DNA of 64,000 bases from NCBI GenBank assembly GCA_964291235.2, contig OZ219815.1, positions 960,001 to 1,024,000 on the forward strand, read 5' to 3'. Shown here piece by piece: positions 1 to 64,000 of the stretch. The number at the start of each line of letters is the position of its first letter. Within the stretch, counting starts at the first letter, position 1. The DNA is from Vicinamibacteria bacterium. Its GTDB lineage: Bacteria; Acidobacteriota; Vicinamibacteria; Marinacidobacterales; Marinacidobacteraceae. Position numbers and translations under genes: made by a program. The notes under the pieces were generated by a model, which was given only the letters and a program-made list of their open reading frames with translations, made no database searches and was not told the DNA's origin.

Positions 1-228
1 TTCGTGCGCCATCACGTGGCACCAGTGGCAACTCGAGTATCCGACGGACAGCAACACGGGGCAGTCGCGCCGGGCCGCCTCTTCGAAAGCGGCCGCACCC
101 CACGGCTGCCAGTGGACGGGGTTGTCCCGGTGCTGCAGGAGGTAGGGACTCGTCTCCCGGGCGAGCTGATTCGCCGCCCCGGCCGCGGCTTCCGGCGCCG
201 GCCGGTCGGGAGCGCGGTTGGAGGTCAG
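1..228 (-). CDS. Thioredoxin-domain protein, YyaL/SPATA20 family (5' part; runs off the window)
   Basis: Hand translation of the minus strand gives [26 protein letters not shown]...[18 protein letters not shown]. Not in the ORF track; probable CTG start overlapping the fabH stop (CTGA). Confidence 0.88.
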
Positions 229-1295
229 AGGCCGGCGGAATCCGTCTCCGCCGCGTTGCCGCCGAGTCGTTCCCCACCCCAGCGGATCGCGGCGGTACCG
301 ATGGTGAGCCCGGCGCCGACCGAACTGAACAGGATCAGGTCTCCCGGGGACAACAGGGACCGATCGAGCGCGTCGCGAAGCGCGGTGGGAATCGAAGCCG
401 CCGTGGTGTTGCCGTACTTGTGGATGGTCTTGACCACCCGTTCCGGTGGGAGCTGGAGCCGCCGCGCGACGGCGTCGATGATCCGGGCGTTCGCCTGGTG
501 GCACACCAGGAAGGAAACCTCCTCGCGGGAGATCCCCAGTTCCGTCAACAGCTGGTCGGCGGCATCGGCGGAGTTCCGCACGGCGAAGCGGAAGACCGCC
601 TTTCCCTGTTGCTGCAGGAAGTGCTCCTTGCGATCCACGGTTTCGTGGGTGGGCGGGCGAGCACTGCCGCCCGCCGGCATCTTGAGGAGGTCGCACCCGG
701 AGCCGTCCACCTGGTTGTTGAACCCGAGGATGCCCTCGCCGTCCTCGGCGGCTTCGAGCAGCACCGCCCCGCCGGCGTCCCCGAACAGGATGCACGTCGC
801 GCGGTCCTCGTAGTTGGTGATCGAGCTCATGACGTCGGCTCCGATCACCAGCGCCCGCTCCACGGCCCCGCTGGCGACGAACTGGGTTCCCGCGGCGAGG
901 GCGAAGTTGAAGCCGCTGCAGGCCGCTGACAGATCGAATCCCCAGGCGCGCCGGGCGCCGATGCGGTCCTGGACCAGGCAGGCGGTGGATGGAAAACTCA
1001 TGTCCGGCGTCACGGTTGCCACCACGATCAGGTCAATGTCCTCCGCGGTGATTCCCCGCCGGCGCAGTGCGTCCTGAGCGGCGCGCGAGGCGAGGTGGGA
1101 GCAGCCGGTGCCCTTCTCCACAATGCGGCGCTCCCGGATACCGGTGCGCTCCTGGATCCACTGGTCGGAAGTGTCCACCATCTTCTCGAGGTCGTCGTTC
1201 GACAGCACCCGGTCCGGCAGATAGGCCCCGACCGAGGTAATTGCCACCCGGCGGATGGCCCGGGAGCGTTCTTTGGAGTCGGGGAGTTGGATCAA
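225..1295 (-). CDS. fabH: 3-oxoacyl-ACP synthase III
   Basis: AACSGF catalytic Cys, [12 protein letters not shown] and YGNT motifs. Confidence 0.95.
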
Positions 1296-1425
1296 GAAAT
1301 TCTCGCCCCCTTGGGCGAAACGGGCGTCCAGGGTCGGTGAAGGACCGTGGATGGTACGTCAGAACGCACCGCGCCGGCGGCCGGGACGACGGCCGCCGCG
1401 GGCGCGCGGCGATAATGTGAGCGCC

Positions 1426-2142
1426 ATGACACCCACCGAGCCGGGGAGCCGTCCGCCCAGCGCGGCGGCGTTCTATGACCTCGACGGCACCCTGATTCGC
1501 ACGAATCTCGTGCATGTCCTCGGTTACTACGCCCGCAATGATCAGGGCCTGCTCCGGAGCCTCAAGTCGAGCGCATCGACGCTCGTCGGCATTCCGCTTT
1601 TTCTGGCGACGGATTTCTATAGCCGCAAACTCTTCAACGATCTCTTCTTCAAGTGGTACCGCGGCCAGTCCTACGACCGGCTCCGCTCCCTCGCGGAGGA
1701 TCTCTACCGGGACGTGATCCGCCCCGGCATCTTTCCGGGAACCCGGGCGCTCATCGAGCAGTCGCGACGGAGCGGTCTCCGCCAGGTCGTGGTCACGGGT
1801 GCGCTGGAAGTGTCCGTCCGTCCGTTGCTCGACGACCTCGGCATCACGGAATTCGTTGCGAACCGGCTGGAATTCGCGGACGGCCGCGCTACCGGCCGGC
1901 TCGCGCCACCCGTCATGGCGAGCGCGAGCAAGGCTCTGTGGATCCGCGAATATGCGGAGCGCGAGGGCCTGTCGCTGAACGATAGTTATGCCTACGCCGA
2001 CAGCATGTCCGATCTGCCCATGTTGAGCGTGGTGGGACATCCGACGGCCGCCAACCCCGATGTCCGATTGAGGAGCACGGCGCGGCACCACGATTGGCCG
2101 GTCATCGATCTGAGCCGGCCCAACCTCACCCCCGCCCTGTGA
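1426..2142 (+). CDS. HAD-IB family hydrolase (ElbB-like)
   Basis: FYDLDGTL motif I, VVTG, YADSMSDLPML...ANPD; start moved to ATG 1426. Confidence 0.88.
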   Translation: MTPTEPGSRPPSAAAFYDLDGTLIRTNLVHVLGYYARNDQGLLRSLKSSASTLVGIPLFLATDFYSRKLFNDLFFKWYRGQSYDRLRSLAEDLYRDVIRPGIFPGTRALIEQSRRSGLRQVVVTGALEVSVRPLLDDLGITEFVANRLEFADGRATGRLAPPVMASASKALWIREYAEREGLSLNDSYAYADSMSDLPMLSVVGHPTAANPDVRLRSTARHHDWPVIDLSRPNLTPAL

Positions 2143-2187
2143 CTTCGTCCCCGGGCTGCTAAGCCCTCCAGGAAGGACTTCCATTCC

Positions 2188-3786
2188 ATGACCCCCGCCC
2201 TGCGCCACAAGACCGATCCGGGCATCGTCTTCATCGACAACGATTCGGCCGCCCGCGTCCTGCACTACGGCGAGGATTTTCTGGAAGAACATCTCCCGGT
2301 AGGCACCCGGGTGATCTATCCGCCGCCGCCGATCCGCGGCCTGCCGAATCCCCGCGGCGCGATACGGCACGCGCTGAATCATCCGCTCGGCTGCGATCCG
2401 CTCTACGCCCAGTTGCGTCCCGGAATGCGGGTCACGATCGCTCTCGACGACATCAGCCTCCCGCTGCCGCCGATGGCGACCCCCGATGTCCGCCAGACCG
2501 CCCTCGAGATCGTGCTTGAAATGCTCGGCGACCACGGGGTGGACGACGTTCATCTGATCATCGCGAACTCCCTGCATCGGAAGATGACCGAATCGGAAAT
2601 GCGCCGGATGGTGGGCCCGGACATCCACAAGGCGTTCCACCCGAATCGCTATTACAACCACGATGCCGAGGATCCGAACGGCATGGTCCCGCTCGGAAAG
2701 ACCAGGCACGGGGAGCCGGTGCGGGTCAATCGCCGGGTGACGGAGAGCGACCTCGTCATCTACCTGAACATCAACCTCGTTCCCATGGACGGGGGGCACA
2801 AGTCGGTGACGGTGGGACTTTGCGACTACGAGAGCCTGCGGCCGCATCACGAGCCGCAGACCATCCGCGATTCCGACGGTTACATGGATCCGGCCCGCTC
2901 CGCGCTCAGCCGCAAGGTGGACCGGATGGGGAAGATCGTGGACCGGCACCTGAACGTGTTTCACGTGGAAACGGTCCTCAACAACCGGATGTACTCGGAC
3001 GCCCTTTCCTTCCTGGGGAAGGACGAGGATGAGTTCAGCGATCTCGATCGGCTGAAGCTCGCGGGAACGCGCTGGTCGCTCAGCCGTCTGCCGCCGGCGG
3101 CGAAGCGGAAATTCCTCCACCGCATCCCGGGAGCCTTTGAACTCATCGGCTGCTATGCGGGCCGGACGGAACCGGTTCACGAGCGCACCCTCGAGCGTTC
3201 CTTCCAGCAGTACGCCGTCCCGGTGAAGGGGCAGTGCGACATCCTGCTTTCCGGGATTCCCTATATCTCGCCCTACAACGTGAACTCGATCCTGAACCCG
3301 CTGCTCGTGCAGGTGATGGGGCCCGGCTATCTCTTCAACCTCTATCGGGGCAAACCGTTGATCAAGAAGGGCGGCACGCTCATCCTCGCCCATCCCTGCC
3401 ACGACGAATTCGATCCTCTCTTCCATCCCAGTTACATCGAATTCTTCCACCGGTTGCTCCCGGAGACGCGGGATCCGTTCGTCCTGCGGACCAAGTACGA
3501 GGAGGAGTTCGCCCACAATCCGTCCTACGTCCAGATGTACCGGGACGGGAACGCGTACCACGGGGCCCACCCGTTCTTCATGTGGTACTGGGGCGAAAAC
3601 GGGCGTCAGCACGTCGGGCGGATCATCGTGGCCGGCGCGAAGAACCAGCACGTTCCCGAGATCCTCGGTTGGGAGTCGGCGGAGACGGTGACCGAAGCCA
3701 TCGCGATGGCGCGGAGCACCCACGGCCGCTCCGCGGAGATCTCGATGCTCCACGTCCCGCCGATCATGATCCCCGACGTGTCCTGA
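2188..3786 (+). CDS. Lactate racemase-domain (DUF2088/LarA-like) protein (ElbC-like)
   Basis: [27 protein letters not shown] and GGHKS motifs; lies between the HAD gene and the elbD-like gene. Confidence 0.8.
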
Positions 3787-3792
3787 CCCGTC

Positions 3793-6700
3793 GTGCCTTC
3801 CCAGAACCCGCGCCCCCGGATCCACGTGGGCGAGGCCTTCTCCGGCCGGAGCATCCTGTTTCTTGGCGGGACCGGTTTTCTGGGCAAGGTGTGCCTCGGG
3901 ATGCTCCTGGAGTTTTTTCCGGAGATTCGGCGCGTTTACCTCATGGTTCGCGCCGCGGGCGAGGCGGAAAGCCGGGTCCGGTTCCAGGACATCATGGACA
4001 ACTCCCCGGCGCTCTCGCCGCTCCGCGAGCGCCACGGGGCCGGCCTGTGGGATTTTCTGAACGAAAAGGTCGTCGTCCTCGGCGGAGACATCACGAGCGA
4101 CAACCTCGGCTACTCGGACGAACGAGCCGCCGAGATCGCGGCGGACATCGATCTCGTCCTCAACTGTTCGGGCCGGGTGACGTTCAACCCGTCCCTGGAG
4201 GCGGCCCTCCAGACCAACGTCCACGGGACGAGGAACACCATTGCCTTCGCCCGGCGAATGAAGCGGCCGGCCCTCGTCCACATCAGCACCTGCTTTGTCG
4301 CCGGAATGCGTTCCGGCGAGATTCGGGAGGACGAGCCGCTGATCGGCTACTTCCCGCGGCGCGACCGCGAGGACCAGGACTTCTCGGTGGAAAAGGAAAT
4401 CGAGGACTGCGAACGCCTTGCGGTGCGGGTTCGCGACGAGGCTGAGGACAAGTCGCGCGTGGATGCCTTCCAGGAAGCGGCCCGCCGCCGGTTCGCCGAG
4501 GAAGGGCGCGACCCGGACGATGCGCGGGCGCTCTCACTCGCTATCGCCCGGGAGCGGAAGGAATGGATCCGCCGCCGGCTCCGCGACCTCGGCATCGAAA
4601 AGGCCCAGGGTTGGGGCTGGCCGAACATCTATACCTACACGAAGAGCCTGGGCGACCAGCTCGTCGCCGGTGCGGAGGGGGTCGCCCGCGCGATCGTTCG
4701 CCCCGCGGTGGTGGAAAGCGCCCTTTCCTTCCCGCACACCGGATGGAACGAGGGCTTTACCACCAGCGCTCCGCTGGTGAGGATGGCCCTCCGCGGCCAG
4801 AACCTCTTCCCGGTTGGCCCCGGGGTGGTCCTGGACGTCGTGCCGGTGGACCTCGTTGCTTCGGCCACCCTTGCGGTCGCCGCCGAAACCATCGTCTCGG
4901 AACCCCGCCTCGTCTATCAGGTAGCCGGCGGCGACCGGAATCCGGCGCGGGTCGAGAGGCTCGTGGACCTGGTCGGGATCTACAAGCGCCGTCACTTCCG
5001 CGACAAACCCACCGGGGTAAAGCTCTGGAACGAGGCGCTGGCCCGGATGGAGGCGCAGGCGGTCCGGGCGGACCGCTTCGAAAAACACACCCTCGAATGG
5101 ATGCGCCGCTCCGCATCGGCGCTCTCCGGCGTCCTCGAGCGCACGAGCGGCGAGCCGATCGGTCCCCTGGTGGGGGTCGTCGAATCCCTTCAGCGGAACG
5201 TGGATTCCTTCGAGGACTTCGTCACCCAGGGCGAGCGGCAGTACCACACGTTCCGGCCGTTCATTGCCGGGGAAGAGTTCATCTTCCGCGCGGACAACAC
5301 CCGGGATCTCTTCTCCCGTCTCGACGGAAACGACGGAAAACTCTTTTTCAATCCCGAGGAAATCGACTGGTACGACTACTGGCTCCACGTACACCTGCCG
5401 GGGCTCGAGAAGTGGGTCTTTCCGGCGCTCGAAGATCAGGAGCGTGGCCAGCGACGGGCGCAGCGGCGCGTCTATACCTACCGGACGATCAACGAGCTGT
5501 TCGAGGCGTGCACGAAGAACCACGCGGGCCGGGTCGCCATGCGAATCACCCGCGGCGGCCGCGAGGAGCGGTACACCTACTCCGATCTCCGGGAGTGTGT
5601 CGTCCGGGGCGCAGCGTTTCTGGCCGCCCGGGGACTCGGGGCGGGCGATCACATCGGGCTGATCGGCGAGAACTCGCCGGAGTGGGGCATGGCGTATTTC
5701 GCCATCCAGCGGATCGGGGCGACCGCGATCCCTCTCGAGCGCGACCTGCGGCGGCAGGAGATCCACCGGCTGCTCCGCCTGGGAGACGCCAAGGCCGTCT
5801 TGATGGGCGACTCACTCTACGAGCGGCATTCCGGACTCTCCAGCGACAACGGCTCCGAGCCGCCGGTGGCGGCGCATCCGTTTCGGGAAGTCTTCGCGCT
5901 GAGGCCGGAAACCGCGGACGAAGCGGAGGCTCCGGGGCCGGTGCGGACCAGTCCGGCGGCGCTGGCCTCCATCCTCTTTACTTCCGGAACGACCGGTACG
6001 CCGAAGGGTGTGATGCTGACGCACCGGAACTTCACCTCGCTGGTCGCGAAGCTGCTTTCCATTTACGACATCGGCGAGAAGGACGGCGCGCTCAGCATCC
6101 TGCCGCTCCACCATTCGTTCGAATTCACCACCGGTTTCCTGCTTCCACTCTCGCGGGGTGCGCAGATCGCCTATCTGGACGAGGTCGGTCCGGAGACGAT
6201 CAATGCCGAACTGGCCAAGGGACACACCACCTGCATCGTGGGGGTTCCGGCGCTATGGGATCTGATGCGGCGGCGCATTCTGGCCCCCTTCGCGGAGCGG
6301 TCGCCGCGGGCGGAGGATCTCGCCACCGCCCTGATTGACGCCGCGCACCTGCTGAGGGAAGACACCGGGGTCAACATCGGCCCCGCGGTGTTCCTTCCCG
6401 TGCACACCGCGCTCGGGGGAAGGATCCGCTATCTCATCAGCGGCGCTGCGGCCCTTTCCGAGGCGACCTGGAAGGCTTTTCGGGGCCTCGGATTCCACAT
6501 CGCCCAGGGATACGGTCTTACGGAGGCCGCGCCCGTGTTGACGGTTACCCCGCCGGACGGCCCGGTCCCGCTCGGCAGCGTCGGCAAGGCGCTTCCCGGC
6601 GTCGAAATCCGCATCGTGGACCCGGATGCTTCGGGTGTCGGCGAGGTCGCCGCCAAGGGCCCGAACGTCATGGCCGGGTACTACGGGAACGAGGAAGCGA

Positions 6701-8218
6701 CCGCGGAAGCGCTTCGGGGCGGTTGGCTCTACACGGGCGACCTGGGACGGCTCGACGAGGCGGGACACCTCTTCCTGGTCGGTCGTCGCAAGGACGTCAT
6801 CGTGGACAGCGGCGGGAAGAACATCTACCCGGACGAAGTGGAGGAAATCTACGCGGCGCCCGAGTTGATCGGCGAACTTGCCGTCGTTGGACTTCCCGAC
6901 GGGATGGCCGAACAGGTGGCGGCGGTTGTCGTCCCCAAGGAGCAGACCGCGGAAGGGAGGCAGCGCGTCGAGAACCACTTCCGTTCCGTCTCGTCCCGGC
7001 TGCCACTGCACAAGCGCGTCAAGACGGTCGAATTCCGCGACGAAGCGCTTCCCCGAACCGCGACGCGCAAGGTGAAGCGCGCCGAGCTGGTGCGCTGGTT
7101 AGGCGACCGGCGGCGGGCAGCGGCCGCGGAAGCCGGAGAAGAGGCCGTTTCCGGGAATCGGATCCTTGAACTCGTGGCGTCCATCTGCGAGAGGCCGGTG
7201 TCCGAGATTCGGGCCTCGTCTTCCTTTGCGGAGCTTGGCTTCGACAGCCTGATGTACAACGAACTCGCGGCGGAACTCGAGAGCGAATTCGGGGAGTCGT
7301 CAACGCCCGAAGCGCTCGCCAACATGAACACCATCTCGGAGCTGGTGCTCGCCATCCGGACGCCCCGCGCGGGCGCCAGGACGCGCCGCGCCCGCCGTCC
7401 CGAATCCGCCAGGAAGCGCGAGAAGGACGAGATCGAGATTCCGCCCGCGGTGGCGCGCGCCGGACGGCACACGCTTACCGAAGTCCAGCGGTGGTTCTAC
7501 CACCAGGTTCTGGAGCCGACCTTCACGGGCCGTGCGCACATTCCGAATCACACGAACTATCTCGTCGTGGCGAATCACTCGTCGCACCTGGACATGGGGC
7601 TCGTAAAGATGGCTCTCGGCGAAGCGGGCTCGAACCTGGTGGCGCTCGCGGCTGCCGATTACTTCTTCGACAACCGCGTGAAGCGGACGTTCTTCGGCAA
7701 TTTCACGAATCTCGTCCCCATGGAGCGCCGCGGCTCCCTCCGCGAGTCATTGGACCGGGCCGCCGCATACCTCAATCAGGGGCTACAGCGTGCTCGTGTT
7801 CCCCGAAGGAACACGCTCGCGGAGCGGCCGGATTCAGCCGTTCCGCCGCGGTTTTGCGCATCTGGCGTTTCGCTGCCGGATCGGCGTCCTGCCGATCCAT
7901 CTCGACACCTGGAACGCGTTTCCGCCGGGCGCGGTCGGCCTCCGATCGCGGACGATAGCGGCACGCATCGGGCCCTTCCTTTCGCATGATTTTCTGGCTC
8001 GATTCGCCGGGGGAGGCGTTCGCACGGCGGTGGCGGAGCAGCGAGTGACCGCTTTCGTGCAAACGATCGTCGAGCGCCTGGGCCGGCAGGAACCCGTGCA
8101 GTTCGAGCAGGAAGCGGCGCGCATCCTCCAGGACGAGCCGGCGAAGGACACCGACCCTCCGCGCCCCGCCGCTCCGCCCGCGGCAGAACCGATGCCCGAC
8201 CCGACCCCGATCGGTTGA
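3793..8218 (+). CDS. elbD: ElbD-like multidomain enzyme (acyl reductase - acyl-CoA synthetase - ACP - acyltransferase), frameshifted at about 7779-7782
   Basis: GGTGFLGK and YTYTK (FAR); FTSGTTGTPKG, GYGLTE, YTGDLG (AMP-binding); LGFDSL (ACP); NHSSHLD (acyltransferase). The FPEGTRS block continues in another frame (ORF 7790..8218). Confidence 0.85.
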
Positions 8219-8236
8219 TCCCGAGCGGTTAGCGCA

Positions 8237-9238
8237 GTGACGTCGCCTCCCGTGCCCCGGACGCTGGTCACCGGCGCGACCGGCTTCCTGGGCAGCCACC
8301 TGATGCCTCTGCTCCTCGAGGGAGGAGAGCCCATCCGGGTGCTGGCCCGGCAACCCGCACCGGATCTCTCGGCCAGGGGCGTCGAGGTGATGATTGGTGA
8401 CGTGGCTTCCGGGGCCGGGCTGGATGCGGCGCTCGACGGAGTCCGCCGGGTCTTCCATCTGGCTGGCCGGGTCTCACGGGATCCGGAAGCCGCCGCCAGT
8501 CTTTCGCGGGTGCACGTAGATGGCACCCGCACCCTGGCCCACGCTGCCCGCCGGGCGGGAGTGGAGCGGATCCTGCTCGTATCGACGAGCGGAACGATTG
8601 CGGTGTCCTGCGACCCCGAACCCGACTGTGACGAAACGGCGCCCGTTCCCATCGAACAGATCGGGCGCTGGCCGTACTACCGGAGCAAGTGGCTGCAAGA
8701 GCGGGCGCTCCTGGCGGATGCCGGGGAAATCGAGGTCGTGATCGTGAATCCCTCGCTGCTGCTCGGGCCGGGTGACGAACGGCTGTCCTCGACCGGAGAC
8801 GTGCTTCGGTTTCTTTCCGGCCAGGTCAGCGTGGTTCCGCCCGGCGGGTTGAACTTCGTGGACGTCCGGGATGCCGCCGCCGGGGTCGCGGCTGCCATGA
8901 CCAAGGGCCGCAGCGGCCAGCGGTACCTGCTGGGCGGTCACAACTGGAGCTTTGCGGATTTCTTTCTCCGGCTTGGAGAGGTGTCCGGATCCCCCGCGCC
9001 GCGCGTACGCCTCCCGCGCGGTCTCTATACCGCCGGCGCGCTGTTGACGGAGGAAGTAGCGCGGCAGATCGGACGCGAACCGGCGGTGGATCGCGTCAGC
9101 CGGGAGATGGCCGCCTGCTACTGGTACTTCAGTTCGGAGAAGGCGACCCGGGAATTGGGCCACGATCCCCGCGACGGGCGGGTCACCCTGCTGGAGACCG
9201 TGAACTGGCTTCAGGGGAAGGATCCGGGGCTCTCCTGA
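8237..9238 (+). CDS. NAD-dependent epimerase/dehydratase (ElbE-like)
   Basis: TGATGFLG, HLAG, YYRSK, VDVRD. Confidence 0.85.
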   Translation: MTSPPVPRTLVTGATGFLGSHLMPLLLEGGEPIRVLARQPAPDLSARGVEVMIGDVASGAGLDAALDGVRRVFHLAGRVSRDPEAAASLSRVHVDGTRTLAHAARRAGVERILLVSTSGTIAVSCDPEPDCDETAPVPIEQIGRWPYYRSKWLQERALLADAGEIEVVIVNPSLLLGPGDERLSSTGDVLRFLSGQVSVVPPGGLNFVDVRDAAAGVAAAMTKGRSGQRYLLGGHNWSFADFFLRLGEVSGSPAPRVRLPRGLYTAGALLTEEVARQIGREPAVDRVSREMAACYWYFSSEKATRELGHDPRDGRVTLLETVNWLQGKDPGLS

Positions 9239-10145
9239 TCCGGACGGCGCCGGGCCTCACCGACAACTTCAGTTCGTCCCGCCAGCGGATGACATCTCCA
9301 TCCACCTCGGAGAGCAGTTCGCGGCCGGATCCGGCGCGGAAGGAATCGAGCGTCCCGATCACCGCGCACGCGATCCGGTGATGCTCGATCTCGCGCCGTC
9401 CGAAATGCGCCCCCCGGGTGAGGCGGGCTACTGCATCCACCACCGCCAGCGGACCGAGCGGCCCGATGATGACCGCGTCCAGGCGGCCGTCGCCGGGATC
9501 GGCGGCTGGAGCGAGGGGAATCCCACCGCCAAACCGGCGTGAGTTGAGGACCGTGAGGTCCAACAGCGTGCGGGGCCGCGGCGGGGTCTCGTCGAGGCCG
9601 ACGCGGAGCGACAACGGCTGGAAGACGCTGATTTCGCGGACCGCGGCCGCTGCGTAGGTCGCCCGGCCGAGGCCACGGCCGGCGGAGGCTCTCGCGGCAA
9701 CCGAGGCGGCGAGACCCAGCGAAAAGCTGTTCAGGAAGAAACGGGATGTCCCGGCGGTGTCCTCGATGTACCCGAGATCCGTGGGCAGCGCCGGCGTGCG
9801 GCGCAGGAAAGCGGCTGCTTCCGGGAGGCGGGAAGGGATTCCCGCCGCGCCCGCGAAGTCGTTCCCCGTACCACTGGAAAGCAGACCAAGTTCTGCGCTT
9901 CCGCCGGACCCGGCCAGACCGCGGGCCACCTCGGAGGCGGTGCCGTCCCCCCCGTAAGCGATCAACAAGGAGCGCGTGTGCGCTTCTGTCCGGGCGACCG
10001 CTTCCGCGTGGCCCGGCGCTTCGGTCCACACGAGATCGTGTGGGCCAAGCCTCTCGGTGAGAACCGCGGCCGCCGCCCGCCAGCGATCGCGACTGCTCCC
10101 GCCCCCGGCCTCGGGATTGGCAATCACCAGGGGAAGACTGCTCAT
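9183..10145 (-). CDS. Diacylglycerol kinase family (YegS/DAGK) lipid kinase
   Basis: NPEAG, GGDGT, GTGNDFA, FGGG, EVDGD. Confidence 0.92.
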   Translation of the reverse strand: MSSLPLVIANPEAGGGSSRDRWRAAAAVLTERLGPHDLVWTEAPGHAEAVARTEAHTRSLLIAYGGDGTASEVARGLAGSGGSAELGLLSSGTGNDFAGAAGIPSRLPEAAAFLRRTPALPTDLGYIEDTAGTSRFFLNSFSLGLAASVAARASAGRGLGRATYAAAAVREISVFQPLSLRVGLDETPPRPRTLLDLTVLNSRRFGGGIPLAPAADPGDGRLDAVIIGPLGPLAVVDAVARLTRGAHFGRREIEHHRIACAVIGTLDSFRAGSGRELLSEVDGDVIRWRDELKLSVRPGAVRIRRAPDPSPEASSRSPAG

Positions 10146-10319
10146 CTCGACGGGGCGATCCCGAATATGCTACGAGCCTCTCGGCGCGGCGGGGCGAGCG
10201 GCCCGCTCTGACCGAGTGCCCTTGCCCGAATCTCTCTTGATGGCGCCCGTCCCGGCTCCCCCGCCCCGCCTGGAGCGCCGGCGAGCCGGGACTCCCCTCA
10301 CACTTCGATCCGACGTCGC

Positions 10320-11051
10320 ATGAACCGGTTGTTTCATCATCTGGGCCGTTTCCTGGCCTCGCTCATGGCGGCGATTCGGGACGGCATTGCGCGCGGGATC
10401 ATACGGGCGCGCGTTCCCGCCAATGCCGTCACCCTCGCCGGTCCGGTAGCCATGACGTTCATCTTCTGGCCGCTGATCGAAGGAGACCAGTGGATGGCTG
10501 GTTGGGTCGGCCTGCTCGCGATCACCTTCGACGCCCTGGACGGAGCCGTTGCCCGGGTGTCCCGCAGGGTGACGCGCTTCGGTGCGTACCTGGATTCGGT
10601 GGTGGACCGCTACGCGGACATTTTGCTCATGTTCGCGCTGCTGGCCTACCTGATCATCTACGTCGAGCCGTCCGAACGCACTGCCTGGTTCATCATCTGG
10701 TGTTTCGCCACCGCGGGCACCGTGGTGACGTCGTATGCCCGCGCCCGCGCCGAAAACGTGATTCCCGGCTGTGCCATCGGATTCCTGGAACGTCCGGAGC
10801 GCACCGTGGGGATCATCGTCGGGCTCGTTACCGGGAACGTCCATCTTTCGTTGATCGTGGTAGCGATTTTCGGCAACCTGATCGCGGCACAGCGGATCTA
10901 CTACACCCGCGCCATCCTCGATGGTCGGACGCCCGCGTCCGGGTTCCGTTTCTGGACCTATCGCCGCGGCAGTGCGGAGCACGCGATGCTGAGCACCGCG
11001 TGTTTCTTCTTCATCGTCCTTGGACACCTGCTGATTCCGGCGCCTGCCTGA
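10320..11051 (+). CDS. CDP-alcohol phosphatidyltransferase (PIP-synthase-like)
   Basis: DALDGAVAR...FGAYLDSVVDRYAD signature; SYARARAE and GFLERPER; multiple TM segments. Confidence 0.9.
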   Translation: MNRLFHHLGRFLASLMAAIRDGIARGIIRARVPANAVTLAGPVAMTFIFWPLIEGDQWMAGWVGLLAITFDALDGAVARVSRRVTRFGAYLDSVVDRYADILLMFALLAYLIIYVEPSERTAWFIIWCFATAGTVVTSYARARAENVIPGCAIGFLERPERTVGIIVGLVTGNVHLSLIVVAIFGNLIAAQRIYYTRAILDGRTPASGFRFWTYRRGSAEHAMLSTACFFFIVLGHLLIPAPA

Positions 11052-11181
11052 ACGGGCAGCACCCAAGAAAAAACCCCGCTGCCGCCGGGCGGCTGCGGGC
11101 CGGTACGACGACCGCCGGAGAACGCGAGGTGCGTCTCCGGCGGCGCCGACAGCGGGTCGTCTGGTTGGACCCTAGGAGCAA

Positions 11182-11451
11182 CTACTCGACGTAGCTGTAA
11201 CCGCAGTTCTCGCAGGTCCAGGTCCGTCCCTGGCGGTACATGAGAGCGCCGCACTGCGGGCACGCCCGCGTATCCTCGTCCCCGGGGTTCTCGCCGAAGA
11301 GAGCGTCGTAGTCGATTTCTTCTTCGGTTTCTTCGTCTTCCTTCTTCTCTTCTTCCTGCTGCTGGGCAGCCGCAAACGAGGCGGCGCCCACCACGCCAGC
11401 GAAGGCGAAGCCGGCCCTCCTGAGGAATGCGCGACGGTTCAGGTCGTCCAT
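11182..11451 (-). CDS. Small Tat-signal protein with acidic linker and C-terminal CxxC...CxxC zinc ribbon
   Basis: LNRRAFLRR plus hydrophobic stretch plus AAA; CPQCG...CENCG; AGGAG RBS upstream. Confidence 0.8.
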   Translation of the reverse strand: MDDLNRRAFLRRAGFAFAGVVGAASFAAAQQQEEEKKEDEETEEEIDYDALFGENPGDEDTRACPQCGALMYRQGRTWTCENCGYSYVE

Positions 11452-11497
11452 TTTCGTAATCTCCTGATGTTCGTGAATTGGGACTGCTGGCTGAGCC

Positions 11498-12862
11498 TCA
11501 GTCGCCGTAGCCGACGGTCGAACGCGCGAATTCCTTGACCTTCTCGGCCATCCGGCGCTCTTCCACGATCTTCTCCCAATCCACCGCGGGCTCTTTCACC
11601 TCGGCGGTGGGCGGAAGAATGTACTTCGGCATGTTGTACTCGTCCTTGAACATCTGCGTCCGGACGTGCCCGGTGGCGAACTCGGCGTTCTCTCCCGACA
11701 TGAGGTAGGTCAGCGTCGGAACGACGTCCCGCCGCTGCACCCGCTCGGTGACGGTATGGCCCTTCTTGAAGTCGGGCCCGAGCGCCATGAACCACACGTA
11801 GTGGGCGTAGTAGTTGCCCGGGCTGTGGCCAAGCTGTCCGTAGATGTTCACTTCGTCGTCCCGGCCGCACTCGGGGCGGATCACCAGCGCGGTGGTGTCC
11901 CGGAGGTACGCGTCGGCCTGGATCTGGCGCCACAGGTTGCCGATCAGCTCATCGGTAGTCTTGATGTGCTTGATGTACTCCCAGTAGTCCGTGTTGTAGT
12001 CCCAGAATCCGAAGTCGGCGTGCGCGTCGTCGAGAGCGAGGATTTGCGCGGTGATGGACTTCGGCTTGAACTCCTTGAGGATCTGGGGCACCAGGGTCAG
12101 CACCTGGGCGTCCCCGTAAGGGATTTCCCGGTTGATGACCGGCTCCCGGGTGGAAGGCGGAACGTAGGACTTCGAAGCCAGGGTGCCGTCGATGAAGTCC
12201 TCGACCTGCTTCCGCTCCTTCGCGGTGTGCCCGAGCCCCTTTTCGACGTTCAGATCCACGATCTGAGCGCCGGTGAGCTTCTGCTCCGGATAGAAGATCC
12301 GGTTCATGGTGAGGCTCGTGGACCCGTGCTTTACGCCGTACTCGGGATGCTGGCTGAAGTGCTTCACGTCCCAGGTCCAGGCCCGGTAGTAGGAAGCACT
12401 CTGCAGGGTCCAGAAATCGGTCGCCGTCCCGCCGGCCTTCTTCCGGATGTACTCGGCCCAGGTGGGGTAGCGGGGCCGCTGTGCGGGAGCATCCACGCCG
12501 CTGAGCACCTCGGAGTACATGTAGCCGTGGAGGTTCGCGGTCTCGCCGTAGTCCTCGGTGAAGACCGTGCCCTCGGCAGCCATCTTCGTCTGGAACGGCG
12601 AGTGCTCCGGGTTGTCGATGACGTCGATCTTCCGGGCGCCGTTTCCGAGGATGACGGTCACCAGGTGCTTCGTCTTGAAGCCCGGGTTCTCCGGAAGGAC
12701 CATGCCGCCCTGCGGAATCCCGGCGCCCGCTTCGAAGATGGGGCTGCCGGCGGCGTTCCGGCCACTCAGCACCGCACCGGCGCTGGCAGCCGCGCCCAGT
12801 TTGAAGAAGTCGCGACGGTCAATCGTCTTGGCGGTCGCTTTGGCGGTCTTCTCGGCGGTCAT
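11498..12862 (-). CDS. Tat-exported protein with degenerate alkaline-phosphatase/sulfatase-like fold
   Basis: IDRRDFFK Tat motif; KHLVTVILGNGAR, LDDAH, IRPECGRD, GH, ALGPDFKKG and DVVPTL blocks follow the AlkP-superfamily order. Confidence 0.7.
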   Translation of the reverse strand: MTAEKTAKATAKTIDRRDFFKLGAAASAGAVLSGRNAAGSPIFEAGAGIPQGGMVLPENPGFKTKHLVTVILGNGARKIDVIDNPEHSPFQTKMAAEGTVFTEDYGETANLHGYMYSEVLSGVDAPAQRPRYPTWAEYIRKKAGGTATDFWTLQSASYYRAWTWDVKHFSQHPEYGVKHGSTSLTMNRIFYPEQKLTGAQIVDLNVEKGLGHTAKERKQVEDFIDGTLASKSYVPPSTREPVINREIPYGDAQVLTLVPQILKEFKPKSITAQILALDDAHADFGFWDYNTDYWEYIKHIKTTDELIGNLWRQIQADAYLRDTTALVIRPECGRDDEVNIYGQLGHSPGNYYAHYVWFMALGPDFKKGHTVTERVQRRDVVPTLTYLMSGENAEFATGHVRTQMFKDEYNMPKYILPPTAEVKEPAVDWEKIVEERRMAEKVKEFARSTVGYGD

Positions 12863-14334
12863 CGGGGACCCTCCTTGCCGCTTTCGTCGGCGGCTTCGGT
12901 GTCTTCATTGTAGAAGTTGACCGTGATTCCGTCTATTTCGGAATCCCGATCTTCGTAGTAGAGCTTGAAGTTGCGGGCCTCGTCGGAGATGCCGAGCCGC
13001 ACGAGTTCCCAATCCCCCCACTCCATCGTGTCGGTGACGGTGAACGAGCCGGTCCAGATGTGCGGCTCGGGGAGCTTCGAGGGACGGTTGAGCGCCACGA
13101 AACCGCCGGTCTCGGGGGTCATGCTCTTGAGCTTGACCTTGAGCGCGTCGGCGCCATTCGGCGAACGGACATATCCCTCGATGCCGTGCACGCCCGAGAG
13201 GTTGTCTTCGGCCAGCACGGTGAGGCCCACCTGCTCGCCCAGCTTGGCCTCGGTCTTGGTGAACTGCACCGCCAGGATCTCTGCCGGCACCTGGTCGATC
13301 ATCTCCGTTTCCTGCTCCACGTGCACCGTGGCGGCTTCCATCAGCGGCTCGGTCCGGTTGAAGTAGTACCGGATGTTGGTGGCGTGGTCCTTGAGCGTGA
13401 CGCGCATGAGCTGCCACTCGCCGCCCTCGTACCACTGCGGGATCTGGAGTGCGCCCTTGAAGAGGCCCGGCTGGGCTCCCACCATCACCATCGTCGAGCG
13501 GATCTGGTGGTATCCGCTCGGGGAAACCCACACGGTCTCCGCTTCGGTGGGGCCGGAAACGTCGTCTTCGGCGAGCACGCTGTACTTGATCAGGCCATCG
13601 CCGGCCCGCACCCGCTCGGTTTCCACGGTGACCGACTTCAGGGTGGGCGCGGTGATATCCACCTGGTCGCTCTTGCTGACATCGAAGCCGACCGGCTGTC
13701 CGTCCTCTTCCTGCATGGCCTTGTGGAAGTCGGCCCAGTAGGCCTTCCGGTCGCCCACCTTGTCGGCGATGATCGTCGTGCCGACGACATAGCGGCCGGG
13801 CGCCGCAAAGCGGGAGAGCTTGCCGCGGCCGAGGAAGAGCGTTTCGTCACTCTCGTGGGGCTGGAAGTTGATGTACATGGTGGCCGCGCGGCCGAGCTCG
13901 CGGTTGTAGAACAGCGAGACGAACGACTGCGCCGCGTTGTAGGGCGAGACGACCCGCGCGATGGCGCGCACCTCGTCTCCAGGCGCCACTTCCTTGCTGA
14001 GCACCCGCATCTCGGTGAGGATCGGAGGAAGCTGGTTCCCGGAGAGGTCCACTTCCTTCAACTGCTGATCGCGGCGCCGGTACTGGTACTGCTCGGGAAC
14101 CCGCAGCTCGGGCGCAAGACCCCAGCCGCCGTCGTCGTGCCCGCTCGAACTTATCACTCCGAACTCGTTCAGCACGTCGTGGGGCTCGAGGAGCGGATGG
14201 GTCTCGCCTTCCGGTGGCTTGGGCTCTTCTTGCTTGTCCTGCGCCATGGCGAAGCCGCCGAGGAACAGGAGCGCGACGGCTGCGGCCAGGAGTCCGACCG
14301 CCAAGCGTTTGGGTGTCGTGGAATGACTGAGCAT
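12859..14334 (-). CDS. Secreted protein with about three tandem Ig-like beta-sandwich repeats
   Basis: Sec signal ending FAMA-Q; repeated P.L..v.v...v..G....aEDd.SG...SP.G...F.G...GEW.L....D.A.N...Y units; ATGA overlap with the downstream gene. The track ORF's N-terminal extension is spurious. Confidence 0.75.
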   Translation of the reverse strand: MLSHSTTPKRLAVGLLAAAVALLFLGGFAMAQDKQEEPKPPEGETHPLLEPHDVLNEFGVISSSGHDDGGWGLAPELRVPEQYQYRRRDQQLKEVDLSGNQLPPILTEMRVLSKEVAPGDEVRAIARVVSPYNAAQSFVSLFYNRELGRAATMYINFQPHESDETLFLGRGKLSRFAAPGRYVVGTTIIADKVGDRKAYWADFHKAMQEEDGQPVGFDVSKSDQVDITAPTLKSVTVETERVRAGDGLIKYSVLAEDDVSGPTEAETVWVSPSGYHQIRSTMVMVGAQPGLFKGALQIPQWYEGGEWQLMRVTLKDHATNIRYYFNRTEPLMEAATVHVEQETEMIDQVPAEILAVQFTKTEAKLGEQVGLTVLAEDNLSGVHGIEGYVRSPNGADALKVKLKSMTPETGGFVALNRPSKLPEPHIWTGSFTVTDTMEWGDWELVRLGISDEARNFKLYYEDRDSEIDGITVNFYNEDTEAADESGKEGPR

Positions 14335-14456
14335 GAGGGAAGTTCTCCGTTCGCCCGGGAATAACCGCCGTGCGGGCAATGCACGGAACGGGGGTCCGCC
14401 CTTATACGGCGGAAAGAGGGCCGAAGTCAAATGGGACAGGGGTTTTTGGCCGCGAT

Positions 14457-15029
14457 TCAGGCCCGGACGGACCGGACGAACTCCGCAGCGCGCCGGATTC
14501 CCGGACTGACCCCGGTCCGTTCCGCGAGGCGGCGGAGATCCCACTGCGCGACGGTCCGCATGTCGAGCCGCATCTGCCCCTCCAGCGAGTCGAACACCGC
14601 CCCGTAATCCCGGAGCGCGCCGTCCACATCTCCGGCGGCCAATCGCGCCGCGGCGAGCAGCAGCCGCTGCCGGTCCGAACCTGACGGATCCATGGCCAGC
14701 GCAATTGGAACGCCGGTCTCCAGTCCGGCATCGCGCGGGAGCGCGAAACCAGCGCCGACGGTGTAACGCTGCGTGCGCAGCGTGGGGGATCAGGCGCGGA
14801 CGGACCGGACGAACTCCGCAGCGCGCCGGATTCCCGGACCGACCCCGGTCCGTTCCGCGAGGCGGCGGAGATCCCACTGCGCGACGGTCCGCATGTCGCG
14901 CCGCATCTGCCCCTCGAGCGAGTCGAACACCACCCCGTAGTCCCGGAGCGCGCCGTCCACATCTCCGGCGGCCAGTCGCGCCGCGGCGAGCAGCAGCCGC
15001 TGCCGGTCCGAACCTGACGGGTCCATGGC
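14457..15029. repeat. About 240-bp direct repeat (14457-14696 and 14790-15029) duplicating the 3' end of the TPR gene
   Basis: Manual alignment shows 8 mismatches; the copy encodes the last 78 aa of the TPR protein. Confidence 0.95.
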
Positions 15030-15989
15030 GTGCGCTGTTTCAAACAGCTCCACCGCTTCCCGGTGGCGTCCTTGCAGGTACACGGCGTTCGCGAGGTTGT
15101 AGTGCCCGAAAATGAAGTCCGGTGCGAGTTCCAGCGCCCGGCGAAAGGCGTCCTCCGCTTCCGGCAGCCGATCCAGATCCCGGAGAGTGACCCCGAGGTT
15201 CGAGGCGAGGGAGTGACTCAGGGGATCGAGGTCCGCGGCCTTCTCGAGTTCGGTCAGCGCTTCGCCGGGGCGTTCCAGCTCCCCGAGGGCCGCCCCGGCG
15301 TTCGCCCACCCGGGGGCGAAACCGGGCAGGGTTTCGGTCGTTCGGCGAAACGACGCGAGCGCCGCCTCCAGATCGTCGAGAACGATCATGGTCTTGCCGA
15401 GTTCGAAGTGCGCGGCGGCGAGAGATTCGTCCCGCTCGATGGCCTTTCGGAAAGACTCGGCCGCTTCCGCCGGGTTCTTGTGCTCGTTCGCCGAACAGCC
15501 GGCCAGCAGATGGCCCATCGGGTGGTCGCCGTTCTCAGCCGTTGCCGCCACGGCTGCCCGGGCGCGCACGCTTGCCGCCGGCGCGTGAAGGGCAATGCGG
15601 CGCAGCTCGGCGGCGCTGCCGGCGCGATCCATATCGGTGGCGTCCGGACCGGAAACCGCGGCGGGGGGGGCGGGAGGGACCGGTTCCCGCGCCACCTCGA
15701 ATTGGCAGGCGGCGCCCTTGCCGGCAAGCAGGTCCGCGGCCCGCCGGACCACTTCATCCTCCCGGGCGGAGGCCACCAGCGAGCGGCTTCCGGCTCCGAG
15801 GTGGGAAAGGCGGGCCAGCACGTAGGCTGGCGTGGCGATCGCGGGGAGGGGAGGCGTTTCGTCGAGCCTGCCGCGCCGGCGAATCGCGGAGCGGCAGGGG
15901 AACGCCCGGTGGAAATCGGGAAGCAGCACGGCGCCGGCCTCTTCGGGGAACGGGCCGGTCTCGTGCAGCCGCAGCGGCAACTCCTCCAT
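14790..15989 (-). CDS. Tetratricopeptide repeat protein
   Basis: Successive TPR units (AHFELG..., GWANAG..., LASNLG..., GHYNLA...); start uncertain because the frame stays open upstream. Confidence 0.85.
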   Translation of the reverse strand: MEELPLRLHETGPFPEEAGAVLLPDFHRAFPCRSAIRRRGRLDETPPLPAIATPAYVLARLSHLGAGSRSLVASAREDEVVRRAADLLAGKGAACQFEVAREPVPPAPPAAVSGPDATDMDRAGSAAELRRIALHAPAASVRARAAVAATAENGDHPMGHLLAGCSANEHKNPAEAAESFRKAIERDESLAAAHFELGKTMIVLDDLEAALASFRRTTETLPGFAPGWANAGAALGELERPGEALTELEKAADLDPLSHSLASNLGVTLRDLDRLPEAEDAFRRALELAPDFIFGHYNLANAVYLQGRHREAVELFETAHAMDPSGSDRQRLLLAAARLAAGDVDGALRDYGVVFDSLEGQMRRDMRTVAQWDLRRLAERTGVGPGIRRAAEFVRSVRA

Positions 15990-16303
15990 GGCTAGCGCCG
16001 GGATGACCGGCGCGTCCGCGGCGGCTGGAACCCGGGACGCGGCGGTGCGCGCGGTCTCTCCATCGCGGCTCAGGAGGAGCCTCCACCTCCCTCCCTCCGG
16101 CGGGGGGCCGATAGGCAGGCCAACCGTTTTCGACCGAAAGCGCGGCAGCTCCGGCGAGCCGCGCCGCCGGTGCGGGAGGTGCGGGACACGACACCCACAC
16201 GGTGTTCTTGAGGCGCGACGCTCCCATGGCCCACGATTCTAAGGACCGGGGCCGGCGTCTCCCGAATTCGTGCATCGCGGGATCAATATGCTTTCCGGGT
16301 TCC

Positions 16304-16966
16304 GTGACGAACACGCTCCACCGCTACGGCGCTCCCCAGACGCTGAAGGACGATTACATCGTCTTCGCGATGGCGGCGCGGGGAATCAACGACGAGGGGT
16401 CTCCCGAAAAGCTCCAGCGGTTCACCGAAATCGCGCTTCGGCACGGTCCCATCAACCTCGGCGACGCAACCAAGGGCGGAATCTTCCGATCCTCCCGGCT
16501 GAATCCCCTGGCCCATTGGCGCCGGCGAAAGCGTCTGGCGGCCGATTCGATCCGGAAGGGGGTGGACGCCCCCACGGTGGTCTCGGCGGTTTTTGACACC
16601 GAGGAGGCGCTGGTCGGTTTCCTCGTGGACCTGAAGGAAGCCGATCTGGGCATCAGCATCAACATCAGCGGTTTGACCGAGCGCGCTGCCGAATTGGCCC
16701 GCGACGCAGGAATCGTGCGGCACAGCGTCGAGTACAGCCTGGGTTTCTTCGGGAACCTGGATCGGCTGCCCGACCGCGCCACCCTCCAGCTTTCCACGAT
16801 GTGCGGGCACGGCATGCTCTCGTTCGGGTTCGCCCGCAAGATGCTGGACTGGGTGCGGACCGGCCGTCGCTCTCCCGAGGAGTGCGCGGAGGCGATGGCG
16901 CGTTTCTGCTCCTGCGGCATCTTCAACACCACCCGCGCCTGCCGCATTCTGCGGGACCGCACCTGA
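16304..16966 (+). CDS. Conserved hypothetical Cys-rich (probable metal/Fe-S binding) protein
   Basis: Probable GTG start MTNTLHRYG; C-terminal TMCGHGM...C...FCSCGIFN..RAC. Confidence 0.7.
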   Translation: MTNTLHRYGAPQTLKDDYIVFAMAARGINDEGSPEKLQRFTEIALRHGPINLGDATKGGIFRSSRLNPLAHWRRRKRLAADSIRKGVDAPTVVSAVFDTEEALVGFLVDLKEADLGISINISGLTERAAELARDAGIVRHSVEYSLGFFGNLDRLPDRATLQLSTMCGHGMLSFGFARKMLDWVRTGRRSPEECAEAMARFCSCGIFNTTRACRILRDRT

Positions 16967-17032
16967 TCGCTACCAAGGAAACCGCGGCGTCGGGTCCGGT
17001 GACGGAAACCGCTAAGAACAGGGGGAAAAACG

Positions 17033-17197
17033 ATGGCTGACTGCCCGGTGTGCGCCGCCGCCGTGGAGATATCCGAGGATCCGCTCGAAGGAGAGGTCCT
17101 CGAGTGTCCGGAATGCGGCAGCGAACTTGAGATTCTGGCCCTCGACCCCATCGTCCTGGGCGAGGCTCCGGAGACGGAAGAGGATTGGGGTGAATGA
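17033..17197 (+). CDS. lysW: Amino-group carrier protein LysW (54 aa)
   Basis: Hand translation [54 protein letters not shown]; zinc ribbon plus EDWGE C-terminus; below the ORF track cut-off. Confidence 0.97.
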
Positions 17198-18030
17198 GGA
17201 TCGGGTTCCTTCATTCGCTGATTCGTCCGGAAGAGAAGCTCCTCATCCGGGAGTTGCGAGGACGTCCCGGCGTCGAGTTGGTACTCCTTGATGACCGTCG
17301 GCTGGTGTTCGATCTGCGAACGCCGCCCGCGGTTGATGTCGTCCTGGAGCGCTCCATAAACCACTCCCGGGCGATGCACGCCCTGCGGCTCCTCGAGAGC
17401 ATGGGTGTCCCCTGCGTCAACCGCTACGAAGTCTCGCGAAAGTGCGGCGACAAGATCCTGACGGCCGTCGCGCTCCAGGAGTTCGGAGTGCCACAGCCGG
17501 AAACGCGGGTCGCGTTCACCGAAGACTCCACCCTGGACGCCATCGAACAGCTCGGTTATCCGGTGGTGTTGAAGCCGGCGGTCGGATCCTGGGGACGGCT
17601 GCTATCCCGGATCAACGATCGGGAGGCGGCGGAGACCGTGATTGAGCACAAGGCGATCCTCGGCAGCTACCACCATTCCATCTTCTTCGCCCAGAAGTAC
17701 ATAGAGAAAGGAGGCCGGGACATTCGCAGCTTCGTGGTCGGGGATGACTGCATCGCCGCCGTCTATCGGACTTCGGATCACTGGATCACCAACACTGCCC
17801 GGGGGGCGCGGACCTCCAACTGCCCGGTCACCGCCGATCTCGCCGAGATCTCGCTGCGGGCGGCGGCCGCGGTTGGAGGCGGCGTCCTGGCGGTGGACCT
17901 GTTCGAGACCGGTGACGGCCTGCTGGTCAACGAGGTCAACTACACGATGGAGTTCCGGAACTCCATTGACGTTACCGGGGTCAACATCCCGGAGAGGATC
18001 GTGTCCTACCTCCTCTCTTCCGACCGATGA
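17194..18030 (+). CDS. lysX: LysW-aminoadipate ligase (RimK-family ATP-grasp)
   Basis: [29 protein letters not shown] (LysX-like rather than ArgX-like); follows lysW. Confidence 0.92.
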
Positions 18031-19052
18031 TCCGCGTCTCCATTGCCGGCGGCTCCGGGTACGCCGGCGGCGAACTGCTACGCCTGATGCTGGGTCACCC
18101 CGAGGTCGAGGTGGGGGAGATCACCTCCGAGCGTCTCGCCGGGAAGTACGCCCACGGCGCCCATCCCAACCTGCGCGGCGCCACCCGGCTCCGGTTCTGC
18201 AGGTTGGAAGAGCTTTCGAAGTGCGACGTGCTCTTCGTGTGCCTGCCCCACGGTGAGTCGGCACGTCGGATCGACGACTTCCGCAGCATTGCCGGCCGGA
18301 TTATTGACCTGGGCGCCGATTTCCGGCTGCGCGACAGTGCTGCCTACGAGCGCTGGTACGGCCGGCCGCATCCCCGCCCGGACCTGCTGGGCCGCTTCGT
18401 TTACGGAATCCCGGAACTGAGCCGGCAGGAACTCCCTGACGCGGACCTGGTCGCCTGCGCCGGGTGTAACGCGACCGCCGCCATCCTCGCGCTGAAACCG
18501 CTGTACGCGGCGGGAGTCGTCGGATCCGCCGTCGTGGAGGTCCTTGTCGGATCGAGTGAAGCCGGCAACACGGCGACCGCCACCAGTCACCATCCGGAGC
18601 GCAGCGGCGCGGCCCGGGCCTTCCGGCCCACCGGGCACCGCCATCAGGGGGAGATCACGGCAGTGCTCGGCGCCGACCGGCTCCATTTCTCCGCCACCTC
18701 GATCGAAATGGTGCGCGGAGTCCTGGCGACCTGCCACGCCTTCACGGACCGCGCGCTCGACGATCGGGAGCTGTGGCAGATCTACCGCACCGCCTACGCG
18801 AAGGAGCCCTTCGTGCGCATCGTCAAGGGCCAGAGCGGAATCCATCGCTACCCCGACCCCAAGATCCTCGCCGGAACCAACTTCTGCGACGTGGGGTTCG
18901 AGCGCGATCCCGACACCAACCGGGTGGTGGTGCTCAGCGCGCTCGACAACCTGATGAAGGGAGCGGCGGGGCAGGCGGCGCACGCGTTCAACGTGATGCA
19001 GGGGCTTCCCGAGACTGTCGGCCTGGAATTCACCGGCCTGCACCCGATCTAG
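18027..19052 (+). CDS. lysY: [LysW]-aminoadipyl-phosphate reductase (ArgC family)
   Basis: [34 protein letters not shown]. Confidence 0.92.
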
Positions 19053-19055
19053 CAA

Positions 19056-19143
19056 CCGTGGAAGAAGCACCCCGCGCGGAAGGCAGGGCGGGACAGGCGC
19101 CGAACCCGCGGATGCCGCGGCGCGCGGGGCACTTCTTCCACGG
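19056..19143. repeat. Intergenic inverted repeat (REP/MITE-like)
   Basis: ccgtggaagaagcaccccgcgcg ... cgcgcggggcacttcttccacgg, 21 of 23 bases complementary. Confidence 0.7.
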
Positions 19144-19309
19144 GCTGATGACGCGTATCGCTCCGCGATCCGCGCCATCCTCTTTCGCGGGGAAGGGGAA
19201 ACCCCCTCCCCGCACCCCTCCCCCCGCGGCACTCCCCGACCGGGCGAACTGGCGCGCCGCCAAAGGCCGGGCAAGCGATCTCGGCGCCGACCGCTAGAGG
19301 ATTCCACCC

Positions 19310-19957
19310 ATGTGCCGTCTGCTCTGCGTCCGTGGCGAATCGGCGTTCGAGATGGAAGAGCACCTGACGGCGTTCAGCGAGGTGGCGAGGAACAGCCGCG
19401 AGTTTCAGGGCCACGGCTGGGGCTGCGCCTGGCTGGAAGGAGGCCGCTGGCGGATCTATCGCAACATCACGCCCGTCTGGGAAGACTCCGGCCGGCCGCG
19501 GGGACGTACGGCGCTCCTGCTCGCGCACGCCCGCAGCGCATTTCGGGACGAAGGGATTCGAGTCGAGAACAACATGCCCTTCTTCGACGGCGCCCGGGCC
19601 TTCATCTTCAACGGAGAACTGCGCGGAGTCCGGATCCGCGAGCGGGGAAGGATCGGCGCCGAGAAAGTCTTCAATTTCGTCAAGCGGTTTGACCGTGGCG
19701 ACTTGCGTCTGGCGCTCGAGCGGGGACTCGTTCGAATCGAGCAGCGGGCCCGCTACGTGCGTGCGATGAACATCATCGTCGCCGACACCACCGGCGCCGT
19801 CTCGGTCGCCAGCCGCTTCAACGAGGATCCCGACTACTTTCAGATGCGGCGGGCTACCGTGGGCACCGCCCGGGTGATCTGCTCCGAGCCCTACCGGGGC
19901 TCCGTGCCGGAGCCGGCGTGGACGCCCATTGCCAACGGTACCGTCACCGGGTTCTGA
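19310..19957 (+). CDS. Class II glutamine amidotransferase-like Ntn hydrolase (EgtC/Dug3/YafJ type)
   Basis: N-terminal MCRLL, GHGWG, AHARSA, NNMPF, FNG, CSEP. Confidence 0.88.
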   Translation: MCRLLCVRGESAFEMEEHLTAFSEVARNSREFQGHGWGCAWLEGGRWRIYRNITPVWEDSGRPRGRTALLLAHARSAFRDEGIRVENNMPFFDGARAFIFNGELRGVRIRERGRIGAEKVFNFVKRFDRGDLRLALERGLVRIEQRARYVRAMNIIVADTTGAVSVASRFNEDPDYFQMRRATVGTARVICSEPYRGSVPEPAWTPIANGTVTGF

Positions 19958-19974
19958 CCACGGGGCCCCGCGAC

Positions 19975-20766
19975 ATGTTGCTGATCAAGATCGGTGGAGG
20001 CGCGTCGATCAACCTGGAGGGCATTGCGGCCGATCTTGCCGAGACCGAGCCGCCGTTCGTGATCATCCACGGCGCGAACGCGTTGCGGGATGCGCTCGGC
20101 CGACGCCTCGGCGTCGAAAAGCGGGTGCTGACCTCGGTGTCCGGCTACACCAGCGTTCACACCGATTCCGACGCTTTGGACCTCATCCTCATGGCCTACG
20201 CCGGGCTGGCCAACAAACGGATCGTCGAGCTTCTGCAACAGCGCGGCGTAAACGCCGTCGGGCTCACCGGCCTCGACGGGGCGCTGGTCCGCGGCCGGAG
20301 GAACCGGGGAATCCGGATCCGGGAGGGCGGCAAGACCTTGATCCGGCGCGACCTGTCCGGAAAGCCCGCCGGGGTGAACGGCGACCTGCTGCGGCTGCTG
20401 CTGAACGCGGGATTCACGCCGGTGCTGACGATTCCCGTTCTCGATGAGCGGGGCTTCGCCATCAATTCGGAGAACGACGACATCCTGGCCGCACTGCATG
20501 AGGAAATGCGCGCCGATCAGGTCATCCAGCTGATCGAGGCGCCGGGCTTTCTGGAAGACCAAGACGACCCCGCTTCGGTGGTCGTCCGCATGGGGCGCTC
20601 CGAGGTCGAGCAGCGGGAGGCGCAGGTGAGCGGACGCATGAAGCGGAAGATGCTGGCGCTCCGACGGTTGCTGGAAGCTGCGGCGACGCGGGTGGTGATC
20701 GCCGACGGACGGGTCGAGCATCCCGTTCGGGACGCCCTCCGCGGGCGGGGGACGGTGATCGAATGA
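19975..20766 (+). CDS. lysZ: [LysW]-aminoadipate kinase
   Basis: IKIGGG, IHGAN, SGYTS, INSENDD, GRMKRKM. Confidence 0.92.
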   Translation: MLLIKIGGGASINLEGIAADLAETEPPFVIIHGANALRDALGRRLGVEKRVLTSVSGYTSVHTDSDALDLILMAYAGLANKRIVELLQQRGVNAVGLTGLDGALVRGRRNRGIRIREGGKTLIRRDLSGKPAGVNGDLLRLLLNAGFTPVLTIPVLDERGFAINSENDDILAALHEEMRADQVIQLIEAPGFLEDQDDPASVVVRMGRSEVEQREAQVSGRMKRKMLALRRLLEAAATRVVIADGRVEHPVRDALRGRGTVIE

Positions 20767-21917
20767 ACGCGCAGGCGACGGAGCGGAGGTATGGGCTGGA
20801 GGTCTATCCCAAGCGGGATCTGACCCTGGTTCGCGGGAGGGGCGCGGAGGTCTGGGATGATCGGGGGCGGCGCTATCTCGACTGCGTGGGAGGCATCGGG
20901 GTGGCGAGTGTGGGACACGCCAACCCGTTCGTGGCTCAGGCGATCGCCGAGCAGGCGCGGATCCTGGTGACCTGTCCCGGCATCTTCTACAACGACCGGC
21001 GGGCGGAGCTGCTCCAGAAGCTCGTCTCCATCGCGCCGCCCGGGCTGACGCGCGCCTATCTCTGCAATTCGGGAGCGGAGGCCGTGGAAACGGCCTTCAA
21101 GTTCGCCCGGATCGCCACGGGCCGCACCGGCATCGTCTCGGCCATGCGCGGCTTCCACGGCCGCACCATGGGCGCTCTCAGCGCAACGTTCAAGAAGGAG
21201 TACCGGGAACCTTTCGCTCCGCTGGTGCCGGGGTTCGCCTTTGTCCCGTTCGGCGACACGGAGAAGATGCGCGCCGCGGTCGGCGACGCCACGGCCGCCG
21301 TAGTGTTGGAGCCCGTGCAGGGCGAGGGCGGCGTGCGGCCCGCCGATCCCGCCTATCTGGCCGCCGTCCGCGCCCTCTGCAAAGAGGCCGGCGCCCTGCT
21401 GATTCTCGACGAATCGCAGACCGGGTTCTGCCGCACCGGCAGGATGTTCGCCTGCGAGCACTACGGGGTCGAACCGGATCTGCTGTGTCTGGCCAAGGCC
21501 ATCGCCGGCGGGGTGCCGATGGGCGCGGTGCTGGCGGGTGACGGGTTGCCGCCGCTCGTCGGCAAGCACGGGACGACGTTCGGCGGAAACCCGCTGGCCT
21601 GCGCCGCCGCGCTCGCCGCCATCCGGTTCATGGAAGACGAACGGCTCGCGGAACGGGCGGCGCAGCTGGGCGACCGGTTTGGTGAGCGCCTCTCCCGCTA
21701 CCCGCTCGCCCGGGTGCGCGCCGTCCGGCGACTCGGCCTGATGATCGGGATCGAACTGCGCGAGCGTTGCCGTCCCTACCTGGAGCGGTTGCTGGAAGCG
21801 GGAGTGCTGGCACTGCCGGCCGGGGCGACCGTCATCCGGCTCCTGCCCCCGCTGGTGATCACCGAGGCGCAGGTGGACGAAGTCGCGGACGCGCTCGTCG
21901 CGGCGTTGGGATCCTGA
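20763..21917 (+). CDS. lysJ: [LysW]-aminoadipate semialdehyde transaminase (class III PLP)
   Basis: [45 protein letters not shown]. Confidence 0.92.
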
Positions 21918-21999
21918 CACCGCCAGCGGAACAGCGTCGTTCACCGGAAAGTAGGATCGAGGTGCTGGACGTTGCGTCCCGATCGCCCCGCGAGGCCTC

Positions 22000-22422
22000 A
22001 TGAAGCGTAGGAAACCAACCGGAAGAACAGCGCCCTCGATCCTGCCACGCGGCGACAGCAGGAAGCGGCTGCAGAAAAAAGCCCGGCGAGGCCTTCGGGG
22101 CTACCCCGTTGGCACTCTGGCCTTCTATGGACCGGACGACCGCCGGGCCTCCAAGGTGGTCGCGTCCATTGTGGAAGGCCCGGAGGAGGACCCCTCCGAG
22201 ATGCGCAAGTGGTTCGACGATCAGGAAGACCTACGCGATCGGACCGACATCCTTGACGAGGTGACCGAGTTCTTCGAGCGCTTCGGTGTCCTCAGTGTGG
22301 CGATGTCCGAGAGGATCATCGGATGTCCGCACCAGGAAGGGATCGACTACGAGGGACCGATCTGTCCAAAATGCCCATTCTGGGCCGGCCGCAACCGCTG
22401 GACCGGAGACATCGTCAACTAG
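22000..22422 (+). CDS. Hypothetical protein with C-terminal Cys cluster
   Basis: GYPVGTLAFYGPDD...IIGCPHQEGIDY..CPKCPFW; natural composition. Confidence 0.7.
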   Translation: MKRRKPTGRTAPSILPRGDSRKRLQKKARRGLRGYPVGTLAFYGPDDRRASKVVASIVEGPEEDPSEMRKWFDDQEDLRDRTDILDEVTEFFERFGVLSVAMSERIIGCPHQEGIDYEGPICPKCPFWAGRNRWTGDIVN

Positions 22423-22521
22423 CTCGCGGCATCCGCCAGGACGGTGCCGCAGCCCAGCAGGGTGGCGACGCGCCACTCCTGGACTTGCACGGCGACGCGC
22501 GGTCCCTGCTCGGGTTGGCGT

Positions 22522-22740
22522 GAGGAGCGCCGGCCTCTGGCCGGCATCGCTCCGCGCAGCGGAGCGAAACGCGCGTCGCTGCTCAGCCGCACGGCGCGCC
22601 GGTACCGGGGGCGTTTCGCCGTCGCCGTTTGGCTGGGTGTTGTGCGGCCGATGAGGTTCGTGAGTTTCGCGGCCTGCGGCCGCGATGCCGGCCGGAGGCC
22701 GGCGCTCCTCGCGCTCCTTGCCTGGAAGTCCGGCGTTCCA
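22522..22740. repeat. REP-like element: 29-bp inverted repeat plus a degenerate extra unit
   Basis: gaggagcgccggcctctggccggcatcgc (22522) pairs with gcgatgccggccggaggccggcgctcctc (to 22710), 28 of 29; related units at 14706, 22721 and 30361. Confidence 0.8.
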
Positions 22741-22809
22741 ACGGGTGATTCCCGTCGGGAGGGGAACCGTCCTGCGTCGATCTCTGCGGCGGAAGTAGGA
22801 GAAATCCGC

Positions 22810-23607
22810 TCAGGTCGGGCCGCGGCCCAGTCCCAGGTTCGTCTTGCCGCGGAAGGCGGTGTAGCCGTGCTCGCGCAGGAGCGCGCCGAGCGTGTCCTCG
22901 CCTTCGGGCCCGCAGCGGGTGGCGGCGCCAACCGAAATGATCGTCTCCGACTCGGCGGCGGCGGCCTCGACCTCTTTCATGACCTCGGGTACCTGCTCCA
23001 ACCGGACCTTGATTTCCACGATCGCGGAGAGGACGCGCTCGTTCAGCAGATCTTCCCGGATAGCTCCCGCCGCCACGTCGCTCATCAGGTTGGTGACCGG
23101 GTTCTTTTTTTCGAAGTGCACGCCGAGCGCCGCGAGGCGCCGGGTCACGCGGTCCATGTCGGCGAAACTGGCGGTCACCCCCGGTCGGCCGAACTCCACC
23201 GTCATCCCGCATTCGCCGACCGAAACCCGTCCGGTCACGTCATTCGTCTTGACTTCCTCGGTCCCGCGTCCGTGCACCCCGGTAGCTTCGTGGGAAACGA
23301 GCGGGTCGCTGAAAGCGCGGCGCACCACGCGCGGCCAGGCGAGTTCTTCGGGCTCGATCGCTGACGTCGGGCAGATGTCCGGTTCCGGATCGAAGCGGAG
23401 CCGCATCCAGCCGAGCACCCGCCGGACGGTCCGGATGAGCGTCGGGTTCAGCCGTTCGGTGCTGAGCCCTCGATAACACGTGTAGCACTCGACGCATTGG
23501 TCGCTGTTCACGACCGCGCGTCCGTCGTCGCCGATACTGATCGCCGACACCGGACAGACGGCCACGCAGTTTCCGCAGCCGACGCAACGGCTTTTCGAGA
23601 TCCGCAT
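22810..23607 (-). CDS. 4Fe-4S dicluster protein with an uncharacterised C-terminal domain
   Basis: CVGCGNCVAVCP; CVECYTC...CPTSAI; GRGTEEVKTNDVTGR. Confidence 0.85.
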   Translation of the reverse strand: MRISKSRCVGCGNCVAVCPVSAISIGDDGRAVVNSDQCVECYTCYRGLSTERLNPTLIRTVRRVLGWMRLRFDPEPDICPTSAIEPEELAWPRVVRRAFSDPLVSHEATGVHGRGTEEVKTNDVTGRVSVGECGMTVEFGRPGVTASFADMDRVTRRLAALGVHFEKKNPVTNLMSDVAAGAIREDLLNERVLSAIVEIKVRLEQVPEVMKEVEAAAAESETIISVGAATRCGPEGEDTLGALLREHGYTAFRGKTNLGLGRGPT

Positions 23608-23610
23608 GGA

Positions 23611-24945
23611 TCAGTCGGACGTTTCCCTCGTCTCCAGAGTGTATTCGCCCAGGTGGCTGATGACCTCTTCGCCCATGAGGTAGCGAAGCGTGTTGGTCAG
23701 CTTCTTCCGTTGGATGAAGAGGTCGTGCTCGGGATACACGCCCGGCGGGCTCATGGGGCTCTTGAAGAAAAACGAGAGCCACTCCTGGATCCCGCGCAGC
23801 CCGGCACGGGAGGCGAGGTCGAGGAACAGGGCGAGGTCAAGCACCAGGGGGGCGGCGAGGATGGAATCGCGGCAGAGGAAATCGACCTTGATCTGCATCT
23901 CGTAGCCGAGCCAGCCAAAGATATCGATGTTGTCCCACCCCTCCTTGTTGTCGCGGCGCGGCGGGTAATAGTTGATGCGGACCTTGTGGTAGAGATCCTT
24001 GTACAGGTCGGGATACATGTCCGGCTGGAGGATGTACTCCAGGACGCTCAGCTTGCTTTCTTCCTTGGTCTTGAACGAACCGGGATCATCGAGCACCTCC
24101 CCGTCCCGATTGCCGAGGATGTTGGTGGAAAACCAACCACTGAGGCCCAGCATCCTGGCCTTCAGGCCTGGGGCCAGGATCGTCTTCATCAGCGTTTGCC
24201 CGGTCTTGAAGTCCTTGCCGCCTACGGGGACGCCGTTCGCCGAGGCCAGTTCCCGGAGCGCCGGAATGTCGGCGCTGAGGTTCGGCGCTCCATTGGCGTA
24301 GGGGACGCCGCACTTCAGGGCGGCGTATGCGTAGATCATGCTGGGCGCAATGTCGGGCGAATTGCTCCGGAGGCCCTGCTCGAAGGTCTCGAGATCCCGG
24401 TGAACGGGCGCCTCGGCCAGGAAGGTCTCGGTGGAGCCGCACCAGATCATCACCGCGCGGGCAGCCCCCGATGATTGCCGGGCGCTTTCGATGTCCTCGA
24501 TGAGCTGTTTCGCCAGGTCCATCTTGTTGGCGCCCGTTTTGACGAACGAACCGTCGAGCTTCTTCACGAAATCGCGATCGAAGACTGCCGGCATCGGCCG
24601 AATGCCGGCAAGTTCGTCCCTGACGGCGTCGAGCAGGGCCGGCTCGAGCACGCCGGCCTTTTGCGCCGCCGTATAGGCGTCGTCCTCGAACAGGTCCCAC
24701 CCGGCGAAGGAGAGATCCTCGATCGGGACAATGGGCACAAAGTCCCGAATCAACGGGGTCCGGCCTTCCGTGCGTTTGCCCAGCCGGATCGTTCCCATCT
24801 GAGTCACCGACCCGATGGGTGCAGCCAAGCCCTTTCGAATTGCGTGAATACCAGCGATGAACGTAGTGCTGACGGCTCCCAGGCCGGGGAGCAGCACGAT
24901 GAGGCCACCATCTGCAGGCTGGACCGTAAATCCCGTTTTTGTCAT
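23611..24945 (-). CDS. ino1: Inositol-3-phosphate synthase
   Basis: GLGAVSTT, WCGSTE, GKDFKTGQT, STNILGNRDG, CRDSILAAP. Confidence 0.95.
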   Translation of the reverse strand: MTKTGFTVQPADGGLIVLLPGLGAVSTTFIAGIHAIRKGLAAPIGSVTQMGTIRLGKRTEGRTPLIRDFVPIVPIEDLSFAGWDLFEDDAYTAAQKAGVLEPALLDAVRDELAGIRPMPAVFDRDFVKKLDGSFVKTGANKMDLAKQLIEDIESARQSSGAARAVMIWCGSTETFLAEAPVHRDLETFEQGLRSNSPDIAPSMIYAYAALKCGVPYANGAPNLSADIPALRELASANGVPVGGKDFKTGQTLMKTILAPGLKARMLGLSGWFSTNILGNRDGEVLDDPGSFKTKEESKLSVLEYILQPDMYPDLYKDLYHKVRINYYPPRRDNKEGWDNIDIFGWLGYEMQIKVDFLCRDSILAAPLVLDLALFLDLASRAGLRGIQEWLSFFFKSPMSPPGVYPEHDLFIQRKKLTNTLRYLMGEEVISHLGEYTLETRETSD

Positions 24946-25153
24946 AAGGGCGGCGGATTCTACGGCAACGACCGTTACCCGCTCCCCGTGACCCGCGCCG
25001 GCGGTGCGATCCTTCGAACGACGAAACGCTATTCTGCCCCTCCTAGGAGTTTGTCCCGGCCATGTCACGCGCATCGAGGCAGGCGAGCGCCCGTTCTCCC
25101 GGTGAGCCGTGAACCTGCCGGAACAGGCTCCTGAGGTTTTCCGGCTGCCATTC

Positions 25154-26653
25154 ATGCGTCGCGGCGCCTTCCGTTTTCGGCTGTTCCTCCTCGCTCTGGG
25201 ATTGGTGGGCTCTGCATGGATCGCGGCGCCGGGGAAGAGCTCTTTCGCGCGGGGAGCCCAGCGCTCTCCCGAGCTCTGGATCATCGATCAGGGTGACGCC
25301 ACCGCCCTCGCGGTGAGGAGGCTCGGGGGCGTGGAGATGGTGCGCCTCGCCGAGGTGGCCGCGGCTCTCGGCGGCACGGTCCGGCCGGGAGAAAACGAGC
25401 GGCAGGCGGTGCTCCGCTTGCCGAACGAAATGCTCCGTCTCGATGCGGGAGGCAGTTTTGTCAGGGTCGGCGACAGCACCCGGGTTCTCAGAAATCCGAG
25501 CGTGCGCCGTGGCGGGGAGTGGTTCGTACCGCTGGACTTCGTCTCCCTGGTCCTGCCGGACATCCTTCCGGGCCGTACGCGCTACGACACGAACACGAGG
25601 ACGCTGGCGGTCGGTGAGGGATATCCCCGGCTCGAGGTCGAAGTCGCCAGCCGCCCGGGAGCCACCCGGGTGCTCGTGCGCACGGACCCGCCGGTTCCCC
25701 TGGAAATCGAACAGGGTCGGCGCCGGGTCTCGGTTCTGGTGCAGACGGCCTTCGTCGAGACCTCCTTCGCGGCAGCCACGCCGCAGGATGGCGTGGTGGA
25801 GAGCGTGAGACTCATTCGCCGGGGAAGTGGCTACATCCTCGATATCAATACCGGGCGCAACTACGGCCGTTTTCTCCAGGAGCGGGCTCCCGGCGCCGTG
25901 ACGCTCAATCTGATCCGCGCCGGCGTCCGCGCGGGGTCTGGAGCCGATGTCCTGGCGGTCAGGCCGGCCCCGGAGGCGCGGCGCCGCCGGGATCCGGTCG
26001 GGCCCGCGGAAATCCGCACGATCGCCATCGATCCGGGTCACGGGGGACAAAACCGGGGGGCCAGCGGTCGCGGCGGGGTCACGGAGAAGGACGTGGCGCT
26101 GTCGGTGGCGCTCGCGCTCGGTGATCTCCTCGAACGCGAACAGGGTTTTCGGGTGGTGCTGACCCGGGATTCGGATCGCGAGGTTGGCCTGGATGACCGG
26201 GTCGCTGCCGCCAACATGGCCCGGGCCGATGTCCTCATCAGCATTCACCTGAACGCTTCCCCCAGCCCGGCGGCCTCCGGGAGCTTCGTGTATCACCTCG
26301 CCCCGCAGGCGACGGGCCGCGCTCCGGCGGACGATGCGGTTCACTTCGTCCCGTGGAGCAGCGCGCAAGCGCCTTTTGTTTCCGCTTCGCGGCTGCTCGC
26401 GGAGGCGGTGGCCACCGAACTGGAAGGGCTCGAAATCACTGCCGGAGGGGTTGCCGATGCGCCGGTGAGGGTTCTGCGCGGAGCGGCGATGCCCGCGGTG
26501 CAGGTCGAACTCGGGTTCGTGACCTCCGGGCGTGACCTGTCGCTGCTCTCGGATCCGGGATTCCCGGCCCGGGCGGCGCGAGCCCTTGCCGCGGGGATTC
26601 TCCGGTACCAGCGTTCGCTTGCGGGCATCAGGCCCACGGGGGACTCGCGTTGA
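25154..26653 (+). CDS. N-acetylmuramoyl-L-alanine amidase (Amidase_3) with N-terminal stalk domains
   Basis: IDPGHGG, EKDVAL, VLTR, SIHLNA, VELGF; signal peptide. Confidence 0.92.
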   Translation: MRRGAFRFRLFLLALGLVGSAWIAAPGKSSFARGAQRSPELWIIDQGDATALAVRRLGGVEMVRLAEVAAALGGTVRPGENERQAVLRLPNEMLRLDAGGSFVRVGDSTRVLRNPSVRRGGEWFVPLDFVSLVLPDILPGRTRYDTNTRTLAVGEGYPRLEVEVASRPGATRVLVRTDPPVPLEIEQGRRRVSVLVQTAFVETSFAAATPQDGVVESVRLIRRGSGYILDINTGRNYGRFLQERAPGAVTLNLIRAGVRAGSGADVLAVRPAPEARRRRDPVGPAEIRTIAIDPGHGGQNRGASGRGGVTEKDVALSVALALGDLLEREQGFRVVLTRDSDREVGLDDRVAAANMARADVLISIHLNASPSPAASGSFVYHLAPQATGRAPADDAVHFVPWSSAQAPFVSASRLLAEAVATELEGLEITAGGVADAPVRVLRGAAMPAVQVELGFVTSGRDLSLLSDPGFPARAARALAAGILRYQRSLAGIRPTGDSR

Positions 26654-27267
26654 GTTCCGGGCGGAGCCGCGGGTCCCTTCAAGCAGCCTTGGCCCTGGCC
26701 GCGAGTCTGGGGGGGCTGGCGACCTGTGGCCCCCTTCCCGCCGGAGACTCCGACCAGGCGTCCGCTCCCGGCGGTGCGGCGCCGGGCGCCGGGGCCACCA
26801 CGGAAAGCGCCGCGGCGCCCGGCGGTCAGGATCAGGATCGACGCGACGCGGCGCGGCTGTTCACGGCGGGCCCGGACGGCCTCCTCCATCTCCAGGAGGT
26901 GGAACTCCCGCGGTTTTCCACGACCCGCGGCCGCGCCGAGGCGCTCGTCCAGAAAATCGTCGCGGAGTCTGGGACGTTTCCCGAGGAGGTGCAGGTTCTG
27001 GATGTGTTCGTGAGTGGCCGCGGGGTCGCGGTCATCAACTTCACGCTCGACCTGCTCGAGGGACACTCCGGCGGCCTGCATGCCGAGGAGTTGACGGTGT
27101 ACAGCCTGAGTCACACGCTGGTCGAGAGCCTTCCGGCAATCGCGGAGGTGCGGCTCCTCGTTGAGGGGCAGGAAACCGAGACCCTGGCGGGTCATCTCGA
27201 CCTCCGTTCGGGGTTCGGGCGGGCTCCGGAGCGGTTGTTGGCCGATTCCGACGGCGGTCGCGGGTGA
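26650..27267 (+). CDS. GerMN domain protein
   Basis: HSGGLHAEELTVYSLSHTL...VRLLVEGQETETLAGHLDL. Confidence 0.85.
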   Translation: MSSGRSRGSLQAALALAASLGGLATCGPLPAGDSDQASAPGGAAPGAGATTESAAAPGGQDQDRRDAARLFTAGPDGLLHLQEVELPRFSTTRGRAEALVQKIVAESGTFPEEVQVLDVFVSGRGVAVINFTLDLLEGHSGGLHAEELTVYSLSHTLVESLPAIAEVRLLVEGQETETLAGHLDLRSGFGRAPERLLADSDGGRG

Positions 27268-27989
27268 AACGGGGCGGCGGACGCGGGGCGCGGGAGATCC
27301 GCGACCTCGGGCTCCAGACCGGGTTCCTGCGGCGCACCCCTGGCTCGGTTCTCGTCCGGCAGGGAGGCACCCGCGTGCTCAGCGCGGTCAGTATCGAAGA
27401 AAGCGTGCCCGCGTGGCTGCGCGGGCGAGGGCGCGGCTGGCTGACCGCCGAGTACGGAATGTTGCCGCTCTCTTCGGGGGAACGAATTCGGCGGGACCGG
27501 GGTGGGGTTCCCGGCCGCACCGCGGAAATCCAGCGCCTGATCGGCCGTTCGCTGCGGGCCGCCGTTGACCTCCCGCTCCTCGGCGAAAGAACGGTCCGGG
27601 TGGATTGTGACGTGATCGAAGCCGACGGCGGTACCCGGACGGCTTCCGTCACCGGCGCCTTTGTCGCGCTCGCCCTCGCCCTGCATCGGCTCTCCAGCCG
27701 GGGCGATTTGTCCGAAAATCCGCTGCGTCGCCAGATCGCGGCGGTGAGCGTCGGGGTGGTGAAGGGGGAAGTGCTCCTCGATCTGGACTACGCGGAGGAT
27801 TCCCGGGCGTCCGTGGACTTGACCGTGGTGGCGACGGCGGCGGGTGAGCTGATCGAAGTCCAGGGCGCAGCCGAAGCCGCCCCGTTTGGGCGAAAGACCC
27901 TGAACGAGCTCCTCGACGTGGCGCTCGAGGGAATCGCGACCCTGGCGGCGCGTCAGCGCGCCGTGTTGGCCGGGATTCCGCTGCCCTGA
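27264..27989 (+). CDS. rph: Ribonuclease PH
   Basis: GWLTAEYGMLP, EIQRLIGRSLRA, ADGGTRTASVTG, DLDYAEDS. Confidence 0.97.
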   Translation: MKRGGGRGAREIRDLGLQTGFLRRTPGSVLVRQGGTRVLSAVSIEESVPAWLRGRGRGWLTAEYGMLPLSSGERIRRDRGGVPGRTAEIQRLIGRSLRAAVDLPLLGERTVRVDCDVIEADGGTRTASVTGAFVALALALHRLSSRGDLSENPLRRQIAAVSVGVVKGEVLLDLDYAEDSRASVDLTVVATAAGELIEVQGAAEAAPFGRKTLNELLDVALEGIATLAARQRAVLAGIPLP

Positions 27990-28037
27990 CCCACGGCGGG
28001 GGCCCGGGCTCTGTCGCCCGCGCCCGGGCTGGTGGCG

Positions 28038-29039
28038 TCAGTTCACCAGACCCGACAGCCAGTGGAGCGTGTTGAGCACGAACTGACGGTTGTCGTAGCC
28101 GGGCACGTTCATTCCGGCGCGTGTCGTTCTCGCCGGATCGTCGAACCTGGTGACCTGCGCCGACAGCATGGCGGCCTCGCCGAGCACCACCACCCTCCCC
28201 TCGCCAAACGTCAGGGCGATGCCCTGAGCCCGTCCGCGAGCGGGCACCGAGAGCCGTTCGACAACGTCGTCGACCGAAGGCGTCCGATTGGTGACCGCCG
28301 CCCGGACGGCTTCCAGGTCGGTCCGATTCCGTGACTCACGGGCGGAGTCGCTGAGTTTCATCAGCACCGTCGCGCCCGGGGGAACGCCCAGACTCTGACC
28401 CGAAAACGCCTTCAGGGTCGTCACCAGCTCCGACGGGTCGCGACCGCTCAGCAGCGGATGGGATCCGAGCAGCCCGTTCTCGCGTGAAGTCACGAACCGC
28501 GTCGCGATCGAGGCGCCCGACTCGCGAAAGTCCCACACCCAACCCTTGCCCATGGTGACCCCGAAGCGTCCGGCGAGGTTTTCGGCCGCACTTCCGAACG
28601 GGGCGTGGTCCGCGATCAGCAGCAGGGACCCGCCTTCCGAAACCCAGCCGGCGACGGCGTCCGATTCCTCTTCGGTGAGCGCCGGAGTGCCGGGAGCGGC
28701 CCCGGCCGGAGGCAGGGCATTCGAAATCACGAGGATGTCCACGGTTCCGAGGGCGTCCTGGTCAAAGGCGGCCGTTCCGGGCACCACCGTGTAGCCGTCG
28801 TTTCGCAACAACTCCGCGAATGGCCGATAGCGTCCCGTCGCGGTGTGGAAGTTCGCATGCGCTTCGTCGATAACCACGACCGGCCCTCCGGAGGAGTAGG
28901 CCGGCCGCTCCACGGCAGCATCGAAGTCCGGGTCCGAGGTTTGGGATTGGGCGCCCGCGGCCGCGGGCTGAGCTGCGAACGCGGCCGCCGCGCATAGCAG
29001 CGGAACGATCCTGATGGTCGGCAGCATTGGAACCTCCAT
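28038..29039 (-). CDS. Secreted GATase1-like/DUF4350-type protein
   Basis: Signal peptide; IDEAHANFHT, GGSLLLIADHAPFG, GRVVVLGEAAM, DNRQFVLN. Confidence 0.75.
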   Translation of the reverse strand: MEVPMLPTIRIVPLLCAAAAFAAQPAAAGAQSQTSDPDFDAAVERPAYSSGGPVVVIDEAHANFHTATGRYRPFAELLRNDGYTVVPGTAAFDQDALGTVDILVISNALPPAGAAPGTPALTEEESDAVAGWVSEGGSLLLIADHAPFGSAAENLAGRFGVTMGKGWVWDFRESGASIATRFVTSRENGLLGSHPLLSGRDPSELVTTLKAFSGQSLGVPPGATVLMKLSDSARESRNRTDLEAVRAAVTNRTPSVDDVVERLSVPARGRAQGIALTFGEGRVVVLGEAAMLSAQVTRFDDPARTTRAGMNVPGYDNRQFVLNTLHWLSGLVN

Positions 29040-29127
29040 GCGGCAGTCAGCAACCGGCCCGCCCCTGCCCGATCCGCCGGGGGTCTTGACGAGCGGCGCC
29101 GCGCTGGCGATCGTAGAGTGTTAGATC

Positions 29128-29751
29128 ATGCCGACCCTCCTGCTCGCCACCGGCAACCCGGGGAAGGTGCGGGAAATGCGCGCGGCTCTGGCGGGAGCCG
29201 GAGTCCGCCTCCTGGGCCTTCCCGACCTCGCCGGGCCGCCGCCGGAAGAACCGGAGGAGACAGGGGAGGGATTCCTCGCCAATGCCGGCATCAAGGCGCT
29301 CCACTACCAGGCGGCCACCGGGATTCCGGCGCTCGCCGAAGATTCGGGGCTCGAGGTGGATGCCCTGGATGGTGAGCCGGGCGTCCGCTCCGCCCGGTGG
29401 TTGGGCCGCGATACCCCCTACCCGGAGAAAAACGGCCACCTGCTCGACCTGCTCGCCGCCACCCCGGTCGAAGGCCGGGGAGCCCGCTACCGATCGGCGG
29501 TGGCGATCGCGGTGGCGGGCCGGATCGTCTTCCGGTCCACCGGCACGGTGGAGGGACGGATTGCCGACGCCCCGCGCGGGAGTGGCGGCTTTGGCTACGA
29601 CCCGGTGTTCCTGGTGCCGGAATACAGCAGGACGATGGCGGAATTGACCCTTGAGGAGAAGGAGCGGATCAGCCACCGGGGACAGGCTCTTGGTCCCGTA
29701 CGCCGGTTCCTGAAAGCTGCTTTCGCGACCCACCCACCTATAATCCCGTAG
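29128..29751 (+). CDS. rdgB: Non-canonical purine NTP pyrophosphatase (Ham1 family)
   Basis: ATGNPGK, EDSGLEV, PGVRSAR, GFGYDPVF, ISHRG. Confidence 0.95.
   Translation: MPTLLLATGNPGKVREMRAALAGAGVRLLGLPDLAGPPPEEPEETGEGFLANAGIKALHYQAATGIPALAEDSGLEVDALDGEPGVRSARWLGRDTPYPEKNGHLLDLLAATPVEGRGARYRSAVAIAVAGRIVFRSTGTVEGRIADAPRGSGGFGYDPVFLVPEYSRTMAELTLEEKERISHRGQALGPVRRFLKAAFATHPPIIP
29739..29744 (+). promoter_or_regulatory. Sigma70 -10 box for the tRNA operon
   Basis: Perfect TATAAT 12 nt upstream of tRNA-Pro in a GC-rich context; no clear -35. Confidence 0.55.
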
Positions 29752-29756
29752 TTTCT

Positions 29757-29830
29757 CGGGGCGTGGCGCAGTCTGGCAGCGCGCCTGCTTTGGGAGCAGG
29801 AAGCCGGAGGTTCAAATCCTCTCGCCCCGA
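29757..29830 (+). tRNA. tRNA-Pro(TGG)
   Basis: Acceptor cggggcg/cgccccg; anticodon arm cctgc-tttggga-gcagg; GGTTCAAATCC. Confidence 0.97.
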
Positions 29831-29882
29831 CGAGCGGGCGCCTCGCGGTCGCTCAGGGCCGGCCCGATCACGAAGCGCGGGA

Positions 29883-29959
29883 GCGCCAGTAGCTCAGTAG
29901 GACAGAGCGGCGGCCTTCTAAGCCGCGGGTCGGGGGTTCGAATCCTCCCTGGCGCGCCA
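29883..29959 (+). tRNA. tRNA-Arg(TCT)
   Basis: Anticodon arm gcggc-cttctaa-gccgc; GTTCGAATC; encoded CCA. Confidence 0.97.
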
Positions 29960-29980
29960 GCCGGTGGCCGCTCTTTCGAC

Positions 29981-30053
29981 GGTGGATGTAGCTCAATGGC
30001 AGAGCACCGGATTGTGGTTCCGGTGGTTGGGGGTTCGAGTCCCCTCATCCACC
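29981..30053 (+). tRNA. tRNA-His(GTG)
   Basis: G-1, anticodon arm ccgga-ttgtggt-tccgg, GTTCGAGTC, C discriminator. Confidence 0.97.
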
Positions 30054-30059
30054 CGTCGA

Positions 30060-30141
30060 GCGGTTTCCGGACGGGGCCGTGGACCTGAACTGAGATAGAA
30101 CCCTCCGTTGTTTTTGGCTGAGGGCCCCGTCCGGAAACCGC
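30060..30141. repeat. Perfect 19-bp inverted repeat after tRNA-His
   Basis: gcggtttccggacggggcc ... ggccccgtccggaaaccgc. Confidence 0.8.
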
Positions 30142-30375
30142 CCGGCGCTGCGCGCCGGCAACCGCAACTCCCTTGCGCGCCTTCGGCGCGCGGCGGCGAG
30201 TTCCGGTTGGTCGTTGTCTTTTTGTGAAAGGGGGGTGCCCCCTTTCACACTTTCCCCCGAATCGGCGGGCGGCGAACCCGAGGTTCGCCACCATTTCTTT
30301 TTTCTCGGTGGCGCAAAGGCGCGGGAACCCCGGCCCCCAGCCCCGACAGCACTCCGGCACGGGAGCGCCGGTCTC

Positions 30376-31050
30376 TGGAGTTGCCCCGGGAAAACGGACC
30401 ACTCATAGTGCCAGTGGCACAAAGGAGGTCTGAGATGGGCAGTCCTGGCCGCCGATATACGGCGGAGTATCGAAAGCGGGTGGTTGCGCTGGTTCGCTCG
30501 GGACGTAGCGCCGAGGAAGTCGCGGATGAATATGAGGCGAGTCCGCGAGCGATCCGGCGTTGGGTGATGGACGCGGACGCGGCGGAGGGCCGCGGGGGCG
30601 ACGGCTGGACGACGGAGGAGCGGGAGGAGTTGAAGCGGCTGGAACGTGAGAACCGGCGGCTGCAGCGGGAGAACGCCTTCCTAAAAAAAGCGGCGGCCTG
30701 GTTCGCCCGGGAGACATCGTCTGGATGCGAGCCGGGCCGTGATGAGCGTGCGGGAGATGGGGCGCCTGCTGGGAGTGTCCCGCAGTGGGTACTACGCCTG
30801 GCGTGGCCGCGGGGCCAGTGCGCGGGTTCAGGCGGACGAGCGCCTGAAGGTGGAGATCGCGGCGGCCCATGCGGCGAGTCGAGGCACCTACGGGGTGCCG
30901 CCGATCCGGGCGGAGTCGGCAGCGCGGGGGAACCGGACGAGCCGGAAGCGGGTTGTGCGGCTGATGCGGGCGTTGGGGATCTGTGAGGTGAGCCGCCGAC
31001 GCCGCGTCCGCACCACGATCCGGGACGGCGAGGCGCGGCCGGCGCGCCTG
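30376..31050 (+). mobile_element. IS3-family remnant (left IR, orfA, A7G slippery site, truncated orfB without the DDE domain)
   Basis: TGGAGTTGCCCCGGGAAAACGGACCA end; AAGGAGG plus ATG 30435 orfA (RRYTAEY...LKKAAAWFARE); AAAAAAAG at 30683-30690; orfB GVSRSGYYAW...TYG...KRVVRLMR...RTT then ends; frame relation broken. Confidence 0.88.
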
Positions 31051-31055
31051 GCGCT

Positions 31056-31973
31056 CTACCCCCGCCGCAGGTGCAGCATCCGGAAGAGCGGCGCGACCCG
31101 GGGCAGGTCCGTCCGGTTCCCCAGGTACCGGCTCGGGTTCGCGGCGGGGAATTCGTGTTCGAGAAGCTCCCAACCCGCCTCGAGCCCCATCCGCTCCGCG
31201 ACCGTCGCCGGGTCGAAGCCGGTGATCATCGGTTCACCGTGTTTGTCCACGAAACGGACAACGTCATCGAAGAGAGCGAGTTCCTCCGCGGGAACGCACT
31301 CGCGGGTGTTCAGGTAGTCGAGAGTCAACTCCGATCCGGCCGCCGCGAGGTCACGGACCTGGGCGAGGGTGGCGGGGATCGCCCCCGGCGCCAGGTAGTA
31401 GGTCACGCCCATCCAACTGAAGAAGGCGGGCGCGCCGCGGTCGAAGCCCTCGGCCAGGAGCCGGTCGACCAGTGGGTCACGCTCAAAGTCCACGTGGACG
31501 AAGTGAAGGTGGTCCGGGACCGAAATGCCCGCGGCCGCCATCCTTTCGCGCTTCAGGGCCGCGCTCGCCGGCAGATCCACTTCGAATACCTCAATCCCGC
31601 GGTCCGGATACCGCAGCGCGAACGTGTCAAAACCCGCTCCCAGAATCACGAGCTGCCGAATCCCGCGCTCCTTGGCCGCGAGGACCCGGTCGTCCGAGAA
31701 CCGGGCCCGGATGAGGACGTAGGTGTTCGTCGGCATGACTTTCCGGAGCAGCACTTTGGTGATCAGCCAGTGGCGGAAGTCCGAACCGATCACCCGCTGC
31801 CATCGCTCCCCCGCGAGATGGATCGCGAACGGATCCTCGACGACGAGCGGCCTCTTCGCCCTGGCGAAGTGGCCGGCCCGCGCGGCCGCTACCAGCTCCG
31901 CGGTCTGGCTACCGCGGACGCGCGACAGGTTTTCCGTGCTCTTCGGCTTCGGCTCGTGCCTTCCGCCCATCAC
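31056..31973 (-). CDS. SAM-dependent methyltransferase (LCM/TIGR00027-like)
   Basis: DPFA, RARFSDD, QLVILGAGFDT, FEVDLP, WMGVTYYL. Confidence 0.9.
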   Translation of the reverse strand: MMGGRHEPKPKSTENLSRVRGSQTAELVAAARAGHFARAKRPLVVEDPFAIHLAGERWQRVIGSDFRHWLITKVLLRKVMPTNTYVLIRARFSDDRVLAAKERGIRQLVILGAGFDTFALRYPDRGIEVFEVDLPASAALKRERMAAAGISVPDHLHFVHVDFERDPLVDRLLAEGFDRGAPAFFSWMGVTYYLAPGAIPATLAQVRDLAAAGSELTLDYLNTRECVPAEELALFDDVVRFVDKHGEPMITGFDPATVAERMGLEAGWELLEHEFPAANPSRYLGNRTDLPRVAPLFRMLHLRRG

Positions 31974-32029
31974 ATCCCCTCCAACCGGAGCGACGACATT
32001 GCGCTCCCGATGATGGTACGCGGCCGGAC

Positions 32030-32704
32030 GTGAGACGTGTTTCGCCTCGACCGGATTCCGCGTGTTGCATCCTTGGTCCGGACGGCCCCGTGAAACGACC
32101 CCGCGAGATCCTCACCGTCGGACACTCCAACCATTCGGTCGGAGACCTGGCCGCCCTCCTGCGGCGGCACCTGGTCACCGTCGTGGCGGATGTCCGTTCC
32201 GTTCCCTATAGCCGCCGCCATCCGCAATTCAATCGCCGGGCCCTTGAGGGCTCGCTCGCCGAACACCGGATCCGCTACCTCTTTCTCGGGGCGGAGCTCG
32301 GAGCGCGGACTCCGGATGTCTCCTGTTACGACGGGGAAGGCAGGGTGTCTTTTGCCCGGCTGGCGGCAACGGACGCCTTCCTCCGGGGAGTCCGGCGGGT
32401 GCTGGACGAGGCGGCCACCGCCCGCCTTGCTCTTCTCTGCGCGGAGCGGGATCCTGCGAACTGCCACCGGACGATGCTGGTGGCGCCGGCGCTCGCCGGA
32501 AAGGGCATTTCGGTGAACCACATTCTCGCGGACGGCCGCCTGGAAACGCAGGAGCAACTGCTTGATCGTCTGTGCGCCGGTTTTGGCATGCCACCGCGGG
32601 AGATCTTTCGAACCCGCCATCAACAGCGACAGGAGGCGCTGTTGCGGCGCGCTCGGGAAATCGCCTGGCGCGATCCCGCGCGCGACGGGCTCAGGGAACG
32701 ATGA
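32030..32704 (+). CDS. DUF488 family protein
   Basis: TVGHSNH, DVRSVPYSR, ELGAR, LCAERDPANCHR; true start may be GTG 32090. Confidence 0.9.
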   Translation: MRRVSPRPDSACCILGPDGPVKRPREILTVGHSNHSVGDLAALLRRHLVTVVADVRSVPYSRRHPQFNRRALEGSLAEHRIRYLFLGAELGARTPDVSCYDGEGRVSFARLAATDAFLRGVRRVLDEAATARLALLCAERDPANCHRTMLVAPALAGKGISVNHILADGRLETQEQLLDRLCAGFGMPPREIFRTRHQQRQEALLRRAREIAWRDPARDGLRER

Positions 32705-33788
32705 TTGCCTTGGTGACCCGGAGGGCCTCGACATCGTCGAGTGCCTGGTTCGCTTCTTCGAGGCGGTAACGGCGGCCAATCACGTCCGCGAAGGGGATGG
32801 TCTCCCGGTAGCGGACCAGGGTGTCCAGCGCCCGGGTCCAGTGGTGAAACTCACTGCCCCACTGGCCCCGGACTTCCGCGTGCTTGCGGTTGATGTCCAC
32901 ATGGGGATTGACCGGTACGGTTCCGGCGTCGGTGTAGTGGCCGACGATGACGTAGCGGCCACCGTCGCGGAGCATCGCGAAGCCTTCCGGGACCGCGCGC
33001 GGGTTGCCGCTGGCTTCGATCACCAGATCGGCGCCGCGTCCGCCGGTCGCCGCTTGCACCCGCGCCGCCCGTCCCTCGGAATCGCTGCCCGAGAGGGCGA
33101 GGGCTTCGTCGGCGCCCATACGGAGCGCGAGGTCACGGCGCGCCGCCGGCTCGCCGACCGCCACGATCGTCCCGGCGCCGGATGTCCGGGCGAAGGCGAT
33201 GGCCGCCAGCCCCACCGGCCCGACGCCCTGCACCACCACGCTGTCCCCGAGGCGGATCTCGGCCCGGTCCACTGCCGCGAAGCCGGTGAAGAGCCCGCAG
33301 CCGCCACCGATGAGGTCCTCCACACAAAGCTCGGCGGGCAGGACCACGGTGCGGACTCCGGGCAGAAGCAGGATGTTGTCCGCCCAGCCCCCGAGTAGCC
33401 CCTCTTCCGCCGAATAGGTGATCCCGTAAACGCGGCGCGAGGGACAGCGGTTCGGCTGACGAGCCACGAGGCACTGGTAGCAGGAGTGGCAGGTGGCGTG
33501 GACGTCGAAAAAGGACACCACGCTACCGACCGCGAGCGGTGTCCCCACGGCGTCCCGCGAGATGCCACCCGTTTCGACGACCCGGCCAACGCTCACGTGA
33601 CCGGGGATGATCGGATAGGGCACCCCCGCGAGGCGGCCCTCCCGGAGGTGCACGTCGGTCCCGCACACCTCGGAAGCGAGGGTCTCCAGCAGGATCTCGC
33701 CCGGAGCGGCTTTCGGGATGGGAACCGTCCGAATCTCGACCGGCCGCCCAGGCGCGGGTAGCACCGCCGCCCGCGCCGTTCGGCTCAC
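32691..33788 (-). CDS. Zinc-binding alcohol dehydrogenase (MDR)
   Basis: VCGTDVH, CHSCYQC...C, GVGPVG; GTG start overlapping the arsS stop. Confidence 0.9.
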   Translation of the reverse strand: MSRTARAAVLPAPGRPVEIRTVPIPKAAPGEILLETLASEVCGTDVHLREGRLAGVPYPIIPGHVSVGRVVETGGISRDAVGTPLAVGSVVSFFDVHATCHSCYQCLVARQPNRCPSRRVYGITYSAEEGLLGGWADNILLLPGVRTVVLPAELCVEDLIGGGCGLFTGFAAVDRAEIRLGDSVVVQGVGPVGLAAIAFARTSGAGTIVAVGEPAARRDLALRMGADEALALSGSDSEGRAARVQAATGGRGADLVIEASGNPRAVPEGFAMLRDGGRYVIVGHYTDAGTVPVNPHVDINRKHAEVRGQWGSEFHHWTRALDTLVRYRETIPFADVIGRRYRLEEANQALDDVEALRVTKAIIVP

Positions 33789-34804
33789 GCCGTGGTGCCT
33801 CCGCAACTGGAGCCGGCGCCCGCGGTACAGCCGTAGCAGTGCAGGCCGGTCACGATGCGGCGGTTCTCCAACAGTTCCGGGACAAAGTCCCTGATATGGG
33901 TGGGAGCGCCGAAACTCACGGTCTCGTCCAGCATCTGGTTGAAATCGCAGTCGTAGAGCTGGCCGTCCCAACCGATCGACAGCGTGTTGCGGCACATCAC
34001 TGCCGCGGCCGCCGCCGGGTTGAAGGCGTTCACCAGACGTTCCATGTACCGCTCGTAGTTTCCGCTTTCCACCAGGTAGTCGAGGAAGCGGCTGATCGGG
34101 AGGTTGGTGATCGCGTAGAGCCGGTCGAACCGGATCCCATAGCGCCGGTCGAGCTCCCGCTTGAATTCGCGTTCCAGAGCATCCTGATCGCCGGGAAGAA
34201 ATGCCCCGGTGGGGTTGTAAACGAGGTTGAGGCGGAGGGCCCCGCCCTGGCCGTACCCCAGGCGGTTCAACAGCTTGAGGGCCTGGATGGATTTGTCGAA
34301 GACTCCCGCCCCGCGCTGCGCGTCGGTGCGCTCGGCCAGAAAGTACGGGAGGCTGGCGATGATCTCCACCTCACGGTCGGCGAGAAACCGCGCCAGATCG
34401 GATTGGGACCTGAGGAGCAATACGGTGAGGTTCGAACGGTCCATCACGTGCCGTCCAAGCGCCTTCGAAGCGTCCACGAGGTAGCGGAAGTTCTCGTTCA
34501 GTTCCGGTGCCCCGCCGGTGATGTCCACCGTGGGTGCATCGGTCAGTTCGAGCGCCCGGATACAAGCCTCCGCGGTTTCGCGCGTCATCTGCTCGGTCCG
34601 GTCCGGACCGGCATCGACGTGGCAGTGCCGGCATTTCTGGTTGCAGAGCTTGCCGACGTTGATCTGGAAGATCTCTATCCCGGTCGCGCGGAGGGGGTGG
34701 AGGTCGTGACGGGCGAGCGCCGAATTGAAGGATGGGAACCGGCGCTCCGACGGCCGCGGCGCAAAGTGCGCGTTGCGGGTTGGGAGTTGAAGGACCGCTT
34801 CCAT
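33785..34804 (-). CDS. arsS: Arsenosugar-biosynthesis-type radical SAM protein (DUF3641)
   Basis: CNQKCRHCH, DITGGAPELN, MCR, YDCDFNQM, HCYGCTAGAGSSCGG. Confidence 0.9.
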   Translation of the reverse strand: MEAVLQLPTRNAHFAPRPSERRFPSFNSALARHDLHPLRATGIEIFQINVGKLCNQKCRHCHVDAGPDRTEQMTRETAEACIRALELTDAPTVDITGGAPELNENFRYLVDASKALGRHVMDRSNLTVLLLRSQSDLARFLADREVEIIASLPYFLAERTDAQRGAGVFDKSIQALKLLNRLGYGQGGALRLNLVYNPTGAFLPGDQDALEREFKRELDRRYGIRFDRLYAITNLPISRFLDYLVESGNYERYMERLVNAFNPAAAAAVMCRNTLSIGWDGQLYDCDFNQMLDETVSFGAPTHIRDFVPELLENRRIVTGLHCYGCTAGAGSSCGGTTA

Positions 34805-35136
34805 CACATACTCAATTGGGTGTTGCGTTTCCGCATCTGCACGCCGTGCACCAGCGCCGCTCCGCCCCGGATGGCGGCTGCCACGTGGACCGCTTCCGTC
34901 ATCTGGTCGAGGTTCGAACCCTTCTCCAGGCACTCCTGCGACCAGGCGTCAATGCAGTAGGGACACTGGAGGGCGTGCGCGACGCCCAAGGCTATCAACG
35001 CCTTTTCGCGCCCGGTCAGCGAGCCCTCCTGGAACGTGGCCTGGTACCAGTCGTTGAATTTGTCCCACAGGTCCGGGGCGTTACGGCCCATTTCGCCGAA
35101 CCGGGACAGATCATGGTCGTCGTAGTAGTGGCTCAC
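34804..35136 (-). CDS. ArsS-associated AhpD/CMD-family peroxidase-like protein
   Basis: REKALIALGVAHALQCPYCIDA...AAAIRGGAALVHGVQM; GTG start with GGAG RBS. Confidence 0.9.
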   Translation of the reverse strand: MSHYYDDHDLSRFGEMGRNAPDLWDKFNDWYQATFQEGSLTGREKALIALGVAHALQCPYCIDAWSQECLEKGSNLDQMTEAVHVAAAIRGGAALVHGVQMRKRNTQLSM

Positions 35137-35256
35137 CCAACTTCTCCAATCTTTTCTTGTGTCTTCATCCGCAAGGCTAGCGCGGAAAACCTCCACGGTG
35201 CCGGGGTTTCTGCGGGGACGGGGAAACCCCGAATCCGGTGGTAGCCTCGGCCCATC

Positions 35257-36159
35257 ATGTCACTCCACTCGATCGGATTCATCGGTCTCGGCGTCATGGG
35301 CAAGCCCATGGCGAAGAATCTGCTCGCCGCCGGGTTCGACCTCACGGTGCACAGCCGGTCCCCGGGACCGGTGGACGAACTCGTCACCATGGGCGCCCGG
35401 CACGCCCGGTCCCCTTCCGAATGTGCGAGCGGTCAGGATGCGGTCCTTTTGATGCTTCCCGACTCGCCGGACTCGGAACTCGTGATGCTCGGTCCGGACG
35501 GAGTCCTTGCCGCGACCCAACTTCCGGCGCTGGTCACGGACATGTCCTCGATCGAGCCCGGGGTGTCCTCGAAGATCGCCGCGGCAGCGGCGGAGCGCGG
35601 TGTCGGGTTTGTGGACGCTCCGGTGAGCGGCGGCGAGCCGGGAGCGATCGCCGGTGAACTCGCGATCATGGCGGGGGGCGACGGAGCGGCTTTCGAGGAG
35701 CTCGGTCCCGTGTTCGACGTGCTCGGCAAGAGCGCCGTCCTCTGCGGCCCCGCGGGCGCCGGCAACACCGTCAAGCTCGCCAACCAGATGATCGTGGCCG
35801 CGAACATCCAGGCGGTGGGGGAGGCGCTCGTGTTCGCGGTCCGTTCGGGGCTCGATCCGCGGGTCGTCGTGGAAGCCATCCGGGGAGGACTTGCCGGGAG
35901 CGCCGCGCTGAACGCCAAGGCGCCCAAGATGATCGCCGGGGACTGGAAGCCCGGATTCCGGCTCGAACTCCATCTCAAGGACCTGAACAACGCCCTCGCC
36001 GCGGCCGCTGGGAACGGCAGTCAGGTTCCGGTGACTACCGTCGTCCGCCAATTCGTGAAGACGCTGGTGGAAAACGGCCACGCGCGCGAGGACCATGCCG
36101 CCATCGCCCGCTACTGCGAGGACATCGCGGGAACGAAGATCGCGACGGGGGCCGGCTAG
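35257..36159 (+). CDS. garR: 2-hydroxy-3-oxopropionate reductase / beta-hydroxyacid dehydrogenase
   Basis: GFIGLGVMG, DAPVSGG, KLANQ, PGFRLELHLKDL. Confidence 0.85.
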   Translation: MSLHSIGFIGLGVMGKPMAKNLLAAGFDLTVHSRSPGPVDELVTMGARHARSPSECASGQDAVLLMLPDSPDSELVMLGPDGVLAATQLPALVTDMSSIEPGVSSKIAAAAAERGVGFVDAPVSGGEPGAIAGELAIMAGGDGAAFEELGPVFDVLGKSAVLCGPAGAGNTVKLANQMIVAANIQAVGEALVFAVRSGLDPRVVVEAIRGGLAGSAALNAKAPKMIAGDWKPGFRLELHLKDLNNALAAAAGNGSQVPVTTVVRQFVKTLVENGHAREDHAAIARYCEDIAGTKIATGAG

Positions 36160-36211
36160 GAACCGCCCGCCGGTCTCCGGGACCAGCGGCTGCCAGCCCC
36201 GGCGAACCCGA

Positions 36212-37633
36212 TCAGCTCTTGAAAAAGGCCAGGAAGCCCTCATAGAGCGCCCAGAGGTCCGCCTTCGAGGCGACATCGTAGGTGCTGTGCATGGAGAGGA
36301 TGCCGACGCCCCAGTCGGTGACCTCCATGTTCATCTGGTTGAAGTAGCGGGCGATCGTGCCGCCGCCGTAGCCGGCCTTGTAGGTGTGGCTCTGCCAGCC
36401 CACGTCGGCGTCGTCGAGCATCCGGCGGAGGTGGGCGACGAACTCGCTGTTTGCGCTCCTGCCGGCTCCGTAGAGCTTGATAACCAGCCCGTGGTGGAGC
36501 AGCGAGGCGTTGTCCGGCGCTTGGGGTGAAGGCCAGAGCGGATTCGTCGCGGTCGTGGTGTCCGCGGTGATCATGTCGGTGTTCCCGAAGCACTCCATCA
36601 CGTCGAGTTCACTCACGGATCCCTTCTCCGCCCGGATCATTTCGGCGACGATGCGCCGGAACCACTCGGACCCGACGCTGATGTTGGAGCCGCTTCCGAC
36701 TTCCTCGTCGGTGACCAGGTACGCCATCGCGGTGTGGGCCGGCGTCTCCAGGTCTTCCAGTGCGAACACGTTCGCGATTCCGGTCAGCCGGTCGTCGAGC
36801 CCGAAGGCGGCGAAGAGCGCCCGGTCCATGCCTACTTCCCGCGGCTTGGTAAGGGGCACGATCTGGATGTCGCTGCTGACCCAATCCTCCGGCTCGATCC
36901 CGAACTCGGATTCGATCAGCGCTACCGCGCGCTCCATGGCGTCCATCCCGTCCTCACCGCCGGTCGGGGCGGACGTGATCAGCGGATCGAGCTCCTCGCG
37001 CTGAATCGCCTCCGCCCGGGTCCGGTTCCGGAAATCCCGGTCCACATGCGGGGCGAGGTCCGGAATGAGCAGCACGGGATCGTTCTCGTCGAAGCCGTAT
37101 TCGATCCAGACAACCGAACCGTCCATCTTGTCCACCCGCCCGGTGAGTCCGAGCGGCACGTTCACCCACTGGTACGCCTTCAGCCCGCCGTGCACCAGGG
37201 TGTCGAGCGCCGCGGCGTCCCTCTTGCGGGTGAGGGGATGCGGCTTCAGCTCCAGCCGGATCGAGTCGATGTGGCTGTTGATGAGCCGCATCCCGGACGC
37301 CAGCGGTTCGCTGCCGACGACCCAGAGCAGCATGGTCCGGTCGCGGTTGATCGCATAGAAACGGGCGCCCGGATTCACCCCCCGGATGCTTGGGTCCCAC
37401 TCCCGGAATCCGCGGGCCTCGGCGTAGGCGACCGTCTCCTTGACCATCGTGAGTTCCGTCCGCGCCCGGTCGATGTAGGGGACGAACCGCTGGTAGATCG
37501 CCTCGATCTCGGCGCGTTCCGCTTCGGTCGCCGTTGCCTCGAGGTTCCCCCGGCTGCCGTAGTCCTGGGCGCCCAAAGCGCTGGCGGCGAGGATGGCGAG
37601 GACGAAGGTGGCGGTGGTGGTCGTGGTTCTCAT
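36212..37633 (-). CDS. M18 family aminopeptidase with signal peptide
   Basis: SHIDS, GGLKAYQW, GLDDR, DEEVGS, GGGTI, SMHS; N-terminal ALGA-Q cleavage. Confidence 0.88.
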   Translation of the reverse strand: MRTTTTTATFVLAILAASALGAQDYGSRGNLEATATEAERAEIEAIYQRFVPYIDRARTELTMVKETVAYAEARGFREWDPSIRGVNPGARFYAINRDRTMLLWVVGSEPLASGMRLINSHIDSIRLELKPHPLTRKRDAAALDTLVHGGLKAYQWVNVPLGLTGRVDKMDGSVVWIEYGFDENDPVLLIPDLAPHVDRDFRNRTRAEAIQREELDPLITSAPTGGEDGMDAMERAVALIESEFGIEPEDWVSSDIQIVPLTKPREVGMDRALFAAFGLDDRLTGIANVFALEDLETPAHTAMAYLVTDEEVGSGSNISVGSEWFRRIVAEMIRAEKGSVSELDVMECFGNTDMITADTTTATNPLWPSPQAPDNASLLHHGLVIKLYGAGRSANSEFVAHLRRMLDDADVGWQSHTYKAGYGGGTIARYFNQMNMEVTDWGVGILSMHSTYDVASKADLWALYEGFLAFFKS

Positions 37634-37717
37634 GGATCGCTCCGCTGGAAAGAGCCGCGTGGAAAGGCGCCGAACGCTATCAGCGCGGGGCGCTCCGGCC
37701 GCTGGTAGCATCGGCTC

Positions 37718-38932
37718 ATGGGACGAAACAAGCGCGGCGCGGGCGGGTATCGCTCGTTCGGGTACCTGATTCCGGGCGAGGATTACCGGCCGGAAGACCT
37801 GGTGGAGGACGCGGAACTTTTTCCCGCGCACCCGGTGCCGCTATCCGCCGCCGACGAGGCGCGCGCCGAACGCCTCGCCAGCGATCTGGTGCTGATTTCG
37901 CTCCACGAACACCTCGGGAGCTTTCCGCGCGACATCCACCGCACTCCGGCGTACGTCCGGGAAGGGCGTGTTTTCACCCCTTTTGAGGCGCTGGCGGAAT
38001 CCGATTGGGACTGCGTTTTCGACAACCTGCTCGACGGGATCTGCCGGATCGAGTCACGGACCGGCTGGAAGTGGAACGAGGTGCTTCACGACCTCGGGAT
38101 GCGCCTCGCGGACCTCGCCCACCAGGACTTCCTCGTCCATTGCAAGACGGTGGACGACATCCTGAGCGCCCACGCCGAGGGAAGGATCGCCTGGGTCGCG
38201 GCCATCGAGGGGGCGGCGCCGATCGAGAACGAACTCGACCGGGTGGAAGTCCTTCACGGCTTCGGGGTGCGCGAGATGGGGATCACCTACAGTGAATCGA
38301 ACGCTCTCGGGAGCGGCCTGAAGGAAGCGAATGACGGGGGGTTGACGTCCTTCGGCCATCAGGTGGTCGAGCGGATGAACAAAGTGGGGATGCTCATCGA
38401 CACCGCCCACTGTGGTGACCAGACGACCCTCGACGTCATCGCCGCCAGCACCAAGCCGGTTTCGATCACCCATATCGGCGCGCGCGCCCTCTGGAACACC
38501 CGCCGTATGGCGCCCGACGACGTGTTGAAGGCATGCGGCGACAAGGGTGGAATCATCGGAATCGAAGCCGCTCCGCACACCACGCTGACCGAGCGGCATC
38601 CCCGGCACAGCCTCGAATCCTTCATGGAGCATTTCGAGTACGTGAAGGATCTGGTCGGAGTGGACCACGTGGGGTTCGGCCCGGACACGGTGTTTGGCGA
38701 CCACGTGGGACTTCACGGCGTGTACGCCGCGGCGCTCTCCATCCGGAAGGCGAGCGCCGGGAGCGGGGCCCCCGCCTTCGAGCGGGTTCCGTACGTGGAA
38801 GGCATCGAGAACCCGGTCGAGGGCTCGAAGAACATTCTGCGGTGGCTGGTGGGACACGAGTACTCGGACGAGGACATCGCCAAGGTGATGGGTGGAAATG
38901 CGCTTCGGGTGTTGAGGGACGTCTGGGCGTGA
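37718..38932 (+). CDS. Membrane dipeptidase family (M19)
   Basis: SLHEH, IEGA, GLTSFG..VVERMNKVGMLIDTAH, VDHVGFGPD, GGNALRV. Confidence 0.9.
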   Translation: MGRNKRGAGGYRSFGYLIPGEDYRPEDLVEDAELFPAHPVPLSAADEARAERLASDLVLISLHEHLGSFPRDIHRTPAYVREGRVFTPFEALAESDWDCVFDNLLDGICRIESRTGWKWNEVLHDLGMRLADLAHQDFLVHCKTVDDILSAHAEGRIAWVAAIEGAAPIENELDRVEVLHGFGVREMGITYSESNALGSGLKEANDGGLTSFGHQVVERMNKVGMLIDTAHCGDQTTLDVIAASTKPVSITHIGARALWNTRRMAPDDVLKACGDKGGIIGIEAAPHTTLTERHPRHSLESFMEHFEYVKDLVGVDHVGFGPDTVFGDHVGLHGVYAAALSIRKASAGSGAPAFERVPYVEGIENPVEGSKNILRWLVGHEYSDEDIAKVMGGNALRVLRDVWA

Positions 38933-39576
38933 CCCCCGGGCGGCTGCCGGGAGGGGTGGCCCTCATGGCAGGCCTGACGGTGGGCTTGACGCTCCCGGTG
39001 GCGGTGGCCGGCCCCTCGGCGGCTGCGGAGCCGGCGGTGGAAACGACCATCGAGCTGCCGGATCCCGGGAGAGCCACGGTTCGCACCCGCATTCCTGCCG
39101 GCGACCGCTTCGCCGGGGAATCCGGTTTCCACCGCCTGGCCGGTGATCCGGAGCAGGGATGGAGACGGACGCCGATGCGCTTCGAGCGGGATCCGGATCG
39201 CGGTTTCGTGTTCGAGAGCGAGGTTGAGGCGGGATCTGACGGCTGGCTCCGGATTCCGATGCCGATTCCGGACGCGCCGCCTCCCCCGGGCACCGACCTT
39301 TCGTTTGCAGCGGTCGTCGTCCCGCCCCCGGGTCACCGGATCGTGGACGCCTTCCCATCGGGAGTGAACGACCCGGGCGCCGGCGGGGCGCTGCGGATCG
39401 CCTTGCCGGCGCCCCCGTCGCTCCTCCGGTTCCGGGTCGTCCCCGAGGCGAGCATGGGGATCGGCCTGACCTCCGTGGTGGACGGAGTCCTGGCGCTGCT
39501 GCTGATCGGACTGGGGATCTTCGGAGCCCGGCGGCTTCTGGGTCCCGGACATCCCTCTGGAACGAGCCCGCCATGA
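38929..39576 (+). CDS. Hypothetical exported protein with C-terminal membrane anchor
   Basis: GTGA overlap; N-terminal hydrophobic signal and C-terminal TM helix. Confidence 0.6.
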   Translation: MTPGRLPGGVALMAGLTVGLTLPVAVAGPSAAAEPAVETTIELPDPGRATVRTRIPAGDRFAGESGFHRLAGDPEQGWRRTPMRFERDPDRGFVFESEVEAGSDGWLRIPMPIPDAPPPPGTDLSFAAVVVPPPGHRIVDAFPSGVNDPGAGGALRIALPAPPSLLRFRVVPEASMGIGLTSVVDGVLALLLIGLGIFGARRLLGPGHPSGTSPP

Positions 39577-39695
39577 CGCGGTTTTCCTTCTGGGGACTCT
39601 TCGCGGTCTTCGGCGCGATTCTGATCGCCTACTGGTTCTGGATGCGCCGGCTCGAGCACGGGGACCGCGAGCGCGGCGGGGGGAAGCAGCGTTGA
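39573..39695 (+). CDS. 40-aa single-TM protein, probable SSS-transporter accessory subunit
   Basis: Hand translation MTRFSFWGLFAVFGAILIAYWFWMRRLEHGDRERGGGKQR; ATGA and TTGA overlaps on both sides. Confidence 0.75.
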   Translation: MTRFSFWGLFAVFGAILIAYWFWMRRLEHGDRERGGGKQR

Positions 39696-41140
39696 CCGCG
39701 GTTGTATTCGGCGTTTACCTCACCGCGATCTTCGCCATTGGGGTGGTGGCGCTGCGGCGCACCCGCACCGAGGGCGACTACTGGATCGCGGGGGGCAAAC
39801 TGGGATGGCTGCTGGGCGGCGCCACGCTCGCCGCCACCCACGCGAGCGCCGGCACCTACATCGGCACCGTCGGGGTCATCCATGCCGTGGGCTGGGAGTT
39901 CACCTGGCTCGTGCTCTTCATCCCCCTGAGCTACTGGTTCATGGCGGGGGTGTTGGGTCCGCGTTTCGCCCGCACCCGGGAGCTGACCCTGCCGGCTTTC
40001 ATCGAGCGGCGGTACTACAGCCGGCGGGCGCGGGCGCTCGCGGCCGTGGTGATCCTCATCGCGGCCACGGTGTACGTCCAGGCCCAGGTAATCGCCGGAG
40101 GTTTGATTGCCGAGACCGTGTTCGGGATTCCGGCGGTTTGGGGAATGGTGTTTTTCACCATCATCCTGCTCGCCTACACCGCGATTGGCGGCATGGTGGC
40201 CGTCGTTTACACCGATCTGGTGCAGCTGGCGGTCATGGTGATCGGCGCGCTGGTCGCGGTGCCCATGGTCTTTCGCCTGCTGGGCGGCCCCGGAGCCCTG
40301 TTCTCGGCTGTCGAGGCGCTCCGACCGGAGGCCTTCGAGTTCGGCTCCCTACCGGGGGTGCTGCTCTTCACGATGGGGATTTCCTTTCTGCTGGGAGGCA
40401 TCGCCACCCCCGAGAAACTCGTGCGCCTCTACGCGATGCGCGATCAACGGGAGATCCGGCGCGGCCTGTTCCTCGCCATGATCGTCGCCACCGGCGTGAA
40501 CCTGTTGGTGTTTCTGATCGCCCTCGGGGCCATGGGGCTCTTCCCCATCCTGCCGAGCGGAGACCTCGCGATGCCGCTGATCGCGTCGTACGCGGTGCCG
40601 CCCATCCTCGGCACCGTCCTGCTGGCGGCGGTGGTTTCGGCGATCATGTCCACCGTGGATTCGCTGCTGCTGGTAGCCGGATCGGCGCTATCCCACGACC
40701 TCCTCGGGGTATTGCGACCTGACGCCAGTCCGCGGGCGCGGATGCTGGCGGCGCGCCTTGGGATCCTGATTGTCGGGATCGCCCCGCTGGTGCTGATCCT
40801 GAGCGGGGTCGGGGAAGGCGAACTCGTCCAGTTCATCGTGCTGCTCTTCACCGCGATCATGGCAAGCGCCTTCTTCGTCCCCGTCGTCCTGGGCGTCCTC
40901 TGGCGGGGGCTCACCCGGGAAGGCGCCCTGGCCGCCATGGTGGGCGGGGTCGCGGCCGTCTTCGTCTGGCAGAGCGGGATGCTTCCGTGGCCGGGCTGGG
41001 GTCCGGAGTTCGTTCACTCCGCCGCACCCGGGGTGGTGGTGTCCCTGTTGCTCGGGGTCGTCGTCAGCCGGTTCACGGCGGCTCCCCCGGCATCCGCGCT
41101 CGCCCCGTATTTCCCGGCCGGGACGGGAGAGCCGCGGTGA
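39692..41140 (+). CDS. Sodium:solute symporter
   Basis: DYWIAGG, SAGTYIG, YTAIGGMVAVVYTD, SAIMSTVDS; many TM helices. Confidence 0.95.
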   Translation: MTAVVFGVYLTAIFAIGVVALRRTRTEGDYWIAGGKLGWLLGGATLAATHASAGTYIGTVGVIHAVGWEFTWLVLFIPLSYWFMAGVLGPRFARTRELTLPAFIERRYYSRRARALAAVVILIAATVYVQAQVIAGGLIAETVFGIPAVWGMVFFTIILLAYTAIGGMVAVVYTDLVQLAVMVIGALVAVPMVFRLLGGPGALFSAVEALRPEAFEFGSLPGVLLFTMGISFLLGGIATPEKLVRLYAMRDQREIRRGLFLAMIVATGVNLLVFLIALGAMGLFPILPSGDLAMPLIASYAVPPILGTVLLAAVVSAIMSTVDSLLLVAGSALSHDLLGVLRPDASPRARMLAARLGILIVGIAPLVLILSGVGEGELVQFIVLLFTAIMASAFFVPVVLGVLWRGLTREGALAAMVGGVAAVFVWQSGMLPWPGWGPEFVHSAAPGVVVSLLLGVVVSRFTAAPPASALAPYFPAGTGEPR

Positions 41141-41964
41141 GGCTCGCCGGCCGCCGGGTGCTCGTTACCGGCGGAGCGCAGGGAATGGGGCTGCTGATCG
41201 CGTGCGAAGCAGCGGCGCGGGGCGCCCACGTCGCCATCTGGGATCTCAACGAAGCGGCGTTGCCCGATGCCGCCGCCCGCATCGCCGCGGCTCGCCAGAG
41301 CGAGGGTCAGCTCGTGGTTTCAGGTGCCGTGGACGTGGGGGACGCGGAGGCGGTCTCCGGTGCGGCAGGGCGTCTGGCGACGTCGTTCGGCGAGGTGGAG
41401 GTGCTGGTCAACAACGCCGGAGTGGTCTCGGGAAAACCGCTTACGGAGCTTTCACCGGAGGAGGTGCAGCGCACACTGCGGGTGAACACCGCGGCGCTCT
41501 TCTGGACGGCCCGGGAGTTTGTCCCCCGTATGGTCGAAAAGAGCGCGGGCCACCTGGTGACGATGGCGTCGGCGGGCGGCCTCATCGGCGTGTCCGGGCT
41601 TTCTGACTACTGCGCGTCCAAGTTCGGGGCGGTCGGCTTCCACGAATCGCTCCGGGCGGAACTCCGGAGGACCGCGCCGGGGGTCGGAACCAGCCTGATC
41701 TGTCCGTTCTTCGTGGGCACCGGTATGTTCGCCGGCGTTCGCACCCGCTTTCCGTTCCTGCTCCCGATCCTGGCTCCCGAGACGGTGGCCGCCGCGGTGA
41801 TCCGCGCGGTCGAAAGGAACCGCGCCGTCGTAGTGCTCCCCTGGTTCGTCCATTCCCTGAAGCTGCTCCGGCTGCTGCCGGCCCGCTGGCTCGATCCGAT
41901 TGCGTCCTTCTTCGGGATCCATGCCGCCATGGACACCTTCGCCGGCCGTCCGGAGCCACGTTGA
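41137..41964 (+). CDS. Short-chain dehydrogenase/reductase (retinol dehydrogenase-like)
   Basis: TGGAQGMG, NNAG, YCASK. Confidence 0.9.
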   Translation: MRLAGRRVLVTGGAQGMGLLIACEAAARGAHVAIWDLNEAALPDAAARIAAARQSEGQLVVSGAVDVGDAEAVSGAAGRLATSFGEVEVLVNNAGVVSGKPLTELSPEEVQRTLRVNTAALFWTAREFVPRMVEKSAGHLVTMASAGGLIGVSGLSDYCASKFGAVGFHESLRAELRRTAPGVGTSLICPFFVGTGMFAGVRTRFPFLLPILAPETVAAAVIRAVERNRAVVVLPWFVHSLKLLRLLPARWLDPIASFFGIHAAMDTFAGRPEPR

Positions 41965-42030
41965 CGGAATGCCCGGGAGTCCGATGCGGCGGCTAGGATG
42001 AGCCCAACCGTCGTGGAGGAGCGATCTCGA

Positions 42031-42201
42031 ATGACCCAGCGGATCAAGATCGATCAGGGCGGACTGGGGTTCGGCTTCTGGACGATCGGATGGCTGTTCA
42101 CCATCGGCTTTGTGGACCTGAACTTCTGGCGTGGCCTTCTCGGTCTCCTGGTCTGGCCCTACTTTCTCGGGCTCCGCATCGCTGAACTGATCGGTTCCTG
42201 A
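42031..42201 (+). CDS. Small membrane protein
   Basis: GGAGG RBS; WTIGWLFTIGF...WPYFLG. Confidence 0.7.
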   Translation: MTQRIKIDQGGLGFGFWTIGWLFTIGFVDLNFWRGLLGLLVWPYFLGLRIAELIGS

Positions 42202-42234
42202 GCTTCCGGCGACCGGAGGATTCCGGCGGCTTAA

Positions 42235-42431
42235 CAGCCTGTGGTGAAACGCACGTGAGCACCGAGACGAGTGAGGCCCAGTTCTCCCGGTGGGGGTCCG
42301 GCTGACAAGGCGCGTGAGGGAGGAATACCGGGTGTATTCCGACCGAAACGCAACGATGAGCGCCTCGCAGAGGCGCGGTTCAGTCGGGATGGATCGCTCG
42401 TCGAATGCCGCGTGGGTTTTGCCACAGGCTG
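42235..42431. mobile_element. MITE copy 1 (197 bp), flanked by TTAA
   Basis: TIRs cagcctgtggtgaaac / gttttgccacaggctg; homologous to 49546-49796. Confidence 0.85.
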
Positions 42432-42462
42432 TTAACCCCGCTCAACGGCCCACGGGTCGTGT

Positions 42463-42897
42463 TCAGTGCGCGTGGGTTCCGCCGGTACAGTGGTCGAGAG
42501 TTTCCTTCATGATGGCGGCGTCCACCGGCATCTCTATCGTCTCGTCTTCGAATCTCAGCGCCAGGTCGCCGCCAGCGAGGAGGAAGTCCACGAACCATTC
42601 CTCCGGCTCGAACTGGAAGACCCCGGGGAAGGGCCGGTCCTCCGTCTTTTCGATGCTCCGGGTCTCCCCACCGTCGATCTGCACGTAGAGCGTCCGGGTC
42701 TGGCGCCCGGCCGGGCTGGAATCTTCATGGGGAACGTGCACCGTCAGGAGAATCTCGTCCGACTCCTCACTGCACTGGACCAGGACCCCCGTGTGGTCCC
42801 GGACGACGAATTCGGCTCCGTGCACTCCCATGTACTCGAAGCCCTTCCACTCCACGGCGTTCGGGAGCGCGAGGAACATCACTAGCAGGCTGGTCAT
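42463..42897 (-). CDS. Hypothetical exported protein
   Basis: GAAGG RBS, short hydrophobic N-terminus, two Cys. Confidence 0.6.
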   Translation of the reverse strand: MTSLLVMFLALPNAVEWKGFEYMGVHGAEFVVRDHTGVLVQCSEESDEILLTVHVPHEDSSPAGRQTRTLYVQIDGGETRSIEKTEDRPFPGVFQFEPEEWFVDFLLAGGDLALRFEDETIEMPVDAAIMKETLDHCTGGTHAH

Positions 42898-43073
42898 TGG
42901 ATCACCTTCCGTCGGCCTGTCCGGCGGATTGACGTCCCGGAAGATCCGGAACGGCAACTTGAGGAATCCGCCCCACCACCGGAGGCGTTCCGCCAGCCGA
43001 CGTCCTTGGGTCGGAGGATATCGGGCTTGAGCGCCGGCCGCGACCGCGAGGTGCGTAGAATCGGGGGCCCGTC

Positions 43074-45002
43074 ATGACCAACGTGATCGATACCTCCCGA
43101 ATGTCGGCTGGCAAGCGAGCGGCTTTCGAACTGACCGAGGCGGCGCGGGAGACGGGATGGCGTTACCCCACGTTCGCCGGAGGGCTCTTCCTCGGCCAGT
43201 TGTCTGCCGGGATCGTGCGGCCCTACCCGGACAGCGGGGTGGAGCCGGAAGGGGAGGCGTTCCTCAAGCGCCTCGAGGCGTACCTCCTCGATGCGGTGGA
43301 TGCTGACGAGATCGACAGGACGGGAGAGATCCCGGAGCAGGTGCTTCAGGATCTCGTGGCGATGGGCGCGTTCGGGATCAAGATCCCGAAGCGCTACGGC
43401 GGCCTCGGGTTGTCGCAGCGGACCTACACCCGATCCGCGATCCTGCTCGGCAGCCATTGCGGGAACCTCGCCTCCCTGATCTCCGCCCATCAATCCATCG
43501 GGATCGCGCAGCCGATCTTGATGTTCGGCACCGAGGACCAGAAGCAGGAATTCCTGCCCCAGGTGGCGGCCGGGGACATTTCGGCGTTTGCGTTGACGGA
43601 GAACACCGTCGGCTCGGACGCCGCCCGGATGCGGGCGCACGCGGAGCCGACGCCGGACGGCAAGCACTTCATCCTGAACGGCGAGAAACTCTGGTGCACG
43701 AACGGCACCAAGGCCCGTTGGCTGGTGGTCATGGCCCGTACTCCCGCCCAAGAGCCGGGAGGGCGGGCAGGAATCACCACGTTCATCGTGGATACGCGCT
43801 GGCCTGGCGTCGAAGTGGTCCGGCGTTGCCGGTTCATGGGGCTCAAGGCGCTCTACAACGGCGTCATGCGCTTTAGCGACGTGCGGATCCCCCGGGCCAA
43901 CGTGCTGGGGCCCGTGGGAAAGGGCCTGCGGGTCGCGCTCACCACCCTGAACACCGGCCGCCTCACGCTTCCCGGGATCTGCATCGGGACGGCCAAGCGG
44001 TCGCTCTACATCTCCCGGACCTGGGCGCGCGAGCGGGTGCAGTGGGGAGCCCCGATCGGAGAGCACGCGGCGATCGCCGACAAGATCGGACGCATGGCGG
44101 CGACCACCTTCGCCATGGATGCGATGTCCGACCTCACCTCTCTGCTCGTGGACATTGGAGGGGCGGACATCCGGATCGAAGCCGCGATCTCCAAGATGTA
44201 TGCGAGCGAGGCGGCGTGGCGGATCGCCGATGACACCGTCCAGGTGCTGGGAGGCCGCGGCTACGAGACCGCGGACTCGCTTGGCGCTCGCGGCGAACGG
44301 CCCTTCCCGGCCGAGCGGACGCTCCGCGACAACCGGATCAACACGATCTTCGAGGGATCGAGCGAGATCCTGCGCCTCTTCATCGCCCGCGAAGTGCTCG
44401 ACCCGCACCTGAGCCGGGCGGGCGCCGTGATGAACCCGTCGCTCCCGATCACGCAACGCGTCGCTGCGGCCTTCCGCGCGGGCCTGTTCTATGTCCCCTG
44501 GTACCTGAAGCAGTGGCTTCCGGCCGCGGCGCCGGCGGGCGGCGAACCCTGGGCGCGGCGCCACCTGCGTTTCGTGGCGCAGAGCAGCCGCCGGCTCGCC
44601 CGGAGTCTCTTCCACGCGATGCTGCGTCATGGGCCGGGGCTCGAGAAGCGTCAGATGCTCCTGTGGCGGTTCGTGGACTTCGGAGCGGAGCTCTATGCGC
44701 AGGTGGCGACGGTGGTGCGGGCGGAAGCGCTCCTTGCCCGGGGTTCGCGCCCCGAGGACGTATTGCCGCTGGTGGAGAACTTCTGCGCGGGCTCCCGCGG
44801 CCGGATTGACGAACTGAGGCGGGCCATCCGGCGGAATCAGGACGGGCAGACCTACGCACTCGCCCAGGACTTCCTGAAAGACGGCTTCCCCACGCTTCTC
44901 GACGGACGGGTTCCGAACCCCTATGACCCGCCGGCGCCGGCGGAATCCTTGCTGGAAACCCCGGCTGACGAGCCGGTCACCAGGTCTCCGGTCTCCGTTT
45001 GA
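43074..45002 (+). CDS. Acyl-CoA dehydrogenase (VLCAD-like)
   Basis: FALTE..GSDA, NGEKLWCTNG, LNTGR, GGRGYE, IFEGSSEI. Confidence 0.95.
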   Translation: MTNVIDTSRMSAGKRAAFELTEAARETGWRYPTFAGGLFLGQLSAGIVRPYPDSGVEPEGEAFLKRLEAYLLDAVDADEIDRTGEIPEQVLQDLVAMGAFGIKIPKRYGGLGLSQRTYTRSAILLGSHCGNLASLISAHQSIGIAQPILMFGTEDQKQEFLPQVAAGDISAFALTENTVGSDAARMRAHAEPTPDGKHFILNGEKLWCTNGTKARWLVVMARTPAQEPGGRAGITTFIVDTRWPGVEVVRRCRFMGLKALYNGVMRFSDVRIPRANVLGPVGKGLRVALTTLNTGRLTLPGICIGTAKRSLYISRTWARERVQWGAPIGEHAAIADKIGRMAATTFAMDAMSDLTSLLVDIGGADIRIEAAISKMYASEAAWRIADDTVQVLGGRGYETADSLGARGERPFPAERTLRDNRINTIFEGSSEILRLFIAREVLDPHLSRAGAVMNPSLPITQRVAAAFRAGLFYVPWYLKQWLPAAAPAGGEPWARRHLRFVAQSSRRLARSLFHAMLRHGPGLEKRQMLLWRFVDFGAELYAQVATVVRAEALLARGSRPEDVLPLVENFCAGSRGRIDELRRAIRRNQDGQTYALAQDFLKDGFPTLLDGRVPNPYDPPAPAESLLETPADEPVTRSPVSV

Positions 45003-45961
45003 GGGTCGGGCTCCTCTCGCTGCTGGCGGCGGCGCTGCTCACCGGCGCCTGCGACGCCGACCCTGGTCCGCGGGCCGTACCCCGGGCCGTCTGGCTGGAC
45101 GTGGATCCGGCCGTCATGCCCGGGGGGCACGAGCCCGACGACGGCGTCGCGATGGTCCAGGCGTTTCATTCGCCGGAACTGCGGGTGACGGGCGTCAGCG
45201 TGGTCTTCGGGAACGCCCCCGTCGAGCGCGGCTATCCGATTGCCCGGGAGATTGCGGCGCGCTTCGGACCGGCGGGTCTCGAGGTGCACCGGGGGAGCGC
45301 CGCACCGTCTCCGGATCCCACCCCCGCCTCCCGGGCCCTGATCGCGGCGCTTGAGGAAGAAGCGCAGACCATCCTGGCGCTGGGGCCGGCGACCAACGTC
45401 GCCGCCGCCCTTCGGGAACGGCCCGACCTGGCCGAGCGCATCGAGACGGTCATCCTGGTGATCGGCCGTCGTCCTGGAGAACCGCTGACTTTCCCGGGGG
45501 GCGGCCCCAACCTCCTCGACTTCAATTTCGAACTGGATCCGGCCGCCGCGGAGATGGTGCTGGAGAGCGGGGCCCCGATCGTCCTGGCGCCTTTCGAATT
45601 GGCGGCCAAGCTTCCTATCCCGGCCGAGGATTGGACCGGACTGTGGGACACCCCGTTCGGGGCGTTCTTTCGCGAGCCGATCGAGGACTATCTCGACTGG
45701 TTCGGCGAGAACTACGGCCGTCGCGCCACCTATCCGTTCGACTCGTTTGCCGTTTCCTTCCTGGTGGCGCCCGAGTTCCTGGATTGTGACCGGACCACGG
45801 TGGTCGTTCGGGACGGCCCCGCGGACGGCTATTCGGACACCACGGAGACGAAACCCTGGCTCGTGCGGGTTGATTCAGGCGGGGGGTGGCCCGTTACCTG
45901 GTGCCACACGCCGCTCCCGGAATTGAAGGGGGAACTCCTCCGGCGGCTGGCGGGCGCCTGA
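44999..45961 (+). CDS. Nucleoside hydrolase family lipoprotein
   Basis: LTGAC lipobox; DVDP...DDGVA, VFGN, LGPATN, DFNFELDP. Confidence 0.88.
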   Translation: MRVGLLSLLAAALLTGACDADPGPRAVPRAVWLDVDPAVMPGGHEPDDGVAMVQAFHSPELRVTGVSVVFGNAPVERGYPIAREIAARFGPAGLEVHRGSAAPSPDPTPASRALIAALEEEAQTILALGPATNVAAALRERPDLAERIETVILVIGRRPGEPLTFPGGGPNLLDFNFELDPAAAEMVLESGAPIVLAPFELAAKLPIPAEDWTGLWDTPFGAFFREPIEDYLDWFGENYGRRATYPFDSFAVSFLVAPEFLDCDRTTVVVRDGPADGYSDTTETKPWLVRVDSGGGWPVTWCHTPLPELKGELLRRLAGA

Positions 45962-46023
45962 GGGCGGCGAATCCCCCCGCCCGCCGTCCTTGGAGACTGC
46001 TAATCTTCCGCGTTCCGCTGGGA

Positions 46024-46100
46024 GCGCCTGTAGCTCAGTGGATTAGAGCGCTTGCCTCCGGAGCAAGAAGTCAGAGGTTCGAGTCCTCTCAGGCGTACCA
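46024..46100 (+). tRNA. tRNA-Arg(CCG)
   Basis: Anticodon arm cttgc-ctccgga-gcaag; CCA. Confidence 0.97.
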
Positions 46101-46118
46101 GCGTAGTCGTATCGGGTT

Positions 46119-46195
<77 letters not shown>

Positions 46196-46207
46196 CCCGA
46201 TGCGCCC

Positions 46208-47686
46208 ATGACCGACGCCGCGCCCTTCCGGGCTGCTCCCGAATCACGGTGGACCGGGTCCGCGTACCATCGTCGGGCGGCCGGACCATCGGAAACGGCC
46301 GTTCCCGTCGCCGCCTTGCAGGAAGTCCTCTCCGCCACCCGTTCCCCTGGTGATGCCGGCGAGGGCGGCGCCCGATCCGGCGGTGTTCCGGCGACCCGAG
46401 AAACGGGGGCGCTGCGGCGGATCCTGATTCGCTCCCCGGAAATCCGCATCAAGGGCAGGAACCGGCCTTCCTTCCGGGAAGCGCTCAAACGCAACCTGGG
46501 CCAGCGGCTCCGCGGCATCGGCCTGCGCTGGCGGGCGAGTTCCGCCGGCGACCGGGTGTGGCTCGAGGTTCCTCGTGAGGAAGTTGGGGATCTGGACCGG
46601 GCCCTCGAAGTGATCGCGACCGTCTTTGGTGTCGAACTGGCCCTCCCGGCGTTCGCGATCCTCCGTTCTCCGGACAAGGAGCCGCTGCCCGCGCCACTCC
46701 TGGTGGACCAGGTGACGGCGCTCTGCTGTGAACTGGCAGCGGAAGCTTGCGAGGGGTCCGGCAAGGGCTTTGCGCTGCGCGTGCGGCGCCGCGACCGGAA
46801 GTTCCCGATCCGCTCCCAGGTGGTTGCCGAGACGGTGGGGAGCGCCATCCTCGATCGCACCGCGTGGGACCGGGTTGACCTCTCGAACCCGGCCCTCACC
46901 ATCTTCATCGAGCCGCACGAGGAAGCTGTTTACGTCTGGACGCGACGCGTTCGGGGACCTGGCGGGCTTCCCGTCGGGATCGCGGGGCGCCTGGTCGGGA
47001 TGCTCTCCGGCGGCTTCGACTCCCCGGTGGCGGCCTGGATGATGGCCGGACGGGGAGCCGCTCTCGACTTCGTCCATCTGACCCCGTCCCGCCCCGACCC
47101 GTCCTCCCCCGCCGCCGACAAGGCCGCCGAACTGGTCCGGATCCTGTCGCGCTACACGGGGCGGTCGCGACTCGTACTGATCCCCTACACCCATTTCGAC
47201 CTGCGGCTCACCGGGAGCCGGACCGGCCACGAGGCGGTCCTGTTCCGGCGATTCGCCTTTCGCTGCGGCGAGGCGGTGGCCAGAAGGTTCGAGGCGGCGG
47301 CCCTGACCACCGGCGACAGCCTCTCGCAGGTCGCGTCGCAGACACTCGAGAACCTGATCAGCGTGGACGCCGCGGTGACCCTCCCCGTCCTCCGCCCCCT
47401 CGTCGGGTTCGACAAGGTCGCGATCATGGACCGGGCCGAGAAGATCGGCACCTGGAAGACCTCGGCGATCCCGGCGAAAGACTGCTGCGCGTTGATCGCG
47501 GGGTCGCCCCGCACCCGTTCCGAACCCGGGCGGATCGCCCGCCTCGAGGACCGGCTGTTTCCGGACCCTGCCGAAGTCGTCAGGCTGTCCCTCAAGGAAT
47601 CCGTCGTCGGCGCGTTTCAGGGCGGCGAGCAGATCGAGGCGTTTGCCCCGGCAGGCGACCGGTTCGTCCCGGCCGGCGGCGATTAA
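46208..47686 (+). CDS. thiI: tRNA 4-thiouridine synthase (no rhodanese domain)
   Basis: EIRIKGRNR, THUMP, GGLPVG, LSGGFDS, QVASQTLEN, RPLVGFDK, DCC; start uncertain. Confidence 0.92.
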   Translation: MTDAAPFRAAPESRWTGSAYHRRAAGPSETAVPVAALQEVLSATRSPGDAGEGGARSGGVPATRETGALRRILIRSPEIRIKGRNRPSFREALKRNLGQRLRGIGLRWRASSAGDRVWLEVPREEVGDLDRALEVIATVFGVELALPAFAILRSPDKEPLPAPLLVDQVTALCCELAAEACEGSGKGFALRVRRRDRKFPIRSQVVAETVGSAILDRTAWDRVDLSNPALTIFIEPHEEAVYVWTRRVRGPGGLPVGIAGRLVGMLSGGFDSPVAAWMMAGRGAALDFVHLTPSRPDPSSPAADKAAELVRILSRYTGRSRLVLIPYTHFDLRLTGSRTGHEAVLFRRFAFRCGEAVARRFEAAALTTGDSLSQVASQTLENLISVDAAVTLPVLRPLVGFDKVAIMDRAEKIGTWKTSAIPAKDCCALIAGSPRTRSEPGRIARLEDRLFPDPAEVVRLSLKESVVGAFQGGEQIEAFAPAGDRFVPAGGD

Positions 47687-47793
47687 GCGGCCTCGGGGGG
47701 CGTGCTCCCCGGTTCCGCTCGGCTTTGCACTCGCCGCAGCAGCCGCGTAGCATGAATTTTGCTTGCCTGAGGTTCCATAGCGAAGCGTCAACC

Positions 47794-48336
47794 ATGCCCG
47801 ATTCTTCGGCGCACTCGCGCCACCCGGCTCTTCTGCCTTCACTCGCGGCGGCACTGATCCTGGGAGCTGCATCCTCCATCGTCGCGGCGGCGGTCGAGGG
47901 CGTTGCGGACACCCCTGCGAAGCCGTATGCGGTGTTCGTTGCCTATCCTGGTGAGGTGGACGCCCAGCTCGGCGCGCATCTCCACAACGCCGCCGGCGCG
48001 CTGGGGACGGCGCTGGCCGATCGCCCGGAGTGGTTCCGGCTGACGGAATCGCGTGACGAGGCGAACATCCGGGTGACCGTCTTCGATGCGCAGGCCGCCA
48101 CCGGCGAGTTGCGGTTCGTGGGCGGCCCGGCCGGGTTCACTGCGAACCGCGTCTTCGCATCACGGGGACGCGACGTCTTTTCCTTCGACGCCATTGTGCG
48201 GGTAAACGGAAAGCGGAAGCAGGTGAACGGTTCGGGTACCGGAGCCACGGGAATGGACAGCCTCAAGGACGCCGCCGCCGACTTCGTCAGGAAGCTCGAG
48301 GAATTCACGGAAGAAAGCTACCCGGCTCCGCGCTGA
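47794..48336 (+). CDS. Secreted hypothetical protein, paralog 1
   Basis: Signal peptide; PYAVFV...WFRL.ES.DEANI.V...LKDAA..F...LEEF.EESY. Confidence 0.75.
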   Translation: MPDSSAHSRHPALLPSLAAALILGAASSIVAAAVEGVADTPAKPYAVFVAYPGEVDAQLGAHLHNAAGALGTALADRPEWFRLTESRDEANIRVTVFDAQAATGELRFVGGPAGFTANRVFASRGRDVFSFDAIVRVNGKRKQVNGSGTGATGMDSLKDAAADFVRKLEEFTEESYPAPR

Positions 48337-48338
48337 CG

Positions 48339-48902
48339 ATGTCGCGCCGCCAATTCGGTATCCGCACCCGGACCGCGCTTCTCGCGCTCTTCGCCCTGGC
48401 GGCGACGGTGGTCTTCGCGGGTGGGCAGGAAAAGGCGCCCCGGCGCCCGCCGGAGCCGTTTCGGGTCTTCGTGTACGCCATCGAAACGGCGGATGCCGGC
48501 CTCAAGGCGCAGCTCGACGAGGCGCTGCCGATGGTCCGGGAACGGGTAGCGGGGCGGCGGAAATGGTTCCAACTGGCCGCGTCCGCCGACGCGGCGGACA
48601 TCACGATCCGCATCGTCAGCTACCGGACTGGAGAGCTTCGGGATCACCCAAACCGGAGGACCGGTGGGATGATTCCGGGGATGTTGACTGCCGAGCCCTC
48701 CGACTGCCGGGAATACCATTTCGTTGATGCGGTCGTTCGCAGGGGAGGGGTGAGCACGCAGCTCTCCGGGCTCGACGCCGGCGCCATCGGGGGCGCCGGC
48801 CTGGGCAGAGCCGCCGGCCAGCTCGCAAAGGAGCTGGAGCGCTTCGCGAAGGACAACTACGGCGCCCTCAGCCAGCACCGCGCGCGGGCTCGGACGCAGT
48901 AA
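48339..48902 (+). CDS. Secreted hypothetical protein, paralog 2
   Basis: Signal peptide; APRRPPEPFRVFVYA...RRKWF...EYHFVDAV...GLD...LERFAKDNY. Confidence 0.8.
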   Translation: MSRRQFGIRTRTALLALFALAATVVFAGGQEKAPRRPPEPFRVFVYAIETADAGLKAQLDEALPMVRERVAGRRKWFQLAASADAADITIRIVSYRTGELRDHPNRRTGGMIPGMLTAEPSDCREYHFVDAVVRRGGVSTQLSGLDAGAIGGAGLGRAAGQLAKELERFAKDNYGALSQHRARARTQ

Positions 48903-49014
48903 GCCGCAAGCGGCGCGCCCACCCGGTGCCGCTGCATTCCGTCCACTGCCCGGCGTGCGATGATTCCCGGGCGAGCGGCCCTGGGTCCGGCTTTGCGCAC
49001 CACGGGGAGTCATC

Positions 49015-49539
49015 ATGACCATCCACCACATTCCGCGTCCGCGACCGGCGGCGCTCGTCGGGCTGCTGCTCCTGGCGGCGTTTGCCGCCGCGGAGCAAGC
49101 GCCCCGGCGCCCGCCCGAGCCCTTTGCCGTCTTCGTGTACGCGAGTGATCCGGAGGATGCGGACCTGAAGGAGGGGCTTGCCAAGGCGAGCGAGGAAATC
49201 CGGGACCGGGTCCGCGGACGGCGGAATTGGTTTCGCGTCGTCGATTCCGCTGAGGATGCGGCCATCACCCTGCGCGTCATCAACTACCGAACATCGCAGA
49301 TGATGCTTCCGAAACTCGAGAGACTGTTCATCAACGGCCGGGTCGAACTGGTCGAGCGCAGCGAGATCATCGAGTTCCACTACGTGGATGCGGTTGCGCT
49401 CGGCGGGTCGGCGCGAGGAAACCTGACCGGGCTGGACGAGCGCGAGAGCGGGCCCAGCCTGCGCAATGCCGCCAGCCACCTGGCCGAACAACTGGAGGAG
49501 TTTTGCAAGGACAACTACGCGGCTCTGACCAGCCAGTAG
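49015..49539 (+). CDS. Secreted hypothetical protein, paralog 3
   Basis: Signal peptide; APRRPPEPFAVFVYA...RRNWF...EFHYVDAV...GLD...LEEFCKDNY. Confidence 0.8.
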   Translation: MTIHHIPRPRPAALVGLLLLAAFAAAEQAPRRPPEPFAVFVYASDPEDADLKEGLAKASEEIRDRVRGRRNWFRVVDSAEDAAITLRVINYRTSQMMLPKLERLFINGRVELVERSEIIEFHYVDAVALGGSARGNLTGLDERESGPSLRNAASHLAEQLEEFCKDNYAALTSQ

Positions 49540-49545
49540 GCTCAA

Positions 49546-49796
49546 CAGCCTGTGGCAAAACCCACGCGGCCCAGTTCTCCCGGTGGGGGCTCGAGCGGCG
49601 ATCCGTCCCGGCTGAACCGCACCTCTCCGAGGCGCTCATCGTTGCGTTTCGGTCGAAATACACCCGGTATTCCTCCCTCACGCGCCGCCCCCACCGGGAG
49701 AACTGGGTCAGCCGGGCCCCCACCGGGAGAACTGGCCCCACCGGGAGAACTGGGCCTCACCGCTCTCTGCGCTCACGCGGGTTTCACCACAGGCTG
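49546..49796. mobile_element. MITE copy 2 (251 bp, inverted relative to copy 1) with internal amplification of ccccaccgggagaactgg
   Basis: Same TIRs and core as 42235-42431; three direct units at 49687-49754 and one inverted unit near 49570. Confidence 0.85.
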
Positions 49797-49800
49797 CTAA

Positions 49801-51324
49801 GGCGGCGTTCGTTCGCCGCGATCCTCTCTACTTACCGCCCTCGTCTTCGGACTGGCCGGGTCCGGGTGTGCGCCACCGCCGGAGAATCCCCGGGCGAAGA
49901 ACGTGATCCTGTTCATCGGGGACGGGTTCGGGATGAACCAGTTCGCGCTGGGAGCGGCCTACGCCTCCGAAATCGGCGGCAACCCGCTTCGGATGTCCGA
50001 CCTTGCCGACGCCGGTAGCGCCGGGTACGCGGTGCCGTTCTCCTACGGGCGGATCACGACGGATTCGGCGGCGGCCGCGACCCAGATGGCTACCGCGAAG
50101 CAGGCGCTCACCGAGACGCTGAGCGTCGATCCGGAAACGGCGGAGCCGTTGCCGACCATCCTCGAGTGGGCCGAAGGGGAGGGACTCGCCACCGGGCTGG
50201 TTGCGAACATGCGCCTCACCCACGCGACCCCGGCGGCCTTCAAGGTGCACGCCAAGTCGCGGTACGTCCCCGAGCCCGAACTCGCGGATCAGCTCTTCGG
50301 AGAACCTTTCGTGGAGGTGTTGCTCGGCGGCGGGGGCCGCGCCATGGTCCCGCAGGGGACGAGCCTCTCGGACAGCGTCCCGGGGCTGCCGGAGGGGACC
50401 GACGGCGCCTCGAACCGGGGCGATGACCGCGACCTGATCGCCGAAGCCGCGGCCCGCGGCTTTACCGTCGTCGGCGATCGGGCCGGACTGGAGCGCGCGC
50501 GGGGAGCGGAGCGCCTCGTCGGGATCTTCGCGGCGAGCCATCTCCCGTACGTGCTCGACCGGTCCTGGGAAGGTCTCGACGATTCCGTGCCGACCCTGGC
50601 CGAACTCACCTCTGCCGGGATCGCCTCGCTCGAGCAGAACGGGGCGGGTTTCTTCCTCGTGGTCGAAGGCGGTCTCATCGACTACGCGGGTCACGACAAC
50701 GACGCCGGGGCGATGCTCGCCGAGATCCTCGACTTCGACGAGGCGATCGGGGTCGCGTTCGATTTCGCCCGCGCCCGCGAAGATACCCTGGTGCTGGTGA
50801 CGGCCGATCACGGTACTGGCGGCTTCTCGTTCACCTATGGCCCGGGGGGACCGGGCCCCTTTGCGAAGCCCGTCTTTGCCGACTATGCGGCCGGCCCGGA
50901 GATGGCCGGAGTGCGCCACCTGGAGACGCTGGCTGCCCAGCGGCGCTCGCTGATCGAGGCGATGCCGGAAATCTCGTCACCAGCCACGCGTGACTCGGTG
51001 CTGGCGGTGATCGAGGAAGCCACCGCGATCCGACTCACCGACGCCGAAGCCGAGGATCTCGCCAGCCAGCTCAACCAGGAGGAACTCGCCACGCGAGACT
51101 TTGCGACGTACTACCTCGATCGGTCGACGGTTCCCGTGGCGCTCGCCGCGCGGAAGCTCGCGAACCACACGCAGGTGGTCTGGTCCACGGGTGGGCACAC
51201 CTCGGAGCCGGTGCTGCTCCTGGGATACGGGCCGGGTGCGGACGGGGTGCTCGGCATCGGGCAGAACACCCGGGTGCACGGCATCATCCGGGACGCGTTC
51301 GGCTGGGACCGAGAGATCAGGTAG
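49801..51324 (+). CDS. phoA: Alkaline phosphatase (PhoA family), lipoprotein-type signal lacking a canonical start codon
   Basis: FIGDG, TDSAA (Ser nucleophile), THATPAAF, EGGLIDYAGHDND, TADH, GHT; the frame is open from 49801 and includes LLTALVFGLAGSGC. Confidence 0.88.
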   Translation, partial: GGVRSPRSSLLTALVFGLAGSGCAPPPENPRAKNVILFIGDGFGMNQFALGAAYASEIGGNPLRMSDLADAGSAGYAVPFSYGRITTDSAAAATQMATAKQALTETLSVDPETAEPLPTILEWAEGEGLATGLVANMRLTHATPAAFKVHAKSRYVPEPELADQLFGEPFVEVLLGGGGRAMVPQGTSLSDSVPGLPEGTDGASNRGDDRDLIAEAAARGFTVVGDRAGLERARGAERLVGIFAASHLPYVLDRSWEGLDDSVPTLAELTSAGIASLEQNGAGFFLVVEGGLIDYAGHDNDAGAMLAEILDFDEAIGVAFDFARAREDTLVLVTADHGTGGFSFTYGPGGPGPFAKPVFADYAAGPEMAGVRHLETLAAQRRSLIEAMPEISSPATRDSVLAVIEEATAIRLTDAEAEDLASQLNQEELATRDFATYYLDRSTVPVALAARKLANHTQVVWSTGGHTSEPVLLLGYGPGADGVLGIGQNTRVHGIIRDAFGWDREIR

Positions 51325-52003
51325 CCGGGGTCGGCGCGGCGGGGAACTCGTCGGTCGCGACCCCGAGACGTAGACCTGCCAACCGGTTCGTGACCGCGGC
51401 GACGGCGAAGCTCACCCCGGAGAGATTCTTTTCGCGCGGCAGCGGCGGCAGGGGCCGGGCCCAGGGAGCCGCGGTCAGGACCTTCCCGCGGCGACCCAGT
51501 TCGCCATAGTCGAGAGCAGGGTCGGCTTCTACCCCCAGCGCGCCCGGAACCGACACCAGACAACCCGGGACCAGCAGGGATCCCCGACCCGACCGGGGTG
51601 CGACGAGCGCGATGCCGGCCTTTCCCGCGGTGCGCCAGGCGTCGCGCAGGAGGGCTTCGCCTTCCGGGTCGCTTCCGACGGGAACGCCGGCGCTCAGATT
51701 CACGATCGCAGCATCGTTTTGCACCGCCCAGCGAATGCCGGCGGCCAGGCAATGAGGTGGAGCTTCCGTCCGGCGCCCGAAGACGCGGACCGAGAGCAGG
51801 GTGAAGGCGTCTCGCGGCAACCCGTCGGAGACCGTGGCCGCGACCGCGGTGCCGTGGCCGATTGCATCGGTCCAGTCGGCGAGGCGGTTCCCGCTCAGCC
51901 GGACCGACCCGTCGCGCCAGGAGACCCGGACTCCCCCGGCGACCGGTCCCACCTGGCGGTGTGACGGGTTGATTCCGGTGTCCAGAATCGCGATCCGGAG
52001 CAT
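51317..52003 (-). CDS. qhpE: Subtilisin-like leader peptidase for QhpC
   Basis: ILDTG, GHGTAVA, SGVSFA triad; last gene of the qhp operon. Confidence 0.85.
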   Translation of the reverse strand: MLRIAILDTGINPSHRQVGPVAGGVRVSWRDGSVRLSGNRLADWTDAIGHGTAVAATVSDGLPRDAFTLLSVRVFGRRTEAPPHCLAAGIRWAVQNDAAIVNLSAGVPVGSDPEGEALLRDAWRTAGKAGIALVAPRSGRGSLLVPGCLVSVPGALGVEADPALDYGELGRRGKVLTAAPWARPLPPLPREKNLSGVSFAVAAVTNRLAGLRLGVATDEFPAAPTPAT

Positions 52004-52015
52004 CCTTGAGCAGAT

Positions 52016-53689
52016 TCAGTTCGCCGCTTCGATGCGGCCTTCCCGAAGCGCCAACACCTGATCGGCGACCTCCCCGAAGGCTCGGCGGTGCGTCATCACC
52101 AGCGCCGTCCGCTGCTTCAGCCAGGGGACCAGGCGCCGGACCAGCAGGGCCTCGGTCTCGCTGTCGAGCGCGGAACTCGGCTCGTCGAGGAGGATGAGGG
52201 CCGGATCCGCCAGCACCGCGCGGGCGATGGCGATCCGCTGGCGCTGGCCGGCTGACAGTTGCTGTCCCCGCTCCCCCACCACGGTGGCGAGACCGTCCGG
52301 CAGGCCCGCCAGGAAGTCGTCGAGCGCCGCGAGCCGCGCCGCCCGCGTGACTGCGGCGTCGTCCGCCTCCGGTCTTCCGTAGCGGATGTTGTCCGCGATG
52401 GCTTTATGCCAGAGGAAGGGTTCTTGTTCCACGACCGTGATCCCGCCCCGGAGATCAGCAAGGGAAAGCCGCCGGATGTCGGCGCCGGCCCAGGAGATCC
52501 TGCCCTCGTCCGGATCGAGGCGCCGCAGGATGAGATCGGTGAGCGTGGTCTTTCCCACGCCGCTCGGTCCGACCAGCACCGTCAGAGATTCCTCGGGAAG
52601 CGTGAGCGACACCCCGTCGAGCACCGGTTTGTCTTCCCTGCCGTACGAAAGGGACACGGATTCCACGTCGAGCGGCCCCCGCGGCGTCCTGGCCGCCACC
52701 GGATCCGCAGGGTCCTCGACACCCGGCGGCTCATCCAGCAGCTCGAATACCCGTTCGAAGGACGCCCGCGCGGCCCGCAGTCCCAGGTACTGGCCGAGAA
52801 GACCCTGAACGGGCCCGAAAAGGCGCATCTGGTAGGTCATCGCGGCCCCCAGGGTGCCCAGCGTGAGATTTCCCTGGATCACCTGGTAGCCGCCGTAGAG
52901 GAATGCCGCGGCGCCGGCGATCGAGACCAGGGACGACGGAATCCCCGAGGCGACGTAGGTAGTCCGCCGCGTCCGCAGCAGCGTGTGGATGAAGCGGTCG
53001 TTTTCGGTTCGAAACCGGTTTGCTTCGCGTGCCTCCTGTCCGAAGGCCACCGTCTGCCGCATCCCGAGCACGGACTCGACGAGCGCGCTGCTCACCGACG
53101 CGCCCGCCTCCCGGAGCCGGCGGTTCTCGTCGGTTACGCGGGTCCGGAGCCGCTTCAGCGAAAAGGCCGCGATCGGGAGGACGAGTACGGCGGGCACCAG
53201 CAGCGCCGGCGCCAGCGCGAGCACCAGCACGAGCGCTACCACCAGCCCGAGCACGTTCTGGGACAGCGAGAGCAGGAGGTCGCCCGCGGTTCGCTGGAGT
53301 TCGGAGACGTCGGTGTTGAGCCGGGACAGAAGGTCTCCGGTGCGGGTTCCAGCGAAAAAGCGCGGCGAGAGCTGCTGGAGGCGGCGGTACACGGTCAGCC
53401 GCAGGTCGAACAGGGCGCGCGCCGAAAGGCCGACGTAGCGGTAGCCGGTGTAGGACGTCAGGACCAGGCCGCCGACCTGCATCACGACCATCAGCGCCGC
53501 GAGCTGGAGCAGCAGCGTGAAGTTGCCGCCGAGCAGCGCGTCGTCCAGCAGGGGAACCAGCAGCAGCGGCCAGAGCTGCCCGGGGAGTCCCGCCAGCAGC
53601 GAGAGAACGAGAACTCCCGACAACCTCCGCCAGTACGGAAGCGTGAGGCGAAACGCACGCCGATAGATATCGGCGCCTGGGGGTTTCAG
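52016..53689 (-). CDS. qhpF: ABC exporter (TMD plus NBD) of the QHNDH cluster
   Basis: GPSGVGKT, LSAGQRQR, ILLDEP; frame open to a CTG overlapping the qhpB stop. Confidence 0.88.
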   Translation of the reverse strand: MKPPGADIYRRAFRLTLPYWRRLSGVLVLSLLAGLPGQLWPLLLVPLLDDALLGGNFTLLLQLAALMVVMQVGGLVLTSYTGYRYVGLSARALFDLRLTVYRRLQQLSPRFFAGTRTGDLLSRLNTDVSELQRTAGDLLLSLSQNVLGLVVALVLVLALAPALLVPAVLVLPIAAFSLKRLRTRVTDENRRLREAGASVSSALVESVLGMRQTVAFGQEAREANRFRTENDRFIHTLLRTRRTTYVASGIPSSLVSIAGAAAFLYGGYQVIQGNLTLGTLGAAMTYQMRLFGPVQGLLGQYLGLRAARASFERVFELLDEPPGVEDPADPVAARTPRGPLDVESVSLSYGREDKPVLDGVSLTLPEESLTVLVGPSGVGKTTLTDLILRRLDPDEGRISWAGADIRRLSLADLRGGITVVEQEPFLWHKAIADNIRYGRPEADDAAVTRAARLAALDDFLAGLPDGLATVVGERGQQLSAGQRQRIAIARAVLADPALILLDEPSSALDSETEALLVRRLVPWLKQRTALVMTHRRAFGEVADQVLALREGRIEAAN

Positions 53690-54759
53690 TTTCCGGAGCC
53701 GGCCCGGTAGCGGAGGGGATGGGGCGGGAGCATGAAGTCACCGCCGGCGAAGATCTCGGTCTCGGGCTCGAGCGTCTCCGCGTCGTACACATACATCGTG
53801 TCGCCGACGCCGGACACGAAGAGACGCTGCCCGTCCGCCGAGACGATCATCGAGATGTTGGTACGGCCCCGCTCGAAGCCTTTCTTGCGGAGAATGACCT
53901 GCCGGCTTTCCATGTCGATCACCGCCGCGTCGCTGAGGCCGGCATAGCCCCGCTTCCCGTCCGGAGAGATGGCAAAGCGGGCGAGCTGCATCTGGGGTCC
54001 CACCTCGTAGCGGCTGAAGGTCTTTTCGGGCAGCCGGATCTCCAGCAGGCCGAAGAGCTCCATCCCCTGGCGGGGCTCCACGGTCCGGTACACCCCGAAC
54101 AGCCGGCCGGGTTCGACCTCGTCGAGCGAGTGTCCGCGCACCCCTCCGTAGCCGGGCGCGAGCGGCCGGTCCAGCTCGATCCGGTCCGTTTCCTCGAAGG
54201 TCTCGGCGTCGAGTTCGATGATCTGATCGTTCACCAGGTACACCGACGAGCCATCGGGGCTGAAGTGAATGTTGGGGCGCCAGTCGCTCGCGTTACCGAG
54301 CGGGATCTGGTGCGTGACTTCCCGCCGCTCGCGGTCGAAGACCCAGATTTCCGACGGTGTCTGGTGGATGAAACGGTCGGGCTCCAGGTCCACTACGACG
54401 GGCACCAGAAAGACCCGCCGCGCGTTCGGACCCGGGGTAGCGCTCATGAAGCGGACGCGGCGGCCCACGGTGCTGAGCTGGAAGTCGTCCACTACCGCCA
54501 TCTCGGCTGCGTCGAAGATCTCGACGATTTCCATCCGGCCGGTCACGATGGCGACGAAGCGCCCGTCGGCCGTCCAGGTGTTGTTGGTGGCGGCCCCGTG
54601 CCGCAGGCTTCCGACCTTCTCGAAGGTCAGGGATTCCTGGTCGAAGGTGATGAGCTGGTCGGGCCAGATTCCGGCGAGGAAGCGGTCCGTATCCTGCGCT
54701 GCCGCTGGCCCGGCGAAGAACGCGGCGATCGCGAGGCTGAGGAAGATCGGTCTGGTCAT
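53686..54759 (-). CDS. qhpB: Quinohemoprotein amine dehydrogenase beta subunit-like beta-propeller
   Basis: Signal peptide; repeated SPDG/TADG/SADG blades; position after qhpC. Confidence 0.8.
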   Translation of the reverse strand: MTRPIFLSLAIAAFFAGPAAAQDTDRFLAGIWPDQLITFDQESLTFEKVGSLRHGAATNNTWTADGRFVAIVTGRMEIVEIFDAAEMAVVDDFQLSTVGRRVRFMSATPGPNARRVFLVPVVVDLEPDRFIHQTPSEIWVFDRERREVTHQIPLGNASDWRPNIHFSPDGSSVYLVNDQIIELDAETFEETDRIELDRPLAPGYGGVRGHSLDEVEPGRLFGVYRTVEPRQGMELFGLLEIRLPEKTFSRYEVGPQMQLARFAISPDGKRGYAGLSDAAVIDMESRQVILRKKGFERGRTNISMIVSADGQRLFVSGVGDTMYVYDAETLEPETEIFAGGDFMLPPHPLRYRAGSGN

Positions 54760-54804
54760 CGACTCAAGAGCGAGTGCGGTCCTGGAAGGGTGGAGAAATC
54801 TCCC

Positions 54805-55131
54805 TCATGGGAAGACGAGGTCGATCTCCCTCCAGTCCTGGGTGGCGGCAGCACAGTTCTTGTGCCAGTCGGGGCTGTTGTTCAGGTAGTCGGGTACCTG
54901 GGCAGGCCAGTAGCAGGTCTTGTAGCAGTCGTAGAGGTCCCGCTCCATCGGCTGGCAGAGCGCGGCGGTGCCGCCGGTCGCATCCACCTCCCAGCCCGGC
55001 GAGAAGATCGTCGTGCATCCGGACGGATAGTGCGGTCCCGGGTCGTCGGCGGTGGCGCGCGCCGCGCCGCCGCCCTCGAGCCACTCGGTAGCGAAGCGCG
55101 CCTTGAGGTTCTTGGGGGAGAGGTGTTTCAT
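54805..55131 (-). CDS. qhpC: QHNDH gamma subunit precursor (CTQ-bearing RiPP-like peptide)
   Basis: Leader MKHLSPKN; core GCTTIFSPGWEVD...CQPMERDLYDCYKTCYWPAQVPD keeps the C7/E16, C27/D33, C41/D49 and C37/W43 positions. Confidence 0.95.
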   Translation of the reverse strand: MKHLSPKNLKARFATEWLEGGGAARATADDPGPHYPSGCTTIFSPGWEVDATGGTAALCQPMERDLYDCYKTCYWPAQVPDYLNNSPDWHKNCAAATQDWREIDLVFP

Positions 55132-55140
55132 GGCGGTCTC

Positions 55141-56583
55141 CTAGGGGGTCTGCCGCACGGCCTGCAGCATTCCCTCGAAGCGAGCGAGGAACTGAGGATT
55201 CCGGTCAAGGATACGCCCGTACGCGGAGAGGCCGAGGGCGGTCCAGTCGCGGATCCAGTCACAGTAGTGGAGGTTGGGGCGGAAACGATCGCCGTAGCGC
55301 ACCTGTGCCTCGTGGTAGCAGCCGCCGGAACAGAGGCTGCGGACCCAGCACTGGCTGCAGTCGGTACGGGCGTCGATGTGAGCCTTCTTCAGGTGTTCGG
55401 CGCGCTTTTCTTCGCTGATCCCCGTGGCCACGTGTCCCAGATCATGGTCGCCGGAACCGGCGAACCGGTGGCAGAGGCCGACCTCGCCGCCCGGGGCGAC
55501 TCCGACGAGCCCGAGTCCGGCCCCGCAGGGGTACGCCTTGCTTACGCCCTCGTGGATTTCGCCGAGCAGGTCGCTGAGGTTCGAAAACCCGAGATAGCGG
55601 CCCTCGGTGGCTGCTTCCACATAGTCATCGGCGATACCCCGGAACTGGTCGAGCAGTTCGTCGAAGCCGTCCTCGCCGAGGGCGTAATCCTGGTCGGGAG
55701 ACGAAGTGACCGGAGCGAAGCCCACCTCGTAGAAGCCGAGCCCGATCAGGTGTTCGAAGATCCGCGGGACATCGAGGTTCTTCGACGTGACGGTCACCCG
55801 GGCGCCGACCGGCCGTTTCTGGAGCTTCAGGAACTCGGCGATCCGGGGCGCGATCACGTCGTAGCTGCCCATGCCGCTCCGGTACACCCGCATGGAATCC
55901 TGGAACTGTTTGTCGCCGTCCACCGAGATCGTCACCCCGATCCCGTTGTCCGCGATCCACTGGGAGATCTCGCGGGTGAGCAGGGTGGCATTGGTGGTGA
56001 GGCTGAAGTCCACCCGTTTTCCGGCCTGCTGTGCCGCTTTCCGGGCGTACTCCACGGTCGGGCGGATCACCCGCCAGTTGAGCAGCGTTTCCCCACCGAA
56101 GAACGTCACCTGCAGGTCCCGGGCTTCCCCGGAGTCGGTGATGAGCCGATCCACCGATTGGCGTGCGATTTCTTCGGTCATCGCGGCCGGAACCTCGGCC
56201 TCGGCGATCCGGTCGTCCCCGTACTCGTAGCAGTAGCGACAGGCGAGGTTGCAGGAGTTCGTGATGTTCAGCACCACCGTGCGGATCGGCGGCGGACCGT
56301 CCACCTCCTGGAGGCCGCCGAGCGGAATGAGCGGGGTTCCCTGACGGGCCACCGCTCCCACTCCCGCCAGCTCCCGGAGCGCGGCTTCTTCCTCAGGCGA
56401 CTCGACGACCTCCGCCGGGGGTCTGGGCCCGGCGGCGAGCCGGTCGAGCACCCGTTCGCTCGTTTCGTCGAGCTCGAAGATCATCGAGGAGGGGACGAGG
56501 AACGCGTAGTTCCGCTCTCCACCATGGAAGCGGTGCATCTGCGTCGCTTCGACCAGGGTTTGGGAGGGGGTAGGAACGCTCAT
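55141..56583 (-). CDS. qhpD: Radical SAM/SPASM thioether-forming maturase
   Basis: CNLACRYC, FFGGE, YPCGAG...LCHRF...CSQCWVRSLCSGGCYHE. Confidence 0.93.
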   Translation of the reverse strand: MSVPTPSQTLVEATQMHRFHGGERNYAFLVPSSMIFELDETSERVLDRLAAGPRPPAEVVESPEEEAALRELAGVGAVARQGTPLIPLGGLQEVDGPPPIRTVVLNITNSCNLACRYCYEYGDDRIAEAEVPAAMTEEIARQSVDRLITDSGEARDLQVTFFGGETLLNWRVIRPTVEYARKAAQQAGKRVDFSLTTNATLLTREISQWIADNGIGVTISVDGDKQFQDSMRVYRSGMGSYDVIAPRIAEFLKLQKRPVGARVTVTSKNLDVPRIFEHLIGLGFYEVGFAPVTSSPDQDYALGEDGFDELLDQFRGIADDYVEAATEGRYLGFSNLSDLLGEIHEGVSKAYPCGAGLGLVGVAPGGEVGLCHRFAGSGDHDLGHVATGISEEKRAEHLKKAHIDARTDCSQCWVRSLCSGGCYHEAQVRYGDRFRPNLHYCDWIRDWTALGLSAYGRILDRNPQFLARFEGMLQAVRQTP

Positions 56584-58211
56584 TGCCCTGTCCTTTGCGG
56601 GAACAGGTCCCAGTAGAGGAAGACCGGCGGGGAGACCACCAGCCGGGCGCGGTCCCGCAGCGTCTCGCCGGTCTCCGGATCCTCGTGTTCGGCGACCACC
56701 CACACGTCCCCCATGTTGTCCGCCATGAGTTCGCGCTCCGGGTTCGGGCCGTCGAGTCCCGGAGTGAACAAACCGCGCTCGTCGATGTTGCCGACGAAGC
56801 GGGTGTCCGCGTCCTCGTCCCGGATGTAGTACTCCTCGGTGGTCCAGGTGACCTCGACCGGACCGAGCGCCAGGTCGTCGTCGGTGAGTCGCTCGCCATC
56901 GGGTCCCCGGTGCCAGCCGCTCACCTCGAACTGGACGAACTGCTTGGGGGCCACCGCGCCGCCGACCCGGGAAAGCGCCATCTCGGGGGACACCCGAATG
57001 TAGTCCGCGCCGTCATGAACGGCGAAGCCGTCCACCAGCCGGATACCGCCGACGGAGACGTCGCGATACCCAAGGGACGCCTCGGCGTCAATCCGAAGGT
57101 CCACAGTCAGTTCCATTTCGGAGACCCGGCGGGCGCTCTCGACCGTGACCCCGGACCCGAAATCGAGCGTGGAGGCGGCGTCCTCCGCAAACCCGGCCCC
57201 GAGCAGCCGCACCCCGGTGGCGGTCGTGCCGGTCCGTCCCGCGGGAGGCCAGGCGGCCGCAATCTGCACGCCGCCCGCCGCCCGGGTGAGCGTCACGTCC
57301 AGGCCGTCCTCTCCGAAACGTCCCCGGAAGAGCCGGCCGCTGAGCGTCCGCCCATCCTCGGAAAGGATCAGGGCCGCCCGCCGTTCCTGGAGGCGATCGC
57401 CCTGCGCCCGTCCCCGGAAGGAAAACCCGCCGTACAGGACCCCGGCCCCGAGGCGGCGTTCGGCGGTTCCGTCGCCGAGCACCAGATTCGCCTCGTATCC
57501 GTAGTTTCCGTCGCCCGCGTCATCCGGACGGAATTCCACGATTCCGCCGATCGGCCCGCCGCCCGGCTGGTGGCCCCGCAGGAACCAGCGCCCGGCGATG
57601 CCGGGACCGGGTCCCTTGGCGCGGTAGGTCCGCCACGCCTGGGTCTCGAAGGGGTACTTCTCCTTGAGCTGGTCGAGCACCCGGTCCACCGCCCAGCGAT
57701 CCTCGGGGTCTTCGCCGCGGAAGGTCTGTCCCTCGATGGTCGGGAAGTACCCGACATGCATCCCCTTCAGCAGGGCCCATTCCTCGGCTGTCCGGCGCTG
57801 GGTGCGGAAGCGCGCGGTGAGGTGGCAGCGGGAGCAGGTCTCCTGCAGCAGCTCTTCGCCTTCGGCGAACGTCTCCTGGTGGGGCCGCTGCTCCGCCAGA
57901 TAGAAGTAGGGCCGCTCCTCCTCCGGCGCCAGTCCGTGGTTGTCGGTCAGATACCGCACCACGTCGCGCGCCTCTTCCGCCTCGAGGCTCACGTTGCCGG
58001 TCCGGATCATCCGGATGATGGTGATCTGCCAGCCCTCGGCCGATTTCCGCTGCCAGGAGATCCTTGACATCCGACCGGCGTCGTCCGTCGCGTGACAACT
58101 GCCGCAGGCGGCCTGGACGAGGGGACTCGTTACCGGAATCCCGTCCTCGGCTTCCGCCAACGCGGTCGGCCCGAGGAGCGAAAGAATGGCAATCGCGGCG
58201 GCGGTACGCAT
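56580..58211 (-). CDS. qhpA: QHNDH alpha subunit (di-heme c)
   Basis: CGSCH and CSRCH heme motifs; SRISWQRK.AEGW; GPNPER...DNMGD. Confidence 0.93.
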   Translation of the reverse strand: MRTAAAIAILSLLGPTALAEAEDGIPVTSPLVQAACGSCHATDDAGRMSRISWQRKSAEGWQITIIRMIRTGNVSLEAEEARDVVRYLTDNHGLAPEEERPYFYLAEQRPHQETFAEGEELLQETCSRCHLTARFRTQRRTAEEWALLKGMHVGYFPTIEGQTFRGEDPEDRWAVDRVLDQLKEKYPFETQAWRTYRAKGPGPGIAGRWFLRGHQPGGGPIGGIVEFRPDDAGDGNYGYEANLVLGDGTAERRLGAGVLYGGFSFRGRAQGDRLQERRAALILSEDGRTLSGRLFRGRFGEDGLDVTLTRAAGGVQIAAAWPPAGRTGTTATGVRLLGAGFAEDAASTLDFGSGVTVESARRVSEMELTVDLRIDAEASLGYRDVSVGGIRLVDGFAVHDGADYIRVSPEMALSRVGGAVAPKQFVQFEVSGWHRGPDGERLTDDDLALGPVEVTWTTEEYYIRDEDADTRFVGNIDERGLFTPGLDGPNPERELMADNMGDVWVVAEHEDPETGETLRDRARLVVSPPVFLYWDLFPQRTGQ

Positions 58212-58274
58212 GCGACCTTTCAGTGTATGGGTTCCCGCTCGCCCACGCTACCGGCGGGGTGGTACAAACGGGGG

Positions 58275-59513
58275 ATGATGAACATCCTGTCCCGCCGCAG
58301 TTTTCTGGGCGCCGGCGCCTCCGCCGCTGTCTTTTCGCCTGGGGTGGCGAGGGGGTTGACCGGTTCCGAGATCGAAGCCCGGTCCGCGGGCCGCGAAGTT
58401 GCCGAATTCGGAATCTCCATGTGGGACCTCGACACTCCGGCGCTGCTGGTGGATCTGGATGCGCTGGAGGCGAACATCGCGCACATGGCGGCGACCGCCA
58501 CGGCCAACGGCATCGCGCCGCGTCCGCACGCCAAGACCCACAAGTGCCCGGCGATCGCCCGGATGCAACTCGAGGCGGGCGCCGTGGGTATCTGCGTCGC
58601 CAAAGTCGGCGAGGCGCAGGCGCTGTTCGACCACGGAATCGACCGGCTGCTGCTGACCACCAGTAACGTGACCCCGTTCAAGATCCGCCGTGCGATGGGG
58701 CTCAGGAAGCAGTGCCCGGGCTTTGTCCAGACGACGGACACCGAGGAGAACGCCCGCGCGCTGTCCGAAGCCGCGACGGCCGCCGGCATCAACGCCGAGG
58801 TGACGGTGGACGTGGATCCGGGAGGGCACCGGACCGGGATCACCCCGGGCGAGCCGGCGCTCAAGCTGGCCCAACTGGTGGATCAGCTACCCGGTCTCAC
58901 CCTGCGGGGACTGCTCTGCTACGACGGCGGCTCGCAGCACGTGAAGGGTTTCGAGAAGCGGAAGGCCCAGACCCTCGGGCGGTTGGCGGCGGCGGCGGAC
59001 ACCTGCGAACGGATGGCCGCTTCCGGGCTCGACACCGGCATTTTCAGCGGCGGTGGAACGGGCAGCTACAACATCGACCACGAGACCCCCGGCTTCACGG
59101 ATGTCCAGGTCGGCAGCTACGTCTTCATGGACGCCCAGTACCTGGAGATCGGCGGAGCCACGGATCCGGACGTCTATACCGATTTCCAGCCGTCGCTGAC
59201 GATCCTCGCGACCGTGCTCAACGCTCAATACGAGGGCCGCGCCACCACCGACGCCGGCGCCAAGGCCTGCACCATCAACCGGCCCTGGGCGATCGTGAAG
59301 GGCGAGAGCGGCATGAGCTACACGTCGGGCTCCGACGAGTTCGGCACCATCCGCTACGAGGATCCGAGCCGTACCTACAAAGTCGGCGACAAGCTGGAGC
59401 TCATCGTCTCCCACTGCGATCCGGTGGTGAACCTCTACGACCGGATGTACGCGGTAAGGGGCGGTCTCGTGGAAGCGGTGTGGCCGATCGCGGCGCGGGG
59501 CATGTCCACCTGA
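58275..59513 (+). CDS. Tat-signal DSD1/D-threonine aldolase family PLP enzyme (fold type III)
   Basis: SRRSFL Tat motif; DTPALL, RPHAKTHK, GGGTG, QVGSYVFMD, SHCDPVVNLYD. Confidence 0.9.
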   Translation: MMNILSRRSFLGAGASAAVFSPGVARGLTGSEIEARSAGREVAEFGISMWDLDTPALLVDLDALEANIAHMAATATANGIAPRPHAKTHKCPAIARMQLEAGAVGICVAKVGEAQALFDHGIDRLLLTTSNVTPFKIRRAMGLRKQCPGFVQTTDTEENARALSEAATAAGINAEVTVDVDPGGHRTGITPGEPALKLAQLVDQLPGLTLRGLLCYDGGSQHVKGFEKRKAQTLGRLAAAADTCERMAASGLDTGIFSGGGTGSYNIDHETPGFTDVQVGSYVFMDAQYLEIGGATDPDVYTDFQPSLTILATVLNAQYEGRATTDAGAKACTINRPWAIVKGESGMSYTSGSDEFGTIRYEDPSRTYKVGDKLELIVSHCDPVVNLYDRMYAVRGGLVEAVWPIAARGMST

Positions 59514-59629
59514 AGGGATCAGGAAGTTCCTGGTGCGGGTGGCGTGTCGCAATCCGGGAACGGCTGTACCGTTGCCGACCCGGGTTCGGATGCCTGTGGA
59601 ATAATTCGCCCCCTTTGGGAGAATAGCCA

Positions 59630-59860
59630 ATGACAGCCACAGAAGACCGTTTGGTACAACTCGCCGACGAGCAACTCGATCTCGGTCGCTCGCCCGATTT
59701 GGATCGCCGCTTCTCCGACTCCGGGGTTTCCTCGGTGGACGTGGTGTCCTTCATCAAGGTCGTCACCGACGACTTCGGTGTCCCGATCACGGCCGGCGAG
59801 TGCGCGGGAGTTGCGAGCCTGCGCGACCTGGCCGGTTTCATCGATTCGCGCGCCGGCTGA
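59630..59860 (+). CDS. Stand-alone acyl carrier protein (Sup-type)
   Basis: 76 aa, acidic; DSGVSSVD Ser motif; GGAG RBS; next to the PKS. Confidence 0.85.
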   Translation: MTATEDRLVQLADEQLDLGRSPDLDRRFSDSGVSSVDVVSFIKVVTDDFGVPITAGECAGVASLRDLAGFIDSRAG

Positions 59861-59928
59861 CGCGAGCTGCGGCCCCGGCGTAGTCCGGCGCCGCGGGGTG
59901 CGCCCATGATCCCACCGAAACCCGCTCC

Positions 59929-60834
59929 GTGAGTTCGGAGGGGTTGTGGGAGGTTCCCAAGCCCCATACGGTAGCGGAGGTGCGTCTGGATGACGGGTCG
60001 GTGACCGCCCTCCGGCGGCACGGGAACCGGGAGGGGCCACGATTGGTCCTGAGCCACGGCAACGGTTTGGCCATCGATCTCTACTACCCCTTCTGGTCGC
60101 TGCTTGCCGACGATTTCGATCTCATCGTTTACGACCTGAGGAATCACGGCTGGAACGCCGTCGGCTCCCGCGAGGCCCACAGCCTCCCCAGTTTCGTCCG
60201 CGATCACGACGTGATCCTCGAGGCGACAGATCGTCACTTTGGGGCCAAGGCCAAGGTCGGAGTGTTCCACTCGGTGGCGGCGCTGACCACGTTGCTGTCG
60301 TCCGGGACCGATAGCGGTTATACGGCGCGGGTCCTGTTCGATCCGCCGGTGTGCAAACCCGGCCGCAGCCAGGCGCAGTTCGACGCCGCCGCCGAATTCA
60401 CCGCAGCCATGACCCGTCGGCGAACGGACCGATTCCGATCGGAGACCGATTTCACCGCCGTGCTGAGCGTTGCCTCCGCTTTCAGCCGGGTGGCGCCCGG
60501 CGTCCTTGAACTCATGGCCCGGACGACGCTGCGCCGGACCGCGGACGGGGTTGCGTATGAGCTTCGCTGCCCCAAGGAATACGAGGCCCAGATCGTCGAT
60601 TACGCGCGCGCGTTTTCTGTCCTGGTGGATCTGGAGGCGCTCACCTGTCCGACGAAAGTCATCGGCGCCGATCCGACCCTGCCCTATTCCTACCTGCCGA
60701 CGTTCGACATGAGCCACGTCATGACCGTGGACTACGACTTCATCCCGGAGACCACGCATTTCCTCCCGCTGGAGAATCCCGAGGCCTGTGCCGCCGCGAC
60801 CCGGGACTTCATGAGGCTGCAGAGTTCCTATTGA
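59929..60834 (+). CDS. Alpha/beta hydrolase (Sup-cluster associated)
   Basis: SHGNG, YDLRNHG, GVFHS, LFDPP, HFLPLENP. Confidence 0.85.
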   Translation: MSSEGLWEVPKPHTVAEVRLDDGSVTALRRHGNREGPRLVLSHGNGLAIDLYYPFWSLLADDFDLIVYDLRNHGWNAVGSREAHSLPSFVRDHDVILEATDRHFGAKAKVGVFHSVAALTTLLSSGTDSGYTARVLFDPPVCKPGRSQAQFDAAAEFTAAMTRRRTDRFRSETDFTAVLSVASAFSRVAPGVLELMARTTLRRTADGVAYELRCPKEYEAQIVDYARAFSVLVDLEALTCPTKVIGADPTLPYSYLPTFDMSHVMTVDYDFIPETTHFLPLENPEACAAATRDFMRLQSSY

Positions 60835-60858
60835 TCGCTGGGCAAGCCGCGCCGGGCG

Positions 60859-63800
60859 CTAACCCTCGGGATCGCGTTCCCGAAGCCAGTGACGACGATG
60901 CTGGAAGGGATACGCGGGCAGGGAAACCAGGCGGCGCTGCTCTCCGGCGAAGAGGCCGGCAAAGGACACGCCGAGCCCGGCCGCGTAAGCCTTCGCGACG
61001 GCCGTAACGAAGTCTTCGGCGCTCGCGGCGCCGGTGCCGAGGGAGGCGAGGCCCGGGCGCGCTGCGTCCGCTGCGGCCTGCGACGTTGGTTCGGCCTGTC
61101 GATCGAGCAGCGGAAGCCCGAACGCCGCGCCGGGACCGACGTTCACCACGACCCGCGCCTCCAGTTCCGAGAGCGCCTCAGCCACATCGTGGGGGCCGGA
61201 CGGATTTCCTCCCTTCGCCTCCGGAGACGTCTCCCCGGGAGTCACGAGTTGTCCGCCCGGCAAGCGTAACCAGGGAAGGACGAGTGGGGCAGTCTCGGCC
61301 GTCCCGAGCACTGATTCGAAAGCTCCGCGGTCCGGCTCCCGGGTGCTCTCCTGCCGCCCCGCACCGAGCGCTACCGCGCACCGCAGTCCGGCCTCCAGTT
61401 GCAAGGCGCCCGCGGTCTGCGCGGCAGCGAGGTTCCCGTCGCCCTCGCCGACGACCACCGCGGGCTGGACTCCAACGCTTGCCCAGAACGCGGTAATGGC
61501 GCACTGGAGCGCGTAGCGAACCGGCTCCTCCGAGGCGCGGTCCTCCTCGTTGGCTGCCCACGGTCCCCGAGGGAACATTGCCTCCAGGAGGGACATTCCG
61601 GTCTCCTCCCGCATGACCGCCTCGCAGCGGTCCAGAATTGCCCTCACCACCGGTTCGGTCTCGTAGAGGTCCCTGCTCACCACCAGCCCCGCGTCGCCTT
61701 GCCCACCGTAAGCGAACGCCAACTGCGGCGCCTCGTCCCGCGGTGGTTGCGCTGCGAATCCATCTCCCGCACAGACCGCCTCGAGTCCTCTGCGGAGCGT
61801 TGCGGCATCGCGGAAGACCAACCCGGCCCGGTGCCTGAAGTGCGCTCGTCCCGCTCCGGCAGTCCACGCCATATCGGCAAGGGCGTCGTTGTTCGGGGTG
61901 GAGCCCTGCTCGCCCTCGCCGTCGAGCCAGCCGAGGTATCGGCCGGCAAGTTCCCGAAGCGCCGCTTCCGTTTTCCCGGAGAGCGGCAGCACGCGATGGA
62001 CCCGGCGCCCGAGTTCCGCCGAGGGAATCGGGACTGAGTCCGCAATCGCGACCGGAACCTCGCGTCCCGGCCCCGCGGGCCAGCCGGCCGGCAGAGATTC
62101 GTTCGCCGCGCCGCCCGGAACCCCGTAGCCCTCGACCACCACATGGGCGTTGGTTCCCGAAACGCCGAAGGCGCTGACCGCTGCCCTCGGGGGGCGGTCC
62201 GGGACGGCGGGCCAGTCCGTGGTCTCAGAAGTCACGCGCACCGGGAGCCGATCCCAGTCGATGTAGGGTGTCGGATTCTCGAAGTGCAGGTGCTTCGGAA
62301 TGACGCGCCGGTTCATGGCCAGCACCGCCTTGATGAGCCCTGCCACCCCGGCTGCAGTTTCCAGGTGGCCGATGTTGGTCTTCACCGAACCCATGAGCAG
62401 AGGGCGATCCGGGTCGCGTCCCCTGCCGTAAACCGCGGCCGCGGCCCGAGCCTCGATCGGGTCGCCCAGCCCGGACCCGTTCCCGTGCGCCTCCAGGTAA
62501 TCCAGTTCCGAGCCGGAGAACCCGGCACGTTCGAGGGCCGCTTCGATCACCTGTTCCTGTGCCGAGCCGTTCGGCACAGTCGGTCCGGCGCTCGCCCCGT
62601 TCTGGTTCACGGCGGATCCGCGGATTACGGCCCAGATGCGATCTCCATCGGACTCTGCCTCGGCGAGGCGTTTCAGGACCAGGACGCCGCATCCTTCGCC
62701 CCGTACGAATCCGTCGGCGGCTGCGTCGAAGGTTCGGCACCGCCCCGTTGGCGACAACATCCCGAGGGCCGCCATCTCCGTCGTGACGGAGCGGGAGAGG
62801 ATCACGTTCACGCCGCCGACGAGCGCCAGGTCCGCTTCGCGCTGCCGTAGGCCACTGGCCGCCTGATGAACGGCGACCAGCGACGAGGCGCAGTTCAGTT
62901 CCACCGGCAGGGTGGGCCCCATCAGGCCCAGCTTGAAGGCGAGCCGACCCACCGCCATGCTCCTGGCCGTTCCCAGGTAACTGACCCCGTCGCGGCTTCG
63001 CATCATCAGGTCGCGGTATTCGCTGGCGGCAACGCCCGCGTAAACGCCGGTACGGCTGCCCCGGAGCCGCTCCGGATCAATCCCGGCATCTTCCAGTGCG
63101 TGCCAGCTCGTTTCCAGCAGGAGCCGCTGCTGCGGATCCATGGTGCGTGCGTCTATGGGAGTAATGCGGAAGAACCTCGCATCGAACTGATCCACGCCTT
63201 TGATGAAGCCGCCGCTCCGCCAGGCGTCACCGTTGCTTGCGTCCCCCGGAACCTCGCCTCCGGAGAGAGGCCGCTGTCCGGTGACGGCATCCCGGCCGGC
63301 TTCGAGCGCGGCCCAGAACGCCGCCAGATCGGGGGCGCCCGGGAAGTGGCAGGCCATCCCGATGATGGCGATTCGGTCTTCGGTCGGCGGTGTGGCCACC
63401 GGGGCTGAGGGTTGCGGACGCGCCTGCGCCAAACCCGTCTTCCCGGCCTCCGCGAGTTCCATGCTCAGGAACGCGGCAAGGGCGGCGATGTCCGGATGGT
63501 CGAACACCACGGTGTTCGGGGCCGAGTACTCCCCCGCGAACTCCCGGTTCAGCCGATTCCGCAGTTCGACCGCCATCAGGGAGTCCATTCCCAGATCGAA
63601 GAAACCCACCTTGGGCGCGGGAGGTTTCGGCAACCGCAAGACGGCCTGTACCTCCTGGCGGAGAAACGAGATCAGGGTTTCCTCCCGCGACTCCGCCGGG
63701 GTCTGCCGCAGTCTCGTCAGCAGGGGCTCGGCCCCGAGGCCGGGCGCGTCGCCGGCGTCCGCGTCGTTCGACAGCAGCTCCTCGAAGACAGGCGGCGGGT

Positions 63801-64000
63801 TCTCGACCGCTTCGGCGAAAGCCGCCCAGTCCGCCGCCAGCACCACGCTGGCCGCCGCGTCCTCGTGCAGCAAACGCTCGAATGCCCGCAGACCCTGCTG
63901 CGGGCTGAACCATCCCGTCCCTGTCGCCGCGAGTTGGCGGGTGATCCGCTCCCGCTGTTCTTCCGCTTCGCCGAGCCCGGACCAGGCGCCCCAGGCGATC
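60859..64000 (-). CDS. Type I PKS 3' portion, SupA-like (KR end - ACP - KS - degenerate AT); 5' end outside the window
   Basis: IAWGAWSGLGEAEEQRER (KR end), FFDLGMDSL (ACP), MDPQQRLLLE / NCASS / EAHG / KTNIGH (KS); AT motif GHSxG replaced by GEGDG. Confidence 0.9.
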   Translation of the reverse strand, partial: IAWGAWSGLGEAEEQRERITRQLAATGTGWFSPQQGLRAFERLLHEDAAASVVLAADWAAFAEAVENPPPVFEELLSNDADAGDAPGLGAEPLLTRLRQTPAESREETLISFLRQEVQAVLRLPKPPAPKVGFFDLGMDSLMAVELRNRLNREFAGEYSAPNTVVFDHPDIAALAAFLSMELAEAGKTGLAQARPQPSAPVATPPTEDRIAIIGMACHFPGAPDLAAFWAALEAGRDAVTGQRPLSGGEVPGDASNGDAWRSGGFIKGVDQFDARFFRITPIDARTMDPQQRLLLETSWHALEDAGIDPERLRGSRTGVYAGVAASEYRDLMMRSRDGVSYLGTARSMAVGRLAFKLGLMGPTLPVELNCASSLVAVHQAASGLRQREADLALVGGVNVILSRSVTTEMAALGMLSPTGRCRTFDAAADGFVRGEGCGVLVLKRLAEAESDGDRIWAVIRGSAVNQNGASAGPTVPNGSAQEQVIEAALERAGFSGSELDYLEAHGNGSGLGDPIEARAAAAVYGRGRDPDRPLLMGSVKTNIGHLETAAGVAGLIKAVLAMNRRVIPKHLHFENPTPYIDWDRLPVRVTSETTDWPAVPDRPPRAAVSAFGVSGTNAHVVVEGYGVPGGAANESLPAGWPAGPGREVPVAIADSVPIPSAELGRRVHRVLPLSGKTEAALRELAGRYLGWLDGEGEQGSTPNNDALADMAWTAGAGRAHFRHRAGLVFRDAATLRRGLEAVCAGDGFAAQPPRDEAPQLAFAYGGQGDAGLVVSRDLYETEPVVRAILDRCEAVMREETGMSLLEAMFPRGPWAANEEDRASEEPVRYALQCAITAFWASVGVQPAVVVGEGDGNLAAAQTAGALQLEAGLRCAVALGAGRQESTREPDRGAFESVLGTAETAPLVLPWLRLPGGQLVTPGETSPEAKGGNPSGPHDVAEALSELEARVVVNVGPGAAFGLPLLDRQAEPTSQAAADAARPGLASLGTGAASAEDFVTAVAKAYAAGLGVSFAGLFAGEQRRLVSLPAYPFQHRRHWLRERDPEG

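What the first reader, a model, noticed from the sequence alone, without database searches (positions are those of the whole stretch)
11182..14334. Uncharacterised three-gene exported system: Ig-repeat protein, Tat AlkP-fold protein and Tat zinc-ribbon mini-protein
Seen: three co-oriented, tightly linked genes (ATGA overlap; 46-nt gap) with clear RBSs, all with export signals (one Sec, two Tat). By eye they are richer in Lys/Glu/Tyr than the Arg/Ala-rich neighbours. None matches a family I can name with a function. Inference: a periplasmic or surface complex with cofactor-loaded catalytic and metal-binding subunits and an Ig-like scaffold.
Basis: partly seen in the sequence, partly recalled or inferred. 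Interest (0 to 1): 0.75.

Follow-up and report, generated by a model that had tools for sequence, protein, structure and literature searches.

The report
Exported enzyme-like trio, function unknown
Three tightly linked genes for exported proteins (a triple Ig-like protein, a divergent alkaline-phosphatase-fold protein and a tiny zinc-ribbon protein) are real and conserved in marine and soil Acidobacteriota, belong to no described family, and have no known function.

Summary
On the minus strand lie A (12859-14334, 491 aa, Sec-type signal), B (11498-12862, 454 aa, twin-arginine signal) and C (11182-11451, 89 aa, twin-arginine signal, acidic linker, CxxC-x12-CxxC ribbon). A and B overlap by ATGA, B and C are 46 nt apart, and all three have ribosome-binding sites.

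All three are under purifying selection (dN/dS 0.03-0.24). B models as an alkaline-phosphatase-superfamily fold, with sulfatases as the best solved matches. It reaches no Pfam or NCBIfam family cut-off. Its distant relatives touch DUF1501, a Tat-exported family of unknown function.

The catalytic centre is non-canonical:
- Asn replaces the first metal-binding Asp.
- An invariant His sits at or near the nucleophile position.
- Glu-Cys replaces Asp-His.
- The other metal site (Asp278, His281, His346) is kept.

In 63 related loci, all labelled Acidobacteriota except one mislabelled bin, A precedes B in 54, C follows B in 30, all three occur in 26, and B stands alone in 5. So B is the core, A is an old and tightly coupled partner, and C is a clade-specific addition.

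No binding was shown. The single complex job (B+C) gave no verdict. I read this as a periplasmic metalloenzyme module of unknown substrate: a new variant of the uncharacterised DUF1501-like modules.

The parts
12859..14334 (-). Gene A: exported protein of 491 aa. It has a Sec-type signal (residues about 1-31), a conserved but unstructured N-terminal segment (residues about 55-100; E81, Q84, Y85, R87 and Q91 invariant), and three Ig/MG-like beta-sandwich domains (about 105-220, 231-340 and 352-475).
   Evidence: for the gene; alignment of 26 sequences. AlphaFold2 model, pLDDT 76.7. Foldseek hits to tandem Ig arrays, E 5e-10 to 5e-8, with low whole-chain TM of 0.13-0.17; only weak Pfam hits, DUF7743 at 22.8 bits (cut-off 27) and MG2 at E 0.023.
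11498..12862 (-). Gene B: Tat-exported protein of 454 aa with an alkaline-phosphatase-superfamily fold. This is the core of the module. Key residues are N74, T108, H112, D278, H281, E331, C332 and H346.
   Evidence: for the gene and family; pLDDT 83.5, pTM 0.82. Foldseek hits to sulfatases and phosphonate monoester hydrolase, E 3e-10, TM 0.37-0.49. for the family relationships and residue analysis.
12749..12862 (-). Tat signal region of B (residues 1-38, with twin arginine at R16-R17 in DRRDFFK).
   Evidence: TAT_signal E 2e-4. RR is invariant in 30 of 30 and was found in 64 of 64 B genes, meaning the 63 loci plus the window.
12859..12862 (-). ATGA overlap of the A stop and the B start, which implies translational coupling.
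   Evidence: Across 54 loci plus the window, the A-B junction is -4 nt in 28, -1 in 8, +2 in 14, +5, +8 and +14 in one each, and +63 and +114 in one each. In the last two the start choice is uncertain.
11182..11451 (-). Gene C: Tat-exported mini-protein of 89 aa. It has a signal with NRRAFLR and an AxA|Q site, an acidic low-complexity linker, and a C-terminal Cys4 ribbon.
   Evidence: 343 homologues at E<=0.01. R.CPQCGALMYRQGRTWTCENCGYSYVE is almost invariant in 31 sequences down to 42% overall identity. for the solved-structure comparison.
11185..11268 (-). Zinc-ribbon-type domain of C (residues 62-89; C64, C67, C80, C83).
   Evidence: Pfam Zn_ribbon_RPB9 at 23.5 bits (cut-off 25.2); the family profile against solved structures gives RNA polymerase subunit M at E 5.6e-6, eS31 at 3.1e-4, and S27ae and L37ae at 1e-3 to 1e-2.
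11066..11099 (-). Terminator-like GC-rich hairpin followed by U6, lying between C and the convergent CDP-alcohol phosphatidyltransferase gene. It probably marks the end of the operon.
   Evidence: fold of 11055-11185 on the minus strand, z -3.54, with 0 of 200 shuffles folding as well. The consensus scan did not list it.
14790..15989 (-). Co-oriented upstream gene for a cytoplasmic TPR protein (399 aa, no signal peptide). It may be part of the same transcription unit, but its membership is uncertain.
   Evidence: for the TPR repeats. It lies directly upstream of (A)BC in the orthologous clade, including loci where B is only 57-63% identical. In L026 its stop codon overlaps the B start by one base. 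It is absent from the paralogous and soil A+B loci.

Best explanation
This is a small operon for a periplasmic metalloenzyme module of unknown substrate.

Shown:
- B is the constant element. It is a twin-arginine-exported protein with the alkaline-phosphatase-superfamily fold. It belongs to a large uncharacterised family (984 cluster representatives at E<=1e-3) whose far members reach the DUF1501, Sulfatase, Phosphodiest and Metalloenzyme models.
- One canonical metal site is kept (Asp278, His281, His346).
- The second site is rebuilt: Asn74 replaces Asp, and Glu331-Cys332 replaces Asp-His.
- An invariant His112 lies at or next to the place of the Ser/Thr/formylglycine nucleophile, with Thr/Ser108 four residues before it.
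- A is a Sec-exported protein of three Ig/MG-like domains. It is translationally coupled to B in three of the four B clades.
- C is a Tat-exported Cys4 ribbon on an acidic tether, found directly after B in one clade only.

Inferred:
- B folds and takes up its metal in the cytoplasm, which explains Tat export. That route also keeps Cys332 and the four Cys of C from being oxidised in transit.
- In the periplasm B pairs 1:1 with A. A would sit near the mouth of the catalytic cleft and supply recognition of a large, anionic substrate, probably a phosphate or sulfate ester.
- C is an accessory that docks on B as a regulator or shuttle.
- The chemistry is most likely metal-assisted hydrolysis or transfer of an ester group. 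It cannot proceed by the canonical Ser/Thr/formylglycine route unless Thr108 serves as nucleophile.
For: Fold:
- The AlphaFold2 model has pLDDT 83.5.
- Foldseek against the PDB gave 446 matches at E<=0.001 among the best 500. The top ones are sulfatases and phosphonate monoester hydrolases at E 3e-10 to 2e-8 and TM 0.37-0.49.

Sequence links:
- The family profile hits the S1_8A sulfatase at E 0.009, with RPECGRD aligned to GDHGR.
- Phosphodiest matches 9 of 30 members and Sulfatase 4 of 30, both weakly.
- hhalign to canonical relatives gives 99.4% and 99.0% probability. N74 aligns with the Asp of IIDGLR, and H112 aligns without gaps with the Thr at the nucleophile position of P0279.

Active-site conservation, out of 30 family members:
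- H112, 30; H346, 30; H281, 29; D278, 28.
- E or D at 331, 30; C332, 28; N74, 27; T or S at 108, 30.
- In 23 wider relatives, H112, D278, H281 and H346 are present together in 19 and absent together in 4.

Module structure:
- Of 63 loci, 26 are ABC, 28 are AB, 4 are BC and 5 are B alone.
- The A-B junction is 14 nt or less in 53 of 55.
- A and B are paired in both paralogous copies within the same genomes.

A-B coupling:
- Tyr352 is present in 55 of 55 B proteins that have an A and in 0 of 9 without.
- The C-terminal Arg447 is present in 55 of 55 against 1 of 9, and Trp287 in 55 of 55 against 2 of 9.
- In L026 and L033, which lost A inside the ABC clade, B is 75% identical to the window's B. 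Their sisters L019 and L020 are 90-92% identical, while the flanking genes are no more diverged.
- In those two loci B has dN/dS 0.21-0.24, against 0.07-0.13 in ABC loci.
- 92 of the 341 columns invariant in the ABC clade have changed there.

C:
- It lies directly downstream of B, with gaps of -8 to +87 nt, in 29 loci plus the window.
- The ribbon is almost invariant and dN/dS is 0.03-0.21.

Precedent: passages of Kamneva et al. 2012 (PMC3542564, read) describe Tat-signal DUF1501 proteins in conserved modules. The partners carry signal peptides and beta-sandwich (Big_2, PPC-like) domains, and the function is unknown.
Against: - No activity, metal content or binding has been measured.
- B does not reach any Pfam or NCBIfam cut-off.
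- The first metal-binding Asp is missing, and so is a clearly placed Ser/Thr/Cys nucleophile. The three alignments disagree on the nucleophile position: H112 from the gapless P0279 alignment, from spacing to G122 and from the modelled helix start; N110 from the P0337 alignment; T108 from the TxxxH motif.
- The Tyr352-A correlation rests on only 2 phylogenetically independent contrasts (sign test p 0.5).
- B occurs alone in 5 loci, so neither A nor C is required.
- The association of C with B is confined to one clade and cannot be separated from shared ancestry.
- All loci come from one phylum, so conserved synteny partly reflects relatedness.
Confidence: 0.5

Rival explanations
1. B is a non-catalytic member of the fold, meaning a binding protein or pseudoenzyme. 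The module would then be a structural or sensing assembly of the cell envelope, with A as a surface or periplasmic scaffold.
For: The canonical Asp after strand 1 is Asn, or Gly in the wider family, and Asp-His is replaced by Glu-Cys or Glu-Phe. 4 of 23 wider relatives have lost all four candidate metal residues yet persist. From memory, non-enzymatic periplasmic members of this fold are known, for example the YejM/PbgA domain.
Against: H112, H346, D278, H281 and E/D331 are kept in 28-30 of 30 family members and together in 19 of 23 distant relatives. That pattern is typical of a working metal site. Tat export suggests the cofactor is loaded in the cytoplasm. dN/dS of 0.07-0.13 shows strong constraint.
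Confidence: 0.15
2. This is a redox module. C would be a Tat-exported rubredoxin-like Fe(Cys)4 one-electron carrier serving B, and B would be a metal-dependent oxidoreductase rather than a hydrolase. This parallels the cytochrome-motif partners of DUF1501 proteins in Planctomycetota and Verrucomicrobiota.
For: C has CxxC-x12-CxxC with CGYxY and W.C motifs. From memory, that spacing matches the Fe(Cys)4 domain of rubrerythrin. There are weak matches to rubredoxin-like models: RCKP-type at E 0.0097 and RUBY_RBDX at E 0.02. Tat export is what a cofactor-bearing protein would need. Kamneva et al. 2012 proposed electron transport for DUF1501 modules (passages). B's rebuilt site of His, Cys and carboxylates could hold Fe or Mn.
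Against: The best matches of the C profile are classical zinc ribbons (RNA polymerase subunit M at E 5.6e-6, then eS31 and L37ae). Rubredoxin itself scores only E 7.8. No redox domain or haem motif is present in A or B. No oxidoreductase is known in this fold, as far as I recall.
Confidence: 0.1
3. The module works on membrane lipids. B would be a periplasmic head-group (phospho-alcohol) transferase or hydrolase acting on lipids made by the neighbouring genes: the ElbD-like reductase/ligase/acyltransferase, the epimerase, the DAG-kinase-like protein and the CDP-alcohol phosphatidyltransferase.
For: The order C -> <- CDP-alcohol phosphatidyltransferase, DAG-kinase-like, epimerase, ElbD-like is kept across the orthologous clade. 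It holds even where B is only 57-63% identical, in L032 and L062. From memory, members of this fold (EptA, LtaS, OpgB) move phospho-head-groups in the periplasm. One distant relative gave a weak LtaS hit (E 1.6e-4).
Against: The lipid genes are convergent or on the other strand, beyond a terminator-like hairpin. Insertions of 1.5-3.5 kb separate them from C in several loci (L008, L017, L021, L022, L023 and L032). The paralogous, soil and B-alone loci lack them. B has no membrane anchor.
Confidence: 0.1
4. There is no three-part system. C, and possibly the TPR gene, is merely a syntenic neighbour inherited within one lineage, and only A-B, or B alone, is a functional unit.
For: C is limited to one B clade plus L032 and L062, and is absent from 33 of 63 loci. 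Every B residue that tracks C also tracks that clade.
Against: C stays immediately downstream of B, with gaps of -8 to +87 nt and overlapping B in L026 and L033, in all 30 loci that have it. This includes lineages that lost A. Its 28-residue ribbon is nearly invariant. B and C hits from metagenomes share identical longest-contig lengths in 9 cases, for example 30573, 13350, 26115 and 3897, which suggests co-location at B identities of 54-65%. Both proteins use Tat.
Confidence: 0.15

Closest known systems
DUF1501 (Pfam PF07394) proteins and their conserved gene modules in Planctomycetota, Verrucomicrobiota and Lentisphaerota (Kamneva et al. 2012, PMC3542564; passages read)
   Same: - About 400 aa, with a twin-arginine signal and a sulfatase-like fold.
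- The motif P-E-[FC]-G-R-D.
- Encoded next to exported partner proteins that carry beta-sandwich domains.
- Function unknown.
- Distant relatives of B reach the model: 2 of 30 above the cut-off and 2 more below it.
- Atlas neighbours are Planctomycetota clusters partly labelled DUF1501.
   Different: - B and all 30 family members give no DUF1501 hit at E<=1.
- After strand 1, B has G-N-G-x-R, not G-G-G-x-R.
- B keeps Thr/Ser108 and has Cys332 where most relatives have Phe.
- The partners here are a triple Ig/MG-like protein and a Tat zinc-ribbon mini-protein, not PSCyt/PSD cytochrome-motif proteins.
- The host phylum is Acidobacteriota.
Type I sulfatases and phosphonate monoester hydrolases (the nearest solved structures, e.g. 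1p49, 6bia, 4upk, 6hhm)
   Same: The overall fold. The helix motif TTDELIG aligns with the sulfatase D..vG motif, and RPECGRD aligns with GDHGR.
   Different: There is no C/S-x-P-x-R signature. His112 lies where the formylglycine precursor would be (weak alignment, E 61 for that stretch; spacing argument). There is no Asp-Asp after strand 1. TM is only 0.37-0.49 and identity 11-16%.
Two-metal nucleotide pyrophosphatase/phosphodiesterase and alkaline phosphatase type enzymes (canonical relatives P0279, P0337 and P0295)
   Same: The same order of motifs: strand 1 + G-x-R, T-x-x-x-H, D-x-x-H, [DE]-x-G-R, and H-x-x-G. The equivalent of the Zn1 site (D278, H281, H346) is retained.
   Different: The equivalent of the Zn2 site is altered. 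Asp becomes Asn74 and Asp-His becomes Glu331-Cys332. The nucleophile Thr is not unambiguously aligned.
Zinc ribbons of archaeal RNA polymerase subunit M/TFS and ribosomal proteins eS31 and eL43
   Same: Two CxxC knuckles 12 residues apart. The profile E-values are 5.6e-6 to 1e-2, and Pfam Zn_ribbon_RPB9 gives E 5e-5.
   Different: Those are cytoplasmic nucleic-acid-binding proteins. C is exported by Tat, carries an acidic tether, and has its own invariant surface (MYRQGRTW, GYSYVE at the C-terminus). Searches for a Tat-exported or periplasmic zinc ribbon or rubredoxin found 0 papers.
C-terminal Cys-rich zinc-finger tail of class II (B12-dependent) ribonucleotide reductases
   Same: An acidic linker followed by a CxxC...CxxC module. 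NCBIfam PRK06556 matches residues 28-85 of C to positions 898-955 of 960, at E 2.4e-6. From memory, that tail acts as a tethered redox shuttle to the active site, which is a possible working analogy for C.
   Different: The score of 25.6 bits is far below the cut-off of 859, and only the tail matches. C is a separate, exported protein. The functional analogy is untested.
Tandem Ig/macroglobulin-like beta-sandwich arrays (titin, filamin, the FdeC adhesin, the SbsB S-layer protein, complement and alpha2-macroglobulin MG domains)
   Same: Three consecutive beta-sandwich domains. There are weak MG2 signals: Pfam E 0.023 and complement C4 E 0.2.
   Different: No significant sequence relation. A has its own conserved motifs: D-x-x-S-G, W-Y-E-G-G-x-W, D-x-A-x-N, and an N-terminal VPEQYQYxRxDxQ segment. 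Only sub-threshold DUF7743 hits were seen, with DUF7035 and DUF7034 as atlas leads.

Membership tests
Alkaline phosphatase superfamily (fold level) | Core alpha/beta fold shared with sulfatases, NPP enzymes and phosphomutases | tested here: met
   Model pLDDT 83.5. Foldseek probability 1.00, E 3e-10, TM 0.37-0.49 to sulfatases and phosphonate monoester hydrolase. hhalign 99.4% to a canonical relative.
Alkaline phosphatase superfamily (catalytic members) | Metal-binding Asp directly after the first beta strand | tested here: not met
   Asn74 aligns with the Asp of IIDGLR. Among 30 members the position is N in 27, S in 2 and A in 1.
Alkaline phosphatase superfamily (catalytic members) | Ser, Thr or formylglycine nucleophile at the N-terminus of the helix after strand 2 | tested here: inconclusive
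   H112 (30 of 30) sits at that position in the gapless alignment to P0279 and by spacing to G122. The modelled helix starts at residue 115. T/S108 (30 of 30) forms a TxxxH motif with H112. The alignment to P0337 puts N110 there. Model coordinates could not be inspected.
Alkaline phosphatase superfamily (catalytic members) | D-x-x-(x)-H pair and a C-terminal His forming one metal site | tested here: met
   D278 in 28 of 30, H281 in 29 of 30, H346 in 30 of 30. The three are lost together with H112 in 4 of 23 distant relatives.
Alkaline phosphatase superfamily (catalytic members) | Asp-His (or Asp-Asn) pair after the late beta strand | tested here: not met
   Glu331-Cys332 aligns with the D-H of GDHGR and TTDHGR. 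The acid is kept in 30 of 30 and Cys in 28 of 30.
Pfam DUF1501 (PF07394) | Score at or above the gathering cut-off (27 bits) | tested here: not met
   No hit at E<=1 for B or for any of the 30 members. Among 30 distant relatives, 2 reach 28.0-28.6 bits and 2 are below the cut-off.
Pfam DUF1501 (PF07394) | Twin-arginine signal, about 400 aa, and a P-E-F-G-R type motif (motif recalled from memory and seen in the relatives) | tested here: met
   DRRDFFK. RPECGRD aligns with the PEFGRD of relatives.
Type I sulfatase (Pfam PF00884) | C/S-x-P-x-R signature for formylglycine, and a model score above the cut-off | tested here: not met
   No such motif is present in the sequence. Sulfatase matches only 4 of 30 members, with a best E of 0.038.
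Tat substrates | S/T-R-R-x-F-L-K-like motif, then a hydrophobic stretch and an AxA site | tested here: met
   B: TAT_signal 21.6 bits against 22.7, and RR in 64 of 64. C: R6, R7, F9 and L10 invariant in 31 of 31, and sources name homologues as 'twin-arginine translocation signal domain-containing protein'. Actual export was not tested.
Zinc ribbon (RPB9/TFS-like) | Two CxxC knuckles on a short beta-hairpin pair, binding Zn | tested here: inconclusive
   All four Cys are invariant. The Pfam score of 23.5 bits is below the cut-off of 25.2. The profile against solved zinc ribbons gives E 5.6e-6.
Ig-like / macroglobulin (MG) domain arrays | Tandem beta-sandwich domains | tested here: met
   Three beta-sandwich blocks in the model, and Foldseek hits to tandem Ig and MG arrays. 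No sequence family reached its cut-off.

The most novel reading that the evidence does not exclude
B and its roughly 1000 cluster-level relatives would be a new catalytic type within the alkaline-phosphatase fold. A histidine would take the nucleophile's place, and a His/Cys/carboxylate site would hold a metal loaded in the cytoplasm (Fe or Mn rather than Zn). In this clade the enzyme would work with a dedicated, Tat-exported Cys4 mini-protein on an acidic tether. That protein would swing into the active site as an electron or metal shuttle, while the Ig-like partner holds a polymeric substrate. This would make the operon a compact, tractable model for the long-unexplained DUF1501-type modules.
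Probability: 0.12. Interest if true: 0.75.

Novelty: new variant of a known kind. Interest (0 to 1): 0.5.

Why it matters
Tat-exported, sulfatase-like proteins of the DUF1501 type are among the most expanded unknown families in several environmental phyla. According to the passages read, they have had no assigned function since they were pointed out in 2012.

This locus offers a minimal, well-delimited version:
- one enzyme-like core with a clearly altered metal centre;
- one tightly coupled Ig-like partner, with candidate contact features (Tyr352, Trp287 and the C-terminal tail);
- in one clade, a 55-residue exported Cys4 protein with an almost invariant surface.

It also defines three protein families that Pfam and NCBIfam do not cover. 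If B's chemistry were worked out, it would annotate hundreds to thousands of genes in marine (including sponge-associated, judging by record labels) and soil bacteria. It might also add a new reaction type to a textbook enzyme superfamily. If the activity turns out to be an ordinary esterase, the gain is modest.

Tried and rejected
- Complex prediction of B (residues 45-454) with Zn and mature C (residues 29-89), with C as partner. Result: no verdict, score 0.01 against a mark of 0.32, controls not run, and C's own fold uncertain. This is neither for nor against binding. It used the only job, so A+B and A+B+C were not tried.
- Pfam and NCBIfam on the three proteins gave nothing above cut-off. 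Single-sequence B against solved structures gave 0 hits at E<=10.
- NCBIfam on 25 distant relatives gave only sub-threshold hits: choline sulfatase, independent phosphoglycerate mutase, phosphopentomutase, LtaS and PafA.
- Rfam on 10800-16300 gave one chance-level match (E 0.19, far below its cut-off) and no riboswitch or leader.
- The promoter and terminator consensus scan gave 1 promoter-like site inside gene A and nothing useful. A hairpin plus U6 after C was found only by folding.
- A search of the window for a second copy of A, B or C found none. The paralogous A'B' pair lies elsewhere in related genomes.
- Testing the Tyr352-A link on a tree gave only 2 independent contrasts (p 0.5), so it remains a lead. 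Residues tracking C are confounded with clade.
- The careful tree did not finish in time, so a quick IQ-TREE tree was used.
- Foreign origin of the three genes is rejected. GC3 is native, and the Lys/Glu/Tyr bias is an amino-acid bias of the kind I recall for exported proteins.
- The longer 672-aa reading of A from the GTG at 14877 is rejected. Homologues start at the ATG at 14334 with the signal peptide, and the upstream part is Arg/Pro-rich read-through of a duplicated segment.
- Literature searches gave 0 papers for 'twin-arginine' + 'zinc ribbon' + 'periplasm', 0 for 'periplasmic rubredoxin', and 0 for DUF7743, DUF7035 or DUF7034. The search for DUF1501 found 12 papers, of which 11 were listed and none assigned a function in the listings. 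I read only passages of PMC3542564.
- The cluster-member look-up for names of distant relatives could not be made because the database was switched off.
The gene neighbourhoods of the 343 C homologues and of most B relatives therefore stayed unchecked.

Full report
**What is there**

Searches show three co-oriented genes on the minus strand.
- A: 12859-14334, 491 aa.
- B: 11498-12862, 454 aa.
- C: 11182-11451, 89 aa.

A's stop and B's start share ATGA, and B and C are 46 nt apart. Each start is preceded by a Shine-Dalgarno-like sequence (GGAG, AAGGAGG and AGGAG; read).

A begins with a classical signal peptide ending AMA|QD. I judged this by eye because no predictor was available. B carries DRRDFFK, and Pfam TAT_signal scores 21.6 bits, just under the cut-off of 22.7. 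C carries NRRAFLR, followed by an AxA|Q site, a 30-residue acidic linker, and CPQCG-x10-CENCG at the very C-terminus (C64-x2-C67-x12-C80-x2-C83).

A GC-rich hairpin followed by U6 lies 83-116 nt after C's stop, before the convergent next gene.

A and B have Lys 4.5-6.6% and Arg about 5%, while the neighbours have Lys 0-3% and Arg 9-12%. GC3 is equally high (0.87-0.90), so this is an amino-acid bias, of the kind I recall for exported proteins, and not foreign DNA.

**Are the genes real?**

Pairwise dN/dS against orthologues is:
- 0.107-0.188 for A (6 pairs);
- 0.072-0.133 for B in loci that have all three genes (6 pairs), and 0.213-0.238 in three loci without A;
- 0.030-0.209 for C (9 pairs).

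The word-indexed search gave 64 homologues for B, 39 for A and 343 for C. Where a source names them at all, the names are 'hypothetical', 'twin-arginine translocation signal domain-containing protein', or evident mislabels such as 'ribosomal protein S27AE'.

**Protein B: fold and family**

Pfam and NCBIfam give only the Tat signal. An AlphaFold2 model built on 30 sequences has pLDDT 83.5 and pTM 0.82.

Foldseek against the PDB returns sulfatases, phosphonate monoester hydrolases and other members of the alkaline-phosphatase superfamily. E-values are 3e-10 to 2e-8 at TM 0.37-0.49 and identity 11-16%.

A family profile reaches the S1_8A sulfatase at E 0.009. Scanned one by one, 9 of 30 members touch Phosphodiest, 4 of 30 touch Sulfatase, and 0 of 30 touch DUF1501.

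A profile search of 1.84 billion cluster representatives finds 984 relatives at E<=1e-3, of which 461 are at <=1e-10 and 35 at <=1e-30. I scanned 30 of these against Pfam:
- 14 have no family at E<=0.001.
- 4 touch DUF1501, 2 of them above the cut-off.
- The others touch Sulfatase, Phosphodiest or Metalloenzyme.

NCBIfam names none of 25. The atlas search points the same way, to Planctomycetota clusters partly labelled DUF1501.

B therefore belongs to a large unnamed family at the DUF1501 edge of the superfamily.

**Protein B: active site**

I aligned B to canonical-looking relatives (P0279, hhalign 99.4%; P0337, 99.0%) and to 22 wider relatives. The motif order of two-metal phosphodiesterases is kept, but with changes.

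| Position | Canonical | In B | Conservation in 30 members |
|---|---|---|---|
| After strand 1 | I-D-G-x-R | G-N74-G-x-R | N 27, S 2, A 1 |
| First metal site | D-x-x-H plus late His | D278, H281, H346 | 28, 29, 30 |
| Late strand pair | Asp-His | E331-C332 | acid 30, Cys 28 |

Most wider relatives have Phe at position 332.

The nucleophile position is ambiguous:
- The gapless alignment to P0279, the spacing to the conserved G122, and the modelled helix start at 115 all place the invariant H112 there.
- The alignment to P0337 places N110 there.
- T/S108, present in 30 of 30, makes a TxxxH motif with H112.

In the 23-sequence alignment, H112, D278, H281 and H346 occur together in 19 and are missing together in 4. 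One of those four has a shifted DDAH nearby, so the alignment is not certain there. This co-retention argues for a working metal centre that includes H112.

I could not inspect model coordinates, so spatial clustering is inferred and not shown.

**Protein A**

The model (pLDDT 76.7) has a disordered N-terminus, then three beta-sandwich domains at about 105-220, 231-340 and 352-475.

Foldseek finds tandem Ig and macroglobulin-type arrays: titin, filamin, FdeC, SbsB, and complement and alpha2-macroglobulin MG domains. E-values are 5e-10 to 5e-8, with low whole-chain TM (0.13-0.17), as expected for a flexible multi-domain chain.

Sequence signals are all below cut-off: DUF7743 at 22.8 bits, MG2 at E 0.023, and complement C4 at E 0.2. 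The atlas offers DUF7743, DUF7035 and DUF7034 as leads at 0.87-0.90.

The segment before the first domain, although unstructured, holds invariant residues (E81, Q84, Y85, R87, Q91). These are shared even with the 38%-identical paralogue, which makes it a candidate docking peptide. That is an inference.

**Protein C**

The last 28 residues (R.CPQCGALMYRQGRTWTCENCGYSYVE) are nearly invariant in 31 sequences whose overall identity falls to 42%. The linker varies freely in length.

The family profile matches classical zinc ribbons of solved structures: RNA polymerase subunit M at E 5.6e-6, eS31 at 3.1e-4, and L37ae. Rubredoxin scores only E 7.8. NCBIfam gives a partial match to the Cys-rich tail of B12-dependent ribonucleotide reductase (E 2.4e-6).

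'Zinc ribbon' is thus the best label, though the metal itself is untested.

Tat export fits a domain whose four thiols must be metal-bound before they reach the oxidising periplasm. This is an inference from general knowledge of the Tat pathway.

I found no paper on an exported zinc ribbon or periplasmic rubredoxin (0 hits).

**Co-occurrence**

One scan of species-representative genomes with the B alignment gave 63 loci. All come from records labelled Acidobacteriota (Vicinamibacteria, 'Candidatus Marinacidobacterium' or Marinacidobacterales). The one exception is a record labelled Gemmatimonadetes, whose B is identical to an Acidobacteria bin.

tblastn gave the following:

| Arrangement | Loci (of 63) |
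|---|---|
| A directly upstream of B | 54 |
| C directly downstream of B | 30 |
| A, B and C together | 26 |
| A+B only | 28 |
| B+C only | 4 |
| B alone | 5 |

Many genomes carry two modules: the ABC one, and a paralogous A'B' pair with B about 50% and A about 38% identical.

The A-B junction in 54 loci plus the window is -4 nt in 28, -1 in 8, +2 in 14, and +5, +8 and +14 in one each. It is larger in 2, where the start choice is uncertain. The B-C gap is -8 to +87 nt in 29 loci plus the window. L062 could not be measured because its B is broken.

A quick maximum-likelihood tree of B resolves four groups (the careful search did not finish, and L062 was left out):
- the ABC group, 27 rows including the window, with the A-less pair L026/L033 nested inside it and A-less L032 as its sister;
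- the paralogous AB group, 24 rows;
- a soil AB group, 4 rows;
- a B-alone group, 5 rows.

So B is the core, the A-B pairing is old, and C is specific to one clade.

**Hints that A and B work together physically**

Tyr352 lies in the loop that follows the ligand His346.
- It is present in 55 of 55 B proteins that have an A, and in 0 of 9 without. Those nine carry H in 5, S in 2, and N and A in one each.
- Arg447, in a C-terminal R...[Y/F]-G tail, is present in 55 of 55 against 1 of 9.
- Trp287, in the loop after His281, is present in 55 of 55 against 2 of 9.

L026 and L033 lost A inside the ABC clade. In those two:
- B is 75% identical to the window's B, against 90-92% for their sisters L019 and L020.
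- The flanking genes are not more diverged: C is 76-78% against 81-82%, and the 254-aa neighbour is 77-85% against 85%.
- Their branches are 5-10 times longer.
- 92 of the 341 columns invariant in the other 27 sequences have changed, 42 of them in both loci. The densest changes are in residues 331-360 and in the tail.

Against this, on the tree the presence of A changes only twice. Only two independent contrasts exist (p 0.5), and part of the change looks compositional (Lys to Arg). This is a lead, not a demonstration.

The one complex job went to B+C and gave no verdict. A+B was not tested.

**Neighbourhood**

Upstream and co-oriented lies a cytoplasmic TPR protein (14790-15989). It precedes (A)BC throughout the orthologous clade, and in L026 its stop overlaps the B start by one base. 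It is absent from the other clades. It may be an operon member; a cytoplasmic chaperone for the Tat substrates is one conceivable role. Equally, it may be only synteny.

Downstream, convergent or on the other strand, lie a CDP-alcohol phosphatidyltransferase, a DAG-kinase-like gene, an epimerase, and a large fused gene combining reductase, acyl-ligase, carrier and acyltransferase domains. From memory, this fused gene resembles the myxobacterial ether-lipid enzyme ElbD. That order persists down to loci with B at 57-63% identity. However, insertions of up to 3.5 kb intervene in several loci, and the other B clades lack these genes. I therefore rate a lipid role as a minor rival.

**Mechanism I commit to**

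B folds and binds its metal in the cytoplasm and is exported by Tat. It is made in step with A through coupled translation, and the two associate in the periplasm, with A near the active-site loops. The pair acts on an anionic ester of a large substrate. C is a later accessory of one clade that docks on B.

- Shown: gene structure, export signals, fold, conservation of candidate ligands, co-occurrence and coupling.
- Inferred: metal binding, catalysis, substrate class, A-B and B-C contact, and periplasmic rather than surface location.

I give the general picture about 0.8 and the specific mechanism about 0.3, so 0.5 overall.

**Comparison with what is known**

The nearest described system is the set of DUF1501 modules of Planctomycetota, Verrucomicrobiota and Lentisphaerota. 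These combine a Tat-signal, sulfatase-like protein with exported partners carrying Big_2, PPC-like or carbohydrate-binding domains and cytochrome-type motifs. Their function is unknown (Kamneva et al. 2012, PMC3542564; passages only). The other 10 papers listed for 'DUF1501' were seen as listings only.

The present module works like that kind of system but is not a Pfam DUF1501 member. It has different partners and a different, partly canonical active-site pattern. It matches no characterised complex.

**Verdict**

- Novelty: a new variant of a known, itself unexplained, kind.
- Interest: 0.5. This is a clean, testable entry point into a large unknown family, but no surprising function has been demonstrated.

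Noticed in passing
window 14457-14702 and 14790-15035: A 246-nt direct repeat at 96% identity, spaced 333 nt apart. It duplicates the 3' end of the TPR gene into the spacer upstream of gene A, creating a 78-aa pseudo-ORF (14457-14693) and inflating the 672-aa reading of A. It was not found in the 6 related loci checked, so it is either a recent duplication or an assembly artefact.
   Followed up: partly
window 3793-8218 (+): A large fused gene with NAD_binding_4 reductase, AMP-binding ligase, PP-binding carrier and acyltransferase domains. From memory it resembles the myxobacterial ether-lipid enzyme ElbD. Its acyltransferase domain is split between two reading frames near 7783-7795: profile positions 3-91 lie in one frame and 95-130 in ORF 7790-8218. 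This is a frameshift or a sequencing error.
   Followed up: partly
window 8237-11051: Genes for an epimerase/dehydratase, a DAG-kinase/YegS-like protein and a CDP-alcohol phosphatidyltransferase. Together with the fused gene they form a lipid-synthesis neighbourhood. Its position next to C is conserved in the orthologous clade, down to 52% identity for the transferase.
   Followed up: partly
window 16202-16966 (+): A 254-aa protein with no Pfam family, divergent from the TPR gene. It is more conserved than its neighbours, at 62-94% identity across 24 of the related loci. Its function is unknown.
   Followed up: no
window 17033-19052 (+): LysW (a zinc-ribbon carrier protein), LysX (ATP-grasp) and a LysY/ArgC-type semialdehyde dehydrogenase. 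These are genes of the amino-group-carrier-protein pathway for lysine or arginine synthesis.
   Followed up: no
L022 and L023: Two public bins, one labelled Acidobacteria and the other Gemmatimonadetes, carry identical B sequences and the same locus. One label is probably a binning error.
   Followed up: no
L061 7375-8314; L062 7001-8186: The B gene is broken across two reading frames in these two soil records. These are pseudogenes or assembly errors. L062 still has an intact C downstream.
   Followed up: no
L026 and L033 (B at 7001-8250): In the two lineages that lost gene A, B has evolved markedly faster than the flanking genes. It has also lost Tyr352 and its C-terminal tail, and C now overlaps B by 4-8 nt.
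   Followed up: yes
window 11066-11099 (-): A GC-rich hairpin followed by U6, lying between the convergent genes C and the CDP-alcohol phosphatidyltransferase. It may be a bidirectional terminator. The consensus scan missed it.
   Followed up: partly

Follow-up and report, generated by a model that had tools for sequence, protein, structure and literature searches.

A candidate cysteine Ntn amidohydrolase for the last step of the LysW pathway

Gene content of the operon

The window, by which we mean the whole 64,000-nt stretch of DNA that was analysed (C1:960001-1024000, in a genome that is 90.3% complete and consists of two contigs), carries at positions 17033-21917 six genes on the forward strand in the order lysW, lysX, lysY, a gene for a 215-amino-acid Ntn hydrolase with cysteine at position 2, lysZ and lysJ. 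The first of these, lysW (17033..17197), encodes a 54-amino-acid zinc-ribbon amino-group carrier protein with the C-terminus EDWGE, which matches TIGR01206 with 58.1 bits (cut-off 53.2) and PF21344 with 58.9 bits, and in which no variation is seen at C4, C7, C25, C28 and E49-G53 across 29 LysW proteins from loci with the Ntn gene. It is followed by lysX (17194..18030; TIGR02144, 324.9 bits, cut-off 275.6; LysX_preATP_grasp and RimK domains), the gene for the ATP-grasp ligase that puts the substrate on the C-terminal gamma-carboxyl of LysW, and by lysY (18027..19052; TIGR01850, 367.5 bits), which encodes an argC-type reductase; the genome contains no second homologue of either. At the other end of the operon, lysZ (19975..20766), for the [LysW]-aminoadipate/glutamate kinase, matches NF010659 with 247.7 bits (cut-off 223) and has no other ArgB/LysZ homologue in the genome, and lysJ (20763..21917), for a class-III aminotransferase, matches TIGR00707 with 426.8 bits (cut-off 410) and LysJ_Th_th with 480.7 bits, which is under the cut-off of 700. 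The operon thus has an EDWGE-tailed LysW as well as LysX, LysZ, LysY and LysJ, four of the five over curated cut-offs.

The Ntn gene (19310..19957), whose product begins MCRLL, is characterized by an AlphaFold2 model of that product, by its linkage to lys genes and by its exclusion with LysK. A preliminary description of this DNA had placed it inside the cluster, 17 nt before lysZ, and the distance from its stop is exactly that when lysZ is read from the in-frame ATG at 19975; the lys cluster lacking an M20 peptidase that was reported there is likewise found, with all coordinates holding and none of the genome's 21 M20 matches falling within the window. Between lysY and the Ntn gene lies a 257-nt spacer (19053..19309) that contains one copy of an intergenic repeat found dispersed in the genome, with matches of 72-77% identity at four other sites on contig C2. 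In the closest relatives the corresponding gap measures about 31 nt, and the spacer is probably an insertion which has no part in the mechanism. No Rfam family matches positions 16000-22600 at E<=1, a promoter scan of the operon region yields no promoter-like site, and a terminator scan yields one terminator-like site, inside lysY, which is fewer than in shuffled sequences.

Distribution of the Ntn gene and of LysK

A search of the whole genome for LysK (TIGR01902), at 90.3% completeness, gives no match at the cut-off, and because of that completeness the result means that LysK was not found, which is short of proof of its absence. The best match, with 78.1 bits against a cut-off of 163.1, is a small ArgE/DapE-like M20 protein at C2:718543-719595, the only one of its kind. 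The search for a lysK elsewhere in the genome, by which the preliminary description had proposed to check its idea, leaves the idea standing. It is very unlikely that this protein, or another M20 protein of the genome, is the true LysK equivalent and the Ntn protein an accessory or unrelated one. The protein has about the length of LysK (337-350 amino acids), it scores 78-81 bits against TIGR01902 and 109 bits against NF003367, the [LysW]-lysine hydrolase model (cut-off 363), and about 19 of the genome's M20 matches exceed the Pfam cut-off; against this, it lies below every curated cut-off, its best curated models are those of DapE, and its gene has fabF on one side and mutY on the other. At E<=1e-10 a search with it finds nothing in two genomes of the Ntn type (G004 and G012), but a genome of the LysK type (G157) has a 37%-identical match, and the LysK of G006 scores 54 bits against it, compared to the 229-823 bits of LysK proteins from loci of the LysK type.

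Homologues of the Ntn gene are tightly linked to the lys genes, a point which the preliminary description had proposed to check. Among the best 80 loci of 573 relatives (at least 58% identity, with a 10-sequence alignment as query), which are the closest ones, so that more distant members of the family are sampled by the phylum searches only, lys genes stand beside the Ntn gene in 78, all six genes are present in 68, and an M20 match within 10 kb occurs in none. Two of the 80 (L176 and L205) have the Ntn gene without any lys gene within 10 kb, and in seven gammaproteobacterial loci lysZ and lysJ are not nearby; the linkage within this sample spans three phyla. In the phylum sample the Ntn gene is linked to lys genes in 14 of the 17 cases in which both lie on the same contig. 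What is conserved across phyla is only W-X-Y-Ntn-Z-J, and the flanking genes are common to just 13 close relatives. Operons of the LysK type have the order W-X-Y-Z-J-K, while Ntn operons come in two types, one with W-X-Y-(gene)-Z-J-Ntn (G043, G063 and G144), in which the comparison of the two orders puts the Ntn gene in the slot of lysK, and another, which includes the present one, with X-Y-Ntn-Z-J.

The exclusion of LysK by the Ntn gene, which was also to be expected under the preliminary description, is complete in the genomes that were sampled. The two phylum samples contain 43 LysX-positive genomes, of which 26 have the Ntn gene without LysK, 17 have LysK without the Ntn gene, and none has both or neither, although these 43 are not independent: one or two changes between Ntn and LysK are enough to account for the LysY tree, and the pattern thus goes back to few events. 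In Acidobacteriota (301 genomes), 32 have a LysX over the cut-off, 17 of them with the Ntn gene only and 15 with LysK only, and again none with both or neither, where LysK is counted as absent from the Ntn genomes at E<=1e-30 and as present when over the cut-off; leaving aside the unpublished genome G152, the Ntn count is 16 of 31. Gemmatimonadota (151 genomes) contribute 11 LysX-positive genomes, nine with the Ntn gene only and two with LysK only, and none of five additional genomes of the Ntn type has a LysK over the cut-off.

The Ntn protein and its predicted reaction

All family matches of the Ntn protein are weak: it scores 38.5 bits against the EgtC model TIGR03442 (cut-off 218.65), 14.6 bits against GATase_4 (PF13230; threshold 23) and 15.2 bits against GATase_6 (PF13522; gathering threshold 27). 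A few cluster representatives of its family carry a precomputed PF13230 match. No M20 metallopeptidase domain (TIGR01902, PF01546) is found in the protein, which is an analogue of LysK outside the LysK family. The protein belongs to a compact family of small size, for which a search of 1.84 billion representatives yields 301 clusters at E<=0.001, and the family profile has 3MDN (E 2.4e-11) and 1TE5 (E 1.5e-3) as its nearest solved sequences. The AlphaFold2 model (pLDDT 96.2) has the four-layer alpha-beta-beta-alpha Ntn fold, and Foldseek matches it with probability 1.00 to EgtC, 3MDN, 1TE5 and the glutaminase domains of GlmS and PurF, the top match being EgtC (TM 0.81, 18% identity).

Cysteine follows the initial methionine in 78 of 94 full-length representatives, and M1, C2, R3, R75, N101, G113, G116, N154 and S192 are invariant in an alignment of 46 sequences, in which G102 is near-invariant. 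R75 and N101-G102 correspond in alignment to the H-x-R and N-G motifs present in 3MDN and EgtC; we take the Asn-Gly pair to form the oxyanion hole and the arginine to bind the alpha-carboxylate of the substrate, as in GlmS and PurF. At the column of Gly116, glutamine-dependent enzymes have an Asp (Asp123 in GlmS, Asp127 in PurF) which presumably binds the alpha-amino group of glutamine. This Asp is also present in 3MDN, and EgtC-like paralogues that are not linked to lys genes have G-[ST]-T-D-S-E where the Ntn family has G-R-I-G-A-E.

A model of the complex between the Ntn protein and LysW puts the tail of LysW at Cys2. Its score, which is a measure of model confidence, is 0.67, compared to 0.01 for the best of three controls, and it passes a mark that was reached by 58 of 80 complexes of solved structure but by just 2 of 110 pairs that were mismatched; these counts apply to it only roughly, since our own alignments were used for the model. 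Contacts agree between runs to at least 95%, the partner pLDDT is at least 83, and the modelled interface is made up of Ntn residues 2, 75-78, 100-111 and 115-117 and LysW residues 49-54.

In view of the gene content, the linkage, the exclusion of LysK, the fold, the conserved residues, the Gln/Glu pattern of LysW and the passing complex model, we infer that the 215-amino-acid cysteine amidohydrolase probably takes the place of LysK in the last step of the LysW pathway; the Ntn protein is, as predicted from sequence and models, most likely a LysW-gamma-Lys/Orn hydrolase which also deamidates LysW-Gln. With Met1 removed, Cys2 would be the nucleophile, and the acidic EDWG(E/Q) tail of LysW would go into a pocket of the glutaminase type, where Arg75 would grip the terminal residue by its free alpha-carboxylate, Asn101-Gly102 would serve as the oxyanion hole, and Gly116, in the place of the Asp of relatives that bind free glutamine, would leave space for the peptide chain beyond the alpha-nitrogen of that residue. 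Attack of Cys2 on the gamma-amide between the terminal Glu and the alpha-amino group of Lys or Orn would free the amino acid and form a LysW-gamma-glutamyl thioester, from which water would regenerate LysW-Glu, ready for LysX; where the gamma-amide carries no substituent, the enzyme would by the same chemistry deamidate Gln-encoded LysW and make it competent for ligation.

The product in the present genome may be ornithine, lysine or both. Ornithine is favoured by the single argB/argC-type genes and the presence of argG, argH and lysA, and by genome searches that found neither ArgJ nor a close homocitrate synthase, and lysine by the equivalog match of LysZ (NF010659), by a genome search that found no true DapA, and by the genes for homocitrate synthase, homoaconitase and homoisocitrate dehydrogenase within Ntn-type operons of other families. 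By analogy with gamma-glutamyl transpeptidases, 2-aminoadipate or glutamate could take the place of water and resolve the thioester through its alpha-amino group, which we consider very unlikely; this would reload the carrier without spending ATP, Gln-ended LysW could be charged directly, and LysX would be needed for priming or repair only. We know of no such energy-saving carrier cycle in any amino-group-carrier pathway.

The C-terminal residue of LysW bears on a different reading, in which the Ntn protein does no more than mature LysW, as a deamidase converting the Gln-ended into the Glu-ended form, while another hydrolase releases the product. The fold is a glutaminase fold, and Gln-ended LysW is found only beside the Ntn gene: the phylum sample has it in 8 of 13 Ntn-type loci, and the best 80 loci have it in 6 of the 73 with intact LysW, but in none of 15 loci of the LysK type; on the LysY tree there are at least four E/Q changes, every one within Ntn-type rows. 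The Ntn gene is nevertheless kept where LysW already ends in Glu (in the present operon, in 67 of the 73 related loci and in 5 of the 13 of the phylum sample), no second conserved hydrolase was found next to the operons, and LysK is found in none of the Ntn-type genomes searched, which makes this reading quite improbable. That the protein is instead an ordinary glutamine amidotransferase or an EgtC/YafJ-type enzyme acting on a free small molecule, in its operon by chance or for regulation, is scarcely credible. In its favour are the fold, for which EgtC is the best match, and the weak EgtC profile match of 38.5 bits; against it, this score is far below the EgtC cut-off, compared to 177-212 for true EgtC-like paralogues of the same phylum without lys linkage, the Asp of those paralogues is an invariant Gly, the lys linkage holds over three phyla and the family is compact. 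The Gln-ended LysW proteins, the change from Asp to Gly and the complex model point the same way, and agree with the preferred reading of a release enzyme.

Implications and relation to known systems

To our knowledge, many thermophiles and archaea make lysine by no other route than LysW-type carrier pathways. They are also a model for the evolution of lysine and arginine synthesis. Many bacteria look auxotrophic because automatic annotation leaves the last LysW step empty; examples with this gap here are Acidobacteriota, Gemmatimonadota and Gammaproteobacteria, including many lineages that, to judge by their record titles, are uncultured and marine or sponge-associated. If the release function is correct, a non-homologous enzyme closes this gap, provides a textbook case of analogous enzymes (metal hydrolase against cysteine-Ntn thioester chemistry), accounts for LysW genes that encode a terminal Gln which LysX cannot use, and constitutes a protein-directed gamma-glutamyl amidase, possibly useful as a tool. 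The non-orthologous LysW-lysine releasing enzyme put forward in the preliminary description is thus supported, as a predicted activity; in the literature searched we found no publication joining LysW to Ntn, amidotransferase, EgtC, YafJ or deamidation, and the portions of GapMind 2026 (10.1101/2024.10.14.618325) drawn on here name no LysK substitute, although its supplementary tables might list candidates.

EgtC is the gamma-glutamyl amidohydrolase of ergothioneine biosynthesis, which cuts a gamma-glutamyl amide. The Ntn protein shares with it (PDB 4ZFJ/4ZFK/4ZFL; TIGR03442) the stand-alone class-II amidotransferase-like Ntn fold, Cys2 and the N-G motif, but differs in its 18% identity, in its length, which falls short of that of the EgtC-like paralogues by about 20-70 residues, in having Gly116 where these have Asp, in having lysY and lysZ in place of egt genes as gene neighbours, and in its proposed substrate, a protein that would carry the glutamyl group at its C-terminus. 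The YafJ-type and structural-genomics class-II amidotransferase domains (3MDN, 1TE5) are nearest among solved sequences and are annotated without a function, and 3MDN keeps the Asp.

A parallel is provided by Dop, which, according to PMC8599861, is one enzyme that both removes Pup, by cutting the gamma-glutamyl amide at the C-terminal Glu of this small protein, and deamidates its Gln form, PupQ; Pup is described there as dimorphic, ending in Gln or Glu depending on the species, which recalls the LysW proteins compared here. The likeness between Dop and the Ntn protein is an analogy, with no homology: the fold of Dop resembles glutamine synthetase, and the enzyme needs an ATP-derived phosphate and acts on a lysine epsilon-isopeptide on proteins.

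LysK (M20; TIGR01902, NF003367), as known from Thermus, Sulfolobus and Thermococcus, carries out the reaction that is proposed for the Ntn protein, at the same step of the pathway, and in one type of Ntn operon the two also have the slot after lysJ in common. The two differ in that LysK is a di-metal M20 hydrolase of about 350 amino acids, whereas the Ntn protein, of about 215, would use a cysteine nucleophile and a covalent thioester; their folds are unrelated, and in the loci compared here Gln-ended LysW occurs with the Ntn protein alone.

Exclusion of LysK by the Ntn operon

The proposal examined here is that the Ntn protein, a class-II amidotransferase-fold protein with Cys2 as nucleophile, releases lysine or ornithine from the carrier LysW in place of the M20 metallopeptidase LysK, and also deamidates LysW-Gln. 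The six ORFs of the lysW-X-Y-Ntn-Z-J cluster lie where the preliminary description placed them, and the lys genes match their family models: lysW (TIGR01206, 58.1 bits against a cut-off of 53.2), lysX (TIGR02144, 324.9 against 275.6), lysY/argC (TIGR01850, 367.5 bits), lysZ (NF010659, 247.7 against 223) and lysJ (TIGR00707, 426.8 against 410). The Ntn ORF (19310-19957, plus strand; 215 aa, N-terminus MCRLL) ends 17 nt before the lysZ ATG at 19975, as had been described. The spacer between lysY and Ntn (19053-19309) is 257 nt long, and its counterpart in the twelve closest relatives measures about 31 nt. Stretches 72-77% identical to it lie at four further intergenic sites on contig C2 of the same genome, and it has an inverted match within itself, resembling a small dispersed repeat element; an Rfam search returned no match for it. 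On the minus strand at about 14400-15000, the last ~75 residues of a TPR protein (14790-15989) recur nearly identically in the ORF 14457-14693, and a proline/arginine-rich stretch is present twice in the ORF 12859-14877, which suggests a tandem duplication of ~330 bp.

The absence of lysK from the genome, which the proposal presupposes, agrees with the assembly (two contigs, 3.45 Mb, 90.3% complete), where no match to the LysK model exceeds the cut-off (best 78.1 bits against 163.1); all 21 M20 matches fall outside the window (C1:960001-1024000). The main alternative is that one of these peptidases, a 350-aa ArgE/DapE-like protein at C2:718543-719595, acts as the LysK equivalent. This protein is under every curated cut-off (NF003367, 109 against 363), its top matches are DapE models, its score in a comparison with a true LysK is 54 bits, and its neighbours are fabF and mutY. 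Two genomes with Ntn-type operons (G004 and G012) contain no match to it at E<=1e-10, and one of the LysK type (G157) contains a 37%-identical match; its occurrence does not follow that of the Ntn-type operon.

The mutual exclusion of Ntn and LysK anticipated in the preliminary description holds in all 43 LysX-positive genomes of two phylum samples, which represent only one or two replacements. In the Acidobacteriota sample (301 genomes), LysX is over its cut-off in 32 genomes, an Ntn match at E<=1e-5 is found in 20, and LysK is over its cut-off in 17; the LysX genomes divide into 17 with Ntn and without LysK and 15 with LysK and without Ntn, while none has both and none has neither (16 of 31 are Ntn genomes if the unpublished G152 is excluded). 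The three remaining Ntn matches are two EgtC-like paralogues, which score 177 and 212 bits with TIGR03442 and show no linkage to lys genes, and a truncated copy in G027; in the two remaining LysK genomes, G132 and G234, contig ends interrupt the LysK-type operons. The G027 copy (locus L102, 7917-8441) is shortened N-terminally, has no Met-Cys start, and adjoins a lysJ fragment at a contig end; LysX was not found in that genome, and the locus may be a decaying operon. The Gemmatimonadota sample (151 genomes) contains 11 LysX-positive genomes, nine with Ntn only and two with LysK only, and LysK is over its cut-off in none of five further Ntn-type genomes. One Ntn-type genome, G104, carries at locus L096 (2-4818), beside its LysW operon, a second cluster of argC/argD/argB-like genes with a weakly LysK-like M20 (59.9 bits); this second cluster probably belongs to an acetyl-type arginine pathway of its own.

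The gene order is W-X-Y-Z-J-K in the LysK type and X-Y-Ntn-Z-J in one Ntn type, and in another Ntn type, which is more divergent (31-35% identity; G043, G063 and G144), the Ntn gene lies immediately 3' of lysJ, in the slot of lysK. Because the Ntn/LysK label requires only two changes on the LysY tree, with one still possible, the 43 genomes go back to one or two replacement events that were then inherited and transferred, and they are not to be counted as 43 independent trials.

Linkage of the Ntn gene to the lys genes, the other relationship that had been anticipated, is also found among related loci (the best 80 of 573 relatives), which were annotated using the window's own proteins as queries: all six genes occur together in 68 of the 80, seven gammaproteobacterial loci have lysW/X/Y and Ntn without lysZ or lysJ inside 10 kb, three are cut by contig ends, two (L176 and L205) have Ntn alone, and none has an M20 within 10 kb of Ntn. 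The conserved unit consists of the six genes, since the flanking genes are common only to 13 close relatives. The same 80 loci come from three phyla: from Candidatus Marinacidobacterium and Vicinamibacteria of the Acidobacteriota (77-83% identity), from Longimicrobiales and Palauibacter of the Gemmatimonadota (60-75%) and from Gammaproteobacteria (60-68%), which places the window's genome in the Acidobacteriota. In the LysY tree the window operon is nested among operons from all three phyla, a placement suggesting that the operon was transferred as a unit.

The Ntn protein and its predicted contact with LysW

At E<=0.01 the Ntn ORF has no Pfam match, its sole NCBIfam match is EgtC at 38.5 bits (cut-off 218.65), and source databases label it hypothetical or predicted glutamine amidotransferase. 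A word-indexed search found 3002 relatives at E<=0.001; since no more than 301 clusters at that threshold (191 at E<=1e-10) emerged when 1.84 billion representatives were searched exhaustively, the family is small and compact, with members of ~210-225 aa. The top structural matches of the AlphaFold2 model (pLDDT 96.2, pTM 0.92) are EgtC chains (TM 0.81, 18% identity), followed by 3MDN, 1TE5, GlmS and PurF. Across 46 members, with identities as low as 28%, the invariant residues are M1, C2, R3, G38, W57, R75, N101, G113, G116, N154 and S192; in the alignment with EgtC and 3MDN, R75 corresponds to their H-x-R motif and N101-G102 to their N-G motif. Around the invariant Gly116 the family has G-R-I-G-A-E, compared to G-[ST]-T-D-S-E in 3MDN and the two EgtC-like paralogues. 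In GlmS and PurF, an Asp in the equivalent column binds the free alpha-amino group of glutamine, and the loss of this Asp would fit a glutamyl substrate whose alpha-nitrogen continues into a peptide chain.

Folding of Ntn residues 2-215 with LysW, each with its own alignment, gave a median complex score of 0.67 (individual values 0.68, 0.48 and 0.67), compared to 0.01 for the best of three controls; 58 of 80 solved complexes reach the score mark, as do 2 of 110 mismatched pairs, counts which are rough since own alignments were used. At least 95% of contacts agree between runs, with a partner pLDDT of at least 83. In the modelled interface, LysW 49-54 (the EEDWGE tail) meets Ntn residues 2, 75-78, 100-111 and 115-117, a set that takes in the nucleophile Cys2, Arg75, the oxyanion motif and Gly116, and the model supports the predicted binding of LysW by the Ntn protein.

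Lysine or ornithine as the product

The genome encodes single LysX, LysY and LysZ homologues. In the 90% complete assembly, argG and argH are present and adjacent, and neither ArgJ nor ornithine carbamoyltransferase was found (the best match to the latter is PyrB); the loci concerned lie outside the window, at C1:1255875-1258423 and C2:56355-57239. The diaminopimelate decarboxylase gene lysA (C2:1120370-1121614) is over its cut-off; the diaminopimelate route looks incomplete, because no DapA is over its cut-off, and two DapA-like genes (C2:2097664-2098524; C1:473033-473968) are far below it and seem, judged by the first residues of neighbouring ORFs alone, to sit among genes for catabolism or transport. 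No close homocitrate synthase was found in the genome, which has only LeuA and one unassigned paralogue, and homocitrate-synthase-like, homoaconitase and homoisocitrate dehydrogenase genes are absent within 10 kb both from the operon of the window type and from the 80 loci closest to it. Ntn-type operons of other acidobacterial families do include homocitrate synthase, with the homocitrate-synthase-like gene placed in the lysW-lysX or the lysY-lysZ interval (loci L090, L088, L089 and L101; L098 and L100), and the operon of G004 (L090, 10666-14564) also has homoaconitase and homoisocitrate dehydrogenase genes. Because of this gene content, the Ntn family as a whole probably serves the aminoadipate route to lysine. 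The window's copy may serve ornithine, lysine or both; shared LysW systems serve lysine and ornithine in Sulfolobus and Thermococcus.

The carrier terminus and a proposed deamidase role

In the Acidobacteriota sample, 8 of 13 Ntn-type loci encode a LysW with the terminus EDWGQ, as do 6 of the 73 loci with intact LysW among the best 80 of 573 relatives; the terminus is EDWGE in all 15 LysK-type loci. On the LysY tree the E/Q state changes at least four times, always within Ntn-type rows and never among the 14 LysK-type rows. In one close relative (L138, 7961-8257) the lysW frame extends to 98 aa and the EDWGE end is lost, through a frameshift or an assembly error. LysX needs a gamma-carboxyl, and deamidation is therefore required for a Gln-ended carrier; an enzyme of glutaminase fold acting on the terminal residue's gamma-amide would deamidate LysW-Gln as a side reaction of release.

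A literature search found no paper joining LysW with Ntn, amidotransferase, EgtC, YafJ or deamidation. In the available portions of two recent sources, LysK is still named as the hydrolase in Thermus (a 2025 paper, PMC12998189) and no LysK substitute is named (GapMind 2026, 10.1101/2024.10.14.618325). It is quite probable that the Ntn protein is a non-homologous replacement for the release enzyme with an added deamidase role, and if so, it is these two elements that the already known LysW pathway gains. A known parallel is provided by Dop, which strips Pup from lysines and, where a species encodes PupQ, deamidates this form too (PMC8599861); cleavage at the C-terminal Glu of a small protein is thereby combined with deamidation of its Gln form, as is proposed for the Ntn protein.
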